Shown here: in pieces, positions 1 through 64,000 of the stretch | How positions within the stretch are numbered: position 1 is the first letter of the stretch | Layout of the letters: the number at the start of each line of letters is the position of its first letter | Source of the DNA: Oculina patagonica | Taxonomy: Eukaryota | Length of the DNA stretch: 64,000 bases | Reading direction: 5' to 3' | Assembly: GCF_052425735.1 (NCBI RefSeq) | Contig: NC_135759.1 | Coordinates: 29,760,001-29,824,000 of the forward strand | Position numbers and translations under genes: made by a program | The notes under the pieces: generated by a model | Seen by the model: only the letters and a program-made list of their open reading frames with translations | Told to the model about the DNA's origin: nothing | Database searches by the model: none

Positions 1-130
1 GGTTACTGGTATTTACTAGAGTACTAAGAATCATATTTAATGGTGAATTCTTTGGGCAAAATGTAAAATGAGGTTATTTTAGGCGCACGCTTGTCGACCT
101 TCGCGCGTTACACACCGATATCTCGATTAA

Positions 131-553
131 CCCATTGACTCACGATGATTTTTGACAAAAGCGTATTTTTTGAACATTTTTTGCTTACTTTTCCCTTTTC
201 TCCTTTTCTTATCTTTTTGCTGCAGTTGTTTGCCTTCAACTGGGCTTGCTTGCAGTTTAGGAATTTCCGAGAAAATGCCATCCAAACAGGCAATACTTGC
301 CACTGAAGAACCAAGGGTGGTTAAGGCAAATATATTCTCGTACGAGTTTTTCACTTAAATTTCTAAGCATTTTTGTGGGTATTTCAAGCATAACTGACCC
401 AATCACTCTAATTTGGGCATTTTTGGGAAGGCCTTTTTCTCTTGTAGAGATTGAATATAAGTAATGTTTTATTTTTCGATCAAATGACGTCACAAGTGGA
501 ACAAATAGCAACGTTTGTCACGGCAAGTTTTGTCTGGTACGGGAGCCAATGGG
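131..553. mobile_element. Non-autonomous piggyBac-like MITE
   Basis: TTAA at 127-130 and 554-557; terminal inverted repeats CCCATTGACTC / GAGCCAATGGG; no convincing coding capacity. Confidence 0.75.
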
Positions 554-694
554 TTAAAAACTGTAATCAAGAGTGATTTGCATTCAAGCTGATCATAATA
601 ATTACTGGCAACCAAAGCCAAGCCATTTTTATTAGTCTACCTCCCTGTTTTTCTGAATATAATCTATGCGTATATGCCATCACATGGCACTAAC

Positions 695-1812
695 CTCCAT
701 CCGGATGTTCGTCTTTTGAATGAAAATGACTGCGCCAAAAATTACGAAAGTCCAATACAACGTCTTCAGCACCTAAGATTAACATGACAATTAATATACA
801 GTCGAGTTGACTACGTTGACTTTCTGAGCTGGAACAGACCTTTATAGGCTAAACACAAGATAATGACCCACAGGAAACGCAAACTACGAAATGATTAACT
901 AAAATATTACCCTTGATGAAACAAAAATCAAGGGTTGACGAAAATATACTGTTGACTTGCTCGCGATTTTGTTTTTTGTTTTTTTAGTTCAAAAGAAAAT
1001 AACGTTTTCTTTGGGCACATTTTTAAAGAGTAACCAAAATGGAACCTGTATTGAGCATTGTCTTAATGGGACGCTATCACTGAACATCATGAGCCAAACA
1101 ATCAACAAGAGTTTTCTTATCAAATCAGGAATATTTAAATCGATGAAGCCTAAAAAACGGTCTATACTTTTGTAAAGAATTACTAAACTACTACACATGC
1201 ACGAGGCTCTGATCTTAGATTGAGACATATCGCTAAAAGCTAATTATGCATTTTGTGTATTGGCGAAGATAACCATAATTTTAAGACCATTTTGGCTCAA
1301 AGTTCATTTTCCCATAAAGCACGCAATATTTAATGTTCTTCTCATAGTGTGTTTTTTAAAAAAATCCCTTTTTAATGCCCCGTCCCCCGACTCTGTTCCC
1401 TGCTCTGGTTAGAGCATTATTGTTATTAACCACCCATCGTGGCCCTAGCCAACATCGCCATTAAAAAAAAATCTTTAAAACAAATAGCACTTGGAGGTTA
1501 ATATTGGCTCAATTGTATTTCCGCTGGCCGGGCAAACAATACACACATAGCGTGACCAGCTATTAAATGACTTGAGTCGGTAACTAAAATTACTGAAACT
1601 AAACAGTGTAGTTTGGGTACATTAAATTTCCCCTAATGAAAACGAAATAACAACATCTCATTTTGACTGATTAAAAGACATCTGAATAAACTTATCAAGC
1701 TAGCGCTGTTACCTTCTTGAAGCCTCGTCACTCCACTCCTGAAGAAGTCACGCGCTCGAGAAATCACATTTTCCTCCTCGTACTCATCGTTTGGGATCGA
1801 AAGCTCGCTCAT
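695..1812 (-). CDS. Possible first coding exons of an unidentified minus-strand gene running off the window start (exons 1713-1812 and 695-772)
   Basis: ATG at 1812 opens MSELSIPNDEYEEENVISRARDFFRSGVTRLQE up to a GTAAC donor (phase 1); a 78-nt phase 1-1 exon (TTAG...GTTAGT) continues GAEDVVLDFRNFWRSHFHSKDEHPDG; a further upstream GTAAG donor lies at 2056. No recognisable domain. Confidence 0.3.
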
Positions 1813-3562
1813 TGTGGTACAATTTGATGAACTGCGTTTTTATTCGATGTAGCTGGCATCGGTGGACGAAACAAAATGCCCAGTGCTTGTTCTCACACAA
1901 GTTGTTCAAAGCGAGAGCGGATGTCGTAACGGTAAGCTCATAATGTTTCCGCTATTCACTGAAAAAAGGAAAACAAACGCATTCGGGTCAGCTTGATCAT
2001 AAATTGTAAGATTGATTAATCGTGTTTAGAGAGGTGTCCACAGTTAATAAGCTTACCTTGGATTACTTTCGACCGAGTAGTTTCGACGCGAACACCATGC
2101 TTCTCTTCACTATTCTTGTTGTTCGATGCGTACTAACGGGAAAATCAAATCATGCGTAAAGTTTGATGCCAATTGTACCTATTACTGAAACAACAATAGC
2201 AATACAAAGCAAAACAAAACCAAGAAATAAATGGGTGTACAATGCAACACAGGAACTGCGTCACGGACTACGTATCTTTGAAACAACCTTAAGTTTTACG
2301 CTCATCAAGTTTGCGATTTGTCTTAATTTTCCCTATTTTAAAACATCTTTGTTCCGTTTTGTTAACAGCAAGCAATACATTTTAAGTACTTCTCTACCTT
2401 AATTAACTATTCGCCTGAAACTCCTTTTATTTCAATATGTTTTGTACAGCTTCGCATATACCCTAGAGAGCATGTTTACAGGCTAGGCGAAAAAGGGAAG
2501 GCGCTCGGTGGGTACAACGGGGTTTTAAGAAGAATCGTTTCTTTCAAATTCAACTCTTTTATGTTTTTTTTTTGTCAAGATACATGGGGACTGTTCTCCT
2601 GAGACAAGCCAAAAGATCGATGTCAGAAACCGGCTGTCAAAAAATGCAGCGGTATGTAAATTGCTGAATGGGGTCGTTAATTGTGGCCGTCGTTACCTTT
2701 ATCATGCCCCACAGGAATGTACATTGGCGCATGTTATTAAAAATACGAACGCTCATCACATGTATTAACAATAGTTACCGTCATAAGTCTGATTTTCTCG
2801 TCGTTTGCTACTCACATCGTCCTCGTGTTCTCTCTTCATGGAAGTTATACGAGCGTCTATCCCGTTGAAACATCAATGTATTCATTGATGCTACGTCCTC
2901 CCAGTATCCACAAATTGATTCAGTACTATCAGTTCTGTATCTAAATTGTGCCACAAAAAAGTTCTTGGCTGTTAGAGATTATTTGAACAGCCAGCAGGTA
3001 TGTTTCTCAGTTGTTTGAGCCTGCTGCTTGCGTGCAAAGTTCCGTTCTGAAATATTGATTTACGGTCGAAAGGGTTAAGCCTGCATCACCACGCTTGTCT
3101 AGCTAAGAAGATTTTGAGAATGTATTGTAGCTTGTATTAACTAAATTTATTCGTATTTTAAAAAGGAAAAACAATCTTGTCTAGTTGCATGTACGCCCTT
3201 GATGGCTATGTATACTAAACTCATGGTTTTAACGAGAGGATGTTTTACGAATCAATAACCCAACAACCGAAAAGAACAACAGGACACGAATGACTAGTTG
3301 CTTTACGTTAATTCGGTATTTTCGAATATATTTCAACGGCAAGTTAACTTAAAGGCATTGGTGGTTGCGCTAAGCCAAGAACTTTTGGTTATATTTAAAA
3401 AAAGTCGTTTTGTTTAAAAAACGACAGACAACTGTTGAAAAAAACGTATGCACCACATTTCACGGACGGTGGTAACGTTTATATCACCCCCGTGGTCGTT
3501 GCACTGAGTTATAGTTGCTGACATTAAAACGATATTAACACTATTGACTTGTTTCTTCAGAT

Positions 3563-3788
3563 ATGATGTACTCACCAGAAAAAGGAGTGGAAGAGAATGA
3601 TGGTATGTAAACAGTACATGGACATTTTAAACTAGCTAACTAACCTAAACTTGTATTAACATAATTGTAACACTCGTGCCTGCCCTTTTTAGCTCTATAG
3701 TTATTTCAGGCAACCAGACCCCTAATTATTTATTTATACTTGTCAGCAATTTTTTTTCTTTTTGTAAAATATTAAGGGGTGAATAAAG

Positions 3789-3819
<31 letters not shown>

Positions 3820-6800
3820 CAAAGTTCTAACGATTAAAAAAACACACTAAGGTTTTCTTTTTGGAATATCTCATTCTACCTAAGACGTCATAAATTCTAA
3901 CAAATCCACCGTATTGGATCCTCCATCTTAGATAATAACAATTTAAATTATATTTTTGTAATATCCAGCCTACAATTGGATAATATAATTAATTTGTGTA
4001 ATTGATTTCAATTGACAGATCTGATGAGCAAATTAGAATCTGACGACTTCGATGACATTAATGACGCAATCACTCCCCAGTCCCTTGGAAGATGCAAAAC
4101 GAATGTTTTATTTACAGCATTTAAGGTCTGAGTTCGAACATGCAAACAATAAAATAATTGTAGCTCCACTCATGAGAGTACAGATGTACAAGCCGTTTGA
4201 ATCAGCATGGTTAAAAGTTATGTTGTTAACACTACATACTCATTAAAGCAAAGATTCATTCGCGCCGTAGACTAATTGGCTCTTCTATAAGTAATGTAGA
4301 AGCTTTAAGCTTTCGTTACGATCTTGAACCCAAAGTATTGCCAAATTCCAAAGGATCATTAGCAGATAATGTAACACTGATACCGGGCTATTGTTGGTGG
4401 TTTCTGTGTAAGTTGAACTTCCCCTCACTATATCCAGAAAAATCCTGAGGACTGGCATTTTCTCTCATAATACTTATTTTCAGGTGAGTGGGTTCCTTCA
4501 GGACAAAGCTCGGCAAGAACGACCAGATGTAGAGGAGCTAAAGAAGTTAGCAAGTTCTGTGGACGAGTTTACAACAAGCTTGATAGATCCACTGAAGTCG
4601 GACAAACCATCACGGGAAGCCTTTGGTGATTCTCTTGACTCTATTATAGACAAGGCCATTGAATATAAGCAGATGAAGGTAAATATACCGACATATATAT
4701 TTAAAAATAACGCATTATTACCCTGAATTGCAAATAATGCTACGTTTTCATAAGGATGGCAGCAACTTGTTTTAACCATGAAGGTTTCCTTTAACTGTAA
4801 ATTCGGAACTTTTGGATCGTTACTTTTAGATATTATTTAAAAAAAAAAACATTCACCCAACATGATTGCGTGGAAGGCCAACGAATGGGGATAAAAGACG
4901 TACTACTGTATAAATCAATAACTCACCTTCCATTTCTGGGGGCGCGGTGACCGAATTGCGGATTGTTAGTGCGCTGGGCTCCAGATCGAGGAGTCTGGTT
5001 CAAGCTCAAGCCGGGGGTCACTGCGTTGTATAATTGAGGAGGACACTTTACTCTCATAGTGCCATTCTCCCCCAGGTGTATCGTGTGCCGGTGAATTTAA
5101 TGCTTGAAGGTAACCCTGTGATGGACTAGCACCCCATCCAGGGAGGCGAAGAAATACTACTAGTCGCTTCATGCTACGGAAATCTAAATGAGCTCCGGCC
5201 TGATGGGCAATTATGCCCGTAGGCAGACTTACTAAACCTTTTCTTTTGCATTTCAGTTTATTTCTCATCCTGTTGTATACAACTTGCTAGACAAGCGTTG
5301 GATAGGACAGTTCTATGCTTGGAAGTCTCACTACTGGAGTTGGGCATTCATGTGGTTTTGGTGTTTCTTGGAGGTGATTCTGTTTCCGTTCATATTCGCC
5401 ATTTTCTACGTCAGGGACAAGGCAAGAATATGGATAAGGAAATATCAAGGTTTGAAACACTCTTTTGCTTCAGATATAACTATTTCTCGATACCAGCAAA
5501 ATCTGTACATGTAACTTTAAGTTACCGCCGCAATTTATAGTTGTGTCTAACAGGCACGATCATTTCGAGCAATGAACAACATCGCAAGGAGGAGCTCGTG
5601 TAAAACTTTCGTTTAGCCTCGTGGAAAAATTAATGCTCATGACCTAAAATAAAGTGCCAATGGACATTCTTTATCTATTTTATCCACGATGAATCATTGA
5701 GTATGAGAAAAATAAAGATCTTGAATGCATTGCCCGCTCGAAACCTTTGAAAAAATGAATTTTGTGTTGAAAGCGAAGTGTTAATTCTCCATGGTTGGTC
5801 CGCCTGTGCCGTCTTACAGGTTGTTTTGGATCAAAATAAGTACTGTTCGTAAGGCAATTTAATTCATAGTCATACTTTATTCTTCGTTTTGCATACAAAC
5901 CAGTGTCAGCATTGATATTTCTTTTGAGAACCGTTTTTTTAATAATTTTTTTTATAGATTACAGCATCTGCTTCATCCTTCATACCGAGGGAAAAACTGG
6001 AGACGAGAGCTTTAATCTTATGAAGCAATGCATGTCGCGAGTCATTCATCAGTGCGGAGTCAGATCTGTTAATTATTGCGTGATCAGCAGTATGCAAGGA
6101 GAAGCATACCAGCATGTGGCATTCCAGAGGCAATTTGATAACGAATGTTCACTGGTAAAGAAAATTCTAGCGATGGAAAGGGACACTAAACGAACGCGTG
6201 CGACAATTGACGATGACGTTCAAGAAGCATTAATCGTCTTTGAGGGTCAGACTGCAAGAAAGAAGGTTTGTTCTTATGAAAGTAAACGTCAAACACATTG
6301 ACAACAACAACAACAATAATAATCAGAGATTAACAAATAAATGATGGACTTTTAAACTGAAGGAATGACAATGTCTTATTACACGGTCTAATAATGCGGG
6401 GTTTTTTTTCTTGTCGACAGATTCTTTTCTTGTTTACTAATGATACGTCAAGTTTGCACGGCCAGGCTCGGTTAAGACACGGAAAATTAGAATTTGATGC
6501 CAAGAAACTTAGAAAAGAACTGGAAGTTAAAATTGTGCCCATCGCCATAGGAGATAGTGCTTCTGTGGACGACCTAAGGGACATTGCTTCAATACCCGAC
6601 CGTGCTATCTCAGGCAGAGTGAGCGAGGATCCTTCACATTTGGGACGTAAACTTTTAAGAGGTTGGTTCGTGCTTTTAGTCCTCGTTAAAAATTAAAATG
6701 TTGCACTTAAATTTAGAATACTTGTTTATACATTAAAGAGATACGAAAACCGCAAAAAAACCTGTAGGCTGGATAGACACTTTAAGTCTTCCTCCAAAAG

Positions 6801-9800
6801 AAATTTAGTATAAAGCACTTTGTATCATGTATTTTTATTTTGGGGAAAATATTAAACTGAAAAATGAAATGAAATATTTATCTGGCAGGAACTGCAATCC
6901 TATGATGTTTTTTTTAAATTTTTAAAAGTGCATTATGTTTATAGTTTTACTTTTTTACTTTTTTTAAGAAGAGCATTGTCGCCGTTGTTACACAAGGCAT
7001 GTTACTATTACTTCAGAAATAATAAAACATCTTAGGGCGGATCTAGGGGGAAAGGTGCAGGGGATGGCACCCTCCCCCCTCCCTCCTGAGATGACCTGTG
7101 GCTTTCTAAGACTTTCTAATACTGGTATTATTCAGAAAAAAATGTGGTTTATTGGTGAACCCCTCCTAAGAAAAATCCTGGATCGGCCCCTCAACTTACA
7201 ATCAAGATCTCATTATTTGCAGATGTCAATGTAACCTTGTAAAAAAATAGTTTAAAATTTACACTCAATTGCTGTTGCTGTTTTCTTTTAATAGTGGTTT
7301 ATGGAGCCAGTTTTCGTGGTAAGAATTATTTTTTTTTATCTTTTATCCCTGTATAGATAAAATTCACTCAAACAATTTATAGAATTTTTTAATTACAGAA
7401 ACATGAATTTTCTGTTTTCAGTGCTATTTCCTCCTATTTAATTATAATTTAAATAATTGCGTGATTCCCAGTCAACACTTTCTGTATGTAACGTACATAA
7501 CAATATCGATGAAATGTCATCGCGTGTATCATAAATTAATTCATTTTTGACTAAAACGTTTTAACCCTATTCAGACCGGGGGGGGGGGGGGCTTTTGAGG
7601 CCCGCGCTCTCTTTGAACTTTTATAACTTTTTTAAGATTTAACCAAACGCTGCCAAACTTTCTGAGTTTTCCTAAAATTTATCTGGCAACAAATTGTTAG
7701 GGATGGATGATGTGTCAGGAACTTGACATCACCATGGCAACGGCATTTTGACAGGCATGTTTTCCCAAATTTGTAATTTTGCGTGTTTCTGTTAATAAAA
7801 ATCAACTTAAATGGCATTATTTTTACATTTTTACGGGTTTAAAGCACATTTTTATTCATTTTGAGTACTAAGCAATGATTTTGGGTGGTTTTCTGGCATT
7901 TTGGAAAAATTTTTAAATCCAAGATGGCGGATCCAAGATGGCGGCTGTTTTGACATCATGATGTAATTGTCACGTGATGTGACGTCACCATCCCACGTGA
8001 CGTATACCAAAAGAAAGAGTTTTGGACGTACAATACATCCTATAAGTTTCATGGTGATTCCTTAAGTATTCTGGAAGTTACATAGGGGGGCTTCCGAAGC
8101 CCCCCCTCCCCCCGGTCTGAGAAGGTCCAAAAAAAGCCCGGTCTGAATAGGGTTAACACTTCACATTGAAGAAGTATCCGTTCATTGCTATAAAATCTTC
8201 TCCTTTCCTTAAAAAGGTTTTACCCTTGCATGATTTGCCTTATTAACCCGTGTAATAATCGATAAAAATAACAGCAATATCACTACTGTTAATTTCAGAG
8301 CTGTACCTTGATTACTACGTTACGCCGTACTTCATATTTGCAAGAGACACACTGAGCTACTTTTCCCTGCTTGGTCTTCATGTTGCCATATGTCTTTCCC
8401 CATCGGTCAATACCTTCACTATGGTGGAATGGGCCATTCTGGTGTTCTTTGTGGGCCGTTTCGTTGTGGAGCTCGATCAGTGCTTTAAGAGTGCACCTAA
8501 GGAGTTATCAGCCTCCATGCAACAACAGGCAGCAAGACCAACACATCTGAAAGTCAAGTCAATGGCATCACGAATGCTTAACTCATATCTAAGGTACGTA
8601 TGGTAACAGAAGAATGCGGAACATAGCTCAAAAATGAATTAATTAGGAAAGAAAAGTTTTCTTAAACTTAATGATTGGAGAATGCATCAACTTGGAAAAT
8701 ATGTTTTCCGTCTTAACCTTGATTCCAAAACGCTTTCTTTTCAAATCAAATGATGTAATCGTAGAAAGCTGCTAGGTTTAGAGCAGACTCGCTACGTTAA
8801 TTATAATTTTTTAAATGACGAAACCTCTCAGTCTTTTGAAAGTTCGTCTTCAGGTCAGCCATATTTTAAATTATGGATAACAGAAGCTCACGATGTCTTA
8901 TTAACCCTATTCAGCCGGGTTTTTGTTCAAAAGCCTGAGTCAACTATTACATTTAACACTATTTAGCAGAACCAAGTGGTCGACTATGATACTGTTTGGC
9001 TCACGATCCAAACAGGCACCTACTTAAGATCCAATGAAAATCCCGGCTTAGTAAAGTTTTATAGCCGTAACGTTATCATGATAGGAAAGTTCAATAAGTG
9101 AAGAATTACGTATAATGTAATAATTTATCTCCTAGTGATCGTTGGAATGTGCTGGACTTGATCACTCTTGTTGTCTACTTCATCACATTTATATTGCGTG
9201 TGATCACGTGGGGAATTTCCACACATGTGGCTGGAAACCGGCTGCTGGTTATTGCGCAATACTTGTATGGCCTCAACGCTACCATCTTGACTTTACGGGT
9301 GTTCGGGAGTCTTTTGGAAGCTAACAAAGGGACAGGGATTACCCACATTGCTCTCGTCAGCATTGTCGAAGACGTGGCGATCATATTTATCCAGTTTTTT
9401 GTGGGGATATTAGCATGCTCGTTGGCGATGACCAAAGTACTAATTGCCGAGCACTCTTATACGGGTGTTGACGAGGAAGTTGCAGGGTAAGAAAATTTTT
9501 TTTTTTACGAAAACCTATCCGCCTTCAGTGCCTTTTCCATATTCCTTGGTCTAACGGTTTTAGATTTTCAACGAATATTAAATTTTGACAAGCTACATAA
9601 CGGTTTTCTGCTGCCCAAGCTTAGCTCGTAAAGTGAATAAAACTGCTTTTTTAAAGATATCTCCGCAATGCGGTGATTCTTGATTCGATGAACAGAACCT
9701 TTCCTGCTTCATCATGACTGAGATAAGTCTTAGTAAATAAAGGTTTAATACTAACAATTTTCGTCATCACTGGCCTGAACTATGAACCGATTGCAATATC

Positions 9801-12800
9801 TTTCTTCTCTCAACAGAAAAGAAACTGAGAAAAATAAAACATTACGCTTTGGCAAATAAGACAATTACAATTTAATTACTGCAATCATAACTTAATTTGT
9901 TAATACTTTAATAAGTGATAATAATTTAATTTCTTTGTTTTTTTTTTATCTCAAGGCTATGCAGTGGCACTGGAATCTCTTGGTAATTTGATGTATTTTA
10001 AAAAATATATAATTCATAAGCGATCGAGCGAAGCATACTTAGGAGCTATTATTCCGTTCTGTTTGTAGGTTATACCAATAGTATTTATTTCTCACAGAGA
10101 ATTTTCCTTATTTGGTGGGCCACTATGATTGCAGCCCACGACCGACCGACCAGCTGACCGACCGACCGACCAACAAAGAAATTATTGAACAACGAACAAA
10201 CAATACGAGTAAATGCAATAAACAATCGAACAAACAAACCACGCTGTCCTTCTCTTTTTTGTTAGTCCCTTTTAAGCTAAATCTTATAACCATAAAACAA
10301 TCGCGTCACTTGCGGTGCTTGGCTTATTCATAAGTTTAGTATTTAGTAACGAAGTTTCTGCAGATAATTATTATCTCGTACTAACAATTATCTTTCCTTA
10401 TGATTGACTATTAATTTTTCTTCCGATTCAGTTGGTGGGAAATTGTTAAGCACCTCGGTTGGACACTTCTCGGCATTGCAGACGTGGAGCCCTTCACCTC
10501 GAGTGACTCGTTATCTAACAACATTGCGCAAGCACTGTACGCTGGCTTTATCATAGCAGCGCTCATTCTTCTGGTCAATATGATGATCGCTGTTCTATCC
10601 AGTACTTACGAGCGAGTAGAGGTAAGGGAAAGGCCTGACACCACTTTAAAATTTTCTCTCTTTTTTATTTCTTCGTTACGTCACAGTGAAACGTGTACCA
10701 TCTACATTATAGCGTCGGCAAGTGCCAAGGTCACTCTTAGCTGATTGGGGGGGGGCATTTTATTTCTGTTATTTATTCTTAAGCACATTTTCAATTTTTT
10801 TTTAGTTTTTTTTTTACGTTGTGTGGGCGTAAGGGTAATAACAAACGGGAAATGAATAAAGGAAATTCATGTCCCCGATGCTCTGCAAACAGTTAGAATT
10901 GTAATCTTTTTGCCTGGCTCAAAAACTTTTATTGAAAAAATGCAGTATGTAGTATTTTTTGTGGTCATATTTCGCTCCTCCGTTTTAAAGGGTAGATATG
11001 GTGCTCATTGCTTATGGAAACCTTAAAGGAAGCTTTGATTCTTTTGTTTTAGTTTCTACTGGGATATTACTTTTTCTCCGGCGATGATCAAATATACAGT
11101 TAACCCGAACTAATGTTTTTTGCCTTGTAGAGCAACTCGCTTAGAGAATGGTCTTTGAGAAAGGCCATCATTATCCGAACATTCAGCAACTATCATCCTA
11201 TTCCAGTACCATTGAATTTGATATCCCAGTTTGTAATGTTATTACTGAAATGCTTCAAAGCCTGTCGACGTAGATATGGCTCTCGCAAGTGTTACAGTCA
11301 AATATCTGACTCCGGAATCACATCCGAAGACGATGCAGCTAGTGTAGAGAAGGTAAAAAGGCTGTTTAACAAATATTTTCTGGTTTAGTGAGTAAATAAC
11401 ACAGTCAACTCACTCTAAGACGGACACAGTTGGGACCGACTCCAACTGTCCGTATTAGAGAGGTGTTCGTCTTATAGGGAGTTTAGTTACAGCGAAATGA
11501 CTGAAAAACGGCAGTGGCAGGACCAACAGCAGGTGTCCGTCTTATAGAGATGTCCGCTTAGAGAGGGTTGACTGTATACTAAAACAGTGGATAGCGTTTT
11601 TGGCGCGCACTGATTAGCTACTCAAACTCTAATTATACTTTGCTATTCACCTCCGAGCATCGCGCGCGAGAAAATTGTGACCTTTGACAAGAATAAACTA
11701 GTCGAAAACCGTCCTTTTTTTTTTGGGCTATATTATCTCACCGTTTTAGTATATACTAAAACAACAGTACTATTCACCTCGAGAGTGTCGGTGGCTAGCG
11801 GTGGATATTTACATCGCCGCTTCGCGGCTCGGTAAATCCTCCACTTCGGTGTATAGTTGTTAAATATTCATTATTAGAAAAAATAAGAGAAATGCGGTTA
11901 ACAATCCATATTAAAGATTTCTCTTTTAAAAAAATACATGTAGTCATTACTGCATGGGTAAGCGACGTAAATGCTCAAATCCGGCCTGACTACATTAGCG
12001 TCTATGGGTAAATTCTTTTCTGTGATTTAGGATGATTTTTCCAGACAATTGTCATGATTAGAGGCTCCATGAAGAAATTCTTGATTATGACCTTATATTC
12101 ATTGCTCTTAGGACAGAAATTTGGAGAGTATTCTCGATAAGCTGAAAGCCGTGTACTTTTCAACGCATGGATCCTCGTTCCCTTTAACAGGTAACAAATA
12201 CATTTTTGATGATGATGATGATCGTTATTGGGGGGGATTATTATTACTATTTTCAAAAACTCATTAATGTTGGTTGGGGGGGGGGGGGGGGGGGGGGATA
12301 TCATTAAGAAAATACAAATGAAATTAATGTTTAATGAGTGTCTCTATATCTGATAAAGATACAGCTAAATTTTGTCCAATTTTCTTGGCCAAAATAAACC
12401 AAAATCTAAATATTAGTGCAAATTAGATTGAAAATATCTACATCAGATGTTTTTGAAGCCGTTCAATAAACTCGCAGTTCGTGCTATATCGCGTCTAAAA
12501 CACTCGGCTGCGCCTCGTGTTTTAAACTTGATAAACCACTTCTGCTTGTTTATTAAACATTCCTTTAACCTGCAGCTTATAGTTTTTTTTTTTCTGTTTT
12601 GTCCGTCCACATTGTAATCCGTCGGTGACGCAATCTGCAGGCCTGACACTAGTATACATAATCACACACAAGGCGCCCTCCAAGGCTGTGGCAGATTTCA
12701 AGTGATTTCAAAAGCATTACTGACGACAGTATAACTATGTTTGTAATGTCTTTAAGGGCCTATGGTTGAGTTCCAGCACAGTTTTTTTTAATTTGGTGGT

Positions 12801-15800
12801 TCAACTTATAATTATAATTTTTATAATTATGTTCAAAGTCAGACAAGGGACTCATGTTGTATTCGTTACTTTTCTTTAAAAGATGAAAGCAAGATCAGTA
12901 ACATGCTAATCGAGACACGCAGGAATCGTGAAATGTGCAATCAAATTGCCCGGAAAGTTTTCTTCAACCAATCTCACACCACCAAGGTAGCTCCTGTTGG
13001 TCCTGATGTAAGTATGACGCGCTCCAGTTCATACCACAACTATGAATCTATAGTTTAAGCCTATGTCTAAAGAATATCATTGCACTGGCCTTAGATAACA
13101 GCTTTTAATGGACGTTGGTGATGAAATCCCTCTGCTCGGTACCCAAAATATAAATTATCAGGAGAGAAAAGATGTTGGTTGTAATGGACTCCTATCTGCC
13201 ACTAAGTGAATATATTATGAGGCAGACGTTGTCTCTGACTAAGTGTTCAGAACGAATTATCGCACGACATGATGTAAAAAGTGCACTTATAATAATACTG
13301 GATAATAGAACGATAAGTATATTTAATAAATGCTTTTAAGCATTTAACTGATTTATTAACTATTTAAAAATAGTTAATTAATTAATTAATTCATTTAAAA
13401 CCATGAAAATAATATTTATTAAGCTAATGTTAATACTGTTAGGCATGGATCAGTCCTGGAATACAGATTGAAGGCTGTTTATTTACTATGTTGGTCGCGA
13501 CCTTTGCAAAACCTGCAAGTTGGAAGCACAAAATTTCCATGGAGCTAGATATAAACTACCATTCTCTGAAAACTTTCCTAAACTTGAGGTAAGAAAGTAA
13601 AAATATTGCACTGTGTATCATTATTTCAAAATGTGTGTCAAGCTACTCAGTTTAGAGTCATTTTGAAGAAAGCAATTATTTTAAGAGTAGAACCGAGCGC
13701 AAATTAAAAACTAAAGTGAAAGAAATTTATCCTTAACCTGATTTCATATTTAAAAAGCATAGTCCGTAGTTATAGATAACAAAATAATATAACACAAACA
13801 AAAAACAAGAACTGCCCATGAAAGACGAAATCACCTGTATAAACTGATGATAATGATGATCCCTGAATACAACTTTACTGGCTTTTATCGACATTTGACG
13901 AAACGCGAAAGACATTCATTGTTGTCGTTACTCACAGATTGCATATCTTCACATTGAACATTATTTTAAAATAATGAATAATAATTATTACATAATATGC
14001 AGTGGTATAGCGAGTGGTAGCAGATCGATAAAAATGGTATCACACATGTGTGGATAAAAATGGTATCCACACATGTGTGATATCATTTTTGACCAATCAG
14101 ATCGCAGTGGTTACCATGTTATAATGTTCAATGAACCAAAGTTCATCGATATTAAGTCGAAACATCTTCGGATCTTCCTCGGCAAACTTCTGAAATTTTC
14201 GAAAAAGTTCGGAAAATGTTCGGCAACATTCGTACAGCCTTCGGACCACATTTTGGAAATCTTCGGAAATCTTCGGTAAATGGTCGGAAATCTTCGGAAA
14301 ATCGTCATAAACATCGTAATTTAGTAGGTTTGTATAATAAACAGAATTGCGCTTACTCGTGACATATCGATTTGAACACTCGAAGATAAATTTCAATATG
14401 TCCGCGCAACCATGTATTATTCTCTATATAATAATGCCTTTTTTGTTAGGTCTTGATACAGGAAGATGGAAAGAAACGACAGTTGGTTGTTGGAGTGGCA
14501 AGGGTCAACCACAAACTACACAAGTCAGCTGGCGAGTCTAATGACACCATAGGCTATTATACTTCTGATGGTCATCTTCTTGACGCTTGTGAAAAGAAAG
14601 GGTCCAAAAGTGGCCAACCAGTTGAAGGTATCAGCCATTAAATCATCTCTTCAGAACAGAACTAGTATATTAAGTATTTGGAGTAAGGGAGTATTTCTCA
14701 CTGGTGTCCAGTTCAGGTTAATACCTTAGAAAAACATAAATAATCTTCAAAGCTAAGTTATTCTTGACAGAAACATACCATCAAAATTAATCTCGTAGAT
14801 TGCAAGAAAGAGGCAAAGTAGACCTCCATCCCACCTAGTTAATCTTACCAGTGACATCAATTGCTCTACACAGGGTCTTGGATAACATTTCTTGCGTGAT
14901 GTCAGATGCACCTTTACTCAGGGAACATCTATGTACTTGTTAAAATAGGCTAAACAAGAATTAAGTCCAAATTTAGCTTTTAGCTTTTATTTTTTTTTTT
15001 TTTTTTTTTTTAGATTTTCTTTACTTGCTTGGCTAGCTGATTTTGAAATCTCATTACAGATAAAATGGCCTATCGAGGTGACCTGATTGTTTGTCTTGTC
15101 GACTTTGACAAACTCGATGAAGAAAGCCGAGTCCCAATTAATTTTACCTTAAACGGAGCACTGATATACGAGGCCTTGATGAAATACGAAAAAGGAAAGA
15201 GAGAGCTTTATCCCTTCATAGGAATGTGTCACAAAGGCATTCGTGTTCTCGCCAAGGTAAGAAGAATTGTCACCAAAAAGGTCGGGACACACTAGGCGAC
15301 AATTCGCTGCAACATGTTGCCTCGTGTGACATGGTGCATTCCTGCGACAGAATATTGTCGCTGCGATCAGTCGCACGAATTCAAACCAGTTTGAATTCGT
15401 GCGACTGATCGCAGCAACAAAATGACAGAGCGAAAGGAGCGTTGTCGTAGCGTGTGCACCTTTCTGCGACAGCTTGCTGCGACAAAATATAAATTAACCA
15501 ATGACAGGGCGTCATGTATTTTCGCCATATTTAGTTGGAAAACTAGTTCACATTCCCACTATTTCAAATCGGCTGCGTGTCAAGCGCCGTTGGGTTGAAT
15601 CAGTAAACACGGAGCGACTTGTCGCAGAGACCTGTCGCTGCGACTTGTCGCCTTGTGGTCCCGACCTTAAACCATAATCTACAATAATTCAATACAATAA
15701 TAATAATACAATAATTGACTACAAAACCTAAGGATACAAAATAAAATGTTAATGGAAATTTTTCAAAACATCTTCACACGCCGGGCCAGGAGAGCGCTCG

Positions 15801-18800
15801 AAGCTGCATCCACGGAATAACTTTTTGCTGTTTTATCCGATAGAGCTCAAACTTTGCACAATGATAGAACTTTTTATTTCAAACAATCATATGATTTTTG
15901 TTTTTTGAATTTAACGGTTTTTGGCGGGAAAATGACGTCACAGTGCCTAAGTCAAATTTTTTTTTCTGTTATGGCACAAAAAGTACATGATTCTGAAAGA
16001 ACTCATTGAGATAAAGTGAAATGCGAAAAAATTATTGAAAAAGCTCAATCCGCCTTGAAGATATAAGGTTTGGAAATTTGAATTTTCCGCCATTTTGTTA
16101 CTATTTTTAGAACATTTACAAAATTCAGATCTTTATATCTTCAAGACGGATTGAGCTTTTTCAATAATTTTTTCGCATTTCACTTTGTCTCAATGAGTTC
16201 TTTCAGAATCATGTACTTTTTGTGCCATAACAGAAAAAAAAATTTGACTTAGGCACTGTGACGTCATTTTCCCGCCAAAAACCGTTAAATTCAAAAAACA
16301 AAAATCATACGATTGTTTGGAATAAAAAGTTCTATCATTGTGCAAAGTTTGAGCTCTATCGGATAAAACAGCAAAAAGTTATTCCGAGGGTGCAGCTTCG
16401 GGCGCTCTCCTGGCCCGGCGTGTTAAGCTCGGCAAGGGGCCCTTTATATAAACAAACAAGAACATTGAGAAGCTTGAAAAGCTTAAAATCGGGCGCTTTG
16501 CCTTGAAAGGCAGGGTTCAGTACAGCAGAAACCACGAAGCAGTTACTTAAGTAGCACTCAGTCCGACTGTGTTTGTGTAAGTCACAGGGCTTGCATGAGC
16601 TGTATTAGTGTGCATAATATAATATCTAGAACGTTGTCGAGATTGCATTATTACTTAATGACATGATGGTTTCAATTTATAAATGTATCTCACACAATAC
16701 AAATAAACGATTGAAGTAGACGACTAGACAATGTAAAGTTTTAAGACTTAGCAAAGTGCAGTGTATTGGTAATACTGTAAGGTGCGGTTTCGCCTGAAGG
16801 TCGTGTGCTTTTCGGTATTTTCCAGGCATTGCACTTTGATGGGACAGTACTACAACTGTTTACCGGGGAACTACTATTGTCAAGAAAATGATCACAACTT
16901 GTTGATGAATGATTGAACATTTGTTTCATACCATTACTGTAATAGCAATTGATAAAGGCTTTTAGTCCTGAACCAAAGTATAAGGACTGGGAAATACTGA
17001 AACCCATTATCAGCCACCTTAAACGGAAATATCTTGTTGGTGTTTCAAGGAATCCAAGGAAACTTCACTCATCCCATGTATCTATGTATTGCGGTATTTT
17101 GTAATTTTTTGAGTGATTTTTGGGGATGTTTGGCAGGTGATAGTTTTTTTAAAAGAATTAGTAAAATTTAGACAACTAAGAAATATTGAAAATTTAATGT
17201 GAATTTAACATTGGAATTTGAAGTTAGAAATTGGCAGACGGACACCAAACAGTCCCGTGACATCCTGGAGTGTTTTTGCATGGGGGTCAACTGTGTGATG
17301 ATGTTTCCATTTTTTTCTTCAATCCCCACTGATAAAGAACTGTTGTTGGTGTTATGTTGGTGTTATCACATGTCAAGCCTTTAACAAGGTATGAAAGAAC
17401 ACAAGGATTTAAATTATTCTGGTGCTCAATTTTTGCGTAACTAAAATTAATGTTACTCAAATTCCTGATGGATTCTGTCTTAAACTGTTACGAGCTTAGT
17501 ATTTCCAAATTATTGCATGTCAATGTAAGGCAAGACAAGACATGCCTTGGTTCTTATGTAATTCACTTAAAAACACAAAAGATATTGACTATAATTTTGT
17601 CTGTGCTATGGCAATTCACAGTGGGGTGGTCTTGATGTATCTTTAACTTGTAGACTGGACTGGACTAGTAAAACGCGGACTAGTAAAACGCGGACTTGTA
17701 AAACGCCTCTAGACACTTCGAATTCCTTGGCCACAATCATCTTACGGCTCTCTTCAATACATAATGTGTCAAAAAAAACAGTAACCTTAGAAAGAAGTCA
17801 GAAGCAAATAAGGTCGAAAGACCGAATTTGAACATATAACGGCAAATGTTCTAATGTCACGAACGTAGGAGTCGTGTAGGCCCGTCACCTTTATTTACCA
17901 CATACTGCCCCCAAATTAAAACAGTACCCTCAGAAAGAAGTCAGAAGCAAATAAGGTCGAAAGACCGAATTTAAACATTTAACGGCAAATATTCTAATGT
18001 CACGAACGTAGGAGTCATGTAGGCCCGTCACCTTTATTTACGATTGACTGTTGATTTCTGGACGGGCCCCGTTCTACCTCGTGCGAGCAATACAAACGAC
18101 TGCACTCAACAGACGTCAAGTAGTGGAAAGAAAGAAACATATGCACACAACTCATAGCATCAATCCCGTTGTTTTAGTAGGGGTTTGCAGAACGAACATG
18201 TGCTATACTGCAAAAACATCTCCACGCTAAAACAGACCATAGAGTGCTCAAAAAAGCTAGAAATATGCCGTCGAAGAAACACACAAGAGCTTCAAACACA
18301 AATTGTTTCGCTCGCTAAACCGTTTAGTTTTATCCGATTTACAAGCGCTTGTTTTACAAGTCCGCGTTCTACAAGTCCGTGCTTAACAAGCCCTCGTTTT
18401 ACAAGTCCGCGTTTTACAAGTCCGCGTTTTACTAGTCCTCGTTTTACAAGTCCGCGTTTTACTAGTCCGCGTTTTACTAGTCCGCCTTTTACAAGTCCGC
18501 GTTTTACCTGAGTCCGCGTTTTACTAGTCCGCGTTTTACAAGTCCGCGTTTTACTAGTCCGCGTTATGGTGGATTTCCACTGACGCGTAATTTTTTACGT
18601 GCGTGAAGAAATTTAGAGACAATGTATGAATGGCTTGCGTAAACGTTCACGCAAGTCGTTCATACGTTGTCTTAAAATTTTTCCCCCACGTAAAAAATTA
18701 CGCGTCAGTGGAAATCCACCATTATACTAGTCCGCGTTTTACAAGTCCGCGTTTTACTAGTCCGCGTTTTACTAGTCCAGTCCAGTCCTCGAAATACAGT

Positions 18801-21800
18801 ATGCCAAAACTCCCCGCCCTCTAAAGATAAGTCCTTGACGGTTCTTGTCGTTTTTCGGTGCCTATTCATCTTCGGCATCTTTCTCATCCACCTCTCGTTC
18901 TGTCCTGTGTCTGTCATCACACGAAAGAAAAGCTGATTCTCAAAAAATCTGCCACAAAAGGAAATTGACAAAAACAATATGAAAACCATATATCGAAAGT
19001 TTCTTATTCTAAAATTTTATCATACGTCTTAATTCAGAGCTACAAAGAAGTTACTCCTTTTGAGTTATTGATACTGTTCTTACAGTACCTCTTTCCACTA
19101 GCGAAATGTTACAAAATTCTTTCGCGGCGAAAAGGTAGCGCGAATCCAGAACAGACTCCAATCGAGAGTGGGTTAATTCTAGATTACTATTAATTAACTA
19201 TTACAACATTCATTTTTAAAATAGTTTCCCAAGCCGACTAAGCTAACTAAACGTCGAGTGTATCTTTCAGTAAACAAAACATGCCGTTATGACGCCGGAA
19301 ATCCAGCTCACGCATACTATACCCCGTGACTCACGCAAACCTCCGACTTACGTGCTACTACAGTCATTCCTTTCTAAACATTTTTTTTTTGACCACCACC
19401 GTACCTTTCTACCCAAAAAACTCATGAAACCGCCCGGTTTTAACCTGTTTTAACCTTTCAAAAATTAGAGCGTTCGAAACTAAATGAGATCCGTAATCAC
19501 AAACAACATACAGCCGTTTACCAGCACTCTTTAAAACTCCTGAAACCCTTCAAAATCAGGCAAAATAAATCTTTGAAATAACCTTTATCAATGTTTCTTA
19601 TTTTTTATTCAGTTCTATAAAATGCCTTTCACACACTACTGTCAAACAAAAATTTCAATTTCCTCAAAGTTTCAAGACAAAAGAATAACAAATATTTCGT
19701 GCACAATGTAATTTGATTAAGCCAATATTATCACGTCTAAAAATACTTCAAGCAATTCAGTGAAAACCCGTTTTTTTTTTCGTATCAACGAAAACCACTT
19801 TCGAATAACCAATACATGAAAATAACAATAAGATCAAAAGGAAGAAAGGAACCTTTCTAATTATTTGAAGACTTTCAAAGCCGTGATATTATGCATCCAA
19901 TCCGCGATAAAATTTAATTACAACAAAATCCAAGTTCTCATTTTGAATTCCATTTTTTTCAGTTGATACCTTTATCCAACTTGTGAAAAATTCCATTCAA
20001 GTTCCTATTAATACTGTACATTCCCAATGTTTTGCTCAGGTCTTCAGAAGCGTCTTACTAACCAAATCTAAAATAATTCCAAAACATGCTGTACAAACAT
20101 TCTACTCTTTGTGACAAACGACTTGACGACCAATTGTTCAGAAATGAAAATCGACACAGTTCTTGCTAAATAAAAAAAAGTTTTACGGCGGAGTCAGGCT
20201 CAAAAAATATACCGCAAGATCACACCCCCATTCATAGTCAGAAACCAGCAAACCATCTAGTTTGCTAAAAAAACACTGCGTGACATCAATGACGTTACCT
20301 TTTTCATTTACAAAAATAACTTTAACTTGTCAAAGTAAGTGCAATTTCACAATGGTGAATATCAGTACAGTATGGGGCCCAGTTCTCGGCCGGGTCCAGT
20401 TCTCGGCCACTTTGTGTTTAACGCGTTTTTTCACACTCCAGTTGAATAAAAAGAAAAAGGTATTTCCTTCAAACGATAGACTGATTCATGTGCTTTAAGT
20501 ATCTTGAGTTTGATCGTTCAATTCGATATAGAAAGCTCACACGTCGAGTTTACGCGGAGGTAGGTGAATTTGCATTCCCGAAAAAGTTGTTTGTTTACGG
20601 CTCCAAATTCATGGATGTAGTTAAATTCGTATTTTATCCAAAAGCCCCCACCATACGAGCTAATTTTTGGCATGTGAAACGTAGAATAATTCAGCTTTCT
20701 GCTTTAGTTAACTTTTCGTTGAACCGTTGTATTTTTTGGTCTTAACTTACTTCGAAATTTTTTCTTGCGACGTTTGCGTATTTGCCAGTTCTCGGCCACC
20801 CTGCTCGCTATCACAGCTTAGCGCTTGGTTTTTAATATAATTTCATCTGCTGCTGCCAGAATGAAAGAAATAAATGTTTTAAAAATAAAGTTCAATCTTA
20901 TCTCTAAGTTTTGAGCTGACTCTTGTCTTGTCTATTATTTCTACAACACCTAAATCTTTCAAGACCTTTTCACTGCAAAATAAACCATCTAAATGCACGG
21001 GTCACACAATGCGGTTTTGCCAGAACCTGCACATAGGCAACTAGGCGCGTTAAAATCCTTCTTTTCTAAAGTAAAACAAAGCATCATAAAAATAATTTGG
21101 GATCGATATAGTATAAATAGGTTTACAGAGTGATTTTATGACTGTGAAAATTAATTGAGCATTTTTTTACAGATAATTACGCACAAGCTTTTTAGTGGCC
21201 GAGAACTGGGCCAAGGTGGCCGAGAACTGGGCCCACAAATGGAGCTTTTATTTTTATTATTGCTCGGGCAAATTAATTTTTGACCGGTCGATAGCTTTAC
21301 ACAAAAAGCTGAATAATGTAGCTAGCTCTGGGAGAAATTTCAAGTTCCTGCGGTTCTTCTGAGGTAAGAAATACAAGTTTACGTCAAAAGTGGCCGAGAA
21401 CTGGGCCAAGGTGGCCGAGAACTGGGCCCACAAATGGAGCTTTTATTTTTATTATTGCTCGGGCAAATTAATTTTTGACCGGTCGATAGCTTTACACCAA
21501 AAAGCTGAATAATGTAGCTAGCTCTGGGAGAAATTTCAAGTTCCTGCGGTTCTTCTGAGGTAAGAAATACAAGTTTACGTCAAAAGGGGCCGAGAACTGG
21601 GCCAAGGTGGCCGAGAACTGGGCCCACAAATGGAGCTTTTATTTTTATTATTGCTCGGGCAAATTAATTTTTGACCGGTCGATAGCTTTACACCAAAAAG
21701 CTGAATAATGTAGCTAGCTCTGGGAGAAATTTCAAGTTCCTGCGGTTCTTCTGAGGTAAGAAATACAAGTTTACGTCAAAAGTGGCCGAGAACTGAGCCC

Positions 21801-24800
21801 CATACTGTACTTTGCCCCGTAAGCTTTTTTCTCTGTCCTTCCGCCGAAGCAAAAAAACACAACCTGATTACACATTAACCCAAAAGTCGACCAAGTGTGC
21901 CTGCAACGATTTCCTGTCAAAACTAAAATGAAAACCATTGCGGTATGCGTCACCCGTAGCGGTTTTGTAGCAACCCCAAGCTATCCCCGTCTTTTTGGCC
22001 GCGCCAGGAGACTACGCTCTAGGACGACCAAAGGGTAAACTATAAATCGGCCACGCCCGATTAATAAGGCGAAAATGTTTAGGCCTGATCGCATGCAGCA
22101 AAGTTCAGTAGGTACATGGTTTACTGTTGTGATCGCTGCTGATAAAAAGGCAACTCGAATTTCTTTAAACTAGGGCGACTCGCAGCTCAAAATTATTTGA
22201 CCTACATATGCTACGATCCTTAAATATAACAAGCCGTGACATCAGCTCCTGGATCTGTTTAAATGTCAACTGATCCTTATGTTATTTTATTAGGTTTGCT
22301 CTGCTACGAATGACACGGAAGACAGTGCCTTGGCAATTGAGAAGCTGAAAAAATCTACCGACGTTCAATTCCAGGAGTTACAGCAAAGAATTGCCGACGT
22401 TTGTGAAATCATTGTATTTTCTAATCAAACCAGTGCCGAAGGAGTCGCTACCACTGGTCCAAATGTAAGTACCTGAGGGAGTCGGGGCGGGTGCTTCCTT
22501 ATATACGCTATTAATATGGATATGTGCCGCTGGACGAGGTCCCATTTTTAACCTTCCATGTCTGTGATGGGGTTCCAATTTTGGCTCTACAGTACATGTA
22601 TAATCGCAATTGCCATTGATAAAAATGCGCCAAGAACATTAGCATGACCATTTCGTCACAAGGCTCGAAAACTCAGCTGTTACAAGGGTTTTTGTCAGTC
22701 CTTATCGCTATCAAACAAACAGTTGCAGCATTTGATTGTTATTTTCTACAATCAAAGCTATTTGTTCATCTTTAGAGTTTTTATACAGAGAAATAACCCT
22801 AAAAGGGATGAGGGATGACAAGAAACGAGAAAAAGCTACTGGTAATGCTAGAAGCCAGACGAGGCTCAAGGGCACGTATATTTGATGTTGTGGATTGCCA
22901 GACCCATATGCCATCCGTATTATGTGATCTAAGTCTAGTATTTTTTTCTATCAACAAACTAGATAAAAACAACTGCTTACGTTATTTTAACCAATGCAAA
23001 TTACAAAAATGTGTTTATTCGAATCATGGTCTTTTTTTATTTGGAAACCTTTCAGGCTTGGTTTAGTTCTGGGATACAGATTGACGGCTGTTTGCTTTCC
23101 TATATTGGTAGCGACCTTTGCAAAACCTGCACGTATGAGCCAAAGGATTTCCATGGAGCCAGATATAAACAGCCCTTCTCTGAAAGCCTACCAAAACTTG
23201 AGGTGAGAAAGACATCATACTTGAAACTTTCGTGACCGCGTCAATAGTAGGTTTTTGGAGTGGCGAAGACAATTAAGGCTTGTTACGCACAGTGTTCCAA
23301 GATGTAAGCTAAGCTCTTTTATTAGAGTGGCGTTGGTGAATTAGTTTTCTACAATCCTACACGTTTGAGTTTTAATGAGAACATTAAAATAAACTATCCT
23401 AATTTATTAAGTGCGTGTATTGGTATCAGAACTAGTCTCTCGCTAAATTATAAGCGCAGTATTGAATTCAAACTAGAAACATAAAACATTTGCCGTCGTG
23501 GTTCACGTTCTTCAGACTACTCAGAATTTGGTCGTTTCACGTTGTTATTAACAGAGGACGACTAAGAAATGTATCGAAGATGAATACGCACTTGTAGAGC
23601 TATTGTTGTTATCACTAAATCTCTCCTTGGTGTCGCCGTCGTGGTTTCGTATGGTCCCTAATAATTAATTGATTAATTGGCTCGTCCCACAAGGTTACCC
23701 TTCTTCTTCTACCAGGTCACCCACTCTAGGCACAAGTCGCTAACTTCCTAATTAACCAACCTAAAGACCCCTTCTTAATACTTTATTACCTTATTGTTCT
23801 TTTTGTCAGGTTCTGATTAAGGAAGGTGGCAAGAGGCGAGAATTGGTTGTTGGCGTTGTACGAGTTAAACACAACTTGCGTGAATCAGCAGGTGAATCAG
23901 TTGATACTGTCGGCTACCATGTCAGTGATGGACGCATACGAAATTCTTGTGAAAAGAAGTACACCGGAGTTGTTCAGTTGGTGGAAGGTAATGTGTCGAT
24001 TTTTGAGCCACTGAATGATAAAAACAACTCAAAAACTACAGTAAAACCACAGCCCACTATAAAGTAGCTTTTAAATTTGGATCGATTCAATTAGCTCTAA
24101 CCTTCCAGAAGTAAAAACAAGATTCTTGTATTGTGTGTGAAGTGTTGGCGCCTAAACAGCTCAGTGAAACCCCATAGTGGAATCTGTTAAAGACCACAAC
24201 CGTTGGTGCTGTTTTACCAAGTGGAAATGTTAAACCAATTGCAAGACGGGGACATAGAACTGCTGTGAGCATTCCAGTTAAAAATGATCGATTTTTTTCC
24301 TTTAGGAAAAAGCCTCCTTTGACACCCAAATTATTGGTGTTGTTTAAAGCAAGACTGAGGATTTTCAGCTTCGGCTTCTTTGTTAAACCAGTTCCTTAAA
24401 GCCCCCACATTATTTATATATAACTATCAAGACTGAAAGTTAATGTGTGTTTTTCCCGGATCACAAGAATGTGCTTTTATCCGCATCACAAGACTGAGAT
24501 TAAGTTTGGGCCGATTTCATACAGTTACAGTTACCTACTGACCCAACAAAGAGCGTTATGTTTGTGAAAATAAAAACTTGACTTGATGGTTTTTTGTCCT
24601 CACTTTGTAGGTAGGGTGGCCTTGCAAGATGATTCGATTGCTTGTATTGTCGAGTATAGCAAATTCGAAAATGGCAGAGTTCCAGTTGTTTTCACCTTGA
24701 ATGGAGAAATTATATACCAGGCCTCGATGAAGTACGAAAAAGGAAAGCGAGAGCTTTATCCTTTCATTGGAATGGGTCATAAAGGCATTCGAGTTCTAGC

Positions 24801-25289
24801 CAAGGTAAGAGAACCTACCGACTTGTTTAGTTTGTAGTTTGTCTTAAAGTCTTTCAAAAAAAATACATAGTTTACGTGATCAGTTTTATCACCGTGTAAG
24901 CTACCTCTTCAATGTTGAAGAGGGTTGCATGGGGGCTGTTCTTTCTTACGTTTTGAAAAGGACTGATGTACATAGACTTGGGGAAGGGGTTGTTTTAAAT
25001 AAAGAGATGTGTTTGCTTTGTGTGCTAGAGCAGTACGTGAATGGTGACAAGGGAAGGTAGTTTTTTATTGCGGGGGGGGGGGGGGGGGGGGGGGGGGGAA
25101 AAGAACCGACAATTCTACTTATTTCTACTGTTACAGGTGTGCACTGGAAAAAGTGACGGAGGAACTTCCAGTGATGTTCTATCAAAGGCAGCAGATTCAA
25201 TTGGGAAGCTGAAAGAAGCCAGTGACGTTGAGTTCCAGAATTTACACCAAAGAATTGCGGAAGTTGAGAAGAAAAGCAGAATAAAATGA
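3563..25289 (+). CDS. TRPC-like cation channel with inserted vWA domain and two C-terminal SPRY domains (about 1250 aa if one frameshift is corrected). Exons: 3563-3602, 4019-4125, 4484-4678, 5257-5449, 5958-6265, 6421-6661, 7295-7318, 8299-8593, 9136-9486, 9956-9982, 10432-10621, 11131-11352, 12112-12190, 12883-13007, 13443-13588, 14450-14627, 15060-15256, 22294-22464, 23056-23202, 23810-23987, 24611-24804, 25137-25289
   Basis: All junctions are GT-AG and phase-compatible except a 1-nt shortfall in exon 13443-13588. TRPC-like linker (LFTAFKVS...KAIEYKQMKFISHPVVYNLLDKRW), S1-S6 segments (DRWNVLD, pore WTLLG, LLVNMMIAVLSSTYERV), TRP-box equivalents (EWSLRK; PIPVPLNLI), vWA-like segment in exons 5-6, SPRY motifs (LEVLI...VVGV...GY...DG...FTLNG...LYPFIG) twice. 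Confidence 0.85.
4938..5235 (+). mobile_element. tRNA-derived SINE
   Basis: tRNA-like head (GGGGCGCGGTGACC...GGTTCAAG) followed by a core (CCCCCAGGTGTAT...GGACTAGCACCCCATCCAGGGAGG...GCTTCATGCTAC...GGCCTGATGGGC) shared with copies at 49801-50655 and 54968-55270. Confidence 0.7.
7034..7191. mobile_element. Short hAT-like MITE remnant
   Basis: Imperfect TIR AGGGCGGATCTAGG / CCTGGATCGGCCCCT; no TSD readable. Confidence 0.5.
7565..8152. mobile_element. Non-autonomous piggyBac-like element
   Basis: TTAA on both sides (7561-7564, 8153-8156); TIR CCCTATTCAGACCGGG / CCCGGTCTGAATAGGG; a solo end recurs near 8901. Confidence 0.8.
11402..11574. mobile_element. Tc1/mariner-type MITE (CAGTCAACTC family)
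   Basis: TIR CAGTCAACTCACTCTAAG / CTTAGAGAGGGTTGACTG followed by TA; internal GTCCGTCTTA repeats; a longer relative lies at 59205-59917. Confidence 0.75.
11577..11866 (+). repeat. Dispersed hairpin-containing repeat; inverted copy at about 42003-42281
   Basis: TATACTAAAACAGTGGATAGCGTTTTTGGCGCGC...GGTGGCTAGCGGTGGATATTTAC matches the reverse complement of 42003-42281. Confidence 0.7.
15278..15668. mobile_element. PIF/Harbinger-like MITE
   Basis: Imperfect TIR AAGGTCGGGACACACTAGGCGACAA / TTGTCGCCTTGTGGTCCCGACCTT; internal TGTCGC/GCGACA repeats. Superfamily assignment is tentative. Confidence 0.6.
15777..16422. mobile_element. Near-perfect 646-bp palindromic (foldback) element, piggyBac-like ends
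   Basis: Left arm CACGCCGGGCCAGGAGAGCG... is the reverse complement of the right arm over about 300 bp; flanks TTCA / TTAA. Confidence 0.8.
17651..18805. mobile_element. Foldback-type element with subterminal 15-bp tandem repeats (TTTACWAGTCCGCGT) and an internal direct duplication of about 110 bp
   Basis: GACTGGACTGGACTAGTAAAACGCG at the left is inverted at the right; 15-bp array at about 18340-18780; 17787-17897 is repeated at about 17930-18040. Confidence 0.65.
18567..18721. mobile_element. Tourist/Harbinger-like MITE nested in the 15-bp array
   Basis: TIR TGGTGGATTTCCACTGACGCGTAATTTTT, TTA target duplication (18564-18566, 18722-18724). Confidence 0.8.
20368..21807. mobile_element. Non-autonomous Tc1/mariner-type element with a triplicated subterminal block of about 195 bp
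   Basis: TA flanks; TIR CAGTATGGGGCCCAGTTCTCGGCC / GGCCGAGAACTGAGCCCCATACTG; near-identical units start at about 21195, 21389 and 21585. Confidence 0.8.
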
Positions 25290-26142
25290 AATATCGGAGA
25301 ACAGGAGAAAAAGATTGATGGCATTAGTAATTCTCTGAACGAGGTGTTGCAGATTGTACGAGATATGAATGTAAAGTCCAGCTCGGTTTAAAGCTGTATT
25401 CTAGACTAACTACAAGTATAATTTGCAATTTTTTCGTATGTTCGGAAACGTTTTCCCTTTATGTACCTATGAGTGAAATTATTTGATTGAGATGCATTTG
25501 GACGCAAATAAATTGGATATAAGGATTACAATTGTTTCTCAGTTTAGTGTATTATTTTGTCAAACAAAATTCCTTTTTAAAGGGAAAACCTAACGTACTA
25601 GATTCTGCTAATTGTCACCTTTGGTACATCCTACAAGTTCAAAAAGACTGCTAAGAAAAAGTAAACAACGCTTTGCCTCAGGTTGTAATATCACGGTCAA
25701 AATAGTTTAGGGCGATGCTGCTGGTATTATGGGATTATGGGCTATTCTGACGGCGCTTGTCATCTATTTATGGGTAACGGTAATTTCATATTTGGTGGCA
25801 ATGAGAAGAAAGGGATAGCAGACTGGTGGAAATAAATGAAAGGAAAGAACATTTAAGGTATAATTTTAGATAAATAGTTAATAGACTACTATGAAAACAA
25901 ACTGTACTGTGTTCATGTGGGATTAGTTTATTTCATGGCATTTTTAATTCTTTTCTTTTTCATTGTTAATTTTATTCTTCGCTTCACTTTCATGCCGTTA
26001 GTCAACCTCAGAAGGTACTTGAGTCTACGAAATACGATATGTGCTCACAACAGCGTTTTTGTAAACTGAACTGTTGTTTTTCTATTCTCAATACCCATTT
26101 TTTATCTCCTAAAAAGCAACAAAGGAACACAATGATGTTAAA

Positions 26143-28310
26143 TTAGTTTTCATCATCTTTGCCATGTTTATCGTCGTCCTCGTGATCTTCATCATGGTCG
26201 GTGATATCATCATCATCATTGTCACCATCTGCTGATGGATGTAGTTCAACGGACGTTTCTGATTCGTTTCCACTCTCTCCTTCATCGTCTGGGGTATCTC
26301 GATACACGTTTGCGTCACCAGATCCACTGTTACTGGGGTTGACAGGTGGAACTACATTTAAAGAAAGTAATTTAAAAAACTTCATGGAAATTCTACAGAT
26401 TTGTACTTTTTAGGCGTAACTTTTGGATACAGAAATTTTCAGTAACTGCTTGTTTATCCCGAAGAAACATATTGATATGACAACCGTTTTTCTTAAGCAA
26501 TAGACCACACTTTCTAGGGCTTTACTGGGGTAACAAAGCCACGAGGGATGTTGGGAGAACACGAGAAAAGCTTGTAAATCGCGAGCCGCAGGCGAGTGAT
26601 TTGCAAGCTTTTCGAGTGTTCTCCCAACATCCCAAGTGGCTTTATTACCCCAGTAAAGCCCTAGAAAGTGTGGTCTATTGCATGCTTTTATGAATGAACT
26701 ATAGGAAATGTCCTTCAAAGAAATAAGAATCTATTTTATTTTCGTGATCAAATGTCTTATTCTCAACAAGTTCATCGAATGACGCGGTAAACCAATCACA
26801 GCGGCCGAAAGAATAAAACACAGGTTCAGCTCCACACACAAAATCCACAAATCGACGCGACAAAAACGTTTAAAAGTTCCTTTAGAGCTATGAAGGTCAT
26901 AAGAAAAGAAAGGAAAAAGACAAACTGTCACGGTATAAAATGTATTCAACGATTTTAAAGTTCTTTGACGTGGAAATCTAGCAAATTGTGGCCAGAGTCA
27001 TTCACCGTGAAAGTAAAAGCAAGTAAAAGACTGCACGAAAACTTTGCAAGTTTACAAACTTCACAGACTGACGAAGGTATTGAGAATAAAGGTTAGTTCC
27101 ACAAACACTACTTTAGAAATTTGTTCCGAATTTATTTATTCCGTATTCTTTTGTTTTCGCCGAATAACGGACTTGGGATAAAGCACTGAAAGCACGTAAA
27201 ACTGAAGATATAATTTAAGCGCGTACAAGAACTTAGTATGAGGTTCTGCCATCAAAATAATTCAAGTTCATCGCGACAAATTCGATCAGTTTTATTCCTT
27301 TTAAATAACATTTCCGAGTTAATGTTGAATGTAACCATATCCATATTTTTCCAGTCCAGTGAAAGGGGACCTGTTTATTCTGTTACTTCGCACTCTGTCA
27401 GTGTTTGTCTCTGCGTTTTGGTTTTTTTTTTCTCTAGTGCCTTTGCTCAACTGTTGTGGGCGGGAAAATTCAATTTTGTGATCCACCCTCAGTAAATTTT
27501 CATAATGATCATTTACGATAATTATATATCCTCCGTTTTAACCATAAGATAGACCAAAAGAATACATCAAACTAAAGTTAATTCTTCGTCGTTATGCGTA
27601 ATCGAGCGTAGTGCGGCCATGTCGGGACAGAAGCGGGACTTTACCGGTACAATAGTACATAGGTTTTTTACCAATCAGAGCGCGCGTAGTATCTGAGTTA
27701 TTTTATAAAATAACATGGCATCCGTGTTCTGGCATATAGGGTTTACCAAATTTTGATTTTTCAGGGATAATTCTTTGTTTGAATGGTAACTTTTCTTCAG
27801 TAACTTTGCAGTGTTTGTGTTGTGTTACATCTTTAAATTGTTTTGGAATAATTTCTCGCCGATTTATGTTATTTTTTTTTTATGTCAAAAGAAAATATTG
27901 AAGTCCCGGATGGCGAATATAATGCATGACGTAACGTGGAAACCAAAATTAAACACCGGCCTGTCGAGTGCAGACAGAAAGCTCTTGAGAATTTGCTAAA
28001 GGCATAAAGCTCAAGGGGGGTGGGGGGGGGGGGGAACGGGGAGTGCCATAAACTCTTTCCTCACCTACTACCCCTTAGACCGTTGTACGGTCGTGGGGCT
28101 ACGACTTGAGTTATATGTTTGAGAGTCCATAGGACATTATATGAATCAAAAATGTCCAAAACCAATAAAAAAATAATTTTTTATTTGAAGAGCAGATTAG
28201 GTATCTTCGTTTTTTGTAGCATTATTATTTACCTGTCTCTGCTGAGCCCCCCTCGGGAATATTTACGAAATTCGTTTCTTCGTCAAGTCCTTCAAACGTT
28301 GATCCACAAG
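26143..28310 (-). CDS. Candidate last two exons (28233-28310, 26143-26351) of an unidentified minus-strand gene with an acidic His-containing tail
   Basis: Phase-compatible AG/GT junctions give CGSTFEGLDEETNFVNIPEGGSAET-VPPVNPSNSGSGDANVYRDTPDDEGESG...DDDDITDHDEDHEDDDKHGKDDEN*; upstream exons could not be assembled cleanly. Confidence 0.4.
26497..26681. repeat. Long inverted-repeat hairpin, probably the end of a larger dispersed repeat extending to about 27710
   Basis: GCAATAGACCACACTTTCTAGGGCTTTACTGGGG... pairs with ...CCCCAGTAAAGCCCTAGAAAGTGTGGTCTATTGC around a GAGCCGCAGGCGAG centre. Confidence 0.7.
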
Positions 28311-31026
28311 CTTGAATAAGACAATGCACATGAATGGAATAAGTACAGATAATGACAAACAAGATCAAGATAAAGGTTTAAAATTGTCTAAGCAACGACG
28401 CCACGTTACAAAGAAACAACGTCTACATTTGGAGTTGCTGTACGTAGCATCACACACACACTTTGGACAAGAAACCTATTGTATTGCATGTTTAAAGGTT
28501 ATTATTAGTAGGATTTTATTTATGTGTATGGAAGCACCGTATATTAATATAAAGTGCCTTACCCAAGAACGCAACACTAAAAAGAGCTTAAACTGGGCCA
28601 ACGAAATTAACTACCTGTTTTCTTCATTCATCACGTCAAACTTGCAAATAGAATATTTTACGGTTAGAATTTGAAGGCAATATTTCTTCAAGTTATATAA
28701 TTAGAAAGATTCGTAGAACGATAATATTAGTAATTCTTAATAGAATGTCTTAAAAATAGTGTTTATTGTTACCCTTGATGATAAAACAGCACAGTAACAA
28801 CGCAGGTACGATAGCTTTCATCGCTTCTTCAATGCAAAGAACGTGTCCTCACAAAGCACTATTAGATAGAAGAACGAAATGTGACAAGGACTCTTTGAAA
28901 CTTCAGTTTTTCAAACAGATTATTTTCCATCCCCGGTAGAGGAAGACTGTCGTGGGCTAATTAAAAATACTTTTATCAGAGCAATTATATCAGAGTGAAA
29001 CCAGACAGTTGAGAGTATGCGGTGTATTAAATACACAACTCTGTGGCCCTAAATCTTTACCAAACAGAATATTAAAATATTGAAAAAAGCTGAACCGTGA
29101 AACAACAGTGTTTGAAATCACATGCAAGTGTACTACAAAACAGCTGTTTACTTACACAAAGTATATTTCACAATTTGGCAACTTTTCTTAAAACACGGGC
29201 TAACAGTCGCACTTTAAATTATTGATCGAAGATGACTCAGTTCTTTTGTCTATAGCTTTTCCATTCCTTAATTATAGCTCCCACGTTAACGATAACCATG
29301 AATCCGGTGACAAAAATGGAATAGGAATTAGAATGGGCGGCTACCAACTTCTACTTTGATACAAAAACTAAATTTTAAGCTTATGTCTAAAGATTGAAAT
29401 CTGTAAAGACTAACTTGCCTTGAGTAACTTCCAGACGATGTATACTTCACTGGGTGACGTTAGCCAATGAACTGAAACCACAAGGAATGGGAGACTAAAA
29501 GCCTTGCAGGTAAATGGCGTCTGTAACCAGCTATTGGCTGACAGCAAAGAAGCGTTTTACCTGATAACTCGCAAGAATGATCTGACAACGTCTTAATTCT
29601 CTTTTCGTAAAATTATTGTGGTTTTCATTAGCGCCTCAAACATCAACGCCAACGCAATGGCGCTTATGAGTTTACATGCTTACGACGATAGTAACAAATA
29701 AAAGTAAGCCACCAACAAGGAAATACTGTTTTGATTGATCGCCAAATTATTTTAACTAACGTCAAAGGAATGTGATGAATGCTGTGGAGAATTTCTAGTT
29801 CGAGCTAGGCACGGAGAGGGTTAATTTCGCAACAATGGATGTTATTCCGTGTACACGTATCCCTATGCCTTGAACCTTGAGCTCACGAGACAATGAATGG
29901 TGTATTTATATGCTCATTAAATATTCACTGGGAATCCATTTGCGACCTATTAACCTAATCTCTGCTGATGAACACCATTTGTTTGGCTCGAGTCTTCACC
30001 TGTTGATAATCTGTTGCGTCTTAACTAATGGGCAGGTGAATAATTGTCATGAGAGCATTGAGTTTGCTGTTTAGCTACCTTTGAACTGCTCTGTAATTCG
30101 TTATATATTTGTTAGACGCCTCCTCTTCTCTTATGTCGTTTTCTATTTTAGTGATTTTGGGGAATGATAAGATCTCTTCAATCATTTCCTTTTGGAATCT
30201 GCAAATGTTTTTTTACATCATGTGTCACTGGCAAAAGAATGGCCACGTACCGCATCTCAACTGGACCGTTCTGACAAAATTTTCTCAACCAATCTATGAC
30301 TGGAAACTGAAAGTGCCATGTAAAGATCAAAGTTTTTAAAAGAGATTTTGTATGGAAATGTCTACAGAACAATTTTTGGAGAAATGTTAAAGTACTACAG
30401 ACTTCCAAACTGTTCAAATAAAGTCATTGTCAACGAAATTGCTCGGGTAGTTATTGATGTTTCGATTCTTCAGTGCCGGAGGTTTTTATCCGATGAAACA
30501 GCCTCAAAGAGACTAAGTACTTTCAGTTTTAAATGTAATTTTAGGCCCATTGAAGGGTGTTAACAGGCTTAAAGCGAAACGTGCTTTGGACTAAGATAAT
30601 CTCCGAACTTTAAATTAGGCGAATGAGTCACCTTTCCATTGCAAACAGAAATATTTTGCTTGAAAATGACTGTAGATGCTGTGTTTATTGGAACTGCGGT
30701 TTCACTTCTTACAGTTCACTCCAATAATTCCTACAAGATCATTGCTCTACTTTGTTAGGTCTCCAAAGTTTAATGGCCATATATTCTGCCTTTGCTCTTC
30801 TTAGTTTCTTAACCAAAACGCACACAAGACAAGTACTTGCAAAAACTTAACACACCAGCTAGAGAATTTTTTCTAGAATGAGTAATGTTTCTCCTTATGA
30901 TAAACATTTCTTAGAATACCTATTTATATGTGTATTTTTTTATGAGGTCGGAGGTGACTTCTCCGTTCAAAGAAACGTCATTTCAAACAAAAGGTAGACC
31001 GATCATGCGATCTCAACCTAACCGGT

Positions 31027-31157
31027 AACCAATCGCTTTGCATCCAGAGTTTTCAATTAAATCTAAATATGGTAATAGTAATATTATCCTGACCTCTACT
31101 GGAAGGAGATCATTTCTTTGAGCTGTTGTTGGGCAAATCTTCGAACGAGCAAACAAG
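31027..31157 (+). promoter_or_regulatory. Core promoter and non-coding first exon of lysozyme-like copy A
   Basis: AACCAATC plus AATTAAATCTAAATATGGTAA block conserved with 35164-35205 and 41013-41055; GTAAG donor at 31158. Confidence 0.55.
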
Positions 31158-33101
31158 GTAAGCAATACACTAGTCTCACCATTTTTGGTTCAATCGGGTG
31201 CAAGAAAAGGCAAACATGTAATGTCATGTACAGAATTGTTGGTTATTGTACATGCTACACGGAGCAGTGGTTCCAATTCAATTTCAATTCAGGAATATTG
31301 TGAATAATAGATCGTCACCTACTTTGCGATACCCAGTAAATCGGAAGTTTCAAATTCAAATGTTGTGTTATACCGTACCGCGTACACAGAGCGAAAGCTA
31401 CAACCCTCCTGCATTATTGTGCTACAGCTGTATGAAACAAAAAACTGACTGTTGTCTATTTCTCCGTAAAGCTATCAGCTAGATTTTATGTGTGCACTGC
31501 GTGTTTTCGGGGAATGCACGACATAAGAGTGACTTCCGCTTTTATCATCAGTTATTTCTACTGAGTCATTTTAAACTTAATCAGCACTTTCAGAGACTTC
31601 ATTAAAGGATAAAATGTTGATTAATGTTGAAAACATATAACACATTGTTATGCTAAATAGTGGTTAGGAACGAAATTTCGATTCCAGAACGTACAAGTTT
31701 CAGGAATATAGTTTGAGGGAGATTAGTCGCGCTACTTTCACTTTCGACCGTGGAATTAAAACATGCCAAGCTCAATGTCGCACACGACCAAAAACAGGTC
31801 AATTTGAAATCAAAATAGAAGGGTAAGCTTGGGTAAACACATGCAATGGAAGGACCGTAAAGCCTAGTACATCGTCCTTCCGGGTTTATAATATGAAATA
31901 CAGTTTCCTATCTCTTTCCCGAGAAACAGTGTCACATAAGGCCAAATAAGGTCTTCATGCTTGAATTATATTGTAGTTTCCGTCATCATTTCATGTATTC
32001 TTTTATATTTCTTGCAAAATGTTGTGAATAGAAATAAGCAATTCTTATCATGCAAACTTAATTAGTTTGCTTATCATGCAAACTTAATTGTTATTGATAA
32101 ATCTATGGAAATATTTTAGAAATTTTGTGAGTCAGCAAATAATGGTTAAGGTCGCGGGGATACCAACAGCATGAATAAATCATGAGGGAATGCTTGACCT
32201 CATCTTTTAAAACGCTTATTTCTCAGCTGTTAGTGCCAAATTGGGAAAAAAGATTTTGTGGAGAGTTTGCGGAAGAGAGGAGACAGCACACTGTGATCTG
32301 TCAAACTAATCAGTCAATACCTCTAGAGTGTCATAACAGAAGCGGATTTTAATTTAAAGTTTGCCAGCAAGTTATGGCGGTTTAGTGCGCAAATTCAATT
32401 TTATGTCTTCTACCTCTCAAGCGTTTTTTAAAATTCCGCTTCTGTATGACACACTTCAGACATAGTTTACTATCTGCAGTGGCAAGTCATGAAGTTCTGA
32501 TCTGCGCTGATTCTCTGCCACAAATGTCGGAAAGTCCAATTGAGGTTTCCGAAGGTGTCCCGAGCTAAACGATCATTTGCAAAGGAGAGATGTAATATGG
32601 TAATATATCCACGCTATGATGAGAAAATGCGTTTTTAAATAGGACACGATTGTTATGCCGAATTTTTTGTGATACTCTGAGTTGCAGAAATATTCAAATT
32701 AAATGAAAATAAGCCAAAGACTTCCGCAATCATATGAACGTAATCGCCAAGTGTTGTTTTAAATTGGTTAAAATATCAAAGAAACGGGGATTTACAAATC
32801 ACGCGCACGCGCCCATATTTGTCCAGTCATAAATATCTCGTAAAGTTGTCGATGTCAGTCGTTGTGCCGTGCATACGCTTTAAATAAATGCATAATGATG
32901 AGCCCAAGGTGTCCCCCGCGACCTTAATGCATGCACTCGAGAGGAATGACATGCACAAACAGCAGCAAAGCTAGTGCTCCGCTGCTATGGTCGAAATGAC
33001 AACAAAATTGTCGTGACCATAATTGTAGCTGTCTCTTCAAAACATGCTTTAACAGAGTTTTCTTCCTGGTATCTTCTCAGGTTTTGAATTTCCCGGAAAA
33101 C

Positions 33102-34037
33102 ATGGCTACTTCACCAAAGGGAAAAGGAGCTTCCGTCGTTAAGGAAGTCGTAGACACGATAAACGGGTTAGGAATATTTGCAGACGATCACAAATTTCTT
33201 TGCCGTGTTGCATGGGTCGAGTCAAAATATGGAGAGGCGCCTGGTACATACAGAAGCGGTTACCATGGAGGTATTTGGCAGGTAAACGCCTCTTTTCTCA
33301 AGTTGTCCCTTCGTACGTAATAGTTCGTAGGTAGTAAGCTTTATTTAAGCCGATACTTCCTTGACGTAAAACTTTATTCTTATTTCTAACATAAAACGAG
33401 ACCTGGAAGGCAAAAGAATTTTTCGCAGGACACCAAGTCTATGTGTATGTGGAATTTTGCATTATTTATTTCTTTGCAGCCTTTCCAACCTTACTCGTTG
33501 TTTACATGCCGTGATTAGATATGCCGAGTGGAAAATAAAGAAATGAGGGTCGGCGAAAGTTGGTTTTGCACAATCAGTCTGTCACTGGTTAATAAAATCC
33601 CGTACGTTGCGCATTCTATGAAGTAATCGAAAGCGAAGATATTTAATTTATATGCCAGAAAATTACTTTACCATAGGATATATCTACCCGGGTCCTCTCC
33701 GGGCTGTCAGTTTATACGACATTTCTTTATTAACGCTTAGGTTGACAAGATTGGTTACCGTGAGACTGTTATACAGCAAGGTCTGAAGAAGTACCGCGAC
33801 CAAATTCAAGCTAAACTCGGCATCGACTGGACCGAGACTGAATGGGAAGACTTGGAGAAACCGCTGTACTCTGGACTAGCTGCTCGGCTGTTTCTTGCAA
33901 GAATTTCCGCTCCTATTCCATCAGATCTTCCTTCTCAAGCTCAGTACTGGAAAACTCACTACAACACTTCAGCTGGTAAAGGAACTGTGCAGAAGTTTAT
34001 TGAGGATGTGAAGAAGGCAACAGGTTGTGCTGCCTAG
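33102..34037 (+). CDS. Lysozyme-fold (GH23/SLT-like) protein, copy A, 158 aa, no signal peptide; exons 33102-33281, 33741-34037
   Basis: MATSPKGKGASVVKEVV...FLCRVAWVESKYG...YHGGIWQ|VDKIGYRE...KPLYSGLAARLFL...YWKTHYNTSAGKGT...GCAA*. The ES, GIWQVD and YN motifs occur in lysozyme-superfamily order; phase-0 GT-AG intron. Confidence 0.85.
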
Positions 34038-34933
34038 ACTAGACAGGATCCGTACTGTAACGTCTTAAAACTATAAATAACACAGCTCGCAATTCAAAAG
34101 GTTTAGTCAGTTGTCATGAAATGCAATTCAAGGTTAAATTACCAGAATTATTCTTTTCCTAAGAGGTCTAGCCTTAACGTAGTCTAAGGTATTTGTTTAA
34201 AGAATAATTGTAAAATGAAACACAAAATGAAATAAACTTTGTATACGCTTGAAGGAAATGCTTTGACGTTTCATTAGTTTCCGGTCACGCCATATTTTAG
34301 AAAGCTGTCGACCTTAATAATGCTATATCTAATCAACAGTCTGATATTGCTATGGCCTTCTTCAAGTATCAAATAAACTTCAGCATACATCCTTACCAGA
34401 AACAGCTTATTGCCAAATATGCTTACAACGCTATCAATATCTAGAATCTTACTATGGAACGTATGATATAAAACCGAAAGACATTTTTAAAAGCTTCGTT
34501 GAAGCAATAAAAATAATCTGACAAAATGTCCAGAATCGAAAGACAATAAGATGCTAGTTCTTGCAGCCATCTTGCGCATGTATGGCCGTTTGTTATCGTT
34601 GGGCACCACTCTAATTCAGTTGAGTTAAGGTTAAATTCTGTTCGTTATAAAGCGTGAATTATATGCGGAAATTGAAATACACAAAAGTTCAGGGGATGTC
34701 TTATTATATTACTTAATGTGTGGTAAGCTGCTTACCTTGAATACTGACGAAAACCGCAGTGCGGTCTGATATATTCGAATATTATTAAACTAATTCAAAC
34801 GAGAAAATCATTTAGTCGGTAAGTCAATTAATAAATCCAACTGAAATTTTATGTTTTTAATACACATGCATGTCACGCAATGCTGTTTTCCTAAATAGTG
34901 TTTGGTCTCATACGTACGGTAACTGAGACGACT

Positions 34934-35292
34934 TTTCGGTTTCAAAACACATCATCCCGTGGAAACTGAAAGTATCTCGGGTCATGCTATAGAAACAAAG
35001 ACACAACAAAACAAAACAAATAAAAAATCAGAGAACTCTTTTGATTGGTTGATTTGGTTGAATGCAAATATCTAAACCGGAGACCTGTCTGCATGATCGG
35101 ACCTATTTTAGCAACACGTCATTCCGAAACTGAAAGATATCACTGGTCCGACTACTCCAAACAAACCAATCACTTTGAGTTCTGAATTAAATCTAAATAT
35201 GGTAAAGATATCGATGTTATCGTAAAACCAGTTCTACCGAAAGAAACAAGTTCATTCCTATTTGAAGAAACTTGCGAGCAGAGGAACCAGAG
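34934..35292 (+). promoter_or_regulatory. Promoter and non-coding first exon of copy B with three IRF/ISRE-type GAAANNGAAA motifs
   Basis: TTTCGGTTTC 34934-34943, GAAACTGAAA 34962-34971 and 35126-35135; CCAAT and TATA-like block 35164-35205; donor GTAAG at 35293. Confidence 0.5.
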
Positions 35293-36584
35293 GTAAGAAG
35301 CATGCATTTAAAATCAATTAAGATCGAATCATGTGGAAACTAGAAGGTTAACCTTTCCTATTTTGTACTTTTTGCCTACAGCCGTCCCGGCGGCTAGTTG
35401 CTCAGTATTTTGGAAACGATTTCTGTATCTAAAACATTTATATACCTTCCGCTTGTTCGCATACTGTCTTCTACTTTTTACCGAGATATGAATATTTCAG
35501 TGCACATCGAAAAGAGTCAGACTATATAAATCTTTATTGTATACGTATGCGAATGACCAGCAAAGAGCGAGCCCACACAATTAGTCCCGAACACTATACA
35601 TGACATGCCAAAGTAGGGCCACCACTTCAAATTTAAAACTTTACTTAGATGGTAGGTTTGAGTCTTTCGGTTTTCCGTACGTTTCACCCAAGTTGATTTT
35701 CACAGATAATAGTAAGGTCACTGATTTGTCCCTATTTCAAAACATCTTCCAAAATGCATAGATTAAATTAGTTCGCACAATTGAAACCGGGCAAGATACA
35801 TGACCTTTACTTCCGTGTTTGAGAAAGCGCGTGGCTTTCATATGGTGATAATATCTATTTTAGCATGGTACGTCACTTTTTTCTTGGTCCAGAAAAATAC
35901 ACGACTTTCTCATTTCGTAATCCTCTTTTGCAACTAACAATCATAAAGTCAAAACGTTTACTCAAGTAGAATTCCTTAGGGGATCGATTCCAACCATCGG
36001 AAACTGAAAATAAAGAAATCCACGAAATGCACAGTAGCTCCTACCGGTTGTTCTACTCGACTGTGAAATTATCTAACAGCGCTCTATTTTTTTCTAAAGA
36101 CGCTTAAACGCCCATCCGATAATTGTTCCTTCGAATCGATCGAAATATGACAAAATTTTTGCTCTCGGAATGAGAAGTTATTAAACGGATGAGCAGGTGC
36201 AGAGAAATAAACTGTCCCTTTAATTTTAATCCTGTGTAAAAGATTTTTGTAATTGTGTTTTAAAAGGTAGGTTTTTGTGACATTCGAGAAAAAAGTGATG
36301 AGGAGGTATCTTTGTTATCGTTGTTCAATAATAACAATTTTCCGCATCTAATTCACTTTCAGAACACTGCCAGTTAAGTTATAAGTTATAATTAAACTGA
36401 GGCAGTGAACGTAAATAAAAATCAAACATAAAGTTGGTCTGAACTAGACTTCCTAAAGTGCACAGTTTTTCCCGCAGAAGCACATTAAAGACAACAACGG
36501 CTGCAGCAGCGACAGCAATAACAACAACAACCGACTAAATAAACAGAACAGTGACAGTATTTTTTTGTCTTTCCCTTTCAGACA

Positions 36585-37647
36585 ATGTTTCTGGCAGCGG
36601 TGTTTGTCGGTCTGGCCGCTCCGTTTTTTCTTGGATTAAGTATGGCTCGTGCTAGTCCATACACACCAGGAGATAAAGGAAACGCGGTAGTTACGGAGGC
36701 CGTGAACATTATCAATGGCTTGGGAATATTTCCAAATGATCACAAGTTCCTCTGCCGTGTGGCCTGGGTTGAGTCAAAATACGGACAGGCATCAGGTACC
36801 TACAGGCCGGGTTATCATGGTGGAATTTGGCAGGTGAAGATTCTTAGATTGAATTATTATATTCATGATTCCTGTTTCATTTGTTGGGTAAAAAGGGGGT
36901 TAATGAAGATGCTTTGTCGAAAGAAGGTGCTTATTTTGGGAAAACTCACATGTTTTTTCGAGACTGCCATGTCTTATCTTATTTTATCTTATCTTATCTT
37001 ATCTTATCTTATCTTATCTTATCTTATCTTATCTTATCTTATCTTATCTTATCTTTTCATATCATGTCATGCCTTGTCATGTCGTGTAATGTCATGTCAT
37101 GTTATGTCACGTCACGTCACGTCACGTCATGTCATTTCATTTCATGTCATGTCATGTCATGTCATGTTATACTATGTTTTTGTAATCTAACTACGTATAT
37201 CACCATCATTTTATTTATTTGCCACTTCAGAATTACAATTACAATTGAAATTAAGTAAAAGTGGGGGAGGAAAAAAAATTGGGGGGGCCCGATAATTTTT
37301 TTGGTTACGGGTTAGTGCTGTTAGTTTACACTATCTTTAAACACTTATAGGTTGACTACATTGGCTATCGCGAGACAGTCATCCAGCAAGGTCTGAGAAA
37401 ATACTGGTTAAGAATCAAGGAGATACTTGGCATTGACTGGACCCAAACTGAATGGGAAGACTTGGAGAAACCGCTGTACTCTGGACTGGCTGCCCGGCTG
37501 TTTCTTGCCAGGCTTTCTGCTCCCATTCCATCAGATCTTCCTTCACAAGCTTGGTACTGGAAGACCTACTACAACACTGCAGCTGGAAAAGGAACTGTGC
37601 AGAAGTTTATTGAAGATGTGGAACAGGCAACAGGCTGCGCTGCCTAG
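36585..37647 (+). CDS. Lysozyme-fold protein, copy B, 181 aa, predicted secreted; exons 36585-36833, 37351-37647
   Basis: Hydrophobic leader MFLAAVFVGLAAPFFLGLSMARA; same motifs and intron position as copy A. Confidence 0.88.
36972..37168. repeat. Compound pentanucleotide microsatellite (TCTTA)n-(TGTCA/CGTCA)n in the copy B intron
   Basis: Visible directly; it produces the spurious LILSY/CHVMS tails in the ORF track. Confidence 0.95.
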
Positions 37648-39847
37648 AAGAGAAGGCTTATATAGCTAGGTACACCTAGCTACTAACCAGTAAATATTGG
37701 TCGATGTTTTTATCCATTAATAGGTAAATTTTTTGGGTGTTTTTTTTTTTTTTTTTTTATTAATAGGTAACTTTCATATTAATTAATTCGCTAACTGTAA
37801 CCAAGTGGATCGGCTAGATGAGTATGCTAATGAGTATTTTTTCATTTAGATTAACCTATGTTGTTTTGTTTCCTTGATTATTCAATCAAGATTGTTCATT
37901 CGACAAATCAAACTAAAATTTATTTTCCTACTTTTTTACCCTTTAATAAATAATAAAAAAGAAAAAATATGGTAGTTTATGTTCTGTCAGTAGTTAATAA
38001 GACTTCATTCAAAGGCACTGTTTCAATCATGTTACTCAGTTCTCCTCTTTTAATGGGACTCAAAAAAGTTTTATAAAGGGAGGCTACGCTCCGAGTTACC
38101 CTTTCACTTTTGTACAGTAGAAAGAATGCAACACTTTTTGAAAGTTTGCACTTGAAGAACGCCTTAATAGACTATCGATCAGCGATAAGGTGCGTCTATT
38201 CGAATATTTTAAAAGGCCTTTCCAAATACCGAAATGACACTTTTCATTGTCCCTATATAAACCCCAGCTCGTGAAATCCCTACCCTTTTATATACTTCCT
38301 GCCTGAAAAAGAAACCCGTTTCAGTCAGAATCTTCCATACGGTAGGGTTAGGGACTCCCACCCCTCTCTCGGGGACCTCCTAAAGTCCTTTAACCCCCCT
38401 CCCCCTCCGCATGTGCGAATATTCTCCATTTAGGGAGTGTTCATTATTTATTGTTGGGGGGGGGGGGAATTTTTATGGCTCCGCCTTCGATATCTTTATC
38501 TTTATCCCTCGGACAACACAGACTTGACGAACAGACTTGACCCCCCTCCTCAAGGGGGACCTTACAACTTCCACCCCCCCCCCTCAAATATTTTATAAAC
38601 AATGCAGTATTAACGGAGGTATTAACATTTAGAAGAAAACAAATTTAACAATCATTGAGCATGCGTTTGATATGAGATGCCAGATAGCCAATGAGGCGCC
38701 AAGCGCCAAGTTGGCAATAACTTTCTCATATCCAACAAGCGCAAGTGGAAAAGTTGTTTTATCGAAGACACCCAATGATTTGCAATATTTGTGCTCCCCG
38801 GTTGTTCTCACTGACGCATACACCTACCATATGTGTGGCCAATGGTATGTGAGCTCATATACCATGACCTGTAAACCAATACAAACTCAGGGATTGCGAC
38901 ATAACCTGGCTAGTTAGATATAGAAAAGACCTCGTTAAGAGTTTGACTTTCTCACCAAGTGACATAAACAGATTATGTACCCTTATTATCAACTTAATGA
39001 TAAAAAATTGGAACTGTGAAAAAATTAACTCTGGCAACACACTTGGTTTGTCACTGATCTTAAAAAAAATGCTTGGCCCATTCAGTACTGGTAGACATCG
39101 ACTGGTTTATTTATTTATTTAACTTGTTCCCTTAGTCACACATGTATACATTTGTATCAGGCTAGTTAGTTTGTTTGCTAGTTCACTTCATCAAATTAAA
39201 ACAAAGGAAATCATAACCGTGAAGGAAGTTTGGAAACCCGGCCTTAATTAGAATAGATTTTAAAGATTTTATTTCTCCGTTTACTCCGTAGTTTTTGTTT
39301 CGATTGAAAAGATATATCAAACACTCGAGACAGGCCATCCAAACACCTAGACGTCAAAAATACTCCGCTGCGCGTCGCATTTTCAACTCTTTCTCGGTGT
39401 TTGGATTGATGAAACACTGCTCCGTGTTTGATAGACAGTTACTTCCAAATTACTCGACTAACGCTTGCTTGAACCACCAAGGAAAGAGAAGCCCCCACCC
39501 CAAGACATAAATAATGAACACCCCCTTTAAGTGTACAGCATATTGTAAATGTCATGACGGCGTACGTTTTGATATGAATCTGGGTTATGGAATGAAAATG
39601 CTAAGATTTTTTTGGTTTGCCCGAAAGAAAAATGTCCAATATAAGCGGAATCTTAAATACCAAATACCCAGCCGGTATATCTGAACGGAAAATGAATGTG
39701 CTTACCGTATACGCGTATTTACCCAATACTGGAAAACACTAGTTCTTCTTCAAAACACATTAATTTGTCGTCTATATATTCTGAAAAAGTACACAATGAA
39801 CATACGAAGAGTATTTTTCATTCTCTATGTACTGAAACTATCAGCAG

Positions 39848-40174
39848 GTCGAATTATCGTGAAAATGTCATTCAACAATGTTTGAAGAAATACCGCGACC
39901 AAATTCAAGCTAAACTCGGCATCAACTCCCGGGCATCATGAACTGTACCGCGACTGAATGGGAAGACTTGGAGAAACCGCGGTACTCTGGACTTGCTGCT
40001 CGACTGTTTCTTGCCAGAATTTCTGCTCCTGTTACCTTAGATCTTCCTTCTCAATCTCAGTATTGGAAAACTCACTACAACACTTCAGCTGTGAACGGGA
40101 TTGTGCAGAAGTTTGTTGATGATGTGACGAGCGCAACAGGTTGTGCGGCCAGTCGCCTGAAAACTATTAATTAA
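39848..40174 (+). pseudogene. Lysozyme-fold copy C: last exon only, frameshifted duplicate of copy A
   Basis: KKYRDQIQAKLG and KTHYNTSA are A-type; a 17-nt insertion after GGCATC shifts the frame (TGA at 39939-39941); GKGT is changed to VNGI; the normal stop is lost; no ES-motif exon found upstream. Confidence 0.85.
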
Positions 40175-40315
40175 CTTCAGCATATAAATAGTGGCCACAA
40201 TCTTATTGCCAAATATGTTTACAACGCTGTCAATATCTATCATCTTACGGTAGAAGTGTATTAAAAGCCGAAAGAAATTTAAACTTAGCGAAACCATATA
40301 GTTGCAAAAAAAAAA

Positions 40316-40591
40316 ACACTTGTCAGGTTTGCATTTGAAGGACACTTGTAAGTCTAATTTAGGTACTGCGTTAAGGTCATTTCTTTGTTTGTATAAGCCT
40401 GGATTTTATGCGGCAATTAAAAGACGCAAATGTTGGGATGTCTTATATTATTTACACTTGTCAGGTTTGCATTTGAAGGACACTTGTAAGTCTAATTTAG
40501 GTACTGCGTTAAGGTCATTTCTTTGTTTGTATAAGCCTGGATTTTATGCGGCAATTAAAAGACGCAAATGTTGGGATGTCTTATATTATTT
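40316..40591. repeat. Perfect 138-bp tandem duplication
   Basis: 40316-40453 equals 40454-40591; the paralogous region near 34550-34715 is single-copy. Confidence 0.9.
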
Positions 40592-41012
40592 GCTCTGCGG
40601 TACGCTGCCACCTCGAATACAGACGTAAGCCGCCGTCCGTTCTGATATACTCGATATTGTACTAATTCATTCGTGATAATCGGTCAACCTGTAAGGTTTT
40701 GGTATTTATTGCATTAATTTAATTAAATTATGTCCTTAATAACATGCATATTACTAGTGATAGTGAACGTCAATGCTGTTTTCTTAAATTGTGTTTGGTC
40801 TCAAACGGTAACCGAGATGACTTTTCGGCTCCAAGACAAATCATCCCGATTTGTTCTGAAAGTATCTCGAGACATGCTATAGAAACAAAACATAACACAA
40901 CAAAACAAATAAAAAAAATCCTAAATGTTGATATTGAAACGAAACCTATCTGACCCGTTTCAGCAACGCATCACCCCGGCACTGAAAAATATCACTGATC
41001 GCCACTCCAGAC

Positions 41013-41147
41013 TAACCAATCACTTTGAGATCTCAATTAATCTAAATATGGTAAGGTTGTTGTTTTAAAACCAGTTCTACCGAAAGAAACGAGTTCATTC
41101 CCTTTATGAGCTGTTATTGAAGAAACTTGATAGCAGAGGAATTAGAG
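41013..41147 (+). promoter_or_regulatory. Core promoter and non-coding first exon of copy D
   Basis: AACCAATCACTTTGAG...TCTAAATATGGTAA...CCAGTTCTACCGAAAGAAAC...AGAG|GTAAGAAGCAT aligns with copy B 35164-35303. Confidence 0.55.
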
Positions 41148-42586
41148 GTAAGAAGCATACATTTAAAAGTCGCTTGAAATCGAAATTAAAGTTAATTCAG
41201 TTTAATTATCGAGCGTGCAGTTCAAGCAGCAATACTTAATGACATGTTTTTAATACCACACTTGGTGGTTCGTTTTCGAGGAAATTGATTGAGGCTTATA
41301 ACAAGGAATTGTAACTGAATTATTTTATTTTATTTTATTTTCCTTTGCAGACTAAATTAAGTTATATTAAAAAAATAAATAGGAATTTGCAGTTATCCAC
41401 AGAGTGGTTCTGCATCCACCGTTTCCAAATTGAATCAAGATGTGGAATCTTGTACTGTGGAAACGATTTCTATTAGTAGGAACGTTTGAGGTGCATTTTC
41501 GCATCAATTACTGTCTTTTATTCTTACCAAGATATGCACATCTCAGCTAGTGCACAAGAAAAAATGTCAGGCTGTAGAAATCTGTTGTAAACTAAAGTGA
41601 CCAGTAAAGAACCAAATAAGCCTCCCGAACACTAAACAGTGCATGCGAAACTAGGGCCACCACTACCTACTAACTTTCATTTTAATTTCAACAAATCATT
41701 GAACAACTTTACTCAGATGGCAGGTTTGAGTCTTTCAGCTTTCAGAACGATTCATCTAAAGGTTCAAGTTGATTTTCACGGATAATTGCAAAGTTACTCT
41801 TTTACTTCCTTGTTTGAGAAAGTACATGACTTTCATGTGATGATAATATTGGTTGTAGCATGGCATGTCGCTTTTTTCTTGGTGCAGAAAAAAAATGCAC
41901 GTCTTTCACATTTCGTATCAGGCCTCCTTTTCGATTATCAATTCTTCAATTCTTTAAGGGATCGTTCTCAGCCATCGGAAACTAAAAGAAAGAAAAACAA
42001 TCAACAACTATTCACCAAAGTAGAGGTGGTTAGTGGTTCGCGGCGAGGTGAATATCCACCACTAGCCACCGACACTGAGGTGAATAGTTGTTTTAGTATA
42101 TACTAAAACAGTGAGATAATATAGCCCAAAAGAATGATTTTTTTTACCAATTTATTTCTGCAACGATATACAATTTTCTTGTGCGCGTTGCTCGGAGGTG
42201 AATAGCAAACTAAAGGATATTCGGAGTTTGAGTAGCCAATCGGCGCGCGCCAAAAACGCTATCCACTGTTTTGTATATACTAATGTACACTAGCTCCTAC
42301 CCACTTAAATGTGAAATTATCTAAAAGCGCCCTATTCTTTTCTTTTAACTTACTTAAAAGTGAACCTATTCTAAACGCTGATTCGATAATTGATCTTTCG
42401 AATCAGTAATGGAAAATGTTTGCTCTCGTGAATAATCTCTATACAGAGTGGGAAATTATTAAACGAAGTAGCGGGTTGTCCACCGGCAGCGACATCAACA
42501 ACAAAAACAACAACAAAAACAACAACAACAACAACTAAAACTACAATAAACTGACGGGATCTTTTTGTCTTTCTCTCTTTCAGACC

Positions 42587-43604
42587 ATGTTTCAAAAAAC
42601 AGTGGTGTTCGTTGGCCTTTTCACTCACCTTTTTCTAGGATTAAGTATGGCTTGTACTGATCCATACACACCAAGAGGCAAAGGGAACGCCGTAGTTACC
42701 GAGGTCGTGAAAAGGATTAACAGTTTGGGAATATTTCCAAACGATCGCAAGTTCCTCTGCCGTGTGGCCTGGGTCGAGTCGAGATACGGAGAGCATCGTA
42801 ATACCTACAGGCGTGGTTACCATGGTGGAATTTGGCAGGTAAAGATATCACAGTTTAAGTCTTATTCCGTGTTCTAGGATTGTTGCTTTTCTTTGTCTTG
42901 TCTTGTCTGGGCGGGACTGGCACGTTTTACTGCGTATTTTAAAGGGAATATGTCGTGGCTAAATGTTTGCAAAGAAATTAATTATGTGATTCTAAATGAC
43001 AAAACCATAGCTTTATTTCAGCCAAATTTGTCTCCCGGGAGTATAATTTAATGTAACCGGCAGACAAGATAAACTTTGGAAACTGTTCCGCCGCACCATA
43101 TTTCAAAAACCCATATCATAATCCGTCTCAATCTTCGACACTTTTGGTCATCCGTAACTTCTTTTGCCATTTGGTGTGTTATTTAAATATTCCTTCACTG
43201 CTTTAAGCGGGTTATTTTATATATTTAAAAGAATTTGATGGTCATTTCCTATGCTTAAGTTTGGCTCAAATCCTTGACACGGTCCCTTTAAATGTTTATA
43301 GGTTGACTACGTTGGTTATCGCGAGACTGTTATTCAGCAACGCCTGAGAAGGTTCTGGAACAGAATCAAGGAGAGACTCGGCATCGACTGGACCAAGACT
43401 AGATGGCAAGACTTGGAGAAACCGCTGTACTCTGGACTGGCTGCCCGTCTGTATCTTGTCAGGATTCGTGCTCCTATACCGTCCGATCGCGATCTTCCTT
43501 CGCAAGCTCGGTACTGGAAGACTTACTACAACACTGCAGCTGGGAAAGGAACTGTGCAGAAGTTTATTAAAGATGTGAAGCGCGCAACAGGTTGTGCTGC
43601 CTAG
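42587..43604 (+). CDS. Lysozyme-fold protein, copy D, 184 aa, predicted secreted, strongly cationic; exons 42587-42838, 43302-43604
   Basis: Leader MFQKTVVFVGLFTHLFLGLSMA; VAWVESRYG, GGIWQ|VD and YWKTYYNTAAGKGT intact; many substitutions to Arg. Confidence 0.88.
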
Positions 43605-45253
43605 AGAAAAAGGCAGTGGTCTGTATATCTAGCTACTAAACAGTAAACATAAGTCGCACTAAAAAGTACTTCTTAAAAGTAACTTTTATAGATTAACTAA
43701 CTAAAAATAAGAGGATGGGCTAGATGAGTGTACTAAATGAATATTTTTCATTGAAGGATTAACCTAAGTTTTCTGAGATTGTAAGATTCGTCAAATCAAA
43801 TAAAAAGTGTTTTCCATCTTTTTCTTTTAATAATAATAAGAAGAAAAGAAAAACAATAAAAACAGGCGAGTTTATCTTCCGTTTGTAGCTGGTTATACGA
43901 CTCCGTTCTCCTCCTGGGAGGGGAAAGGGGAAGGGGAATTCAACAGAGGCTCCGCCCCGAGCTCTAAGCACTTACCTTTTATATACCATTTTGGACAGAA
44001 AAGTAACCTTTCGTACAACTTCCAAATAAAATAGTACCCCTTTCACTTACTTACAGTAGAAATACTGCAACACTTTTCTAAAGTTTGCACTTGAACCCCC
44101 TCTTTAAATGTTTACTTTCATCAATCATTAGGTGCGTCTTTTCGAGATATTTTGAAAGGCCTTTCTAAATACCTAAATGACACTTTCCCCTATCCTTTTT
44201 TATACTCAAACTCGTGAAATTCCTACCCTTTTATATACCACCAGCCTCCACCCCAAGTCTTATATGGAGTTTCCGTTTGGGGCTTACGAGTACCATTTGT
44301 CCATACCGTGAACGTTCAGTGAAACAACCACTGAACTACAATAAGACTCGTGCCTTTCATGGGAACTTTTATTCACTGCCATTTCACAACAACTATTAGT
44401 TAGCTTTTGCAATCACCACGTTCTTTAGCCTACTGTTCCTTATTCTTGGGAGCGTTCTTTTGTTGCATGCAGGCACTCAATTAACAAACAAGTCACATTA
44501 CCACACAAATTGAACAATTTATTTTGCCTAGTCGCTAAACATCACGTTGTAATACATGTTCACGATCTGGATTAGCTCCTTAGTGTATTCTATCCCTTGG
44601 TGGTGTTTTCACATCATTTTCACCCTTAATTTCGTGGTGAATTTTATGACCCTGCCTTTCTAAATAATTTTCACCAGCAATGACGTTATTGCTTGTTATT
44701 TTTTAGTCGCTGACAGTGAGGTAAACTTTGCAGGTCAGTTAAACGAAATAACAAACCACACAGCACAGTACGTAGGAGCCTTTTAACTCATAACCATATT
44801 GCTTGCATTGACTTGCAAAATGCAAAATATTTCTTTTTATCATGTTCGTTATACTACTTAATCGAGACATTTTTTCACGCAATCTTTAAATAAGTTTTTT
44901 TTTAAGTTAGAAAAAAAAATGTACTCCATACTTTTCAGTATGGTAGTAGTTGTTAGGCATCAGAAATTTTATTCCTTCTGCTATAGTGTTACTTGTTAAA
45001 AGAATCTCCCCCAAGATCCCTCTGCTTTCCGCTCATCTAGCTTTGCCTATTATCTGGGTATGCCGATATTCGCTCGGACACAAAAATTGCATTCTCGAAT
45101 CCACTAAAAAGTAATCTTTCAATTTCAGTAAGGGAAGGGCATAGATGGTTTTTGTGAACGCGAATAACAACAGTATTATTTTCAGAAAACGCATAGATGG
45201 CAGACAAGCAGCGCTTGAGTGCACAATGATGACTGTGGTTGAGGCAAACTCTT

Positions 45254-48200
45254 TTATGCTTCAGTGTATCTTCCGCTCATTGTCATTATGAGATCCTCCA
45301 TTATGCAGAATCCCTGCAAGACAACATGAAGAAAAATCATTAAAAAGCAAATAACAACAACAAAAAACATACAGAAAAGATGTTTTATTACAACATTATG
45401 TACCTAAGCAGCATTTTGCCAAGTTAAACAATTCAAGGTATAGAAAAGTTACATGTACGCTTTGAGTCTCGTTCATTTCAAGAGAAAAACTAACAGTTTT
45501 ACCATCATTCTATGTATGGCTTTGTGAGTTGGAGTACTAAATATTTAGAACATAATTATAAAAACAACTGAGATGACCAACACCTGTTGGTGTTTTATCA
45601 ACTACAATAATCAGAAAAGAAAAATTAACAAAAATAACATAAAGGGAAAAGTATATAATTTTGTTATTGATGCCATATGAATAATAACAGTTGTATGATA
45701 CTCAACATTTTTTTTTAAGTACTCAATTTAAGCTGTGTAAGTCTTGGATAGCTCAGCTTGGGTGGTTTTGTGGGCAAGTGATTGGGTGCATGAAAGTGCG
45801 ATGATTTTTGTCATTTCTTTTCTCTACTATATCGAATGGAGTGGGGGGGGGGGGGGAAGGGGATGTGGGGTAGTAAGGCAATGTTACCTTGTTAGCTCCA
45901 CGTTGAAGAAATGTCTGTCCAAAAGCTTCCATCATTCCACCAATTAAAGAACCAACACCATTTACACTGATACTACCGCGCTGCTCAAACGACGTCCTAG
46001 AGTTGACAAAACACTACATTAAAGGTCAAATGAACAGAAATTTCGATTTTTTTTATTTTTTGCCCATGTGTTTATTCAGAGCCAAATAAACATATCCCGA
46101 AGTTTCAAAGTAATTGGACATTGCATCGCAGAGATATTGCAAGTTTAAAAATGCTTTTTTAGGCCTTCATAATCGTAGAGCGCTCGGAAAAATTGTCGGA
46201 AAATTGTCGGAAATAAAAACTTGTGACGTCATAATTGGTGTTTTTGAAGACGACCGCAGACCGATTCCGCGGACCGCACGTTAGAATTTAAATAAATGTG
46301 TTTAGTAACATTTTAAGCAGTTATTTCGTTCTGTTCGGCCGTTTTTCATTCGGTTGATTGTTGGTTGTTGTTTAGAGACGCGCATTTTTTTAAATAAAAA
46401 AGCTAAAGCTCAAAAATAGCTTAAAGTTTTGTTTGCTGTCGTTTTGCATATCATGTGAGACATAGGTAGAATGCACGCTGGTTTGAAAATAAATCAGGAA
46501 TCTTTATTGTTCTTCACATTAGCATTTTACGTTAATGAGCAGAATTATCTGCACGTGCGTTTTGAATCTTGGTACACTTCAAAGCCGTTCTCTGTCGAAC
46601 AACAGTGTGAAATGACGAAATTCTGGGAATTCTGGACAACGTCAGGCACGACGGCTAATATTTGTTTTTTTCTATTTGGGGTTAAACGCTCTCTTTGAAT
46701 ATTCAGCGGCAGCTAGTTCTTAAAGCAATAAATAAGCAGAAGACGTCCGGAAAGTTGCGAGATTCTCAAGTAAAATATAAATTCATTTTCCACGTTGTAG
46801 TCCATCAGCTAGTGGGGTTGTATGGCTCACTTAAGGGGAACAAACGAAACTTGTCTAATATTACTCTTTGACTATTAAGCATCATAAAAATGTGTGATAG
46901 CAAGGATAAAACGGTAGCTTTCACTGTGTAAATCGAATTTGAAATTTACTCTCATATCCTTCTTTTGGCCGCCATCTTGGATTTTTAAACAAAAATCCTT
47001 AATTTTTTTTATTCGTTCTTAAATACTTACTGATTTTTGCTTAGATATATATTTGAGAAGTACTTCATATTCGGAACATTATTTTAGCATTGTTTACGGT
47101 AATAAAAGCAAAGTACGCAATAAATGAGGTCGCAATGTCCGCCATTTTGTTTTTCAGCTCGTTTTCCTTTTGCTCCTCAATCATCTAAAATAACAAAATT
47201 ACCATAAAGGCGTGCCATCGTAATGCTACGTTTTTTCAAGTATACTACACCATTAATCAGTATACCCCAAATCAGATTACATAGCTACGTCCACGCATAA
47301 GGTTAGAATAGGGCTCAGTTAAGAGATTGTTGAGTACAGAACAGACAGAATCGCCACACTCGTATAAAGTCCTCCTTCACTGCTGCTATGCTTCTGTCAA
47401 CTCTTCTGGAGCGGTGAAGGAATTACCGGAAGGGAATCAGTAGCTCTTCTCTAGATTGTGGCTTGAAAATTTCCTCTTGTAACATTGAGTTCGGTTAGTG
47501 GAGATGCCTCGCGTGGTGGGAGAACCTCTGGCTTTACTTTCCCGGGCGCCGTTCACTTTTCTCTGGCTTCACTTTCCCTGGCGCCGTGAATCTCATAGCA
47601 CAGCACATCCACACTCTGACACGTCTTCTCGTACAGCTGATACACTTATGCTTTCGTATCTTTAATGATCACCTCGGATACTGCAACTCCTCCCCGCTAA
47701 TCGCCATAGCTCGGACGTACGTTTCGTACGTTGGCAAAGCTCCACTTTTCTGGTCTTCGCACCTCTTCCCTCTTTTTTAAAGTACTTTGCATGTCCGTGG
47801 GACGATATGTTTGAAATAAAGGGCTGGGCTGGAAAATGACGATTGCTTTTTAGGGGGATTTATTTAAGACACTTGAATGGCAATGGTATTTTATCTACAT
47901 GAAGTTGTTGTTTTTGAAACACTAGAATGAACGAAATCATGTTGTTAGTTCCAATAAGTTTAAATTTGCGTTTGAAAGCGATTTGCTTACGTTAAAAGAA
48001 TGCAGGCAGCTTTGTAGCTTTTTCACCCCAAAAATCCAAGATGGCGGCCAAATTAAGAAGCGTATAGGGGAGCCAATTTAAAATTCGATTTATAAGTGAA
48101 AGCTACTGTTCCAACCTTGCTATCATACATTTTTGTGATGCTCAATAGGCAAGGATTAAGATAAGACATGTTTCGTTTGTTCCCCGAAAGTGAGCCATGA

Positions 48201-51200
48201 ACCCAAATTTTCGGATCTCAGCTGATGGACTATTGTCGTTGACGTTGAGCTCGTATCTGTGAAATCGGTCTGCGGTCGTCTTCAAAAACACTAATTATGA
48301 CGTCAAAAAAACTCGTTCCATTCCTTCCATTTCAGTGCGCAGTCATTCAAAAACGTTGTCGTGAAGCCTACGGAAATCTTCGTATTTTTTGCTGTTATTC
48401 ACGCTTTAAGGCTCGCAAAGCAAAAAATTTTCTTAATTTTACTCAATAATGGATAGTTTTAGCGTTTGGTTGGTTAAAATGGCATTTTGAAATTTTTTGT
48501 TCATTTGACCTTTAAAACTTAGACTCAATAATACGGCTAACTTGACAATAATATTCTACAAACTTGTAGGAACTTGAAGTTTGTATCAGCCAGTATCTTA
48601 GTCAACAATTGGGTGCAACCAAGTTGACTGCTTCTTGAAGAAAACAAGAGTGAGAATTTTGAAAATGTTTTATTTGATTCATGAGCAAATTTAAATCAAT
48701 CAGTGTAATAATCAGTATGGAATAATCAATGATGGCCCTGTACGCAGAAAGGGTTTTAGTAATGTTTTAGTTGATCATTTTTGGATTATGACTGTTAACA
48801 CACCAGTTTGGATTGTTATCACACGCTCTGTAAGTGCTGAACTCTTCCAGGGAAGCGTACTTGGACCATGTCAGGTTGTAACAATGAAGACGAAGACATC
48901 TCTCTTTCCTGTTAAGCCATGCTTCCTCTTCCACCACAATTGCTGGGAATGGGCACAGCTAAAAACAAAACTTACGTTAGAAGAAGATCATTCCATTTTG
49001 AAATTTGACAAAAAACTTTGCACAAGAACAACAACACTCCAGTCATAGAATTTAAACCTAAGAAAAATATATGGTATATGTACTTTTGTTCATATGATCC
49101 TTAAATCACTTTTACCCACTCCCTTTCTCTTAAATAAAGTGCTTTTATGATGAAATTTGTATCTTCTCTTTCGTAGCCATACTAGAATATTAACAAGTAC
49201 ACTATATAAGAAAAAAATGCCATGCAGATTACTGTTCTCTACTGAATATCTCTTTTCTTTCCAGAGATATTCAAGTTTTTAAAATATGCAAATTAGCAAA
49301 GTAATGATGTCATATACTCAACTTTATTCATAGTAATTCAAAATGTTTATAATGTAGCTTAATGTAAAACTACTTTGTAGTATGTACAAACTGCTCTTTA
49401 GCTGACTGTGAGTGTCATAAGTTTTTCTTCAGCTGATATCTTAAATCAGGTGGCTGATTAATTAAGCAAGTCATTAACAATAACCAACTGATTCTTACAT
49501 TAAATGCAACACAGTTGGCATTAAGCCTTAATGCCAGTACAAATTTATTTGCTTACCTTTTTAAACAAACCTGGTAAAACATTCACACATTCTCCTCTTC
49601 TCAAGAGATACTCCTCTCCAGTTTCTGGGTCTTACAAAAAAGGGAGAATGGTCTGAGTAAAACCCAAAGGCTAAGTCCTTAGTTTGCAATCCAGTGATAT
49701 AGTTATGTAGTAGGTCAACCTCTATAAGTGCCCCACAGATTGGCAGTAGTTTGATGGTAAATGGATAGAGTTTATAAATTATTAGACGCTATAAATTTAG
49801 GGAGGTGCAGTAGCTTAACGGTTAGTATCACACTCTAGATTAAGCAGTTCCATGTTCAAGACCCAGCTGGGGTCAATGTGTCGTGTTCTAACCTAGACAC
49901 TTAACTCTAATACTGCCTCTCTCCACTCAGGTATACCGTATTTTCTCGATTAAACGCCGGGCCCCGAATAAACGCCGGGTCTCCAAGCTGTATTTGAAAA
50001 TAAACCCCTTAGACATTTATTCAAGGTTTAATATGCTTTGGAAATAATGTCTACATGTGTGGCTGTCAAAAATAATGAATAAAAATCATTTCTTAGAAAC
50101 ATAGGGCTTGAATAAACTGCTGGAATCAAATAAACGCTGGCTCTATCAGGCCAAGTTTGAAATAAACGCTGGGGGCGTTTAATCGAGAAAATACGGTATT
50201 AATAGGTACCATAGACCCAATGCAAATATGGCCACCATTAATTCTTGGCCCCCAAAAGAAACATTTGCTAACACAACTAAATTACTTTACCTTAAAAATG
50301 AAGTCAAAGTAAATCAGTGTGTGATGTTTTAAAGATATATTCGTATCTTATGGGAAGTTTCAGGGACATATATTTATCAAAACCAAAAATAAATTCGGGG
50401 TGGCTTTTTTTATACTGCCAATCTCTTAAAATTTAAATATATCACAAATTTGCACGGCTCCTTTAAACCAAAAATGCTGAAATCTCTCAGAGTAGGACAT
50501 TATTCTATCTATTTTTAGTTGTCAACATCAGCATCTTTAGAAACTTAATCAGCCAAGCAACAGAAGGCAATGCCCACCCAGCAGGAGTAGAATTACTCCT
50601 GGTCAATTTATGCTATGGCGATTGGATACAAGCACTGGCCTGTTGGGCCACTAGGTTGAAATACTGAAGAAAAGAGCTGTTTGTTCAGCTTGGGAGATAA
50701 AGGTGGTAGCCATGGGATCATATTATCAATGGTTAGTAAGGTCGCCAATTAAACTTGAATTTGAATATTACTAATCTGTTACACTGAAACTCATGATGCA
50801 TCCCAATTATACAAATTTGAGGAATAATAACTGGGTTATAATATTCATTCTGTAGACAGATTAGCAGAACACACTGTACCTGTTCTGTGTTCCAGTACTG
50901 TTATGGAGGTCACATTGGTATCTTTACCACAGGTGTACTGTTAGTTCCATTGTACAAGTATAATAATGAGATAAAAAAACATTAAGTATGAAAAAGAAAA
51001 CATTACATGTACCATAAGTGCTATGCGTGAGTCACATGTCAAGCTGTTTGTAGAAAAGCCTCATTTTTTCTAAGCATGATGAACCAAATATGAGGTAATG
51101 TTTCATAACAACATGGAGAAGATGACTTTTGATGGCACAGTCCAAAGGAAACACTGATATGGCGATGAAATGGTAAAGAGCCATGGTTGGGAAAATGGAA

Positions 51201-53189
51201 GGGGGGGGGGGGGGTTATTCAGCAGTTTCTTATCAGCCAGCACATTAAAAAAAAAAACGCATCAATAGAAGCATTACAGACTTGCACCCATTGAAAGTCA
51301 TTGCCCGGGAAAAGTGTGGTCCCCATGATGCTTAGTGGGCATAGCGCCTTGGAACCGAGATTGCAAAAGCTGCCGCCAGTTTCGGTTTCTTTAGATCCTG
51401 AAGTGACAAATTCCCAAAAGGGAGTTGAATGTTATGCCCCTGCAGAGTCCTAAAGAGCCTGTTTATACGGAAGAGAGTTGTCCCTGGTAAGAGGGTTACC
51501 CTCTCGCCTGAACCAGATTTTAACAAGCGTTTATATGAAAAAACTGTCCCTGTTGATCGAACCAAAACTTGCATCCTGCTCCCCAAGCCAACTTTGCAAT
51601 TTCTCATATAAAAAGTTCGAAGCTATGTATAAAGAAACATATGAAAAGCTCTCTCGTCCGGGTTGGCTCGGTATGGAGAGTTGTCCTCTTACCAAGGACA
51701 ACTCTCCTCCATACAAACAGGTCCTTAGAGACAGTGCTGATGGAAATGGAGCAATTTTGCATTGTTTGGAAGTGTTGGCATGCTCTTTTTATCGAAGTGT
51801 TTATATGCACAACCTCGTGAGTGTCCAAAGAATGATAGTGCCGAATTTTGGAAATCCAGTCATCTGTTGTTGCTTATATTTTGGCGGCCGATTACACGTG
51901 AATATCGTGAACGCACATTCCAAGTCTTGTTCAAGGTTTGTTCACCAAAAGCCATGAAAATATCTTTGCTGTTGTTAGAATTTCAACGAGATTTGTTGTT
52001 GAGTCCAAAGCGAAATACTTTGGAAAGAAGGCAACCGAGGTGCAAATATTTTGTGGCACTGGATGCTTCGGCATGTGTTGTGAACAAGTTGCCGCTTTAA
52101 TTTGCCGCATGTGTTAATTACTTTCATTTAATCAAGAACTTTATTTAAACTGATTGGAAATCATTCTAACTAGAAAGATATAACAACTACTAAGAGAAAG
52201 GGCATTTGAAAGATTTACATTTTTCACCGAGCAAAATGTATAAAGAACTAATTTCAAATGGTTAAATCATCTAGTAGTGGCGACAGACAAATATATTTAC
52301 CTCCCGCGACTAACCACAAATTACCGTCTATTATTTTTCGATGAATAGAGGAATGTTTTGGCAGTCTGAGCAACAACAATGCTTGAGAAATCGACCTACA
52401 CGGGGATTACTTGATTGACAGTAAGTTACGCATCCTCTGTGTTTAATTTTTAGCTTATTTGCATTTTCCGGTGCAACGTGTTTCAATGGGCACAGTTCTG
52501 TAATGGACTGTTTAATGTTTGTTTTCAATCAATACATAAAATAACAATGAAAAAATAAATGCAGTGGACACTCATGAAAACATATACAGTAGGTTACCTC
52601 AAAACAGTTGTTGGGTTTTCTGTTCATAGAATAAAGGGCTAAATAAAAGAGGGAAGGGGGATAGGTATTAAAAAAATCTTGAAATCCTTATAACATGGTG
52701 CTTATGGATCGAGGGGGGGGGGGGGGTTGCTTTTCAAAGCATTTTTGGTAATGTGATTAATTTACAGGTACTTCATGCACAAATGCCCGACCAAAAAAAT
52801 TTAACTACATGTACAGTGACTGTTCCGTCAGAAAAGAGCAATATACACTGTGCCAGCATCCATATAAATTATTGAAGCTTGTACATATGCTAGCTAATTA
52901 AATGGTCAGTTGCGTGTATTTTTTAAGTATAAAGTTAGATTTAGATTTGCTTGAGACACGAGAAAAGGACGATATATAAAGCAACCATCATATATTATAA
53001 TTGAAAGCAAGGTGCGAAAGAAAATACTTCATTACTAACGTTAATTTCCTGAGTGAGTTAATTTCCATGAAATATCACCATGTTCTCGCTGAAATTCAAT
53101 TCAAGAAAACTCACCTTTTGAAAATATGCACGACTAACTGTCTCAAAGGGATGTTTAAAAATATAGTTAATTTCCACAAAACGGACCAT
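45254..53189 (-). CDS. PRELID2: PRELI domain-containing protein 2, 176 aa; exons 53115-53189, 50880-50937, 49557-49630, 48804-48958, 45888-45996, 45254-45313
   Basis: Spliced MVRFVEINYIFKHPFETVSRAYFQKYTCGKDTNV...VNVLPGLFKK...VEEEAWLN...NLTWSKYASLEEFS...NPNWTSFEQRGSISVNGVG...FLQRGANKGFCIMEDL matches the PRELID2 pattern (EEESWLN, LTWTQYAS, NPNWTEFIQRG); all phases are consistent. Confidence 0.9.
46023..48511. mobile_element. Non-autonomous Kolobok-like element (TTAA target, AGG termini) containing nested insertions
   Basis: TTAA-AGGTCAAATGAACA ... TGTTCATTTGACCT-TTAA; internal inverted match 46224-46265 vs 48263-48305. Confidence 0.7.
46798..48232. mobile_element. Non-autonomous element with imperfect TIRs of about 190 bp, TAG...CTA ends and 3-bp TSD (Academ-like)
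   Basis: TAGTCCATCAGCT / AGCTGATGGACTA; TTG on both sides (46795-46797, 48233-48235). Confidence 0.7.
49801..50655 (+). mobile_element. tRNA-derived SINE interrupted by later insertions
   Basis: Head 49801-49933 and tail about 50570-50655 match the SINE at 4938-5235. Confidence 0.55.
49936..50196. mobile_element. Tc1/mariner-type MITE
   Basis: TA flanks; TIR CCGTATTTTCTCGATTAAACGCC / GGCGTTTAATCGAGAAAATACGG. Confidence 0.85.
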
Positions 53190-53382
53190 TTCGTGATGGC
53201 TTCAGCCATGAAACTGCGAGGAAATATATTTCGTGCAGAATTTCGTGTGCTTTCAGAAGCAGCACCTTCCAAACACGCTTCCTTTCTCCCTGTCACGATG
53301 CGAAATATAAGAAGACTTACGATTGGACAGCTCATCTCAATTAGCCAATCAGCGCAACGCTTCTTTCAGTCCAACATGGCGG
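53190..53382. promoter_or_regulatory. Bidirectional promoter between PRELID2 and the FKBPL-like gene
   Basis: 186 bp between divergent ATGs; ATTGG at 53322 and CCAAT at 53345 in opposite orientations; YY1-like AACATGGCGG overlaps the ATG at 53376. Confidence 0.65.
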
Positions 53383-56118
53383 ATCAAAATGGTTGATTGT
53401 CACGTTGGAGCCTTTTCGAGAACAGTTACACGGAAAGGAAGCGGGCTAGAAACACCTAATTATGGCTCTTCGTGTAGAGGTAGCATTTCCTTCCTTATCT
53501 AAAAATCGAAGAGCTATTTTCTACCGCCTTGAATTGAATTTAACCAACAGTTCTCTCGTGTTGTTGCAGTGAAGTTGAAAATATTTTGTGAAGATGGCAC
53601 TGCCCTGAAGAATTGGGAGAAGGAAGTTGTTATAGGCGAAGGTAAGCATGCTATAGTTAAAAAAAACATGTTGGTAATATGTACAATAAAGTACTTCTTC
53701 ACTGTGTTGATTTTGCTGCCAGAAGAAAAGAAAATCATGTACGCGGTAAGGGGGGGTCATGCGCACAGTTCACGACTATTAAAAATGGTAAATCACGTTT
53801 CACGGAAAATAACATAGACGAGGAAGTCTTGTGCATTTAAGCCTCCATATCGAAGTGTTTTTAGTCTTGCAAGGACGATTTTGCAAAAATGACTGACTAC
53901 CTGTTCTTAAATATTTAGCCATCACGCAAATTGTGTCCAAAAGTAATCTTCCTTGCACAGCAGGTTGGTTTTTACGGAGAAAGTGCTGAATTCTAGTCAA
54001 ATATTATGATTACACAACCTTATTTTTTGCTTTCACGTGTCACAACAAGTATGTCATTCACAGTTCACGGACAATATTATTTTATAATCACGGATCACGG
54101 AAAATAAAAACGTACAATCACGTTTCACGAGAAACCCCCTTACGGCCCCTCATAATATAAATATTTCTAATTCCCTTTCAACTCCCCCCCCCTCCACACC
54201 ACAGTATACCCGTTCCCCCTGATCCCTCCTTCTACTGTACTCTGCCTCAAGGGTAAGTCTGCATTCAACCCTTAGTGCAAAGAAAATGGATTTTCCAGGT
54301 TACCCTTCGGGCAATTGCAAGTTTGAGTCCATAATGGCATGTACTAAAACCCGAAACAATGAAACGAAACGACCGAAACAAAACCACCGAAACCGCCGAA
54401 ACGACTGAAATGAAACCGCCAAAACAACCGAAACAACCGAAACGAGCGAAACAAAACAAAATTACCGAAACAAGCAAAACTTCAATATTTTCGCCACTTA
54501 CCGTACTATACACTCAGTTAAGCCTGTTATACACTCCGGTTATATAGCCTACTATTCGCTCTGGTTAGCCTACTATACACTCCGGTTAGCCTGTCTATGG
54601 TTAGTTCTCAATAATTGTAATGGGTTTTGCTTGTTTCGATGATTTCGTTTCGATTCGCTCGTTTCGGCCGTTTCGGTTGTTTCGGCGGTTTCGTTTTGGT
54701 GGTTTCGCTCGTTTCGATCGTTTCGTTTCGGTGGTTTCGTTTCGTTGTTTCGGGTTTTAGTACATGCCGTCCATAATGACATTGTTTGTATGATAGCCCA
54801 CTGAAAGGTTTTTTTCAGCGGCCTATATGTTACCTCATTGATCTGACAACAAGAAAGTCCAAAAGATGTCACTTACCCCATCAGCAATTGTTGGATAAAA
54901 TTCACTAGCCCATCAAAAAAAGACCACTAGTCCAGGGCTATCAGATAGTATTATCTTTGCGCGCTGGGCCTAGAAGCCCATCAGGCTGATCAAGCTAATC
55001 CCAGTTTCCATAACATGAAGCAACTAGGAGTATTCCTATTCCCTCCTGGCTGGGATGCTAGTCCATCACATAGTCCTTCCCCCCACCCCCTCCCTCCCGC
55101 AGCAATTAATTGCCAGTAATCATTTGTACACCTGCAGGGTTCAGAGAGGCAGTATATCAATTAGAGGCCTAAGAACACAATACAGTTACCCTGGCCAGAG
55201 CTCAAACCGTGACTCATTTGGCTGCTAAATCCAGAGTCGAGCATGCTAACCATTAAGCCACCACACCTCCTATACATACTCTGTCTCTAAAGAGATGTTT
55301 ATATTATACGTACATGTATTTTTCAGGGGACAGTGAAGCAGCAGAGTCCTTGGACAAGTGCTTAGAATGCATGCATGCTGAAGAAATCTGTGTCGTACCA
55401 TATAACAGTGAAGGCTCGGACCAAGAGTTTGGCGTGGCCTCTGAAAGAGATCTTAAATGTGAGATTGAGCTCCTCTCCTTCTTTAAGGTATGCAAAGCTC
55501 AAGTTTAATTAAGGTGATTCTATCGAAAAAGAAGTTATGGTATAATCAAATTTTTCTGAAATTTTGAGAAGTTTTGTGCATCAAAAAAAAAAAAAAAAAG
55601 AGGAGGTCACCATGCTCATTATCCTGTATAATGTGGCTACTCAGCTCAGTTCCAGACACTCCCTGCAAGTAAATTTTGGTAAATGGAATACATCAAAAAT
55701 CCCCTTTTGAAATTTCTCTTTGGGGTTCTTTGTTAACCATCTGCCAAACTGTGAATCAATGGGTTTTCCTGTGTAAATGGTAAACAACCTCCCTTTCAGG
55801 ATAATTGCATTGAAACCACAACACAATGTATAATTGTTCCACTTCTAAAAACTGTTATTAAACTGTTATTCACAGGCAAAAGAGCCTTGGGAGACTACCT
55901 CAGAGGAAAAGGTATCCTTAGCCTTGCACCATAAAGCCAAAGGAACAGACTGTTTTAAGGTAAAAGCCTCATTTAACTTAAATTTGATTAGTTGTTTCAC
56001 TGTCTTATTTTATTCATTAGTGTCTTAGGAAATTATTTCATTATATCAGTTTTAACTATCCTCTTTTTTAAATATAGAAATGTAAGCGCATTGAGTTTTT
56101 TAAATGCGCCCAAAAAAC

Positions 56119-56178
<60 letters not shown>

Positions 56179-59100
56179 TATTAACATGCATGCAGTATGA
56201 ACCTCGCTAATCAAACTCAGTTATCTCGATTGCCTTACATTTTTCAACTCAAATTCATGTCGGCTTTCCCAAACCCTCCTCTTTCTTCCTTTGAGAGTTT
56301 GATGTAGCATGGTTCAACTGTATACTTGACTTGTGTTTAACAGTGTAAACCATATGCCTGTGTTTGCATATATATGCTGATCTTCATCGTTACATCAAGA
56401 AAGAAAAACTCACCCGAATACACTGTTGAGTTATATAAGAATGCAGGAATTTTTAAGAACACAAAAGAAGTGCATAGAGAAGCACAAGGTGCAGCCGCAG
56501 TTATCAAGTGTTCTTAAAAATTCCTGCGTTCTTATAAAAAAATTCCCAAGAAGAAAGTTGTTTATTTCTTTTATAAAATGTTAAGAAATTATGCACACTC
56601 AAACTCGTGATGTAAGCCATGTGCATTATTACTCAGTCGATAAAGCACGCACATGATGTAAGCCGTGCTTAAAACTCATTTAAGTTCCTAACAAAGGACT
56701 GTATGTTTGAGTTTGGTGTAGGAGTTCTTGAGCAAAATTGGTTACTCTTAGTCAGTGAGTTTAGCGAAGAATCCAGAGGCTTCTAATCAGTTAAGAAGTC
56801 TGCCTGCATGAGGAAGTCTGTGTAAACCACAAGAACTTGCTCATTTCCAGGTCAAAGTCTTTAAGTTTAACAACTTGAGAAGTTATAAGTATTAATTACT
56901 AAGTCAATCCAGTGGATCCTCTCAACCTTTTTCTTTTCTATCAATCAGGACTACAATTGAATACAGTAGGGTTTCTTTTATCTAAGATAAAGTAGAGTTA
57001 ATGGTTGTAGCCAAGTGTTACTTCCTAATGTAGTACTTGTTGTTTCTCGCTGATGTTTGTAGTCTGGCAAATGGGTCTGTGCAGCAAGACGTTATAGCCG
57101 AGCTCTCAAACAACTGATCTTAATTGGTGAAAAAGAATCAGAAGAGCACAGTGAAGACCAAGATCAGCTGAGGATTTCTTGTCTACTTAATTTATCTGCA
57201 TGTCAAGGGAAGCTTGGACAGTATGAATTTGTTGCAACAAACTGTACTAAGGTACCTTAGAGACAGAAGAAACTACGAGTACAATTAAAACTAAAGCACC
57301 ATAATCACAAATATTTACATAGTTACATGTTTGTGCATTAATTTTTTACTTATGTGTGTGATTTGCTTTCTTGAAAACCTGCATTTATGTATTTCATGGC
57401 AATATAGTAACCTACATAATGTGATTTGCGCGATGCAGTTGTTGTGTCACCCACAAATGACCACTGCTCACCATTAGAGTTCTCAGTAGCTCAGTGGTTA
57501 GAGCGTCCGACTAGTGTACGAAAGGTGGTCGTGGGTTCGAGACCCATCTGTGAATTCAGAATTTTTTTATGAGTTCTTTCTCTACACACATCAATCCATT
57601 ATTATTATTTATTTACTCTGAGAGTACTACGTGACTGCGTGATGCAGTTAAATGTGTGTGTTCATTGACATAATGTGATTTGCACGATGCAGTCGTTGTG
57701 TCACCCACAAATGACCACTGCTCACCATTAGAGTTCTCAGTAGCTCAGTGGTTAGAGCGTCCGACTAGTGTACAGAAGGTCGTGGGTTCGAGTGCCATCT
57801 GTGAACTCAGAATTTTTTCTGAGTTCTTTCTCTCCACACATCAATCCATTATTAATTATAGTAACCTACTCCTTTTTATAGCAGTTCATGCTTGTAATTC
57901 GTTCCAGTTTTTAAACTCTTTTTATAGAACTATTTCTATTTTTATAACTATTTAGAAATATTTAGATATTTTATATCAGTTTTAAAATTGTATTTAGCGG
58001 GCCCCCTCTGGATACCAGCGACTGTGCTGAATGGGCCACCCTGCATAAATAAAGTTTACCTTACCTTACCTACCCCTTTAGGTGGCTGGTATATTGGAAG
58101 ATAATGTCCAAGACTAAAGGTTGTCAAAAAATTGAACAGTTGGCCGTGAAGCAAAGCTTTGAGGGTAACTGTGAAATCAAAAAGTTTTGGAAAGGGGTCT
58201 TCACAATATCATGTTAAAAAGGAAAAGAACTATCGTGATATTTGCGGCATAATTGTGGTTGAAATAAATGCAAATTGATCAACTGGTAACTAAAAAATGT
58301 GATTTTGTTCATTTGTTTTGCACTCCTCCATAAAATTGGGCAACTGGTGTCAAATAGGATGGGGTATATTGTCTGAAACCTTCCGTCGCATTTGTACTAA
58401 TGTGATGTGTTTTATCCAATGAGACAAAACAGAAATTAATTTGTGGGTTATAACTACTAGTATTAATAGCAACTTCTAAAAGCAACTAGTAACCTGGCCC
58501 TAGTTGTTCAAAGGGCGGATAGCGTTATACACCGGATAAATCACTATCCAGTAGATAGCCTAGTACGTTTTGTTAAGACTTATCCACTGGATAGCGATTT
58601 ATCCGGTGGATAGCGTTATCCACTTTTTGAACAACTGGGCCCTGAATTAAAGAATTATTTTATAAAAGTTGTTGTTTTAACCTGCAGGTTCTTGCTATGT
58701 TGCCAACAAATATTAAAGCTCTCTATAGAAGAGGACAGGTAAGACACTAAGCCAATAGCCTTAAAGCTGTTAACTGTCTGCAAACACAAGAATGTACTAT
58801 CATCCGCCTGTTTATTTCTTCTAACATGTTAGTCTAGTATAAAAAAGTTGTAACATTGTTTAATTGTGTCATCACTTTTTACAGGCCTTTGTTGTCTTGA
58901 ATGAATTTGAGAAGGCAAAGGCGGATTTAGAAAAGGTAATTCGACTTTATAGCCTGTGAGCAAGCTCTCTTAGAGGTTGTGGATGGAGGGAAAGAGATAT
59001 CTCATCCCCTTCATCTGCACCCCTTAGAGACCTTGATTACATGGTAGCCGGGGGTTATAGTTTAATCTAAAGAAGTTGTAGAGTGATGTTTGTCATTTAA

Positions 59101-60691
59101 TGGCTTCTGTGATACAAGACCTGTGTCTGTTACACTGTACAGAGGCTAACGGCCTGTTTTAAGTCACTTTGTAATGTACTTCCACGATGATCACATTGGC
59201 ATTACAGTCAACTCTCTCTAAGACGGACACCTTCGGGACCGGCCGTAGCTGTCCGTCTTAGAGAGGTGTCCGCTCTAGCCAGCGTAGCTTGGCGTTCTAG
59301 TCAGTCAGGGAGAGCGAGAAATCGCGCGCGCGAGCAAAGCTTTGCTCGCGCGCGCGATTTCTCGCTCTCCCTGACTGACTAGAACGCCAAGCTACGCTGG
59401 CTATGTCCGCTCTGTCGAGAGTCGAGGTAACATGACACCAGTAATTGTGAGATAATAAACCTAAACCTTTGCACAATGTAACAAACCTTTGCTAACTGCA
59501 ACAAGACTTAAATAATAAAAGGACCGTATTTGCTTGTTAAAGCAAAAATTGAGAGCTTCTATGCAAACTGTAAAACTGTAAGTAGAAAACGACCTCTTTA
59601 GTGCCCATACACGAAAGCAGAAAAGTAATGTGTTTGGTAAGTAAGCTTGGTATACACGTATCCTTAGGTCGCTGACTACATTTGCTTTAGGTCAATACGA
59701 AGTTTGGAAGTATTTTCACTAATAAAACATGATAAAAAACGCTTCTCAAGTGCCCGTTAATGATTTCAAGGTGTCCGTTGTCCGTCTTAGAGAGGTTTCC
59801 GTCTTATAGGGGTTTGGTTACAGTAAAATGACTGAAAAAAGGCAGGGACCGTCACCAGGTGTCCGTCTTATTGAGGTGTCCGTCTTATAGAGGTGTCCGT
59901 TAAGAGAGAGTTGACTGCATTTGAAAACCAGCTTGGGAAGGGAAATCAAATTGGGAGTGGGGAAAAAATTACTGCAGTTTTAAAATTAAAGCGAACAAAA
60001 GGACAGTTATCCCTGTTTATGAAGAATGCAGCATTCGTGTTTACCACCACGGTTTGTATGTGTGCTCAACTTTGCACAAGTTGCCTTTATGAGTAAGGTG
60101 GTCTAAGGTTAAAAGCTCGAGCTCCTTTCCCTCATTATTATCATAGTTAATGCCGTGTGGGAACCAATCTTTTCCCCAGAGCCCACTTTTCTTTTGGTCA
60201 GCACCAAGAACGCGGACTCTGATTTGAAAGTCCGCGTATTACAAGCTTCCTGTCGTTGTGCACAGTCTCAGAGTTTGTGCTGCTCAATGTTGATTGGCTA
60301 ACAATCGATAATGAGCACTCTGTGCATGCTTCAAACTCGGACTTGGCCTGAGCCTCTCATCAATAAAGCTGGTTTTGCCAACGAGATAGCGTGCGAGTAA
60401 GTTTTTACACGGCGCCATTCCTTCTTATGGGAAAAGTTAGCCAATGAGAACATGCATGCAAACTTTTACGGTTATCGATTTTTTTCTTTTCCGCAGGGGG
60501 GGGGGGGGGGGTGAATGTACCCATTAATTTACTATTATCTTAACATGTTCTTGGTTTTATTTCAGGCTTTAATGCTGGAACCGTTAAACAGGGCAGTGCA
60601 TGATCAACTTAGAATTCTGAAGGAGAAGGAACGAAAGCACGATGAAAAGATGTCCAGAGCGCTTGGCGCCATGTTTGGGCGTAAAGTTTAA
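53376..60691 (+). CDS. FKBP-like TPR co-chaperone (FKBPL-like; truncated PPIase-like domain plus TPR repeats), 249 aa; exons 53376-53391, 53570-53641, 55327-55487, 55876-55959, 57063-57251, 58688-58738, 58885-58935, 60566-60691
   Basis: VVIGEG...LDKCLECM...EIELLSF-KAKEPWE...HKAKGTDCFK...YSRALK...LLNLSACQ...NCTKVL...NIKALYRRGQA...AKADLEKALMLEPLNRAV...AMFG is the large-immunophilin TPR pattern; phases are consistent. The 16-nt first exon is less certain. Confidence 0.85.
54336..54768. mobile_element. Mutator-like foldback MITE with GAAAC subterminal repeats
   Basis: TIR GGCATGTACTAAAACCCGAAACAA; 9-bp TSD GTCCATAAT (54327-54335, 54769-54777). Confidence 0.85.
54968..55270 (-). mobile_element. 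tRNA-derived SINE, reverse orientation
   Basis: GCCCATCAGG...CATGAAGCAACTAGGAGTATT...GGGATGCTAGTCCATCAC...CTAACCATTAAGCCACCACACCTCC is the reverse complement of the SINE at 4938. Confidence 0.7.
57414..57853 (+). repeat. Two tandem units (about 254-bp period), each with a tRNA-like module (57477-57557, 57731-57808)
   Basis: A-box TAGCTCAGTGGTTAGAGC and B-box GGTTCGA followed by a T-run; anticodon arm imperfect; flanks also duplicated. Confidence 0.75.
58494..58644. mobile_element. Palindromic MITE
   Basis: GGCCCTAGTTGTTCAAAG...GGATAGCGTTAT pairs with ...TTTGAACAACTGGGCC; TSD not clear. Confidence 0.65.
59205..59917. mobile_element. Tc1/mariner-type non-autonomous element (CAGTCAACTC family)
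   Basis: TIR CAGTCAACTCTCTCTAA / TTAAGAGAGAGTTGACTG; same family as 11402-11574. Confidence 0.8.
59276..59403. mobile_element. Perfect 128-bp palindromic insertion with 9-bp TSD
   Basis: TAGCCAGCGTAGC...GCAAAG|CTTTGC...GCTACGCTGGCTA with no loop; TGTCCGCTC at 59267-59275 and 59404-59412. Confidence 0.9.
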
Positions 60692-61960
60692 TACACTGTC
60701 GTGAATAGTTTGAATGTATTTATTTTTGTATAATTGACGATTTTAGGTCGGCTGAGATGTCATACTAGCGTTTTAAGCTAATATCAATCTGGCACACAAA
60801 ATGCTTTTTGCATTAACTGAAACACCGTGGATGCATTGAATAATAAAAGTGTCAGCAAATATTGTGATCTGATGTGTTGTTTCCTAGCATTCATTCCCCA
60901 GAACCCGGAGCCACTACCTCTCTTTTCTCAAAAGCCTCTCCACGTGTCTGACATTTGCAGACTACAGACTAGGCTTAGCCCCTCTATTTAACGAAGCCCC
61001 GTGACTGCTATTAGGCAAACTCGTAATCTGAGCTGATTAACTACGCAACCGCGGTCTTTTATTGATACCTCTGGAATAATGCAAGGTTAGGACCACTCAG
61101 TGTACAAATGGCAGCACCAAATTGAAGCCGGGTCTCGGCGTAGATCCATTCTCGACCCCCAGAGCTCTTCTCTTTTGCGCACGACTGACGGCGAGAAGAC
61201 ACGTGCAAAAGACAATAGCTCTGGGGTCTAGAATGGACGTAGATCAGGATAAGCAATGTTAATAAAACATTAAACCAAATGCAAGGCTGAGAAAGGTTCG
61301 GGTTTTGTCTAGCCAAAGAATTGGGCAATATTTTTTAGCCTTTTTAGCTGTCGGATCAGTTCGATAGACTACCCTGGGAGCGAGCGCAAGTTAAATTGCC
61401 AAAATCACAAATGAAAACTATAAATAAACCACTTTCACTGAGCTTTTTTTTGTGGAATAGAACGGTCTCTGAGCTATCGGCCTTGATAGATGTCTCGGTG
61501 CCCCTCGGCAACACCCGGCGCGAACTATCAGCCGATCGAGCCGCCGAGCTTGAATATCGTGTTATCATTACCATTATCAGAGCCAACTGTAAACAGGCAA
61601 ACCAGAGTGTTTATTCACGCTAAACAGGGCGGAGTCTACAGTCTGCAAATTTAGCCCCTCTTGACATTTCTCCGCCGCGAAATCTCTTGTGGACGGCCCT
61701 GGAGGGATCTGGGAACGAGATCAATATTATTGTTTTGTGTCTTCGTGCGGCGCAGTAAACAAAGCAGCAAAGACGACAAGAATACAAATCTTGAAAACAA
61801 AAGATGCCAATGATTTCGACGAGTTTGCGTGTACCGTACGTAACGTAAACCATTACGGGTCATTACGTAAACCACACCAACGGGCAAAACGGTGGCATCG
61901 CATGGAACAATGGGAAAATAAACGCGCCCGCAACGTAACAGCGGACTTTGCCGCAAATTT

Positions 61961-61998
61961 TTCCTCTCTCTTTCTCTCTGCTCGCGAAGTGAAGCAAA
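61961..61998 (+). promoter_or_regulatory. Polypyrimidine (TCT/5'TOP-type) start region of RPL10A
   Basis: TTCCTCTCTCTTTCTCTCTG about 20-40 nt upstream of the ATG, typical of ribosomal protein genes. Confidence 0.6.
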
Positions 61999-64000
61999 AT
62001 GAGGTTTGTGCTTTGCAATCCTTTGTTTAGGAACCTGTTTCTTCGCCATCCGTAGACAAATCATAATAAAATTAAATAATCAGATGATAATGCTTACGAA
62101 ATATGAAACATGTAGTCCCTGCTCCCTCTTATAACTTAAATAAATCACAATTTTTGTCACACGATTCGCGTTCAATAAGTCCAACCTTCTAGCACGAGAA
62201 TCAAGTATGCTTTCGAGCTGGCTGGGAGTGTTTATGATCCAAAGAGTGGATGATCCTCTTCTGTTGTTCCTTTTATGCTTTCTCTCATTACTGTATGGCC
62301 TGAACTATAAATTTCAAGCTTACATATATATACAGTATATAGTCATAGCTATACATGAACATATTCATAAATCTTATTAACCAAGGGGCTGAAAAAATAA
62401 GCCATTACAATTTCAATTAAATCATTCACGAAGTTGCATTCATTTCTGCGTACTGTTCCAGTAGATAAGTAGAGGATATCTAAATTATTTGAGTTCACCA
62501 AACTGCAGGCAGTTGAAGTTAACATGTAATGTTGATCCCATGCTACAAGGGGGCGTGTTTAAAACACGAAATGGCGAAATGGCGAAATAACGAAATGATA
62601 CTGAAGATAAAAGCCAAAGTTATACGATATTACCGTTCTACTGGAATTTTCATATGTTGCCGAATTTATCCTTGTAGATAAGTCCCGAAAAATAAAAGAA
62701 ACTGCAATAACAAATTCTCTGTCACGAAGACCCGTCACGAACATATGGGTAATTTGGATTCCAGTCTCTCCCTGTTAACAGGGCGCTGTTTGATATGCCT
62801 AGGACATTCTTGATCGAGATGTCGGCGTTTCGTTTAGACATCGGAAGAAAATGATTTGTTTATCTCGTATTTGCCACCGAGTCTCGGCTAAGAAGTAGTG
62901 CTTTGAGCTCCAACATTCACAAGAAATGGATTAACAAAACCGAACCTACTTCGCGATAAAGTTTATACACGATATCAGTGGCAAACGTTCTTTGTACAGA
63001 AACGGAGCAACGTTTGATGTCTATATCAGTCCTTCGGTACAATGTGAGCTCTGTAGTGCAGTGCAGATACTGATAGGCAACTTGGCAAGTACTAAATGAA
63101 AAAAATATCCTGGTTTGCTGCGACCTTTCAGCAATACGTTCAATTTGGCGTTGTGATAAGTGACAAGTATTCATTATATTCCTGGGCAAGAAGATTGAAA
63201 TGTTCCCTTGAAATAATTCAGTCTAGACATGTAAACAGAACTGCCTTGAAGTTCAAAGGGAAACCAAAGTATATTATTTACGTGTATTTATCTTATCATT
63301 TTGCAAATTTCGTCATTTCGCCGTTTCGCCATTTCGCCATTTCGTATTTTAAACACGCCCGCTACAAGGTATGTAATGTGACATTATGTGAACTAGTAAA
63401 ATAGCACGGGCCCCAAAGCTATACCTTAATCAGTGGCAATTTGGCTATGTAGCCGCGTAGCCACGGAGCATGAATAGTACCTCGTTCTTAAATCCATGAG
63501 CTGCAAAGCCATGTAGCCACTATTTCTGAGGTATTTCTTTTGTTATGTTTCCCCGGTGGGGGGGGGGGGGGTTTTTCCGGCCCCCCCCGAAGTGGCAGGG
63601 TATTCTGCAGTTACTCCAGCACATGAAAATGAATTTGTTCGAAATGAGTGTTTGTACTCTGATCATAAGTATCTTTTCTTATTTATTTTCTGCTTCCTCC
63701 TCAGTAAGCTCCACCGTGATACACTTTTTGAGTGCTGTGGTGCTGTCCTGCAAGGAGCTAAGGACAAGAAAAGAAAGTTTGTGGAAACCATCGAGCTCCA
63801 AATCAGCTTAAAGAACTATGATCCTCAGAAGGACAAACGTTTTAGTGGAACTGTGAAGCTGAAGAACATTCCACGACCTAAGCTCAAGGTCTGTATTCTT
63901 GGTGATGCCTCACACTGTGACGAGGCCAAGGCAAATGACATTCCTTGTATGGACGTTGAAGCTTTGAAAAAGCTCAACAAGAACAAAAAACTTGTGAAAA
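61999..64000 (+). CDS. RPL10A: 60S ribosomal protein L10a (uL1), 5' part; exons 61999-62003 and 63705 to window end
   Basis: ATGAG|GT...AG|TAAG gives [11 protein letters not shown]...[47 protein letters not shown]...HCDEAKA...[12 protein letters not shown]. Confidence 0.95.
62551..63360. mobile_element. Mutator-like non-autonomous element in RPL10A intron 1
   Basis: TIR GGGCGTGTTTAAAA(C/T)ACGAAATGGCGAAATGGCGAAA; 9-bp TSD GCTACAAGG (62542-62550, 63361-63369). Confidence 0.85.

Follow-up and report, generated by a model that had tools for sequence, protein, structure and literature searches.

Animals rely on TRP channels as their main polymodal sensors, and what these channels respond to is decided by their cytosolic domains. 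Some of these channels have acquired a foreign globular domain, such as NUDT9H in TRPM2 and the kinase of TRPM6 and TRPM7, and in these chanzymes the domain is fused at a terminus. Among von Willebrand A (vWA) domains, the MIDAS motif marks the metal-dependent members and not the fold itself, and the A1 and A3 domains of VWF bind protein ligands without a functional MIDAS. Gains of domains by TRPM channels have been reported (PMC13143021). In TRPC4, the elbow connects straight to the pre-S1 helix; in TRPM4, the same region accommodates a loop of about 60 residues, which shows that group-1 TRP channels can accept an insertion in the pre-S1 linker (PMC6079076). The TRPM4 bridge loop, however, is not a folded domain, lies on the opposite side of the elbow and belongs to another subfamily. 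Corals, moreover, have expanded TRPC-like genes (PMC9145168).

Here, a gene of the stony coral Oculina patagonica is described in which a vWA domain of 183 residues, followed by an 8-residue micro-exon product, occupies the place where TRPC4 has its direct junction of elbow and pre-S1 helix. Unlike the domains of the chanzymes, the coral vWA is internal, between the elbow and S1, and non-enzymatic. No description of a vWA domain in a TRP channel was found in the literature, nor any published account of a TRPC-type channel of this design. The best explanation, which we regard as quite probable, is that the insert is a genuine vWA domain, captured in one exon-shuffling event and serving as a cytosolic docking module in a TRPC-like channel.

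Gene layout and channel identity

The window, that is, the whole stretch of 64,000 nucleotides analysed (NC_135759.1, positions 29,760,001 to 29,824,000), carries all the exons given below on its forward strand (+), numbered from its first letter. The N-terminal conserved exon (4019..4125; ATG at 4024, donor AAG/gt at 4125, 5' limit uncertain) is supported by the ortholog contigs L064-L066 and by paralogs, and holds no hydrophobic signal sequence. It is followed by a linker-helix exon (4484..4678) that ends in EYKQMK and is in phase 0 at both ends, with splice sites read directly; this exon has 81-84% protein identity to the ortholog and is kept in paralogs. The pre-S1 elbow exon (5257..5449), which runs from FISHPVVYNLL through a hydrophobic hairpin to RKYQ and ends in phase 1, aligns to residues 299-353 of the TRPC4 elbow (phmmer E 2.6e-4). 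Beyond the inserted block, the pre-S1 helix, S1 and S2 are encoded by one exon (8299..8593; 60-69% identity in paralogs), which the RNA contigs join to the S3-S4-S5 exon (9136..9486) by the joint 8593/9136. The S3-S4-S5 exon is placed by its splice sites and by a paralog profile, and the RNA contigs stop at about 9487. The pore helix and S6 (10432..10621) and the TRP box (11131..11274, 3' limit approximate) occupy an exon each. A SPRY-like C-terminal domain comes in two parts, the first (14450..14608) kept in paralogs B, C and D and the second (15065..15274) in four paralogs; the profile of the latter matches the SPRYD3 structure 2yyo (E 0.0085).

The membrane core appears to be related to that of TRPC channels at some distance. 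A profile of the S3-S5 paralogs finds TRPC4/5 as its best match (E 2e-5), with TRPM2 at 3e-3, and the S1-S2 exon matches only the TRPM2 chanzyme. As a single sequence against the PDB, the S3-S5 exon gave nothing at E <= 0.01, and no significant Pfam match came from searching the channel and SPRY exons one by one. Like TRPC4 and TRPC5 (PDB 5z96, 6g1k, 7b05), the gene has an EW-type TRP box followed by P-x-P-F-N-L (here EWSLRK and then HPIPVPLNL), as well as the S6 motif LVNMMIA. These motifs are related and not identical, since the TRP box reads EWSLRK here and EWSFKK in paralogs versus EWKFAR in TRPC, and the pore has LGW for LFW. The coral channel differs from TRPC4 and TRPC5 in its SPRY-like C-terminal domain and in the lack of a detected ankyrin-repeat array: none was seen 2-9 kb upstream in the ortholog and four paralogs, where only two conserved exons lie 5' of the pre-S1 exon. 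Judged by sequence comparison, the gene is a divergent TRPC-like channel with a vWA domain in the short linker between the elbow and the pre-S1 helix and S1.

The inserted vWA domain and its splicing

The first vWA exon (5958..6265; 308 nt, acceptor ttatag, donor AAG/gt) encodes strand A, helix 1, strands B and C and helices 2 and 3, with HTEGK in the MIDAS loop. The second (6421..6661; 241 nt, acceptor gacag, donor AG/gt) encodes strand D (LFLFTND), helix 4, strand E (KIVPIAIGD), helix 5, strand F and the last helix, and ends in phase 1. Together they sum to 549 nt or 183 codons. Both outer introns (5449/5958 and 6661/7295) are in phase 1 and the inner intron in phase 0, and the same outer phases and splice sites surround the vWA in paralogs A-D. 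The original prediction had drawn the insert as two exons between phase-1 introns, and its coordinates and peptide strings stand exactly. The inserted block nevertheless consists of three exons, because a phase 1-1 micro-exon of 24 nt (7295..7318, encoding VVYGASFR), supported by RNA joints, links the vWA to the S1 exon. For paralogs B, C and D, phase 1-1 micro-exons of 24 nt are predicted in the corresponding intron; by similarity, none was found in the ortholog contigs.

That these two exons (5958-6265 and 6421-6661) encode a genuine von Willebrand A domain, as had been proposed from the letters, is confirmed. The spliced 182-aa product matches the Pfam VWA family (PF00092) with an E-value of 3.6e-9 and 37.5 bits against a cut-off of 23.8, over profile positions 2-155 of 174. 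The exon-1 profile finds collagen VI alpha-3 (E 1.2e-8), and the exon-2 profile matches mussel PTMP1 in the PDB (E 2e-5). AlphaFold2, run on each exon half separately and not on one 183-residue chain, gave confident models of the first (pLDDT 86.7, elements E-H-E-E-H-H) and second half (pLDDT 82.0, elements E-H-E-H-E-H), and their combined order agrees with the vWA order A-1-B-C-2-3 / D-4-E-5-F-6. Foldseek placed the first half with VWF A1 (TM 0.77-0.80 by query), the A1 and A3 domains of VWF being its best structural matches, and the second half with PTMP1, CMG2 and VWF A3, at weak E-values (0.02); over both halves, the matches were VWF A1/A2, factor B, PTMP1 and CMG2. A feature search of the ESM Atlas returned 'vWA' again. 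The likeness to VWF A1 and A3 is one of structure, as these domains share 10-11% sequence identity with the channel vWA and differ from it in being extracellular and disulfide-bridged.

The metal site is degenerate, as predicted. When the exon-1 profile is aligned to the integrin alpha-X I domain, D-G-S-G-S stands opposite H-T-E-G-K, and of the MIDAS set of D-x-S-x-S, Thr and the Asp of T-D-G, the gene has HTEGK and TND in place. The beta-4 motif T-N-D is T-D-H in most paralogs. MIDAS residues are replaced in all 11 vWA-bearing paralogs and in the orthologs, where NATSE, NATGK, NTTSK, TLSKD, SLSSD, HTAVN and HTAGN are found.

The RNA evidence consists of contigs assembled at low depth from four runs, in which rare isoforms would drop out. 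The joint from the pre-S1 exon to vWA exon 1 (5449/5958) occurs in three runs, X1, X2 and X6, and the joints 6661/7295 and 7318/8299, with sides of 26 and 25 nt, occur in one, X1; all are flanked by GT..AG. The inner joint 6265/6421, which is not among the listed RNA joints, is supported by conservation of its splice sites in all paralogs and by the continuous Pfam match. Every transcript contig that covers the vWA exons includes the vWA. A homolog search with the 143-aa open reading frame returned 16 exon fragments, and a search of representatives for a full-length protein joining TRP and vWA found none, only exon-sized genomic reading frames and multi-vWA matrix proteins. The transcript-like cluster members P0206, P0208 and P0191 were set aside as intron read-through.

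The block could, in principle, be a regulated cassette, alternatively spliced such that one gene yields channels with and without the vWA. Since both outer introns are in phase 1, skipping from 5449 to 7295 (g/tg, GTG) or to 8299 (g/ag, GAG) keeps the frame, and so the arithmetic of the predicted in-frame skipping holds. A plain version is also encodable, as in the vWA-less paralogs, which have an intact open S1-S2 exon with canonical splice sites. However, the junctions sought from 5449 to 7295 or 8299 do not appear in the assembled RNA contigs of the four runs, which contain inclusion joints only, the first of them in three runs. Because such contigs drop rare variants, the missing skipping joints weigh only lightly against regulated skipping, which we nonetheless consider unlikely.

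Origin of the module

The genome holds about 29 TRPC-like paralogs, 11 of which carry the two-exon vWA at the same site. The exon order of pre-S1, vWA1, vWA2, S1S2, S3S5, pore and TRP box is common to paralogs A-D, and in another six paralogs the vWA exons precede S1. The same order is seen in contigs of at least three other assemblies (L020, L021, L064-66), and each of the 11 paralogs, like the orthologs, keeps both vWA exons open. The shuffling event is old and common to the gene family, not peculiar to this gene.

The nearest non-channel relatives of the insert in this genome are matrix-type vWA arrays on C10 (8.18-8.25 Mb) and C6 (34.36-34.45 Mb); together with these, collagen VI alpha-3 (PDB 9han/9gtu) and mussel PTMP1 (4cn8) are its nearest relatives in sequence. 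Three matrix-type vWA exons inspected in one C10 gene are each a single phase 1-1 exon for one vWA domain, lack a MIDAS (SATSA, NAVSI, SATSV) and contain no cysteine (n=3). The matrix-type proteins differ from the channel in being secreted, with many vWA repeats besides EGF and discoidin domains. The channel vWA, in turn, consists of one domain, which a phase-0 intron divides and which has acquired several cysteines; some matrix-type fragments likewise appear split after KK.

Exon shuffling had been proposed from the symmetric phases of the insert, and a preset test of that claim was whether relatives lacking the vWA carry an intron where it begins and ends. They do: in the close paralogs C2:26.75M and C2:29.52M, a single canonical phase-1 intron lies exactly at the cassette site. 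In these two copies (L022, AAAG/gtaatt ... ggcag/GG; L023, GGAG/gtaatt ... ggcag/AA), the intron is about 750 nt long and contains no vWA. Clade-A copies have a canonical donor at the site in one of three and no GT there in two of three. Symmetric outer phases, a phase-1 intron at the site in vWA-less relatives and symmetric exons in the donor family (one gene) are thereby found together, and the proposal is borne out.

In the tree of vWA exon 1, a branch with SH-aLRT support of 99 sets all 15 vWAs of known channel context, along with 46 split fragments, apart from every one of the 38 continuous matrix-type copies. Because all the channel vWAs fall on one side of this branch, a single capture event is indicated. 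On the channel tree, only two changes explain the vWA state. The AU test rejects strict monophyly of the 11 channels with a vWA, though only at the borderline (p 0.043), so that one or more losses, or else a second event, must be assumed.

The opposite polarity would make the vWA ancestral to the whole family and removed by several clean deletions, rather than inserted into an intron that was already there. Clade B is indeed poorly resolved along its backbone (supports 39-85), and a clean loss is needed for C2:26.75M anyway. Yet the vWA is absent from all seven genes of the deepest clade, from the two basal members of clade B and from the 8-gene C13/C5 clade, its absence in the C11, C5 and C13 copies being established by profile search of the genome rather than by inspection. 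An ancestral vWA would require at least four changes, against two for a gain and one loss, and we find this polarity improbable. Under capture by exon shuffling, a vWA module with phase 1-1 borders, drawn from the matrix-type multi-vWA family, would have entered an existing phase-1 intron of an ancestral channel gene and then been inherited, through gene duplication, by 11 of about 29 paralogs here and also across coral species. The donor family would already have lacked the metal site before capture, such that the loss of the MIDAS was probably inherited from that family and did not evolve in the channel.

Constraint, placement and a possible role in gating

The vWA changes at two to six times the rate of the membrane core, with dN/dS of 0.24-0.77 against 0.09-0.20; its values are 0.24-0.27 in older pairs and 0.60-0.77 between recent duplicates. 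Faster evolution of the vWA fits a tuning of each paralog to its own partner; the values in recent duplicates could, however, reflect relaxed constraint rather than tuning. Taken further, the latter would make the vWA a neutral passenger that drifts without function in a tolerant loop, as its rate, the loss of the MIDAS and the one paralog without the cassette nested among vWA-bearing ones might suggest. Against such drift, both exons are open throughout the 11 paralogs and the orthologs, the order of vWA elements is kept in confident models, and dN/dS is low in older pairs. Moreover, the vWA of each paralog has close counterparts in other assemblies, and because of this it appears to have been kept through speciation. 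A passenger without function accordingly seems improbable. We consider it most likely that the vWA would dock proteins independently of metal, the bound protein being a partner, a scaffold or an adjacent subunit.

The surroundings of such a docking module suggest where it would lie. We infer that the vWA faces the cytosol at the outer edge of the tetramer, because no signal peptide is present at the N-terminus, the elbow of TRPC4 forms a re-entrant hairpin and the TRP box has to remain cytosolic. The hydrophobic hairpin of the pre-S1 exon, as read from the translation, has basic residues on both flanks. The nearest relatives of the insert (collagen VI alpha-3, PTMP1, VWF) are vWAs of extracellular type, and N-x-T sequons occur in many copies, in the MIDAS loop (NAT) and in strand D (NDT); these could point to a vWA that is luminal or outside like its matrix-type relatives, with the hydrophobic pre-S1 stretch spanning the membrane. 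A seventh membrane pass, however, would put the TRP box and the SPRY-like domain outside or else invert S1-S6, and the pre-S1 stretch aligns to the re-entrant elbow of TRPC4 with its LFP kink kept. The basic flanks of the hairpin, the N-terminal exon free of a hydrophobic signal and the several cysteines in channel vWAs, versus none in the three matrix-type exons, speak in the same direction, and an outside placement is very improbable. Finally, the reading of the vWA exons as part of a nested or neighbouring gene, a mere artefact of the gene model, is ruled out by the RNA joints across the block, which run from the pre-S1 exon into vWA exon 1 and from vWA exon 2 via the micro-exon into the S1 exon, and is opposed by the same exon order in 10 paralogs and in other assemblies.

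With the vWA on the cytosolic side, beside S1 and the TRP helix, the binding of a partner could affect gating or assembly. A bolder and tentative proposal, which we hold to be possible although it may well prove wrong, is that exon shuffling brought a matrix vWA to the cytosolic side of a TRP channel, where, together with the C-terminal SPRY-like domain, it replaced the ankyrin skirt and formed a tether or docking site at the hinge of pre-S1 and S1, at which a cytoskeletal, scaffold or signalling partner would directly bias gating. If true, gating would here have an input module without known counterpart in any TRP channel, which the paralogs would have diversified to suit different partners.

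The locus offers an unusually clean case of exon shuffling, in which a module of the donor type, the empty target site and the product are present together in one genome. The module has apparently crossed from an extracellular to an intracellular setting, which is rare for symmetric matrix modules. In a whole subfamily, the ankyrin repeats are apparently gone and a foreign protein-binding domain stands at the hinge of the cytosolic part and the voltage-sensor-like bundle, making the vWA channels a natural experiment in how inputs are wired to TRP gating. As one third of the TRPC-like copies of this genome carry a variable, putative docking domain, these channels may provide a handle on what the coral expansions sense.

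Architecture and transcription of the channel gene

The window (G000:C2:29760001-29824000, part of a 529-Mb stony-coral genome) carries on its + strand a multi-exon gene whose exons were read directly from the sequence. An exon of linker helices (4484-4678) is followed by a hydrophobic pre-S1 exon (5257-5449) ending in RKYQ plus one base, the two vWA exons (5958-6265 and 6421-6661), a 24-nt micro-exon (7295-7318), the S1-S2 exon (8299-8593), the S3-S5 exon (9136-9486), the pore and S6 exon (10432-10621) and the TRP box exon (EWSLRK, from 11131 onward). Conserved C-terminal exons follow at 12112-12201, 12861-12977 and 13493-13594, and after them comes a SPRY-like pair (14450-14608, 15065-15274), of which the second has a profile matching the SPRYD3 structure 2yyo (E 0.0085). 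The vWA exons (308 + 241 = 549 nt, 183 codons) are separated by a phase-0 intron and flanked by phase-1 introns, with canonical splice sites throughout, so that lengths, phases and splice sites bear out the two exons with outer phase-1 introns described in the original prediction.

It is now evident that these exons belong to the channel mRNA. Among assembled contigs of four public RNA runs aligned over 5100-9600 at low depth, the joint 5449|5958 occurs in three runs (X1, X2 and X6; shorter side 99-193 nt), 6661|7295 and 7318|8299 in X1, and 8593|9136 in X1 and X6, all of them GT..AG. The joints tie the pre-S1, vWA, micro- and S1 exons together, and thus exclude a gene-model artefact in which the vWA exons are foreign to the channel gene. 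In these low-depth contigs the inner junction 6265|6421 is absent from the joints, one contig beginning 9 nt before 6419. The junction reads skipping the cassette that the original prediction had envisaged did not appear in the contigs of the four runs over the same interval, while the inclusion joint was seen in three.

The micro-exon (VVYGASFR) is backed by RNA, and a 24-nt phase 1-1 micro-exon (x-x-E/D-G-K/S-D-I/V-Y) is predicted in the same intron of B, C and D, three of the four vWA-bearing paralogs inspected (A-D); these are equal to it in length and phase, and unlike it in sequence. The intron separating the micro-exon from the S1 exon contains a MITE-like element of ~590 bp (7563-8150), bounded by inverted copies of gttaaccctattcagaccgg adjoining G/C runs, on which RNA contigs pile up at depths of hundreds to thousands, indicating a multi-copy transcribed repeat.

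Comparison with known channels suggests a divergent TRPC-like channel rather than a member of TRPC. The pre-S1 exon aligns to the TRPC4 elbow (residues 299-353, E 2.6e-4) and the S3-S5 profile best matches TRPC4/5 (E 2e-5), followed by TRPC6/3 and TRPM2, whereas the S1-S2 exon matches the TRPM2 chanzyme only; the TRP box and pore motifs resemble those of TRPC without being identical. Just two short exons (~4019-4125 and 4484-4678) are conserved ahead of the pre-S1 exon, here as in the ortholog and four paralogs, and no ankyrin-repeat array was seen upstream of it in window 1-5256, the ortholog or the paralog loci L007 and L013-L015.

The vWA fold and its metal site

The vWA fold proposed in the original prediction is borne out at several levels. 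The spliced 182-aa product scores 37.5 bits against Pfam VWA (cut-off 23.8 bits; E 3.6e-9; profile positions 2-155 of 174), and per-exon profiles built from the paralogs and run against solved structures match collagen VI alpha-3 (E 1.2e-8), integrin I domains, PTMP1 (E 2e-5) and VWF A2. The two halves were modelled separately, one per exon product. The exon 1 model (pLDDT 86.7, 74-row alignment) has the elements E-H-E-E-H-H, with Foldseek matches to VWF A1/A2, factor B, MIC2, PTMP1 and collagen VI at query-normalised TM 0.77-0.80; that of exon 2 (pLDDT 82.0, E-H-E-H-E-H) has PTMP1, CMG2 and VWF A3/A1 at the top of its list, with weaker E-values, from 0.02. A language-model feature search also returned vWA clusters.

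The degenerate MIDAS (HTEGK, TND) likewise stands. In the profile alignment H-T-E-G-K lies opposite D-G-S-G-S of the integrin alpha-X I domain, and strand D carries T-N-D, as against T-D-H in most paralogs. No copy of the channel vWA compared, whether in this gene, its paralogs or its orthologs, has D-x-S-x-S: NATSE is found in five paralogs, each of NATGK, NTTSK, TLSKD and SLSSD in a single one, and HTAVN or HTAGN in orthologs. Since matrix-type relatives also lack the site (SATSA, NAVSI, SATSV), it was most likely lost before capture by the channel gene.

Probable origin and history of the insertion

With the S3-S5 and S1-S2 exons as queries, ~29 loci were found in the genome, and in 11 of these the profile search placed the two vWA exons immediately before the S1 exon: on C2 this gene and those at 30.56, 28.167, 28.147, 24.32, 40.9 and 28.64 Mb, and elsewhere one on C1 (10.51 Mb) and three on C6 (3.1 Mb). 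Both exons are open in 11/11. An outer phase-1 acceptor and inner phase-0 donor are common to A-D; A-C also share the inner phase-0 acceptor and outer phase-1 donor, exon 2 of D lying outside the locus inspected. The same exon order recurs on a Tara metagenome scaffold (L020) and on contigs of ERZ25071802 (L021) and ERZ26858540 (L064-66).

Two close paralogs without vWA, L022 (C2:26.75M) and L023 (C2:29.52M), have membrane cores as close as those of vWA-bearing paralogs, and a single canonical phase-1 intron of ~750 nt between ...RK+G or ...NG+G and the S1 exon. The insert therefore begins and ends where relatives have an intron, as originally predicted. The upstream part of L023 (G000:C2:29525400-29531000) includes a run of ~520 N. 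Three copies read from a neighbouring clade of seven genes likewise carry one intron at this spot and no vWA; one has a canonical phase-1 donor, two have no GT at the expected spot (GGATAT), and one copy has a TAA stop codon in S3-S5, so that some may be decaying, pseudogenes or using unusual splicing. Six related TRP genes without vWA cluster just upstream of the window (C2:29.64-29.757 Mb; L017-L019, L041-L047), the nearest of which lies on the minus strand, head-to-head with the gene described here, and has its S1-S2 exon 2.8 kb upstream of position 1 of the window.

The nearest non-channel vWAs in the genome form very large tandem arrays of the matrix type at C6:34.36-34.45 Mb, with >50 matches within 90 kb, and C10:8.18-8.25 Mb (L006, L011, L016); the nearest public proteins combine multiple vWAs with EGF and discoidin domains. 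Three C10 exons inspected each encode one whole vWA between a phase-1 acceptor and donor, with neither cysteine nor MIDAS, which supports shuffling of a phase-1 module. The original observation is confirmed and its interpretation supported.

A tree built from 127 exon-1 sequences has one branch (SH-aLRT 99) that separates 15/15 vWAs of known channel context and 46 split fragments from 38/38 continuous matrix-type copies, a split consistent with a single capture. The inner phase-0 intron may have come with the module or arisen later, since some matrix-side fragments also break after ...KK. Each paralog's vWA is closer to its counterparts in other assemblies than to copies in its own genome, and the duplications are therefore older than those species splits.

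The channel tree (29 paralogs, S1-S2 and S3-S5, 169 columns) sets the seven-gene clade without vWA against 22 others (support 100/100), within which an eight-gene C13/C5 clade (98/97) has no vWA detected. The vWA state requires two changes, and C2:26.75M nests among vWA-bearing genes on a weakly supported backbone; constraining the 11 to monophyly lowers the log-likelihood by 5.5 units (AU p 0.043). On that backbone, one gain and one clean loss would be the simplest history.

By Nei-Gojobori dN/dS, the vWA is constrained yet the fastest-evolving part of the protein: 0.24-0.27 between this gene and its orthologs, 0.27 for B versus C, 0.27-0.60 among the C6 trio and 0.77 between the two ortholog duplicates, against 0.09-0.20 in the membrane exons of the same pairs. 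Identity to the orthologs is 60-69% over the vWA and 78-86% over the membrane exons. The duplicates are tandem copies of the ortholog in another coral assembly (L064/L065 and L066, ENA ERZ26858540), and their vWA divergence is far above the membrane-core expectation.

Topology and proposed role

Several features place the insert in the cytosol, as an indication rather than proof. No hydrophobic signal sequence is present in the N-terminal exon; the pre-S1 hydrophobic stretch preserves the LFP kink seen in the TRPC4 elbow, with basic residues on both flanks (...DKRW..WK.. and ..RDKARIWIRKYQ); were the membrane crossed a seventh time, the TRP box and SPRY domain would lie outside; and channel vWAs have several cysteines, as opposed to none in the matrix exons inspected.

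The TRPC4 elbow runs straight into the pre-S1 helix, and TRPM4 has a ~60-residue loop in the same linker region (PMC6079076); the coral insert sits at this very junction. A Montipora genome paper described expansion of a TRPC-like gene family, there called TRPC6-like, and does not mention a vWA (PMC9145168). A search of the literature found no vWA-bearing TRP channel, and the design would be a variant absent from that literature. The vWA could be a metal-independent docking domain at the tetramer rim, on the linker entering S1 and beside the TRP helix, where partner binding or lateral contacts could affect channel assembly, localisation or gating.

What the first reader, a model, noticed from the sequence alone, without database searches (positions are those of the whole stretch)
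30303..41988. IRF/ISRE-type motifs cluster around copies A and B and are all broken at copy D
Seen: GAAANNGAAA (either strand) at 30303, 31736, 34934, 34962, 35126 and 36000. At the four aligned positions in the copy D duplicate the motif is disrupted each time: TTTCGGCTCC (40823), TTGTTCTGAAAG (40851), CCGGCACTGAAAA (40976) and GAAACTAAAA (41978), while the CCAAT/TATA-like core is retained. Established: GAAANNGAAA is the IRF-binding consensus and cnidarians encode IRF factors. Inference: A and B are immune-inducible and D has switched to different regulation. Enrichment was judged by eye only.
Basis: partly seen in the sequence, partly recalled or inferred. Interest (0 to 1): 0.7.

Follow-up and report, generated by a model that had tools for sequence, protein, structure and literature searches.

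The report
Conserved IRF site, coral lysozyme-like genes
In a stony coral, one of three duplicated genes for a predicted lysozyme-like protein keeps an interferon-type control motif that is conserved in other corals, while two sister copies have lost it, so that copy is likely switched on by immune transcription factors and its sisters are likely no longer controlled through that site.

Summary
The window holds a coral tandem array: A, B and D (intact, spliced) and C (broken). They encode an unnamed protein predicted to have a lysozyme fold. All six listed sites fit the strict IRF element: 6 in 7 kb against 0.23 expected, and 4 of the 6 lie at B. The key site is 35126, 128 bases upstream of B's mapped start and beside a CCAAT box. 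It is intact in 4 of 5 promoters from other corals, where only 16% of flanking columns are invariant. The same element marks RLR-like, STING and GBP genes in this genome more often than Ras controls. D has lost it. However, D's changes are not concentrated in motifs (11/40 vs 270/1126, P=0.58), and four broken sites are expected 57% of the time from background divergence. A has also lost this ancestral site; its two listed sites show little or no conservation. Best reading: B is likely IRF-controlled, and D was released from that constraint while staying expressed and becoming strongly cationic. Inducibility is untested. This is a known kind of element on a gene family with no description found.

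The parts
30303..30312 (+). Strict IRF-type site about 800 bases upstream of A's exon 1; no counterpart found in other corals
   Evidence: alignment scores 30 and 31 vs shuffled maxima 31 and 32
30984..30993 (+). Decayed remnant of the ancestral proximal IRF site in A
   Evidence: intact in the A-like promoter of L013
31029..31034 (+). CCAATC box of A
31110..34037 (+). Gene A: non-coding exon 1 ending 31157 (start approximate), CDS 33102-33281 + 33741-34037, 158 aa, no hydrophobic leader
   Evidence: splice joints in contigs of X5, X6, X10; intact frame; N-terminal hydropathy 0.97
31736..31745 (-). Strict IRF-type site in intron 1 of A; marginal match to an intron site in L019
   Evidence: score 39 vs shuffled max 34, motif included
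34668..34677 (+).
34934..34943 (-). Strict IRF-type site, -320 from B's start; broken in D at 40823
34962..34971 (+). Strict IRF-type site, -292; intact in the L010/L013 B-like promoter, broken in L009, L016 and D; 13-base deletion here in a contig of run X5
35126..35135 (+). Proximal IRF-type site, -128: the evolutionarily conserved element
35166..35171 (+). CCAATC box of B, -88
35254..37647 (+). Gene B: start about 35254, exon 1 to 35292, CDS 36585-36833 + 37351-37647, 181 aa, hydrophobic leader (likely signal peptide), core pI 6.9
   Evidence: adapter-marked 5' end in one X7 contig and splice joints
36000..36009 (+). Strict IRF-type site in intron 1 of B; one base deleted in D (41978); no counterpart in L013
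39846..40150 (+). Copy C: broken remnant of the last exon only (17-base insertion against A, no match to the upstream coding exon)
40823..40985 (+). D promoter with three broken sites (40823, 40851, 40976); an X7 contig over 40553-40940 has no differing letter, so the first two are not assembly errors
41016..41021 (+). CCAATC box of D, retained
41088..43604 (+). Gene D: exon 1 ending 41147 (start approximate), CDS 42587-42838 + 43302-43604, 184 aa, hydrophobic leader, core pI 10.45, net charge +19
   Evidence: splice joints in X9, X10, X6
41176..41185 (+). Loose (not strict) GAAANNGAAA in D's intron 1, absent from B; at background frequency (1 seen, 0.54 expected)

Best explanation
Copy B keeps a promoter module conserved across stony corals (IRF-type element at -128, CCAAT box at -88) that likely lets coral IRF factors drive a likely secreted protein with a predicted lysozyme fold, and copies D and A have lost that element. 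Shown: gene models, splicing, enrichment, conservation, direction of loss, and absence of motif-targeted change in D. Inferred: IRFs bind the element, probably with NF-Y on the CCAAT box, and raise B on pathogen sensing or in IRF-positive immune cells; the protein cuts peptidoglycan or chitin with its conserved glutamate. Also inferred: after the A+B block was duplicated to C+D, selection on D's IRF sites relaxed and they decayed at the background rate. D kept its core promoter and a constrained reading frame (dN/dS 0.31 vs B) and became strongly cationic, so it likely serves as a basal, IRF-independent copy.
For: Enrichment: 4 strict sites in 2.5 kb at B vs 0.08 expected. Conservation: across B and four intact promoters from other corals, 8 of 8 fixed motif positions and 6 of 6 CCAATC positions are invariant vs 32 of 200 other columns, and the motif is the only 1 of 207 windows with all eight invariant; the fifth outside promoter, L016, is broken and was left out of that count. 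Start: adapter-marked 5' end at 35254 (one contig). Genome context: 7 IRF-domain matches, 5 of 7 loci showing a W-K-x-x-F-R-C-A recognition-helix motif (role recalled). Strict sites within 6 kb upstream in 15 of 28 immune homologues (CARD_2 5/5, STING 2/3, GBP 8/18, viperin 0/2) vs 4 of 20 Ras genes, Fisher P=0.035; reversed word 7 vs 6 sites. IRF-gene upstreams hold 13 sites in 6 x 10 kb vs about 2 expected at the rate. Protein: pLDDT 97 model; the five best VIA matches (Z 8.2-8.6) are a glucosaminidase, two lytic transglycosylases, a lysozyme-fold chitinase and a muramidase; Glu43 conserved in at least 90% of 73 homologues. The B promoter matches only D in the genome, so it is not a dispersed repeat. 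IRF motifs are enriched at poly(I:C)-induced Nematostella genes (PMC8476169, passages).
Against: No binding or induction data. Single-IRF knockdowns had no measurable effect on cGAMP induction in Nematostella (PMC8713801). The motif+CCAATC module elsewhere in the genome (36 vs 12 for the reversed control; looser form 469 vs 314) led to a classical ISG domain in 0 of 29 loci examined. Neither viperin had a strict site. The -292 site is deleted in one expressed allele (X5) and broken in L009. Spliced B contigs in X5 and X12 begin at 34845 and 35132, upstream of or across the module, so starts vary or read-through occurs. Immune paralogues in the control are not independent, and domain starts are not transcription starts. 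No Foldseek match reached E 0.001, Z near 8 is modest, and Pfam gave no family for the six array exons.
Confidence: 0.6

Rival explanations
1. The conserved element is functional but gives cell-type or basal expression rather than induction, or is read by another GAAA-binding factor (PRDM1/Blimp-1, or NFAT at the GGAAA-containing sites; specificities recalled).
For: Conservation shows function, not the factor. Coral immune cells express NFAT and IRFs at rest (PMC8162421, passages). Spliced B contigs occur in 6 of 6 contig runs laid (treatments unknown). IRF knockdown was without measurable effect in Nematostella.
Against: The conserved site is a two-half-site GAAANNGAAA and lacks NFAT's GGAAA. 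The same strict word lies within 200 bases upstream of 5 of 5 CARD_2 genes.
Confidence: 0.22
2. One reading: A and B are both IRF-inducible, and D was actively switched to another regulatory input.
For: A has 2 strict sites (P=0.006), which could be compensatory turnover. D is expressed, constrained and charge-shifted. L016, another cationic copy (+12), also has both sites broken, by different lesions.
Against: No excess of change in D's motifs (P=0.58; local flanks P=0.43). No strict IRF or consensus kB site at D. A lost the ancestral site, and its own sites are not clearly conserved.
Confidence: 0.13
3. The motifs are chance products of A-rich DNA and duplication.
For: The loose word occurs 0.22 times per kb; the region was chosen after seeing the motifs; several individual sites are not conserved.
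Against: P about 2e-6 at B; none of 120 overlapping background 7-kb windows had more than 3 strict sites; positional conservation across species.
Confidence: 0.05

Closest known systems
IRF-E/ISRE promoters of vertebrate interferon-stimulated genes (consensus recalled)
   Same: Same GAAA-S-Y-GAAA word, several copies, promoter-proximal, on an apparent defence gene.
   Different: No interferon is known in cnidarians (PMC8713801); binding and induction are untested here; the target has no named family.
IRF motif enrichment at poly(I:C)-induced Nematostella genes (PMC8476169)
   Same: IRF-type motifs in promoter, first exon and first intron of cnidarian immune genes.
   Different: In the passages read, that was a bulk scan with vertebrate matrices. 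Here one site is traced across coral species and its loss is polarised in paralogues.
cGAMP-induced Nematostella 'lysozyme' LOC5512121 (PMC8713801, supplement row, log2FC 3.9)
   Same: A cnidarian lysozyme-labelled gene under immune induction.
   Different: Whether it belongs to this family could not be tested; no named Nematostella protein appeared.
Lysozyme superfamily (lytic transglycosylases, GH73, GH23) and phage family phrog_3108
   Same: Predicted fold and a conserved glutamate at the end of an early helix; near full-length phrog_3108 match, E 8e-19; matches in 15 phage records, annotated ones as hypothetical/unknown/Gp54.
   Different: 10-17% identity to the top solved enzymes, no Pfam family, activity unknown; intron-containing, with relatives in corals, anemones, a brachiopod, a sea star, an annelid and a mite.

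Membership tests
IRF-responsive (ISRE/IRF-E) promoter, copy B | Consensus GAAANNGAAA / GAAASYGAAA near the start site | tested here: met
   sites at -128, -292, -320
IRF-responsive promoter, copy B | Density above genome background | tested here: met
   4 vs 0.08 expected
IRF-responsive promoter, copy B | Site conserved beyond its flanks | tested here: met
   proximal site intact in 4 of 5 outside promoters
IRF-responsive promoter, copy B | IRF factors encoded by the organism | tested here: met
IRF-responsive promoter, copy B | IRF binding, and induction that depends on the site | not testable with these tools
   no treated raw reads or binding data
IRF-responsive promoter, copy A | Conserved proximal site | tested here: not met
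   decayed at 30984
IRF-responsive promoter, copy A | Other strict sites above background and conserved | tested here: inconclusive
   2 vs 0.11 expected; conservation absent or marginal
Regulatory neofunctionalisation of D | Changes concentrated in the motifs | tested here: not met
   11/40 vs 270/1126, P=0.58
Regulatory neofunctionalisation of D | Copy still expressed and constrained | tested here: met
   spliced contigs in 3 of 6 contig runs; dN/dS 0.31
Regulatory neofunctionalisation of D | A different expression pattern | not testable with these tools
   contig depth cannot rank genes
Lysozyme superfamily | Fold | tested here: met
   model of homologue P0002; list dominated by lysozyme-fold enzymes, best Z 8.6, rmsd 3.1, 111 aligned; Foldseek weak
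Lysozyme superfamily | Catalytic glutamate | tested here: inconclusive
   conserved Glu43 at the end of helix 35-44, present in A, B and D; residue-level match to a known enzyme not shown
Lysozyme superfamily | Glycan-cleaving activity | not testable with these tools
   needs an assay

The most novel reading that the evidence does not exclude
Stony corals have an ancient IRF-driven antibacterial arm: a phage-related lysozyme-fold family under a conserved IRF+CCAAT promoter. After duplication, lineages repeatedly split it into an IRF-inducible copy and an IRF-free, highly cationic copy (D here, L016 in another coral).
Probability: 0.2. Interest if true: 0.68.

Novelty: new member of a known kind. 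Interest (0 to 1): 0.45.

Why it matters
Whether cnidarian IRFs actually drive immune genes is open: motif enrichment says yes, single knockdowns said no. B and D form a natural matched pair, with 83% identical proximal promoters, one with and one without the conserved site. That makes the question directly testable by qPCR, reporter or binding assay. B is also a candidate immune marker and effector in corals, from a family for which I found no description.

Tried and rejected
1) Motif-targeted decay in D: rejected. 2) A genome-wide IRF+CCAAT regulon: 29 of 36 module hits were followed 9.5 kb downstream (own locus, two near-duplicates and four small-contig hits left out). 270 frames were scanned and none gave a classical ISG domain; hits included lipase_3, CABIT, RING, RWD, ABC, cadherin, 7tm, TFIIE-beta and mobile-element domains. 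Frame picking was heuristic, so this is inconclusive. 3) OAS1_C found nothing in the genome, which does not show absence. 4) Expression level: no RNA holder was listed on record. Two raw polyA runs laid only 5 and 6 partial reads, with no splice joints. B contigs were deeper than D contigs wherever both junctions were seen, but the tool states that contig depth cannot rank genes, so this is not used. 5) Consensus kB site: none in 29.6-43.3 kb; one looser palindrome at 38371; GAS-like palindromes only near A (30908, 33090). 6) Promoter as a transposon: rejected. 7) Literature: six homologue gene IDs were found in 0 papers; searches listed nothing on this family or site (titles and abstract starts only). 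The Stylophora cGAMP paper (Li 2023, Cell) is not held. The Kozlovski data archive was too large to read, and the paper reader closed before the Stylophora atlas supplements could be searched. These unseen tables may show whether homologue LOC111343018 is induced. 8) PDB sequence search: nothing below E 0.1. 9) Earlier scan notes: none. 10) Gene tree: B and D group at 87%; deeper nodes 46-73%, so duplication order across species is not settled. 11) Horizontal origin from phage: not tested.

Full report
Setting. The window lies in a 529-Mb genome (G000:C2). The array protein's named relatives are stony-coral proteins: Orbicella 90%, Desmophyllum 88%, Porites 80%, Acropora 72% over the last exon. 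Self-comparison shows four copies and a duplicated block: 34372-35919 aligns to 40169-41917 at 67-82%, so A+B gave rise to C+D. A, B and D have intact frames of 158, 181 and 184 aa. Contigs from likely RNA runs show GT-AG joints that confirm a non-coding first exon and two coding exons in each: B in 6 of 6 contig runs, A in 3 of 6, D in 3 of 6. C is a last-exon remnant. One X7 contig carries a template-switch adapter (recognised from memory) at 35254, which places B's start there. Two other B contigs begin further upstream.

Observation. All ten coordinates are right. The six listed sites all fit the strict recalled consensus GAAASYGAAA; the four unlisted matches in the span do not. Against 398.5 kb of the same genome (13 strict, 89 loose), A+B hold 6 strict vs 0.23 expected, B alone 4 vs 0.08, A 2 vs 0.11 and D 0 vs 0.08. 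Control words were not enriched there.

Loss in D. In well-aligned blocks, 11 of 40 fixed motif positions differ between B and D, against 270 of 1126 others (P=0.58). At that divergence four of four sites break 57% of the time. The pattern alone says nothing. What gives it meaning is the outgroup. Of 77 metagenome loci, 15 are coral-like, and these yield five distinct promoters (L010 and L013 duplicate each other). The site aligned to 35126 is intact in the L013 A-like, L013 B-like, L009 and L019 promoters and broken in L016, D and A. Among B and the four intact ones, all 8 fixed positions and CCAATC are invariant against 16% of other columns. So the site is ancestral and under selection. The -292 site is conserved in L013 but labile: broken in L009, L016 and D, and deleted in an X5 contig. 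30303, 34668 and 36000 show no counterpart, and 31736 a marginal one.

Does the word mean anything in this genome? It has 7 IRF-domain matches. I took 6 kb upstream of 18 GBP first-exon matches (from 38 exon-level matches), 2 viperins, the top 5 of 12 CARD_2 matches and 3 STING genes, and of 20 Ras-family genes (from 153 matches, one per cluster). Strict sites occurred at 15 of 28 vs 4 of 20 (28 vs 6 sites; P=0.035 and 0.009); the reversed word gave 7 vs 6. All five CARD_2 genes have a site within 200 bases. Six IRF upstream stretches held 1, 1, 1, 5, 5 and 0 sites. Paralogues are not independent, so the P values are generous. The opposite test failed: module hits genome-wide led to no classical ISG domain in 29 loci.

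The protein. No Pfam family for the array's exons. A model of homologue P0002 (pLDDT 97) retrieves mostly lysozyme-superfamily enzymes at modest Z (best 8.6; Foldseek weak). A conserved Glu ends helix 35-44. It matches phage family phrog_3108 and has relatives in other invertebrates. A-type proteins lack a hydrophobic leader and B/D-type have one, a split also seen in Orbicella and Pocillopora homologues. D's core carries +19 charge against about 0 for B, with dN/dS 0.31. L016, the other copy with broken sites, is +12; these are two cases only.

Mechanism. Most likely (0.6) IRFs act at -128 with the CCAAT box to drive B in immune activation or in immune cells. D's sites decayed once redundant, leaving a basal cationic copy, and A's regulation is uncertain. 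Binding, induction and enzyme activity are inferred, not shown.

Literature seen. PMC8476169 (passages): IRF motifs enriched at poly(I:C)-induced Nematostella genes. PMC8713801 (passages, searches of its three supplements, one supplement part): a lysozyme induced by cGAMP, with no measurable effect of single-IRF knockdown. PMC13319465 (passages, supplement list): shared Nematostella-Stylophora response including IRF2. PMC8162421 (passages): IRF/NFAT-positive coral immune cells. PMC9980059 (passages): nothing bearing on this. The kind of element is known in cnidarians; this conserved site and its paralogue-specific loss were not found in print in the searches listed.

Verdict. Observation partly confirmed, interpretation partly supported, new member of a known kind, interest 0.45.

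Noticed in passing
window 33102-43604: The gene family itself is unnamed, matches phage family phrog_3108 over nearly its whole length and occurs across invertebrates; origin and activity unknown.
   Followed up: partly
window 42587-43604: D is strongly cationic (21 Arg, core charge +19) against neutral B; A lacks the hydrophobic leader, suggesting intracellular versus secreted forms.
   Followed up: partly
window 34962: A 13-base deletion removing this IRF-type site in a spliced contig of run X5: a natural variant useful for testing.
   Followed up: no
window 40316-40591: Perfect 138-base tandem duplication upstream of D; recent duplication or assembly artefact.
   Followed up: no
L016 1545-2306; L017 378-862: Copies without introns; L016 is nearly identical to intron-bearing L021, so probably assembled from spliced RNA rather than a retrogene. 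L016's promoter has lost both IRF-type sites by lesions different from D's.
   Followed up: partly
L241-L248 (G000:C1:44.9-45.0 Mb, C2:10.9 and 12.6 Mb): All five CARD_2 genes and two of three STING genes carry strict IRF-type sites close upstream.
   Followed up: partly
L173 (G000:C4:5.01-5.02 Mb): Tandem class-3 lipase genes with four strict IRF-type sites in 2.5 kb.
   Followed up: no
L195, L196, L208: Two IRF loci with five strict sites each in 10 kb, and one GBP with six in 6 kb.
   Followed up: no
window 35116-35121 and aligned promoters: A CRE-like half site (GTCA) just upstream of the proximal IRF site is kept in most promoters, including A.
   Followed up: no
window 5870-10741: Exons with weak VWA and ion-transport Pfam matches, probably one or two unrelated genes.
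   Followed up: no
window 51380: An isolated strict IRF-type site near a 167-aa open frame with no Pfam match.
   Followed up: no
L005-L007 (G000:C11, C13, C5): Three more distant family members (33-56% identity) elsewhere in the genome; 0, 0 and 2 strict sites in the 10 kb fetched.
   Followed up: partly

Follow-up and report, generated by a model that had tools for sequence, protein, structure and literature searches.

The window analysed here, a stretch of 64,000 nucleotides of Oculina patagonica DNA, holds three intact genes (g1, g2 and g3) and one pseudogene (Table 1). Gene models were obtained by tblastn of exon translations against the window together with direct reading of the sequence, and this returned the same structures that the initial annotation had placed at 33102-43604, an interval that runs exactly from the g1 start codon through the g3 stop codon. 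Each intact gene carries a single phase-0 GT-AG intron (459-517 nt; 459 nt in g1), which splits GGIWQ from VD. The spliced products of 158, 181 and 184 aa are identical to the RefSeq O. patagonica proteins XP_078359540.1 (row P0385), XP_078359539.1 (P0152) and XP_078359543.1 (P0151), respectively. With per-exon identities of 72-85% (tblastn E 1e-26 to 1e-64), their similarity to one another is far above chance expectation, and the three motifs earlier claimed to be conserved, RVAWVES, YHGGIWQVD and YWKTxYNTxAGKGT, were found in g1, g2 and g3 alike.

Table 1. Coding exons of the three genes and remnant of the fourth copy (positions within the window)
Feature	Position	Strand	Content
g1 (LOC144644013), coding exon 1	33102..33281	+	Leaderless N-terminus, RVAWVES (candidate catalytic Glu-Ser), YHGGIWQ
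g1, coding exon 2	33741..34037	+	VDKIGY ... YWKTHYNTSAGKGT ... GCAA, stop; AG acceptor 33739-33740
g2 (LOC144644012), coding exon 1	36585..36833	+	Signal-peptide-like MFLAAVFVGLAAPFFLGLSMA, then catalytic-core motifs
g2, coding exon 2	37351..37647	+	phrog_3108 match, E 2.5e-12
Pseudogene, exon-2 relic only	39840..40150	+	Two frames: 39840-39926 and 39938-40150
g3 (LOC144644015), coding exon 1	42587..42838	+	Signal-peptide-like leader
g3, coding exon 2	43302..43604	+	phrog_3108 match, E 1.3e-15

The reading frame of the pseudogene changes through a net 17-nt insertion around 39927-39937; besides, the ancestral stop codon is lost and VNGI stands in place of GKGT. No exon 1 belonging to this copy was detectable by tblastn or direct reading anywhere between g2 and g3. 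The GenBank model KAL9984541.1 joins the pseudogene ORF to g3.

The cluster lies on a 46.5-Mb chromosome scaffold, flanked by an ion-channel gene on one side and a PRELI gene on the other, and its GC content is that of its surroundings (36-40%). Values of dN/dS among the paralogues range from 0.14 to 0.32 and thus indicate that they are kept under purifying selection. Among the neighbouring genes, we found no partner components of a multi-part system. The earlier label of an 'effector system' therefore does not suit tandem copies that sit between an ion-channel and a PRELI gene without such components, and the cluster is a set of paralogues rather than a multi-part system.

Kinship with an unannotated phage family

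The coral proteins had no match in Pfam, NCBIfam or among PDB sequences, and no informative database name was found for them or their relatives, all of which are called 'uncharacterized' or 'hypothetical'. This includes lysozymes of the c and i types (GH22), to which there was neither a Pfam nor a PDB sequence match and of which no structure appeared among the listed Foldseek matches. These searches support the earlier proposal that none of the lysozyme models of the c, g or i type covers the family. The HMM of phrog_3108, a phage family of unannotated function, matched exon 2 of g2 and g3, with no match to the exon-1 pieces alone. Gp54 of Klebsiella phage phiKO2 in turn matched phrog_3108 with an E-value of 3.7e-53, and Foldseek paired the coral AlphaFold model with an uncultured-phage protein of the BFVD (E 6.8e-9, TM 0.77, RMSD 1.8 Å, 31% identity). 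Phage and animal members have the invariant columns E, G, GxxQxD, P, YWK, YN and G in common. The phage resemblance of the tail, to which the initial annotation had pointed, is real: YWKxYYNTxxGKGT occurs in phrog_3108, in phiKO2 Gp54 and in more than 500 viral contigs. Judged by profile matches and predicted structures, the coral proteins and the phrog_3108 phage proteins are one family. Matches to the coral exon-2 query amounted to about 980 clusters at 50% identity, and those to the phage/bacterial profile to about 2,000 clusters at 90% identity.

Genomic context speaks to the role of the phage members, and to theirs only, not to that of the coral genes. In phiKO2, the gene order is holin-like Gp53 (which has a basic tail at its C-terminus and, by prediction, about three transmembrane segments), Gp54, i-spanin (Gp55) and o-spanin, the latter with a LAGC lipobox; both spanins appear in supplementary file 5 of Kongari et al. 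2018 (PMC6139136). Its position between holin-like and spanin genes puts Gp54 in the endolysin slot, and no other annotated lysin was found in the phiKO2 genome. Across dereplicated phage/bacterial loci, holin was the sole recurring annotated PHROG function among 96 neighbours, and small membrane ORFs made up 37% of the ORFs within two genes vs 17% farther off (Fisher p 1e-7). From their gene position, the phage members thus appear to act as endolysins.

Likeness to GH23 enzymes

When the phage/bacterial profile was run against 177,635 PDB sequences, goose-type lysozymes ranked first to third (E 0.013-0.021), and a mixed profile repeated this match (E-values overall 0.013-0.044). In the HMMER alignment, the family Glu falls on Glu73 of goose lysozyme and GxGLxQVD on GFGLMQVD, while hhalign, run against an alignment of 13 E. 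coli SLT sequences, placed the same Glu on the catalytic Glu of MltE and Slt70 (P 1.7e-4, probability 49.5%, ∼43 columns only). The Pfam SLT model (PF01464) did not reach its gathering score and left the exon pieces without a match; sub-threshold SLT matches were seen in 1/124 eukaryote-type and 4/65 phage-type members (best E 0.005-0.011), the latter being, after Phage_lysozyme2 (6/65), the commonest weak per-member Pfam matches. All these links to characterised enzymes are marginal, with HMMER E-values of about 0.01-0.04.

Within the family, the pattern of residues is strict. The candidate Glu is present in 188 of the 189 members, the Ser/Thr after it and a Gln (189/189) are invariant, the Glu-Ser/Thr pair precedes that Gln by 20 residues, and the position two residues after the Gln is D or E in 187/189. 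In g2, E63-S64 end helix 55-64 of the model and Q83 follows 20 residues later, within the span of roughly 18-24 residues expected between the Glu and the GLMQ-type loop of a GH23 enzyme. The order ES...GLMQ, to which the initial annotation had pointed as a hallmark of GH23, is therefore kept, as both the HMMER and the hhalign alignments have it. The initial annotation's equation of the late tyrosine motif with the GH23 AYN is doubtful: YYN...GxG is invariant in the family, yet HMMER aligns this part with QYYKQH at the C-terminus of goose lysozyme instead of AYNAG, and the sole full-length goose-lysozyme alignments set GRAxYWK against the C-terminal ARAQYYKQH.

Structure comparison led to the same enzymes. 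AlphaFold models of g2 and of a phage-type member (pLDDT 93.2 and 96.2) had as their best PDB neighbours MltE, Slt70, MltF, phiKZ gp144, a Ralstonia GH23 chitinase, phi6 P5, Tse3 and GH19, GH124 and GH134 enzymes. The closest solved folds to the coral model were MltE, MltF and Slt70 (Foldseek TM 0.40-0.42). GH23 enzymes came top in both PDB fold searches, but weakly so (TM 0.40-0.52, E 0.3-2, RMSD 5-10 Å). Taken together, of the earlier interpretation the GH23-like core, the phage kinship and the place outside the c/g/i models are supported; the 'system' is not, the equation with the AYN motif is doubtful, and the fold match is weak.

A putative peptidoglycan glycosidase and its alternatives

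We consider it likely, with a probability of about 0.68, that g1-g3 are paralogous all-alpha proteins of ∼160 residues from an unannotated family within the lysozyme-like superfamily that is closest to GH23 and whose phage members are apparently endolysins, and that they represent putative divergent peptidoglycan glycosidases. In such an enzyme, the invariant E63 of g2, at the end of its helix and next to the invariant Ser, would serve as general acid on the MurNAc-GlcNAc beta-1,4 bond, and the GGIWQVD loop would form the floor of the substrate groove. The conserved D85 may hold a water molecule in place, a role that has been proposed for Asp97 of goose lysozyme; in that case, the enzyme would be a hydrolase and not a lytic transglycosylase. 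The signal peptides on g2 and g3 and the strongly cationic mature g3 protein (pI 10.2) suggest that these two might be secreted antibacterial or digestive muramidases, with g1 as the leaderless form in the coral.

One alternative concerns the cleavage chemistry only. If the best explanation holds, the proteins could still be lytic transglycosylases that leave 1,6-anhydroMurNAc ends like MltE or Slt70, with substrate and fold unchanged. The closest solved folds of the coral model are such enzymes, the top match of the phage model, phiKZ gp144, is a lytic transglycosylase, and hhalign puts the catalytic core on the E. coli lytic transglycosylases, among which MltD also has the GIWQ variant. However, the best sequence matches are hydrolytic g-type lysozymes, and the acid at Q+2 corresponds to Asp97 of goose lysozyme and is missing from all five E. 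coli enzymes compared (MltE/EmtA, Slt70, MltC, MltD and MltF), where K, M, V, I or T stands instead. The initial annotation had seized on this Asp as a possible sign of hydrolases; its conservation and its distribution among the known enzymes fit that idea without proving it. We therefore see transglycosylase activity as a genuine possibility, albeit one we lean against.

A different substrate was considered as well. GH23 enzymes accept both peptidoglycan and chitin, and the eukaryotic proteins might thus cut chitin or chito-oligosaccharides in the manner of GH23-type chitinases, with fungal walls, prey cuticle or the animals' own chitinous matrices as targets. The phage-type model lies near the catalytic domain of the Ralstonia sp. 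A-471 GH23 chitinase (3w6c/3w6e; prob 0.9, TM 0.49-0.52) and near GH19 chitinases, and the multi-copy relative P0003 carries the Peritrophin-A chitin-binding domain CBM_14 (E 5e-6). Yet this domain occurs in just one of the ten multi-domain relatives scanned, the profile matches goose-type lysozymes and not chitinases, and phage members belong to the lysis cassettes of Gram-negative hosts, in which no substrate other than peptidoglycan is relevant, all of which renders chitin a quite improbable target. Domain fusions could, on the other hand, indicate a binding role as well as a chitin-directed one. Apart from CBM_14, some relatives from other animals (P0256 among them) are fused to VWA, MAM, LDL-receptor-A (LDLa) or EGF modules, as typically seen in proteins of extracellular adhesion and recognition; a leader is absent in a quarter of the members. 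These points would suit a non-catalytic glycan- or peptidoglycan-binding module for pattern recognition or adhesion. Lysozyme-like proteins without catalysis, such as alpha-lactalbumin, usually lose their catalytic residues, though, and here 123-124 of the 124 eukaryote-type sequences retain the candidate Glu, its neighbouring Ser, the Gln and the Asp; with the purifying selection on the paralogues, we rate a mere binding function as very doubtful.

Returning to the peptidoglycan glycosidase, a simple secreted antibacterial role fits poorly with g1, which has no hydrophobic leader or signal peptide, and with the 31 of 124 eukaryote-type proteins (about a quarter) that lack a signal peptide as well; for these, an attack on extracellular bacteria is hard to reconcile. 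A more far-reaching idea, which we regard as rather unlikely, is that the family might constitute a fifth animal lysozyme class in marine invertebrates and some protists, derived from an unrecognised phage endolysin family. It would comprise two forms, both conserved, a secreted one and a leaderless cytosolic one (g1, with orthologues from corals to starfish), the latter of which might process peptidoglycan fragments in cells, e.g. feeding or quenching the strongly expanded set of cytosolic NOD-like receptors of corals, rather than simply kill bacteria.

Origin, significance and comparison with known systems

Orthologues are found in many corals (Orbicella, Acropora, Montipora, Porites, Desmophyllum), a brachiopod, echinoderms and an amoeba. 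In our tree, the coral sequences fall into a clade of 18 eukaryote-type rows (SH-aLRT 100), and the eukaryote-type rows stand apart from most phage/bacterial rows (SH-aLRT 89). As marine phages and the prophages of bacteria associated with corals, e.g. Endozoicomonas, carry the family in abundance, we weighed whether the genes might be contamination from bacteria or phages or have been inserted very recently; the GT-AG introns, the chromosome-scale scaffold with animal neighbours, the GC content, the orthologues in five other coral genera and the strong support for the clade refute this, and its probability is virtually nil. The animal genes are genuine. The eukaryotic genes were probably acquired from phage or bacteria, most likely by an ancient transfer that would have been followed by intron gain and tandem duplication. 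Our tree has no root, and three 'bacterial' rows derived from MAGs lie inside its eukaryote-type clade; the direction and number of transfers are therefore tentative.

Which lysozymes early-branching animals use is an open question (bioRxiv 10.1101/2024.10.06.616844). If our reading is correct, reef-building corals, echinoderms, a brachiopod and an amoeba possess an unrecognised class of candidate muramidases, and a widespread 'hypothetical' phage protein, apparently the endolysin of many marine phages as well as of N15-like Klebsiella and Salmonella prophages, would gain a name and a likely function. This would be relevant to phage annotation and enzyme discovery and would add a further case of a cell-wall-degrading gene common to viruses of bacteria and to animals. 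Besides, the coral paralogues (neutral, basic and leaderless) form a ready experimental series for coral-microbe interactions.

Among known systems, the phrog_3108 proteins, i.e. phiKO2 Gp54 (YP_006634.1) and related proteins of Pseudoalteromonas phage B8b and Pseudomonas phage PSA28, each annotated as 'hypothetical', share with the coral proteins their size (∼150-165 aa) and the invariant E-[ST], G, GxxQx[DE], R, P, YWKxYYN and GxG[TS]. They are only ∼25% identical to them, however, show either ET or ES, vary more in the GxGLxQ loop, and are encoded by genes without introns or signal peptides that adjoin holin and spanin genes. Goose-type lysozymes (GH23; PDB 153L, 1GBS, 3WYH), the best sequence-profile matches in the PDB, resemble the family in what appears to be an all-alpha lysozyme-like architecture, in Glu73-Ser and GFGLMQVD (Asp97), which align with E-[ST] and GxGLxQ[VF][DE], and in a C-terminal ARAQYYKQH reminiscent of GRAxYWKxY, whereas the C-terminal YYNTxxGKGT extension is specific to the coral/phage family. 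A separate lineage is formed by the canonical g-type clade of metazoans (GH23_I), which has been described for Placozoa and Cnidaria (bioRxiv 10.1101/2024.10.06.616844). The E. coli family-1 lytic transglycosylases (PF01464), top in Foldseek for the coral model, have a similar ES-to-Q spacing (18 residues in MltE, Slt70, MltC and MltD vs 20 here), but differ in their C-terminal halves and are housekeeping periplasmic enzymes rather than phage or animal ones. Nearest to the phage-type model (prob 0.87-0.91, TM 0.46-0.52) are phiKZ gp144 (3BKH), the Ralstonia sp. A-471 GH23 chitinase (3W6C), phi6 P5 (4DQJ) and the Pseudomonas T6SS effector Tse3 (4M5E), in which this fold serves phage lysis and antibacterial attack; yet they belong to annotated families and are only 13-19% identical (E > 0.3). 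As for origin, GH25 lysozymes (Metcalf et al. 2014) and Dae amidases (Chou et al. 2015) are reportedly animal antibacterial genes of prokaryotic or phage descent. The peptidase domain of rusticalin is another such case (PMC6339383). All three parallel the coral family as cell-wall-degrading enzymes that phages or bacteria have in common with a scattered set of eukaryotes, but they belong to unrelated folds and families, and their functions are experimental or at least annotated.

Paralogous two-exon genes in the coral

A tblastn search of the window with exon translations recovered one gene in three complete copies and a fourth, partial one (33.1-43.6 kb) and, together with the matching RefSeq models, bore out the gene copies and coordinates of the initial annotation. 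Each complete copy (g1, g2 and g3) comprises two coding exons separated by one phase-0 GT-AG intron of 459-517 nt, which in all three falls between GGIWQ and VD. Their products are RefSeq proteins of the stony coral Oculina patagonica, each under the name 'uncharacterized protein'. The fourth copy is a pseudogene relic: owing to a net insertion of 17 nt near 39927-39937 it is readable only in two frames, its stop codon and GKGT motif are gone, and tblastn of the exon translations against the window found no exon 1 for it.

Coordinates of the gene copies and accompanying features in the window
Feature	Position	Model or size	Basis or remark
g1	33102-33281 + 33741-34037	LOC144644013, 158 aa	spliced product identical to RefSeq protein
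g2	36585-36833 + 37351-37647	LOC144644012, 181 aa	spliced product identical to RefSeq protein
g3	42587-42838 + 43302-43604	LOC144644015, 184 aa	spliced product identical to RefSeq protein
Pseudogene relic	39840-40150		exon 2 only; tblastn and reading of sequence
Upstream ion-channel gene	~1-10000	1204 aa	ORFs 6394-6696, 9149-9490
FTSPR-repeat ORF	18185-18511		probable minisatellite
(ACA)n-rich stretch, g2 / g3	36500-36587 / 42492-42589		'tttcag' acceptor 3 nt upstream of ATG
Microsatellites in g2 intron	36972-37167	(TCTTA)x18 + (TCATG)x22	adjoining 5-nt repeats
Long spurious ORFs	36585-37190, 36881-37258		due to g2-intron microsatellites
Joined GenBank model	39938-43604	KAL9984541.1, 257 aa	pseudogene ORF joined to g3
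Tandem duplication	40316-40591	138 nt, two copies	100% identical

The window is eukaryotic DNA with a GC content of 34-44% and no N. On its chromosome scaffold of 46.5 Mb, the cluster is flanked by a TRP/YVC1-like ion-channel gene and a PRELI-domain gene. Introns, chromosome context and orthologues rule out contamination as the source of the genes. The neighbouring genes are unrelated, which makes this a cluster of paralogues and not a multi-component locus, and the term 'effector system' proposed at first reading was an overstatement. Pairwise dN/dS among g1-g3 is 0.14-0.32 at a dS of 0.43-0.89, so selection has maintained all three ever since their duplication long ago; in the coral these are genuine, working genes.

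Several smaller features accompany the genes. The (ACA)n-rich stretch and acceptor common to g2 and g3 imply that the end of a 5'-UTR intron belongs to the duplicated unit. Microsatellites fill part of the g2 intron, an exact tandem duplication lies ~170 nt downstream of the relic, and the GenBank model spanning relic and g3 has a RefSeq counterpart consisting of g3 alone. Farther upstream, an ORF of repeated FTSPR units, probably a minisatellite, lies in a region of strongly negative GC skew (-0.21). The ion channel carries a weak VWA match, and VWA is the commonest fusion partner of the g1-g3 domain in other animals, which is probably a coincidence.

The N-termini of g2 and g3 form a hydrophobic leader ending in LGLSMA; for g1, neither public gene model has a leader. 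Predicted mature pI values are 7.9 (g2), 8.8 (g1) and 10.2 (g3). Among 124 eukaryote-type proteins, 31 have no leader, among them g1 with its coral, Lingula and starfish orthologues. This leaderless form occurs beside secreted forms and is conserved from corals to brachiopod and starfish (g1, 33102-34037; proteins P0153, P0161, P0162, P0217, P0234 and P0245). A cytosolic location, as such proteins would imply, is unexpected for a peptidoglycan enzyme.

Relatives in eukaryotes, phages and bacteria

The exon translations had no match in Pfam, NCBIfam or PDB sequences, a profile of the 124 eukaryote-type members retrieved nothing credible from the PDB, and a sub-threshold SLT match appeared in just one of them. 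Exhaustive phmmer with exon 2 returned 978 representative clusters, and a word-indexed profile search placed members in corals (Orbicella, Acropora, Montipora, Porites, Desmophyllum), the brachiopod Lingula, the echinoderms Acanthaster, Patiria and Amphiura, the amoeba Willaertia and many metagenomic contigs. In some relatives the domain is combined with VWA, MAM, LDLa, EGF or CBM_14 modules in one larger protein. On one clearly metazoan metagenome contig (L170:6001-7949), the domain is encoded without an intron and a VWA-domain ORF lies 700 nt downstream of it; both probably belong, as exons, to a single gene resembling that for the Amphiura protein P0256.

Exon 2 also matched phrog_3108, the PHROG family of Klebsiella phage phiKO2 Gp54 ('unknown function'), with E-values of 1e-12 to 1e-15, and tblastn matches included phiKO2 Gp54 itself, Pseudoalteromonas phage B8b gp26 and others. 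Pattern scans located at least 538 viral contigs and at least 140 bacterial or prophage loci, mainly in marine Gammaproteobacteria and Campylobacterota. A further profile search returned 1,979 protein clusters; among the 120 matches listed, 'hypothetical protein' was the sole name given and no Pfam domain was present. One invariant skeleton unites phage and animal members: E-[ST], a G four positions later, GxxQx[DE], Arg, Pro, YWKxYYN and GxG[TS]. The phage-like YWK..YNT..GKGT tail of the initial annotation is thereby verified. For g2, an AlphaFold2 model built from the 124-sequence alignment reached very high confidence (pLDDT 93.2, pTM 0.84, eight helices) and has matches among predicted structures of phage proteins that are themselves uncharacterised (E 7e-9, TM 0.77, 31% identity).

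In some phage and bacterial proteins of 420-940 aa the domain forms the C-terminal end; their N-terminal parts gave no informative annotation apart from one sub-threshold YD-shell match. This came from a 795-aa protein of a Verrucomicrobiae MAG (L079:1778-4162) with a YD-shell/Rhs-like part, an architecture that would fit the toxin tip of a polymorphic antibacterial toxin.

All sources name these proteins 'uncharacterized' or 'hypothetical' only, and no paper on them came up when the literature was searched by phrog id, gene LOC id, accession or topic. Rusticalin (PMC6339383) has a peptidase domain and is unrelated. None of the resources searched annotates the family, which would be new at the family level within the lysozyme-like superfamily.

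Lysis context and likely direction of transfer

In phiKO2, the late promoter is followed by Gp53, Gp54, Gp55 and an overlapping ORF. Gp53 is holin-like (101 aa, about three hydrophobic segments, basic tail), and Gp55 is listed as the i-spanin and the overlapping ORF as the o-spanin (Kongari et al. 2018, PMC6139136, supplementary file 5); a lipoprotein signal with LAGC at its end opens the latter. The rest of the 51.6-kb genome has no annotated lysozyme, amidase or transglycosylase, which, with the gene order, puts Gp54 in the endolysin slot. This context suggests an endolysin role for the phage members. A crude test of holin-like and lipobox ORFs near them gave weak enrichment (22% versus 12% and 32% versus 14%) and was superseded by a PHROG neighbour scan and a more stringent adjacency test. 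For these, dereplication at 60% identity gave 66 clusters, and 60 loci encoding proteins of up to 260 aa were used. Holin was the sole recurring annotated PHROG function among 96 immediate neighbours (three holin families, four members each). Besides, small membrane ORFs made up 37% of ORFs within two genes versus 17% of farther same-strand ORFs (Fisher p 1e-7), with at least one nearby in 42 of the 60 loci.

A quick maximum-likelihood tree (IQ-TREE, LG+C20; 190 rows, unrooted) gathered all named eukaryotic sequences in one 126-row group (SH-aLRT 89); two metagenomic rows fell on the other side of this split. Just three bacterial-MAG rows lie inside the group, from contigs L054, L059 and L071. 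These contigs, binned as Rhodospirillaceae or Deltaproteobacteria, encode a eukaryote-type domain (RIAxxES...GGxFQVD) and may be mis-binned eukaryotic DNA or a bacterial lineage near the donor or recipient. The tree does not fix the donor, yet transfer from phages or bacteria to eukaryotes is the more likely direction: the phage genes are embedded in lysis cassettes, eukaryotic occurrence is patchy, and the intron of the coral genes is absent from the metazoan contig L170.

Predicted fold and catalytic chemistry

A profile of 65 phage-type (phage and bacterial) representatives, searched against 177,635 PDB sequences, ranked the ostrich, black-swan and goose g-type lysozymes 1-3 (E 0.013-0.021), along with two more g-type lysozymes and a GH124 enzyme of the same fold class; a mixed profile left the order unchanged. 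The HMMER alignments place the family's invariant Glu on catalytic Glu73 and its GxGLxQVD on GFGLMQVD. The commonest weak single-member Pfam matches were Phage_lysozyme2 (6/65) and SLT (4/65). An MltE-seeded protein search yielded solely close EmtA orthologues (at least 73% identical), a poor basis for a diverse SLT profile, so a small alignment was built from five E. coli paralogues (MltE, Slt70, MltC, MltD, MltF). Against it, hhalign recovered the same core with Glu on Glu (P 1.7e-4, probability 49.5%); against MltE alone, the alignment was correct and not significant. An hmmsearch with the EmtA-ortholog profile found no further SLT proteins across the family loci.

The coral model had no significant Foldseek match in the PDB, but its top entries included GH23 enzymes: MltE (TM 0.40-0.42), Slt70 and MltF, besides GH19 chitinases, GH124 and GH134. 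A second model, built for a phiKO2-type protein (pLDDT 96.2), retrieved phiKZ gp144, a Ralstonia GH23 chitinase (TM 0.49-0.52, prob 0.9), MltE, phi6 P5 and Tse3. Taken one by one, these sequence and model links to lysozymes are marginal; all converge on one superfamily and one catalytic residue.

Less probably, the domain may serve a binding or chitin-directed role in animals, where other species join it to adhesion-type modules and to a chitin-binding domain. The best-supported reading, to which we assign a probability of roughly two in three, is that of a predicted non-canonical GH23-like peptidoglycan-cleaving enzyme of phage or bacterial ancestry. Within it, the equation of YYN with the late AYN motif of GH23 enzymes, made initially, is less secure, since HMMER sets the family's GRAxYWK on the goose C-terminal ARAQYYKQH and not YYN on AYNAG. 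Two residues after the invariant Gln (Q+2), Asp is found in 123 of the 124 eukaryote-type and Asp or Glu in 64 of the 65 phage-type sequences. This acid would favour a hydrolytic mechanism like that of g-type lysozymes, as was proposed from the outset: goose lysozyme likewise has an acid, Asp97, at Q+2, whereas the five E. coli lytic transglycosylases carry K, M, V, I or T.

Follow-up and report, generated by a model that had tools for sequence, protein, structure and literature searches.

The division of animal lysozymes into defensive and digestive forms is seen in the ruminant and colobine stomach c-type lysozymes, and cationic antimicrobial helices occur inside T4 lysozyme, in hen lysozyme (residues 98-112) and in endolysin-derived peptides. 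In the oyster, the defensive i-type cv-lysozyme 1 (pI 8.95; 19 Arg) works best at high ionic strength and kills most strongly, whereas the digestive cv-lysozymes 2 and 3 have pI values of 6.3-6.8 and 5 Arg (PMC3020801). The Mytilus g-type lysozymes MGgLYZ1/2 are another defensive versus digestive paralogue case (PMC3448621), and RAP-29, a lytic peptide within the phiKo endolysin, is reported in PMC10836841.

The window analysed here, 64,000 nucleotides of the genome of the coral Oculina patagonica, harbours a tandem cluster of uncharacterised genes with a distant likeness to lysozymes, comprising copies A, B and D and the remnant C (Table 1). In the gene models, copies A, B and D have two coding exons each, with GT-AG splicing. 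The spliced product of D is identical to NCBI P0151 (LOC144644015; 184 aa) and the product of B to NCBI P0152 (LOC144644012; 181 aa), the genome record being the sole source of both in the protein collection. Exon 1 of D is bordered by an acceptor-like ctttcag before the ATG and by CAG followed by gtaaag at its 3' end. The layout of the predicted signal peptide is the same in B as in D; copy A and its orthologues have no signal peptide. The D and B units share 66-83% identity (blastn) from about 2.1 kb 5' of the ATG through about 650 bp past the stop; no alignment could be obtained between the interior of the D intron and the B intron. The possibility that D is a pseudogene was ruled out, its ORF, splice sites and conserved residues all being intact.

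Table 1. Features of the cluster and its surroundings (positions in the window).
Feature	Position	Strand	Remarks
Copy A	33102..34037	+	No signal peptide; net +3; exons 33102-33281 and 33741-34037; coral orthologues start alike
Copy B	36585..37647	+	Secreted (predicted), near neutral; exons 36585-36833 and 37351-37647
Copy C, A-like remnant	39854..40150	+	Exon 2 only; frameshift
Tandemly duplicated unit with D, ~4 kb	40202..44247	+	Colinear with 34406-38304 (B-bearing unit); blastn
D coding exon 1	42587..42838	+	Codons 1-84: predicted signal peptide, helices 1-2, E64-S65, GGIWQ
D signal peptide, predicted (M1-A22, MFQKTVVFVGLFTHLFLGLSMA)	42587..42652	+	K4, hydrophobic core, S-M-A; inferred from sequence
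D E64-S65, candidate catalytic Glu-Ser	42776..42781	+	Nearly invariant among 124 family members; hhalign
D G80-G-I-W-Q84	42824..42838	+	Nearly invariant in the family; V85-D86 follow at 43302-43307; putative counterpart of the SLT-domain GLMQ motif
D intron, 463 nt	42839..43301	+	GT...AG; gene model
D coding exon 2	43302..43604	+	Codons 85-184 plus TAG stop
D helix 4, residues 97-110, QRLRRFWNRIKERL	43338..43379	+	Net +5; no D segment has a higher hydrophobic moment
D Y160-N161-T-A-A-G-K-G167	43527..43550	+	Possible counterpart of SLT AYNxG; Y160, N161, G165 and G167 nearly invariant
PRELI-domain gene, downstream	45201..50942	-	Match L006 17341-20679 (PRELI, PF04707); anchors synteny with Orbicella faveolata

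The mature D protein has 32 K/R (11 K and 21 R) against 14 D/E (8 D and 6 E), i.e., a net charge of +18, with a pI of 10.23 and a charge of +16.6 at pH 8.1, whereas mature B has 17 K/R (9 K and 8 R) against 16 D/E (7 D and 9 E), i.e., a net charge of +1 and a pI of 7.9. The gap between D and B is about 18, and A counts 21 K/R against 18 D/E (net +3). A preliminary description of this locus, which had put D at about +18 and B at about neutral, is thereby borne out: its counts for D and A were the same as ours, and its 16 against 16 for B differs from our recount by one residue beside the predicted signal-peptide cut. As it stated, the charge changes are scattered, and the four D peptides that it quoted are all found (QRLRRFWNRIKERL, residues 97-110; HRNTYRRG, 70-77; VRIRAP, 137-142; IKDVKRA, 173-179). 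The motifs that it took as catalytic are indeed unchanged in D (E64-S65, G80-G-I-W-Q-V-D86 and Y160-N161...G165 are intact), and the conserved core is identical between D and B. Together with the pI values, the calculation of which it had proposed (D 10.2; B 7.9), and the Arg numbers (21 versus 8), this is the sequence pattern of a basic (defensive) versus neutral or acidic (non-defensive) lysozyme paralogue pair, namely the same conserved residues with a large gap in pI and Arg. Because D ranks second among the 106 domains scored in the 150 best representatives of the family (net charge from -14 to +20), its charge is extreme within the family but not unique.

Similarly to the oyster cv-lysozymes, the Oculina copies are duplicated genes set apart mainly by their pI and number of Arg (10.2 and 21 for D; 7.9 and 8 for B) and keep the presumed catalytic residues, and by analogy the D/B pair resembles the known defensive versus digestive split of animal lysozymes. 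Unlike them, the Oculina copies belong to another, uncharacterised family, and their charge gap is larger (about 18); furthermore, it is the cationic copy D that seems derived and extreme, the derived form of the oyster being the acidic digestive one.

The replacements were polarised by site-by-site outgroup comparison. Eight of the 16 replacements on the D branch raised the charge and none lowered it (net +10; sign test p=0.006), while the nine on the B branch comprise one upward and five downward charge changes. In terms of charge bookkeeping, D gained at least +10 and B lost at least 4, about 4 being ambiguous; the D-B divergence is therefore two-way and B is not a static reference. Arg is the end state in 8/16 of the D replacements, three of which are K-to-R. 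All of the D replacements lie at family-variable positions, with none among the 55 most conserved ones (<1 bit), and the changed sites have a mean column entropy of 2.67 bits versus 1.47 for the remainder (p=4e-6). At the nucleotide level, the lineage-unique changes amount to 13 nonsynonymous and 3 synonymous in D versus 28 and 40 in six relatives (Fisher p=0.005). The majority-codon list of these six relatives served to compute the mutational expectations, which are nearly the same for charge-raising (0.188) and charge-lowering (0.167) changes.

Codon models were run with our own GY94 implementation on 7 sequences and 158 complete codons, a data set that is small and mosaic via gene conversion, so that the branch assignments are approximate. 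In the branch model, omega was 0.55 on D versus 0.25 for the background (two-ratio versus one ratio, p=0.064), a value that does not differ significantly from 1 (2dlnL=1.97) and that fits partial relaxation equally well as selection. Branch-site model A gave p2=0.10 and omega2=4.0 (LRT 2.38, p about 0.06-0.12). Neither the branch nor the branch-site analysis gave, on D, an omega above 1 with a significant likelihood-ratio test, and the codon models are only suggestive. The directional selection on D put forward in the preliminary description is thus partly supported by the one-way charge changes (8 versus 0), the nonsynonymous excess and the lack of AT-to-GC bias (see below), but not by the codon models, which include the branch-site analysis that it recommended. 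Selection behind the charge of D is suggested, not proven.

The syntenic cluster of Orbicella faveolata consists of a gene without signal peptide (+3), a secreted one (+7) and a third gene, hereafter Orb3, that is secreted and more cationic (+12), followed by the PRELI gene. D has seven states in common with Orb3 (R71, R98, R109, Q120, V137, R140 and R154), five of them by the same codon, and Orb3 added K97 and R158 independently, with no losses. Part of the D charge is older, as this partly common signature shows. Given the +12 of Orb3 and the values of +7 to +15 in the secreted paralogues of Montipora and sea anemones, a high charge is typical of the secreted class, the near-neutral B being the odd one. 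The nucleotide trees grouped the paralogues by species. Whole-gene positional orthology (D with Orb3, B with Orb2) was rejected, with lnL -1902.8 versus -1875.6 for B and D as sisters, and the quartet sites supporting the three groupings number 23, 4 and 6. Gene conversion is active in the cluster, and the sequence history is mosaic. The A type and the echinoderm and Lingula forms have no signal peptide, and some large multidomain relatives carry fused VWA adhesion domains, the only domains added by Pfam and PHROG scans of these relatives.

An exon-2 profile retrieved 1478 representatives of the family at E<=1e-3. All database names for the family read 'uncharacterized', and we found no description of the family in the literature on coral lysozymes and on the phiKO2/PMBT28 lysis genes. 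D carries all the invariant and nearly invariant residues of the family and matches phrog_3108 over residues 36-179 (E=2.1e-21), i.e., as a full-length member. This group, which includes Gp54 of Klebsiella phage phiKO2 and a 165-aa protein of Salmonella phage PMBT28, comprises true homologues of D over the whole domain, with a similar length (150-165 aa) and structural matches in BFVD that reach E=4e-10 and TM 0.76; they differ from D in being phage-encoded proteins of unknown function with about 30% identity to it. In both PMBT28 and phiKO2 their genes lie next to genes for holin and Rz-like spanin proteins, so that the phrog_3108 proteins presumably serve as endolysins that work from within the cell; nothing else is annotated as an endolysin in PMBT28.

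The relation of the family to known enzymes is more distant. Pfam searches gave no match for the exon pieces, full-length D, B and A or ten homologues (even at E<=10 for these proteins), and neither NCBIfam nor PDB sequence and profile searches returned a family or relevant match; the Pfam SLT domain (PF01464) was touched by one of 124 members, at E=0.005, below the cut-off, the other 123 being missed, and D itself matched neither Pfam SLT nor a solved GH23 enzyme by sequence. An hhalign comparison of the family profile with four E. coli SLT domains (Slt70, MltE, MltC and MltD) aligned 34 columns (P=0.005, probability 7%), placing E64-S65 on the catalytic ES and GGIWQ on GLMQ, it being worth noting that MltD itself has GIWQ. 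MltE alone gave the same register and Slt70 alone a match elsewhere, both not significant. The correspondence of Y160-N161 with AYNAG was drawn by eye only and lies outside the hhalign match. The AlphaFold2 model of D (pLDDT 93.7) had as top Foldseek matches in the PDB, none of them significant (E 0.3-2, TM 0.38-0.43), phiKZ gp144, MltE, Slt70, MltF and GH19/GH23 chitinases. In BFVD, the matches beyond true homologues were lytic transglycosylases, LT_GEWL proteins and GH19/GH23 enzymes, again not significant. The copies may share with SLT/GH23 enzymes a predicted all-alpha lysozyme-like fold of about 160 residues and a candidate catalytic helix-end Glu-Ser followed 15-20 residues on by G-(L/I)-(M/W)-Q, but their family has a longer ES-GxxQ spacer and a loop reading ES-K-Y-G-x-D-P-x-T-Y-R, and its matches to these enzymes by sequence, profile library or fold are not significant. 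This all-alpha family is most likely distantly related to the SLT/GH23 lytic transglycosylases and the goose-type lysozymes, and would accordingly cleave peptidoglycan. The name lysozyme used in the preliminary description agrees with the weak fold and profile likeness to lytic transglycosylases and with the phage homologues, but not with the lack of Pfam, NCBIfam or PDB sequence matches, and as a remote call the lysozyme identity of the copies is unproven.

From these lines of evidence we propose, at about even odds (probability of about 0.5), that D is a secreted antibacterial specialist that arose after duplication within a likely peptidoglycan-cleaving family. Following duplication of the ~4 kb unit, D gained Arg and Lys at variable, presumably surface positions only and retained its conserved core; B drifted slightly toward negative charge. 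Specialisation as an extracellular antibacterial effector is the most likely reason for the charge of D, the positive surface of which would gather it at the anionic envelopes of bacteria, as with the basic defensive lysozymes. B and A, the latter without signal peptide, would act in other compartments or under other conditions. Observed directly are the charges, the intact gene with its conserved core, the uniform direction of the charge changes, the cationic states partly common to D and Orb3 and the lack of GC-biased mutation; we infer that D is an active and secreted enzyme, that its changed residues lie at the surface and that its benefit is antibacterial.

That a redundant D drifted neutrally under relaxed constraint, with replacements at unconstrained surface sites and charge as a by-product, is rather improbable in our opinion. 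It would explain why omega on D departs significantly neither from the background nor from 1, why the branch-site test is not significant and why all of the D changes fall at positions freely variable across the family, the overall charge of which is loosely constrained since its domains span -14 to +20. Drift should nevertheless have produced charge-raising and charge-lowering changes in near-equal numbers, instead of 8 and 0, and it does not account well for an ORF, splice sites and conserved positions that are all intact, nor for a syntenic Orbicella gene that is also cationic and has the seven states in common with D. A purely mutational origin of the Arg codons, through GC-biased gene conversion or A-to-G pressure, is very improbable. 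Many of the Arg gains are indeed second-position A-to-G changes (three K-to-R, H54R and Q154R), in a cluster with active gene conversion; however, GC3 is close in D (0.50) and B (0.47), and the lineage-unique changes of D comprise seven AT-to-GC and five GC-to-AT (one each way among the synonymous ones), on which grounds GC-biased conversion was rejected as the source of the Arg gains.

Selection could also have favoured charge for reasons unrelated to bacterial envelopes, namely binding to sulfated mucus glycans, to acidic proteins of the skeletal matrix, to nucleic acids or to the walls of algal symbionts, or a shifted pH or ionic optimum, D being perhaps no muramidase. This explanation, which we regard as unlikely yet worth keeping in mind, is consistent with a family that has no tested function and only 'uncharacterized' names, with the VWA fusions of some relatives, and with the absence of a signal peptide from the form ancestral in metazoans (the A type and the forms of echinoderms and Lingula), odd for a classical secreted lysozyme. 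It agrees less well with the location of the phage homologues in lysis cassettes, with fold and profile neighbours that are peptidoglycan or chitin glycosidases only, and with the Glu-Ser that D conserves at the aligned catalytic position. More doubtful is the view that the main point of the D changes was a cryptic antimicrobial peptide, helix 97-110, acting on membranes without catalysis. The preliminary description had seen in this segment a possible amphipathic antimicrobial helix, and in this respect it was right that the segment is a confident helix (pLDDT about 98 in the AlphaFold2 model) and the most amphipathic one of D (muH 0.78; the B and A counterparts have 0.59 and 0.35), its net charge being +5. 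As in lysozymes and endolysins with antimicrobial helices, among which RAP-29 is a described case of a lytic peptide within an endolysin, D has an amphipathic Arg-rich helix in a putative muralytic fold. What does not fit is that the neutral paralogues A and B have a helix nearly as cationic (+3 in each; Orb3 has +5). In D, the helix holds only 2 of the ~18 extra charges, less than the C-terminal helix (+5) or the loop 111-118 (+3), and it has a very low mean hydrophobicity (-0.79). Moreover, the helix is probably packed in the fold, because its hydrophobic face (L99, F102, W103, I106 and L110) includes L99 and I106 of the family-conserved core.

Beyond the proposal of D as a secreted antibacterial specialist, we tentatively consider it possible that the copies belong to an undescribed lysozyme-like family in which robust corals keep a three-gene array graded in charge, selection preserving the Arg residues of the polycationic member against the gene conversion that homogenises the other parts of the genes, and that D and Orb3 are salt-tolerant antibacterial effectors dedicated to the coral surface. 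The proposed array consists of a signal-less copy near +3, a secreted near-neutral copy and a secreted polycationic copy, and the family would extend from the lysis cassettes of phages through bacteria and amoebae to marine invertebrates.

Corals manage the bacteria of their surface and gut by innate chemical defences, few coral antibacterial proteins being known, and Oculina patagonica is a classic model of bacterial bleaching. Cnidaria apparently have no bona fide lysozymes, according to a review as cited in bioRxiv 10.1101/2024.10.06.616844. If the family is not muralytic, the divergence of D and B would be ordinary surface divergence of paralogues. If it is muralytic, it would constitute a new enzyme family for both cnidarian immunity and phage endolysins, and the A/B/D series would be a natural experiment in which surface charge tunes an enzyme at the ionic strength of seawater.

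Recounting the mature regions, we found that copy D, one of the tandem lysozyme-like genes of the window, bears 32 Lys/Arg (21 of them Arg) and 14 Asp/Glu, i.e. a net charge of +18 (+16.6 at pH 8.1) and a pI of 10.2. The corresponding numbers are 17 and 16 for copy B (net +1; pI 7.9), and 21 and 18 for copy A (net +3; pI 8.8). These counts agree, to within one residue, with the preliminary description, which had set D at about +18 against a nearly neutral sister B, and the four peptides it quoted from D all occur in the D product. Among 106 domains from the best 150 family representatives, the net charge spans −14 to +20; the second-highest value is that of D, and several other domains reach +17 to +20. 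The signal-less (A-type) anthozoan paralogues mostly lie at +1 to +4, the secreted ones (Orbicella, Montipora, sea anemones) mostly at +7 to +15, with B (+1) and one transcript-derived sequence (−2) as the exceptions. D is the extreme member of a secreted class that is itself cationic as a rule.

The gene models of B and D agree with RefSeq, the 184 aa product of D being identical to P0151 (NCBI "uncharacterized protein LOC144644015 [Oculina patagonica]"), which marks the window as chromosomal DNA of this stony coral. A tblastn scan revealed four family copies in the window, all on the same strand, and detected no exon 1 for copy C in the window.

Features of the gene cluster (window positions)
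Feature	Position	Strand	Remarks
Copy A	33102-33281 + 33741-34037	+	without signal peptide
Duplicated unit with B	34406-38304		~4 kb, tandem
Copy B	36585-36833 + 37351-37647	+	full secreted copy; identical to P0152 (LOC144644012)
Repeat in B intron	about 36900-37150		short tandem repeat, showing up as LILSY-repeat ORF artefact
Copy C	39854-40150	+	A-like remnant, exon 2 only, frameshifted (KKYRDQIQAKLGI)
Duplicated unit with D	40202-44247		~4 kb, tandem
Microsatellite	42500-42540		(AAC)n-like, ~50 nt upstream of D start codon
Copy D, exon 1	42587-42838	+	ends in CAG, followed by gtaaag
Copy D, exon 2	43302-43604	+	preceded by ttatag, terminates with TAG
PRELI-domain gene	45201-50942	-	immediately 3' of cluster; position conserved in Orbicella

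The duplicated units containing B and D can be aligned, with 66-83% identity, over a stretch that starts 2 kb upstream of the genes and ends 0.65 kb downstream of them. In the syntenic array of Orbicella faveolata, Orb1 lacks a signal peptide and has a core charge of +3; the secreted copies Orb2 (+7) and Orb3 (P0154; +12) come next, and then a PRELI gene. With charges counted over that core, the window reads A (+3), B (0), the remnant C, D (+19) and the PRELI homologue, and in both corals the most cationic copy is the third, PRELI-proximal gene. That B is the sister of D was borne out at the nucleotide level: in the trees, paralogues cluster within species (bootstrap of B with D, 94-98%), and the quartet-informative sites number 23 for B+D, the alternatives having 4 and 6. 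A tree of positional orthology was 27 lnL units worse than the B+D tree. The synonymous distances are mosaic (Orb2-Orb3, 0.08 in exon 1; Orb1-Orb2, 0.14 in exon 2; L006 2500-10689, O. faveolata MZGG01000865.1), most other pairs lying at 0.4-0.6, and this mosaic indicates recent gene conversion between neighbouring Orbicella paralogues, including signal-less with secreted types. D and Orb3 have in common R71, R98, R109, Q120, V137, R140 and R154 (5/7 by the same codon), states that are either retained ancestry resisting conversion or parallel changes. Judged from these comparisons, the charge of D is not wholly recent or private.

When the sites differing between B and D were polarised by outgroup comparison with the remaining five sequences, the D branch received 16 replacements, of which eight raise the charge and none lowers it (net +10), and the B branch nine, with one up and five down (net −4); ten sites were ambiguous (net +4, D minus B). 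The bias of D toward charge-raising changes is significant (sign test, p=0.006), random nonsynonymous mutation being expected to raise the charge in 18.8% and to lower it in 16.7% of cases, and Arg is the end state of half of the 16 D replacements, three of these being K-to-R. Of the changes private to D at sites where the other six sequences agree, 13 are nonsynonymous and 3 synonymous, versus 28 and 40 for the other six pooled (Fisher p=0.005). Neither GC3 nor the balance of AT-to-GC and GC-to-AT changes showed biased conversion on D. All D changes fall in family-variable columns (mean entropy 2.67 vs 1.47 bits, p=4e-6), sparing each of the 55 best-conserved positions, and the private changes of Orb3 include two charge gains and zero losses. 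These data support the conclusion that D, intact and with a conserved core, gained positive charge directionally.

The support comes from these counts of direction and rate and not from formal codon tests. Using our own GY94/F3x4 implementation (7 sequences, 158 complete codons), we obtained on the ML tree an omega of 0.55 on the D branch, indistinguishable from 1, vs 0.25 elsewhere (LRT vs one ratio, p=0.064), and of 0.26 on B. Branch-site model A assigned 10% of sites to omega=4.0 on D (LRT 2.38, p ~0.06-0.12) and found no high-omega class on B. The dN/dS test of the D lineage called for in the preliminary description is suggestive but non-significant, with low power and with assumptions that gene conversion breaks.

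The preliminary description also envisaged a possible amphipathic antimicrobial helix. Residues 97-110 of D form a confident helix in the AlphaFold2 model, and no other segment of D has as large a hydrophobic moment (0.78; 0.59 in B, 0.35 in A). Its counterparts in A and B carry +3 (+5 in Orb3), and it provides only two of the extra charges of D relative to B; the C-terminal helix provides five, loop 111-118 three, and the rest is spread over the molecule. The mean hydrophobicity of the D helix is very low. A cryptic antimicrobial helix is possible in D, though it is not the main feature.

Neither the exon pieces, the full-length proteins nor ten homologues matched Pfam, an NCBIfam search returned nothing, and no PDB sequence was matched by D or by a 124-sequence family profile. 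The family is large (1478 cluster representatives at E<=1e-3 with an exon 2 profile), with named members in scleractinians (Orbicella, Montipora, Acropora, Porites, Desmophyllum), sea anemones, echinoderms, Lingula, Owenia and the amoebae Willaertia and Naegleria, all labelled "uncharacterized", and many further metagenomic ones. The AlphaFold2 model of D (124-sequence alignment; pLDDT 93.7, pTM 0.85) has eight helices. Foldseek found no significant PDB neighbour for it (best E=0.3, TM about 0.4), and the top of this non-significant list consists nearly entirely of lytic transglycosylases (phiKZ gp144, MltE, Slt70, MltF) and GH19/GH23 enzymes. A viral structure library gave true homologues first (E down to 4e-10), then LT_GEWL, SLT, destabilase and endolysin entries. 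In a profile-profile comparison, the family and the SLT domains from four E. coli transglycosylases matched over a short stretch of 34 columns (P=0.005), in which E64-S65 falls on the catalytic Glu-Ser and GGIWQ is aligned with GLMQ, where MltD reads GIWQ. The family fails a formal sequence test of SLT/GH23 membership. A remote lysozyme identity is probable, and we consider it rather likely that the family belongs to the lysozyme-like superfamily as a distant and so far undescribed branch that probably cleaves peptidoglycan.

The A-type proteins, namely copy A and the orthologues that other corals, echinoderms and Lingula have of it (P0153, P0157, P0159, P0160, P0194, P0209, P0210), begin at the mature domain, without signal peptide; from this start, the metazoan form that is apparently the older one would seem to be cytosolic or secreted by an unconventional route. 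In P0005, P0010 and other representatives of 500-1600 aa, the domain occurs one to three times, often C-terminally, and some of these proteins also contain von Willebrand A domains as fusion partners. Several of the C-terminal copies are rich in Lys (+17 to +20).

The slot beside holin and spanin genes is normally occupied by an endolysin. Across the whole domain, D gives a match to the phage family phrog_3108 (E=2e-21), which has no assigned function. In Salmonella phage PMBT28 (L001 5004-6454), the homologue immediately precedes the genes for a holin (phrog_785, E=7e-27) and an Rz-like spanin, no other gene being annotated as endolysin. In Klebsiella phage phiKO2 (L002 2597-4019), to which a spanin survey attributes a two-component spanin (PMC6139136), it is Gp54, within a Gp53-Gp54-Gp55-Gp56 series behind the late promoter. 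Both genes are annotated hypothetical and adjoin holin and spanin genes, and the family is a candidate unrecognised endolysin class. Annotated homologues also occur in the free-living amoebae Willaertia magna and Naegleria lovaniensis (P0049, P0305). The patchy spread over amoebae, phage and marine invertebrates suggests horizontal transfer.

Lysozyme paralogues that diverge in charge and Arg content with unchanged catalytic residues are well documented. The oyster defensive cv-lysozyme 1 (pI 8.95, 19 Arg) works best at high ionic strength and kills most strongly, the digestive paralogues having pI 6.3-6.8 and 5 Arg (PMC3020801), and the g-type lysozymes of Mytilus present a similar case (PMC3448621). 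D and B show the same kind of pattern; the novelty lies in the protein family involved, in how wide the gap is and in the conservation of a three-gene array. Antibacterial binding of D to bacterial envelopes would be the most likely mechanism, with a probability of about one half.
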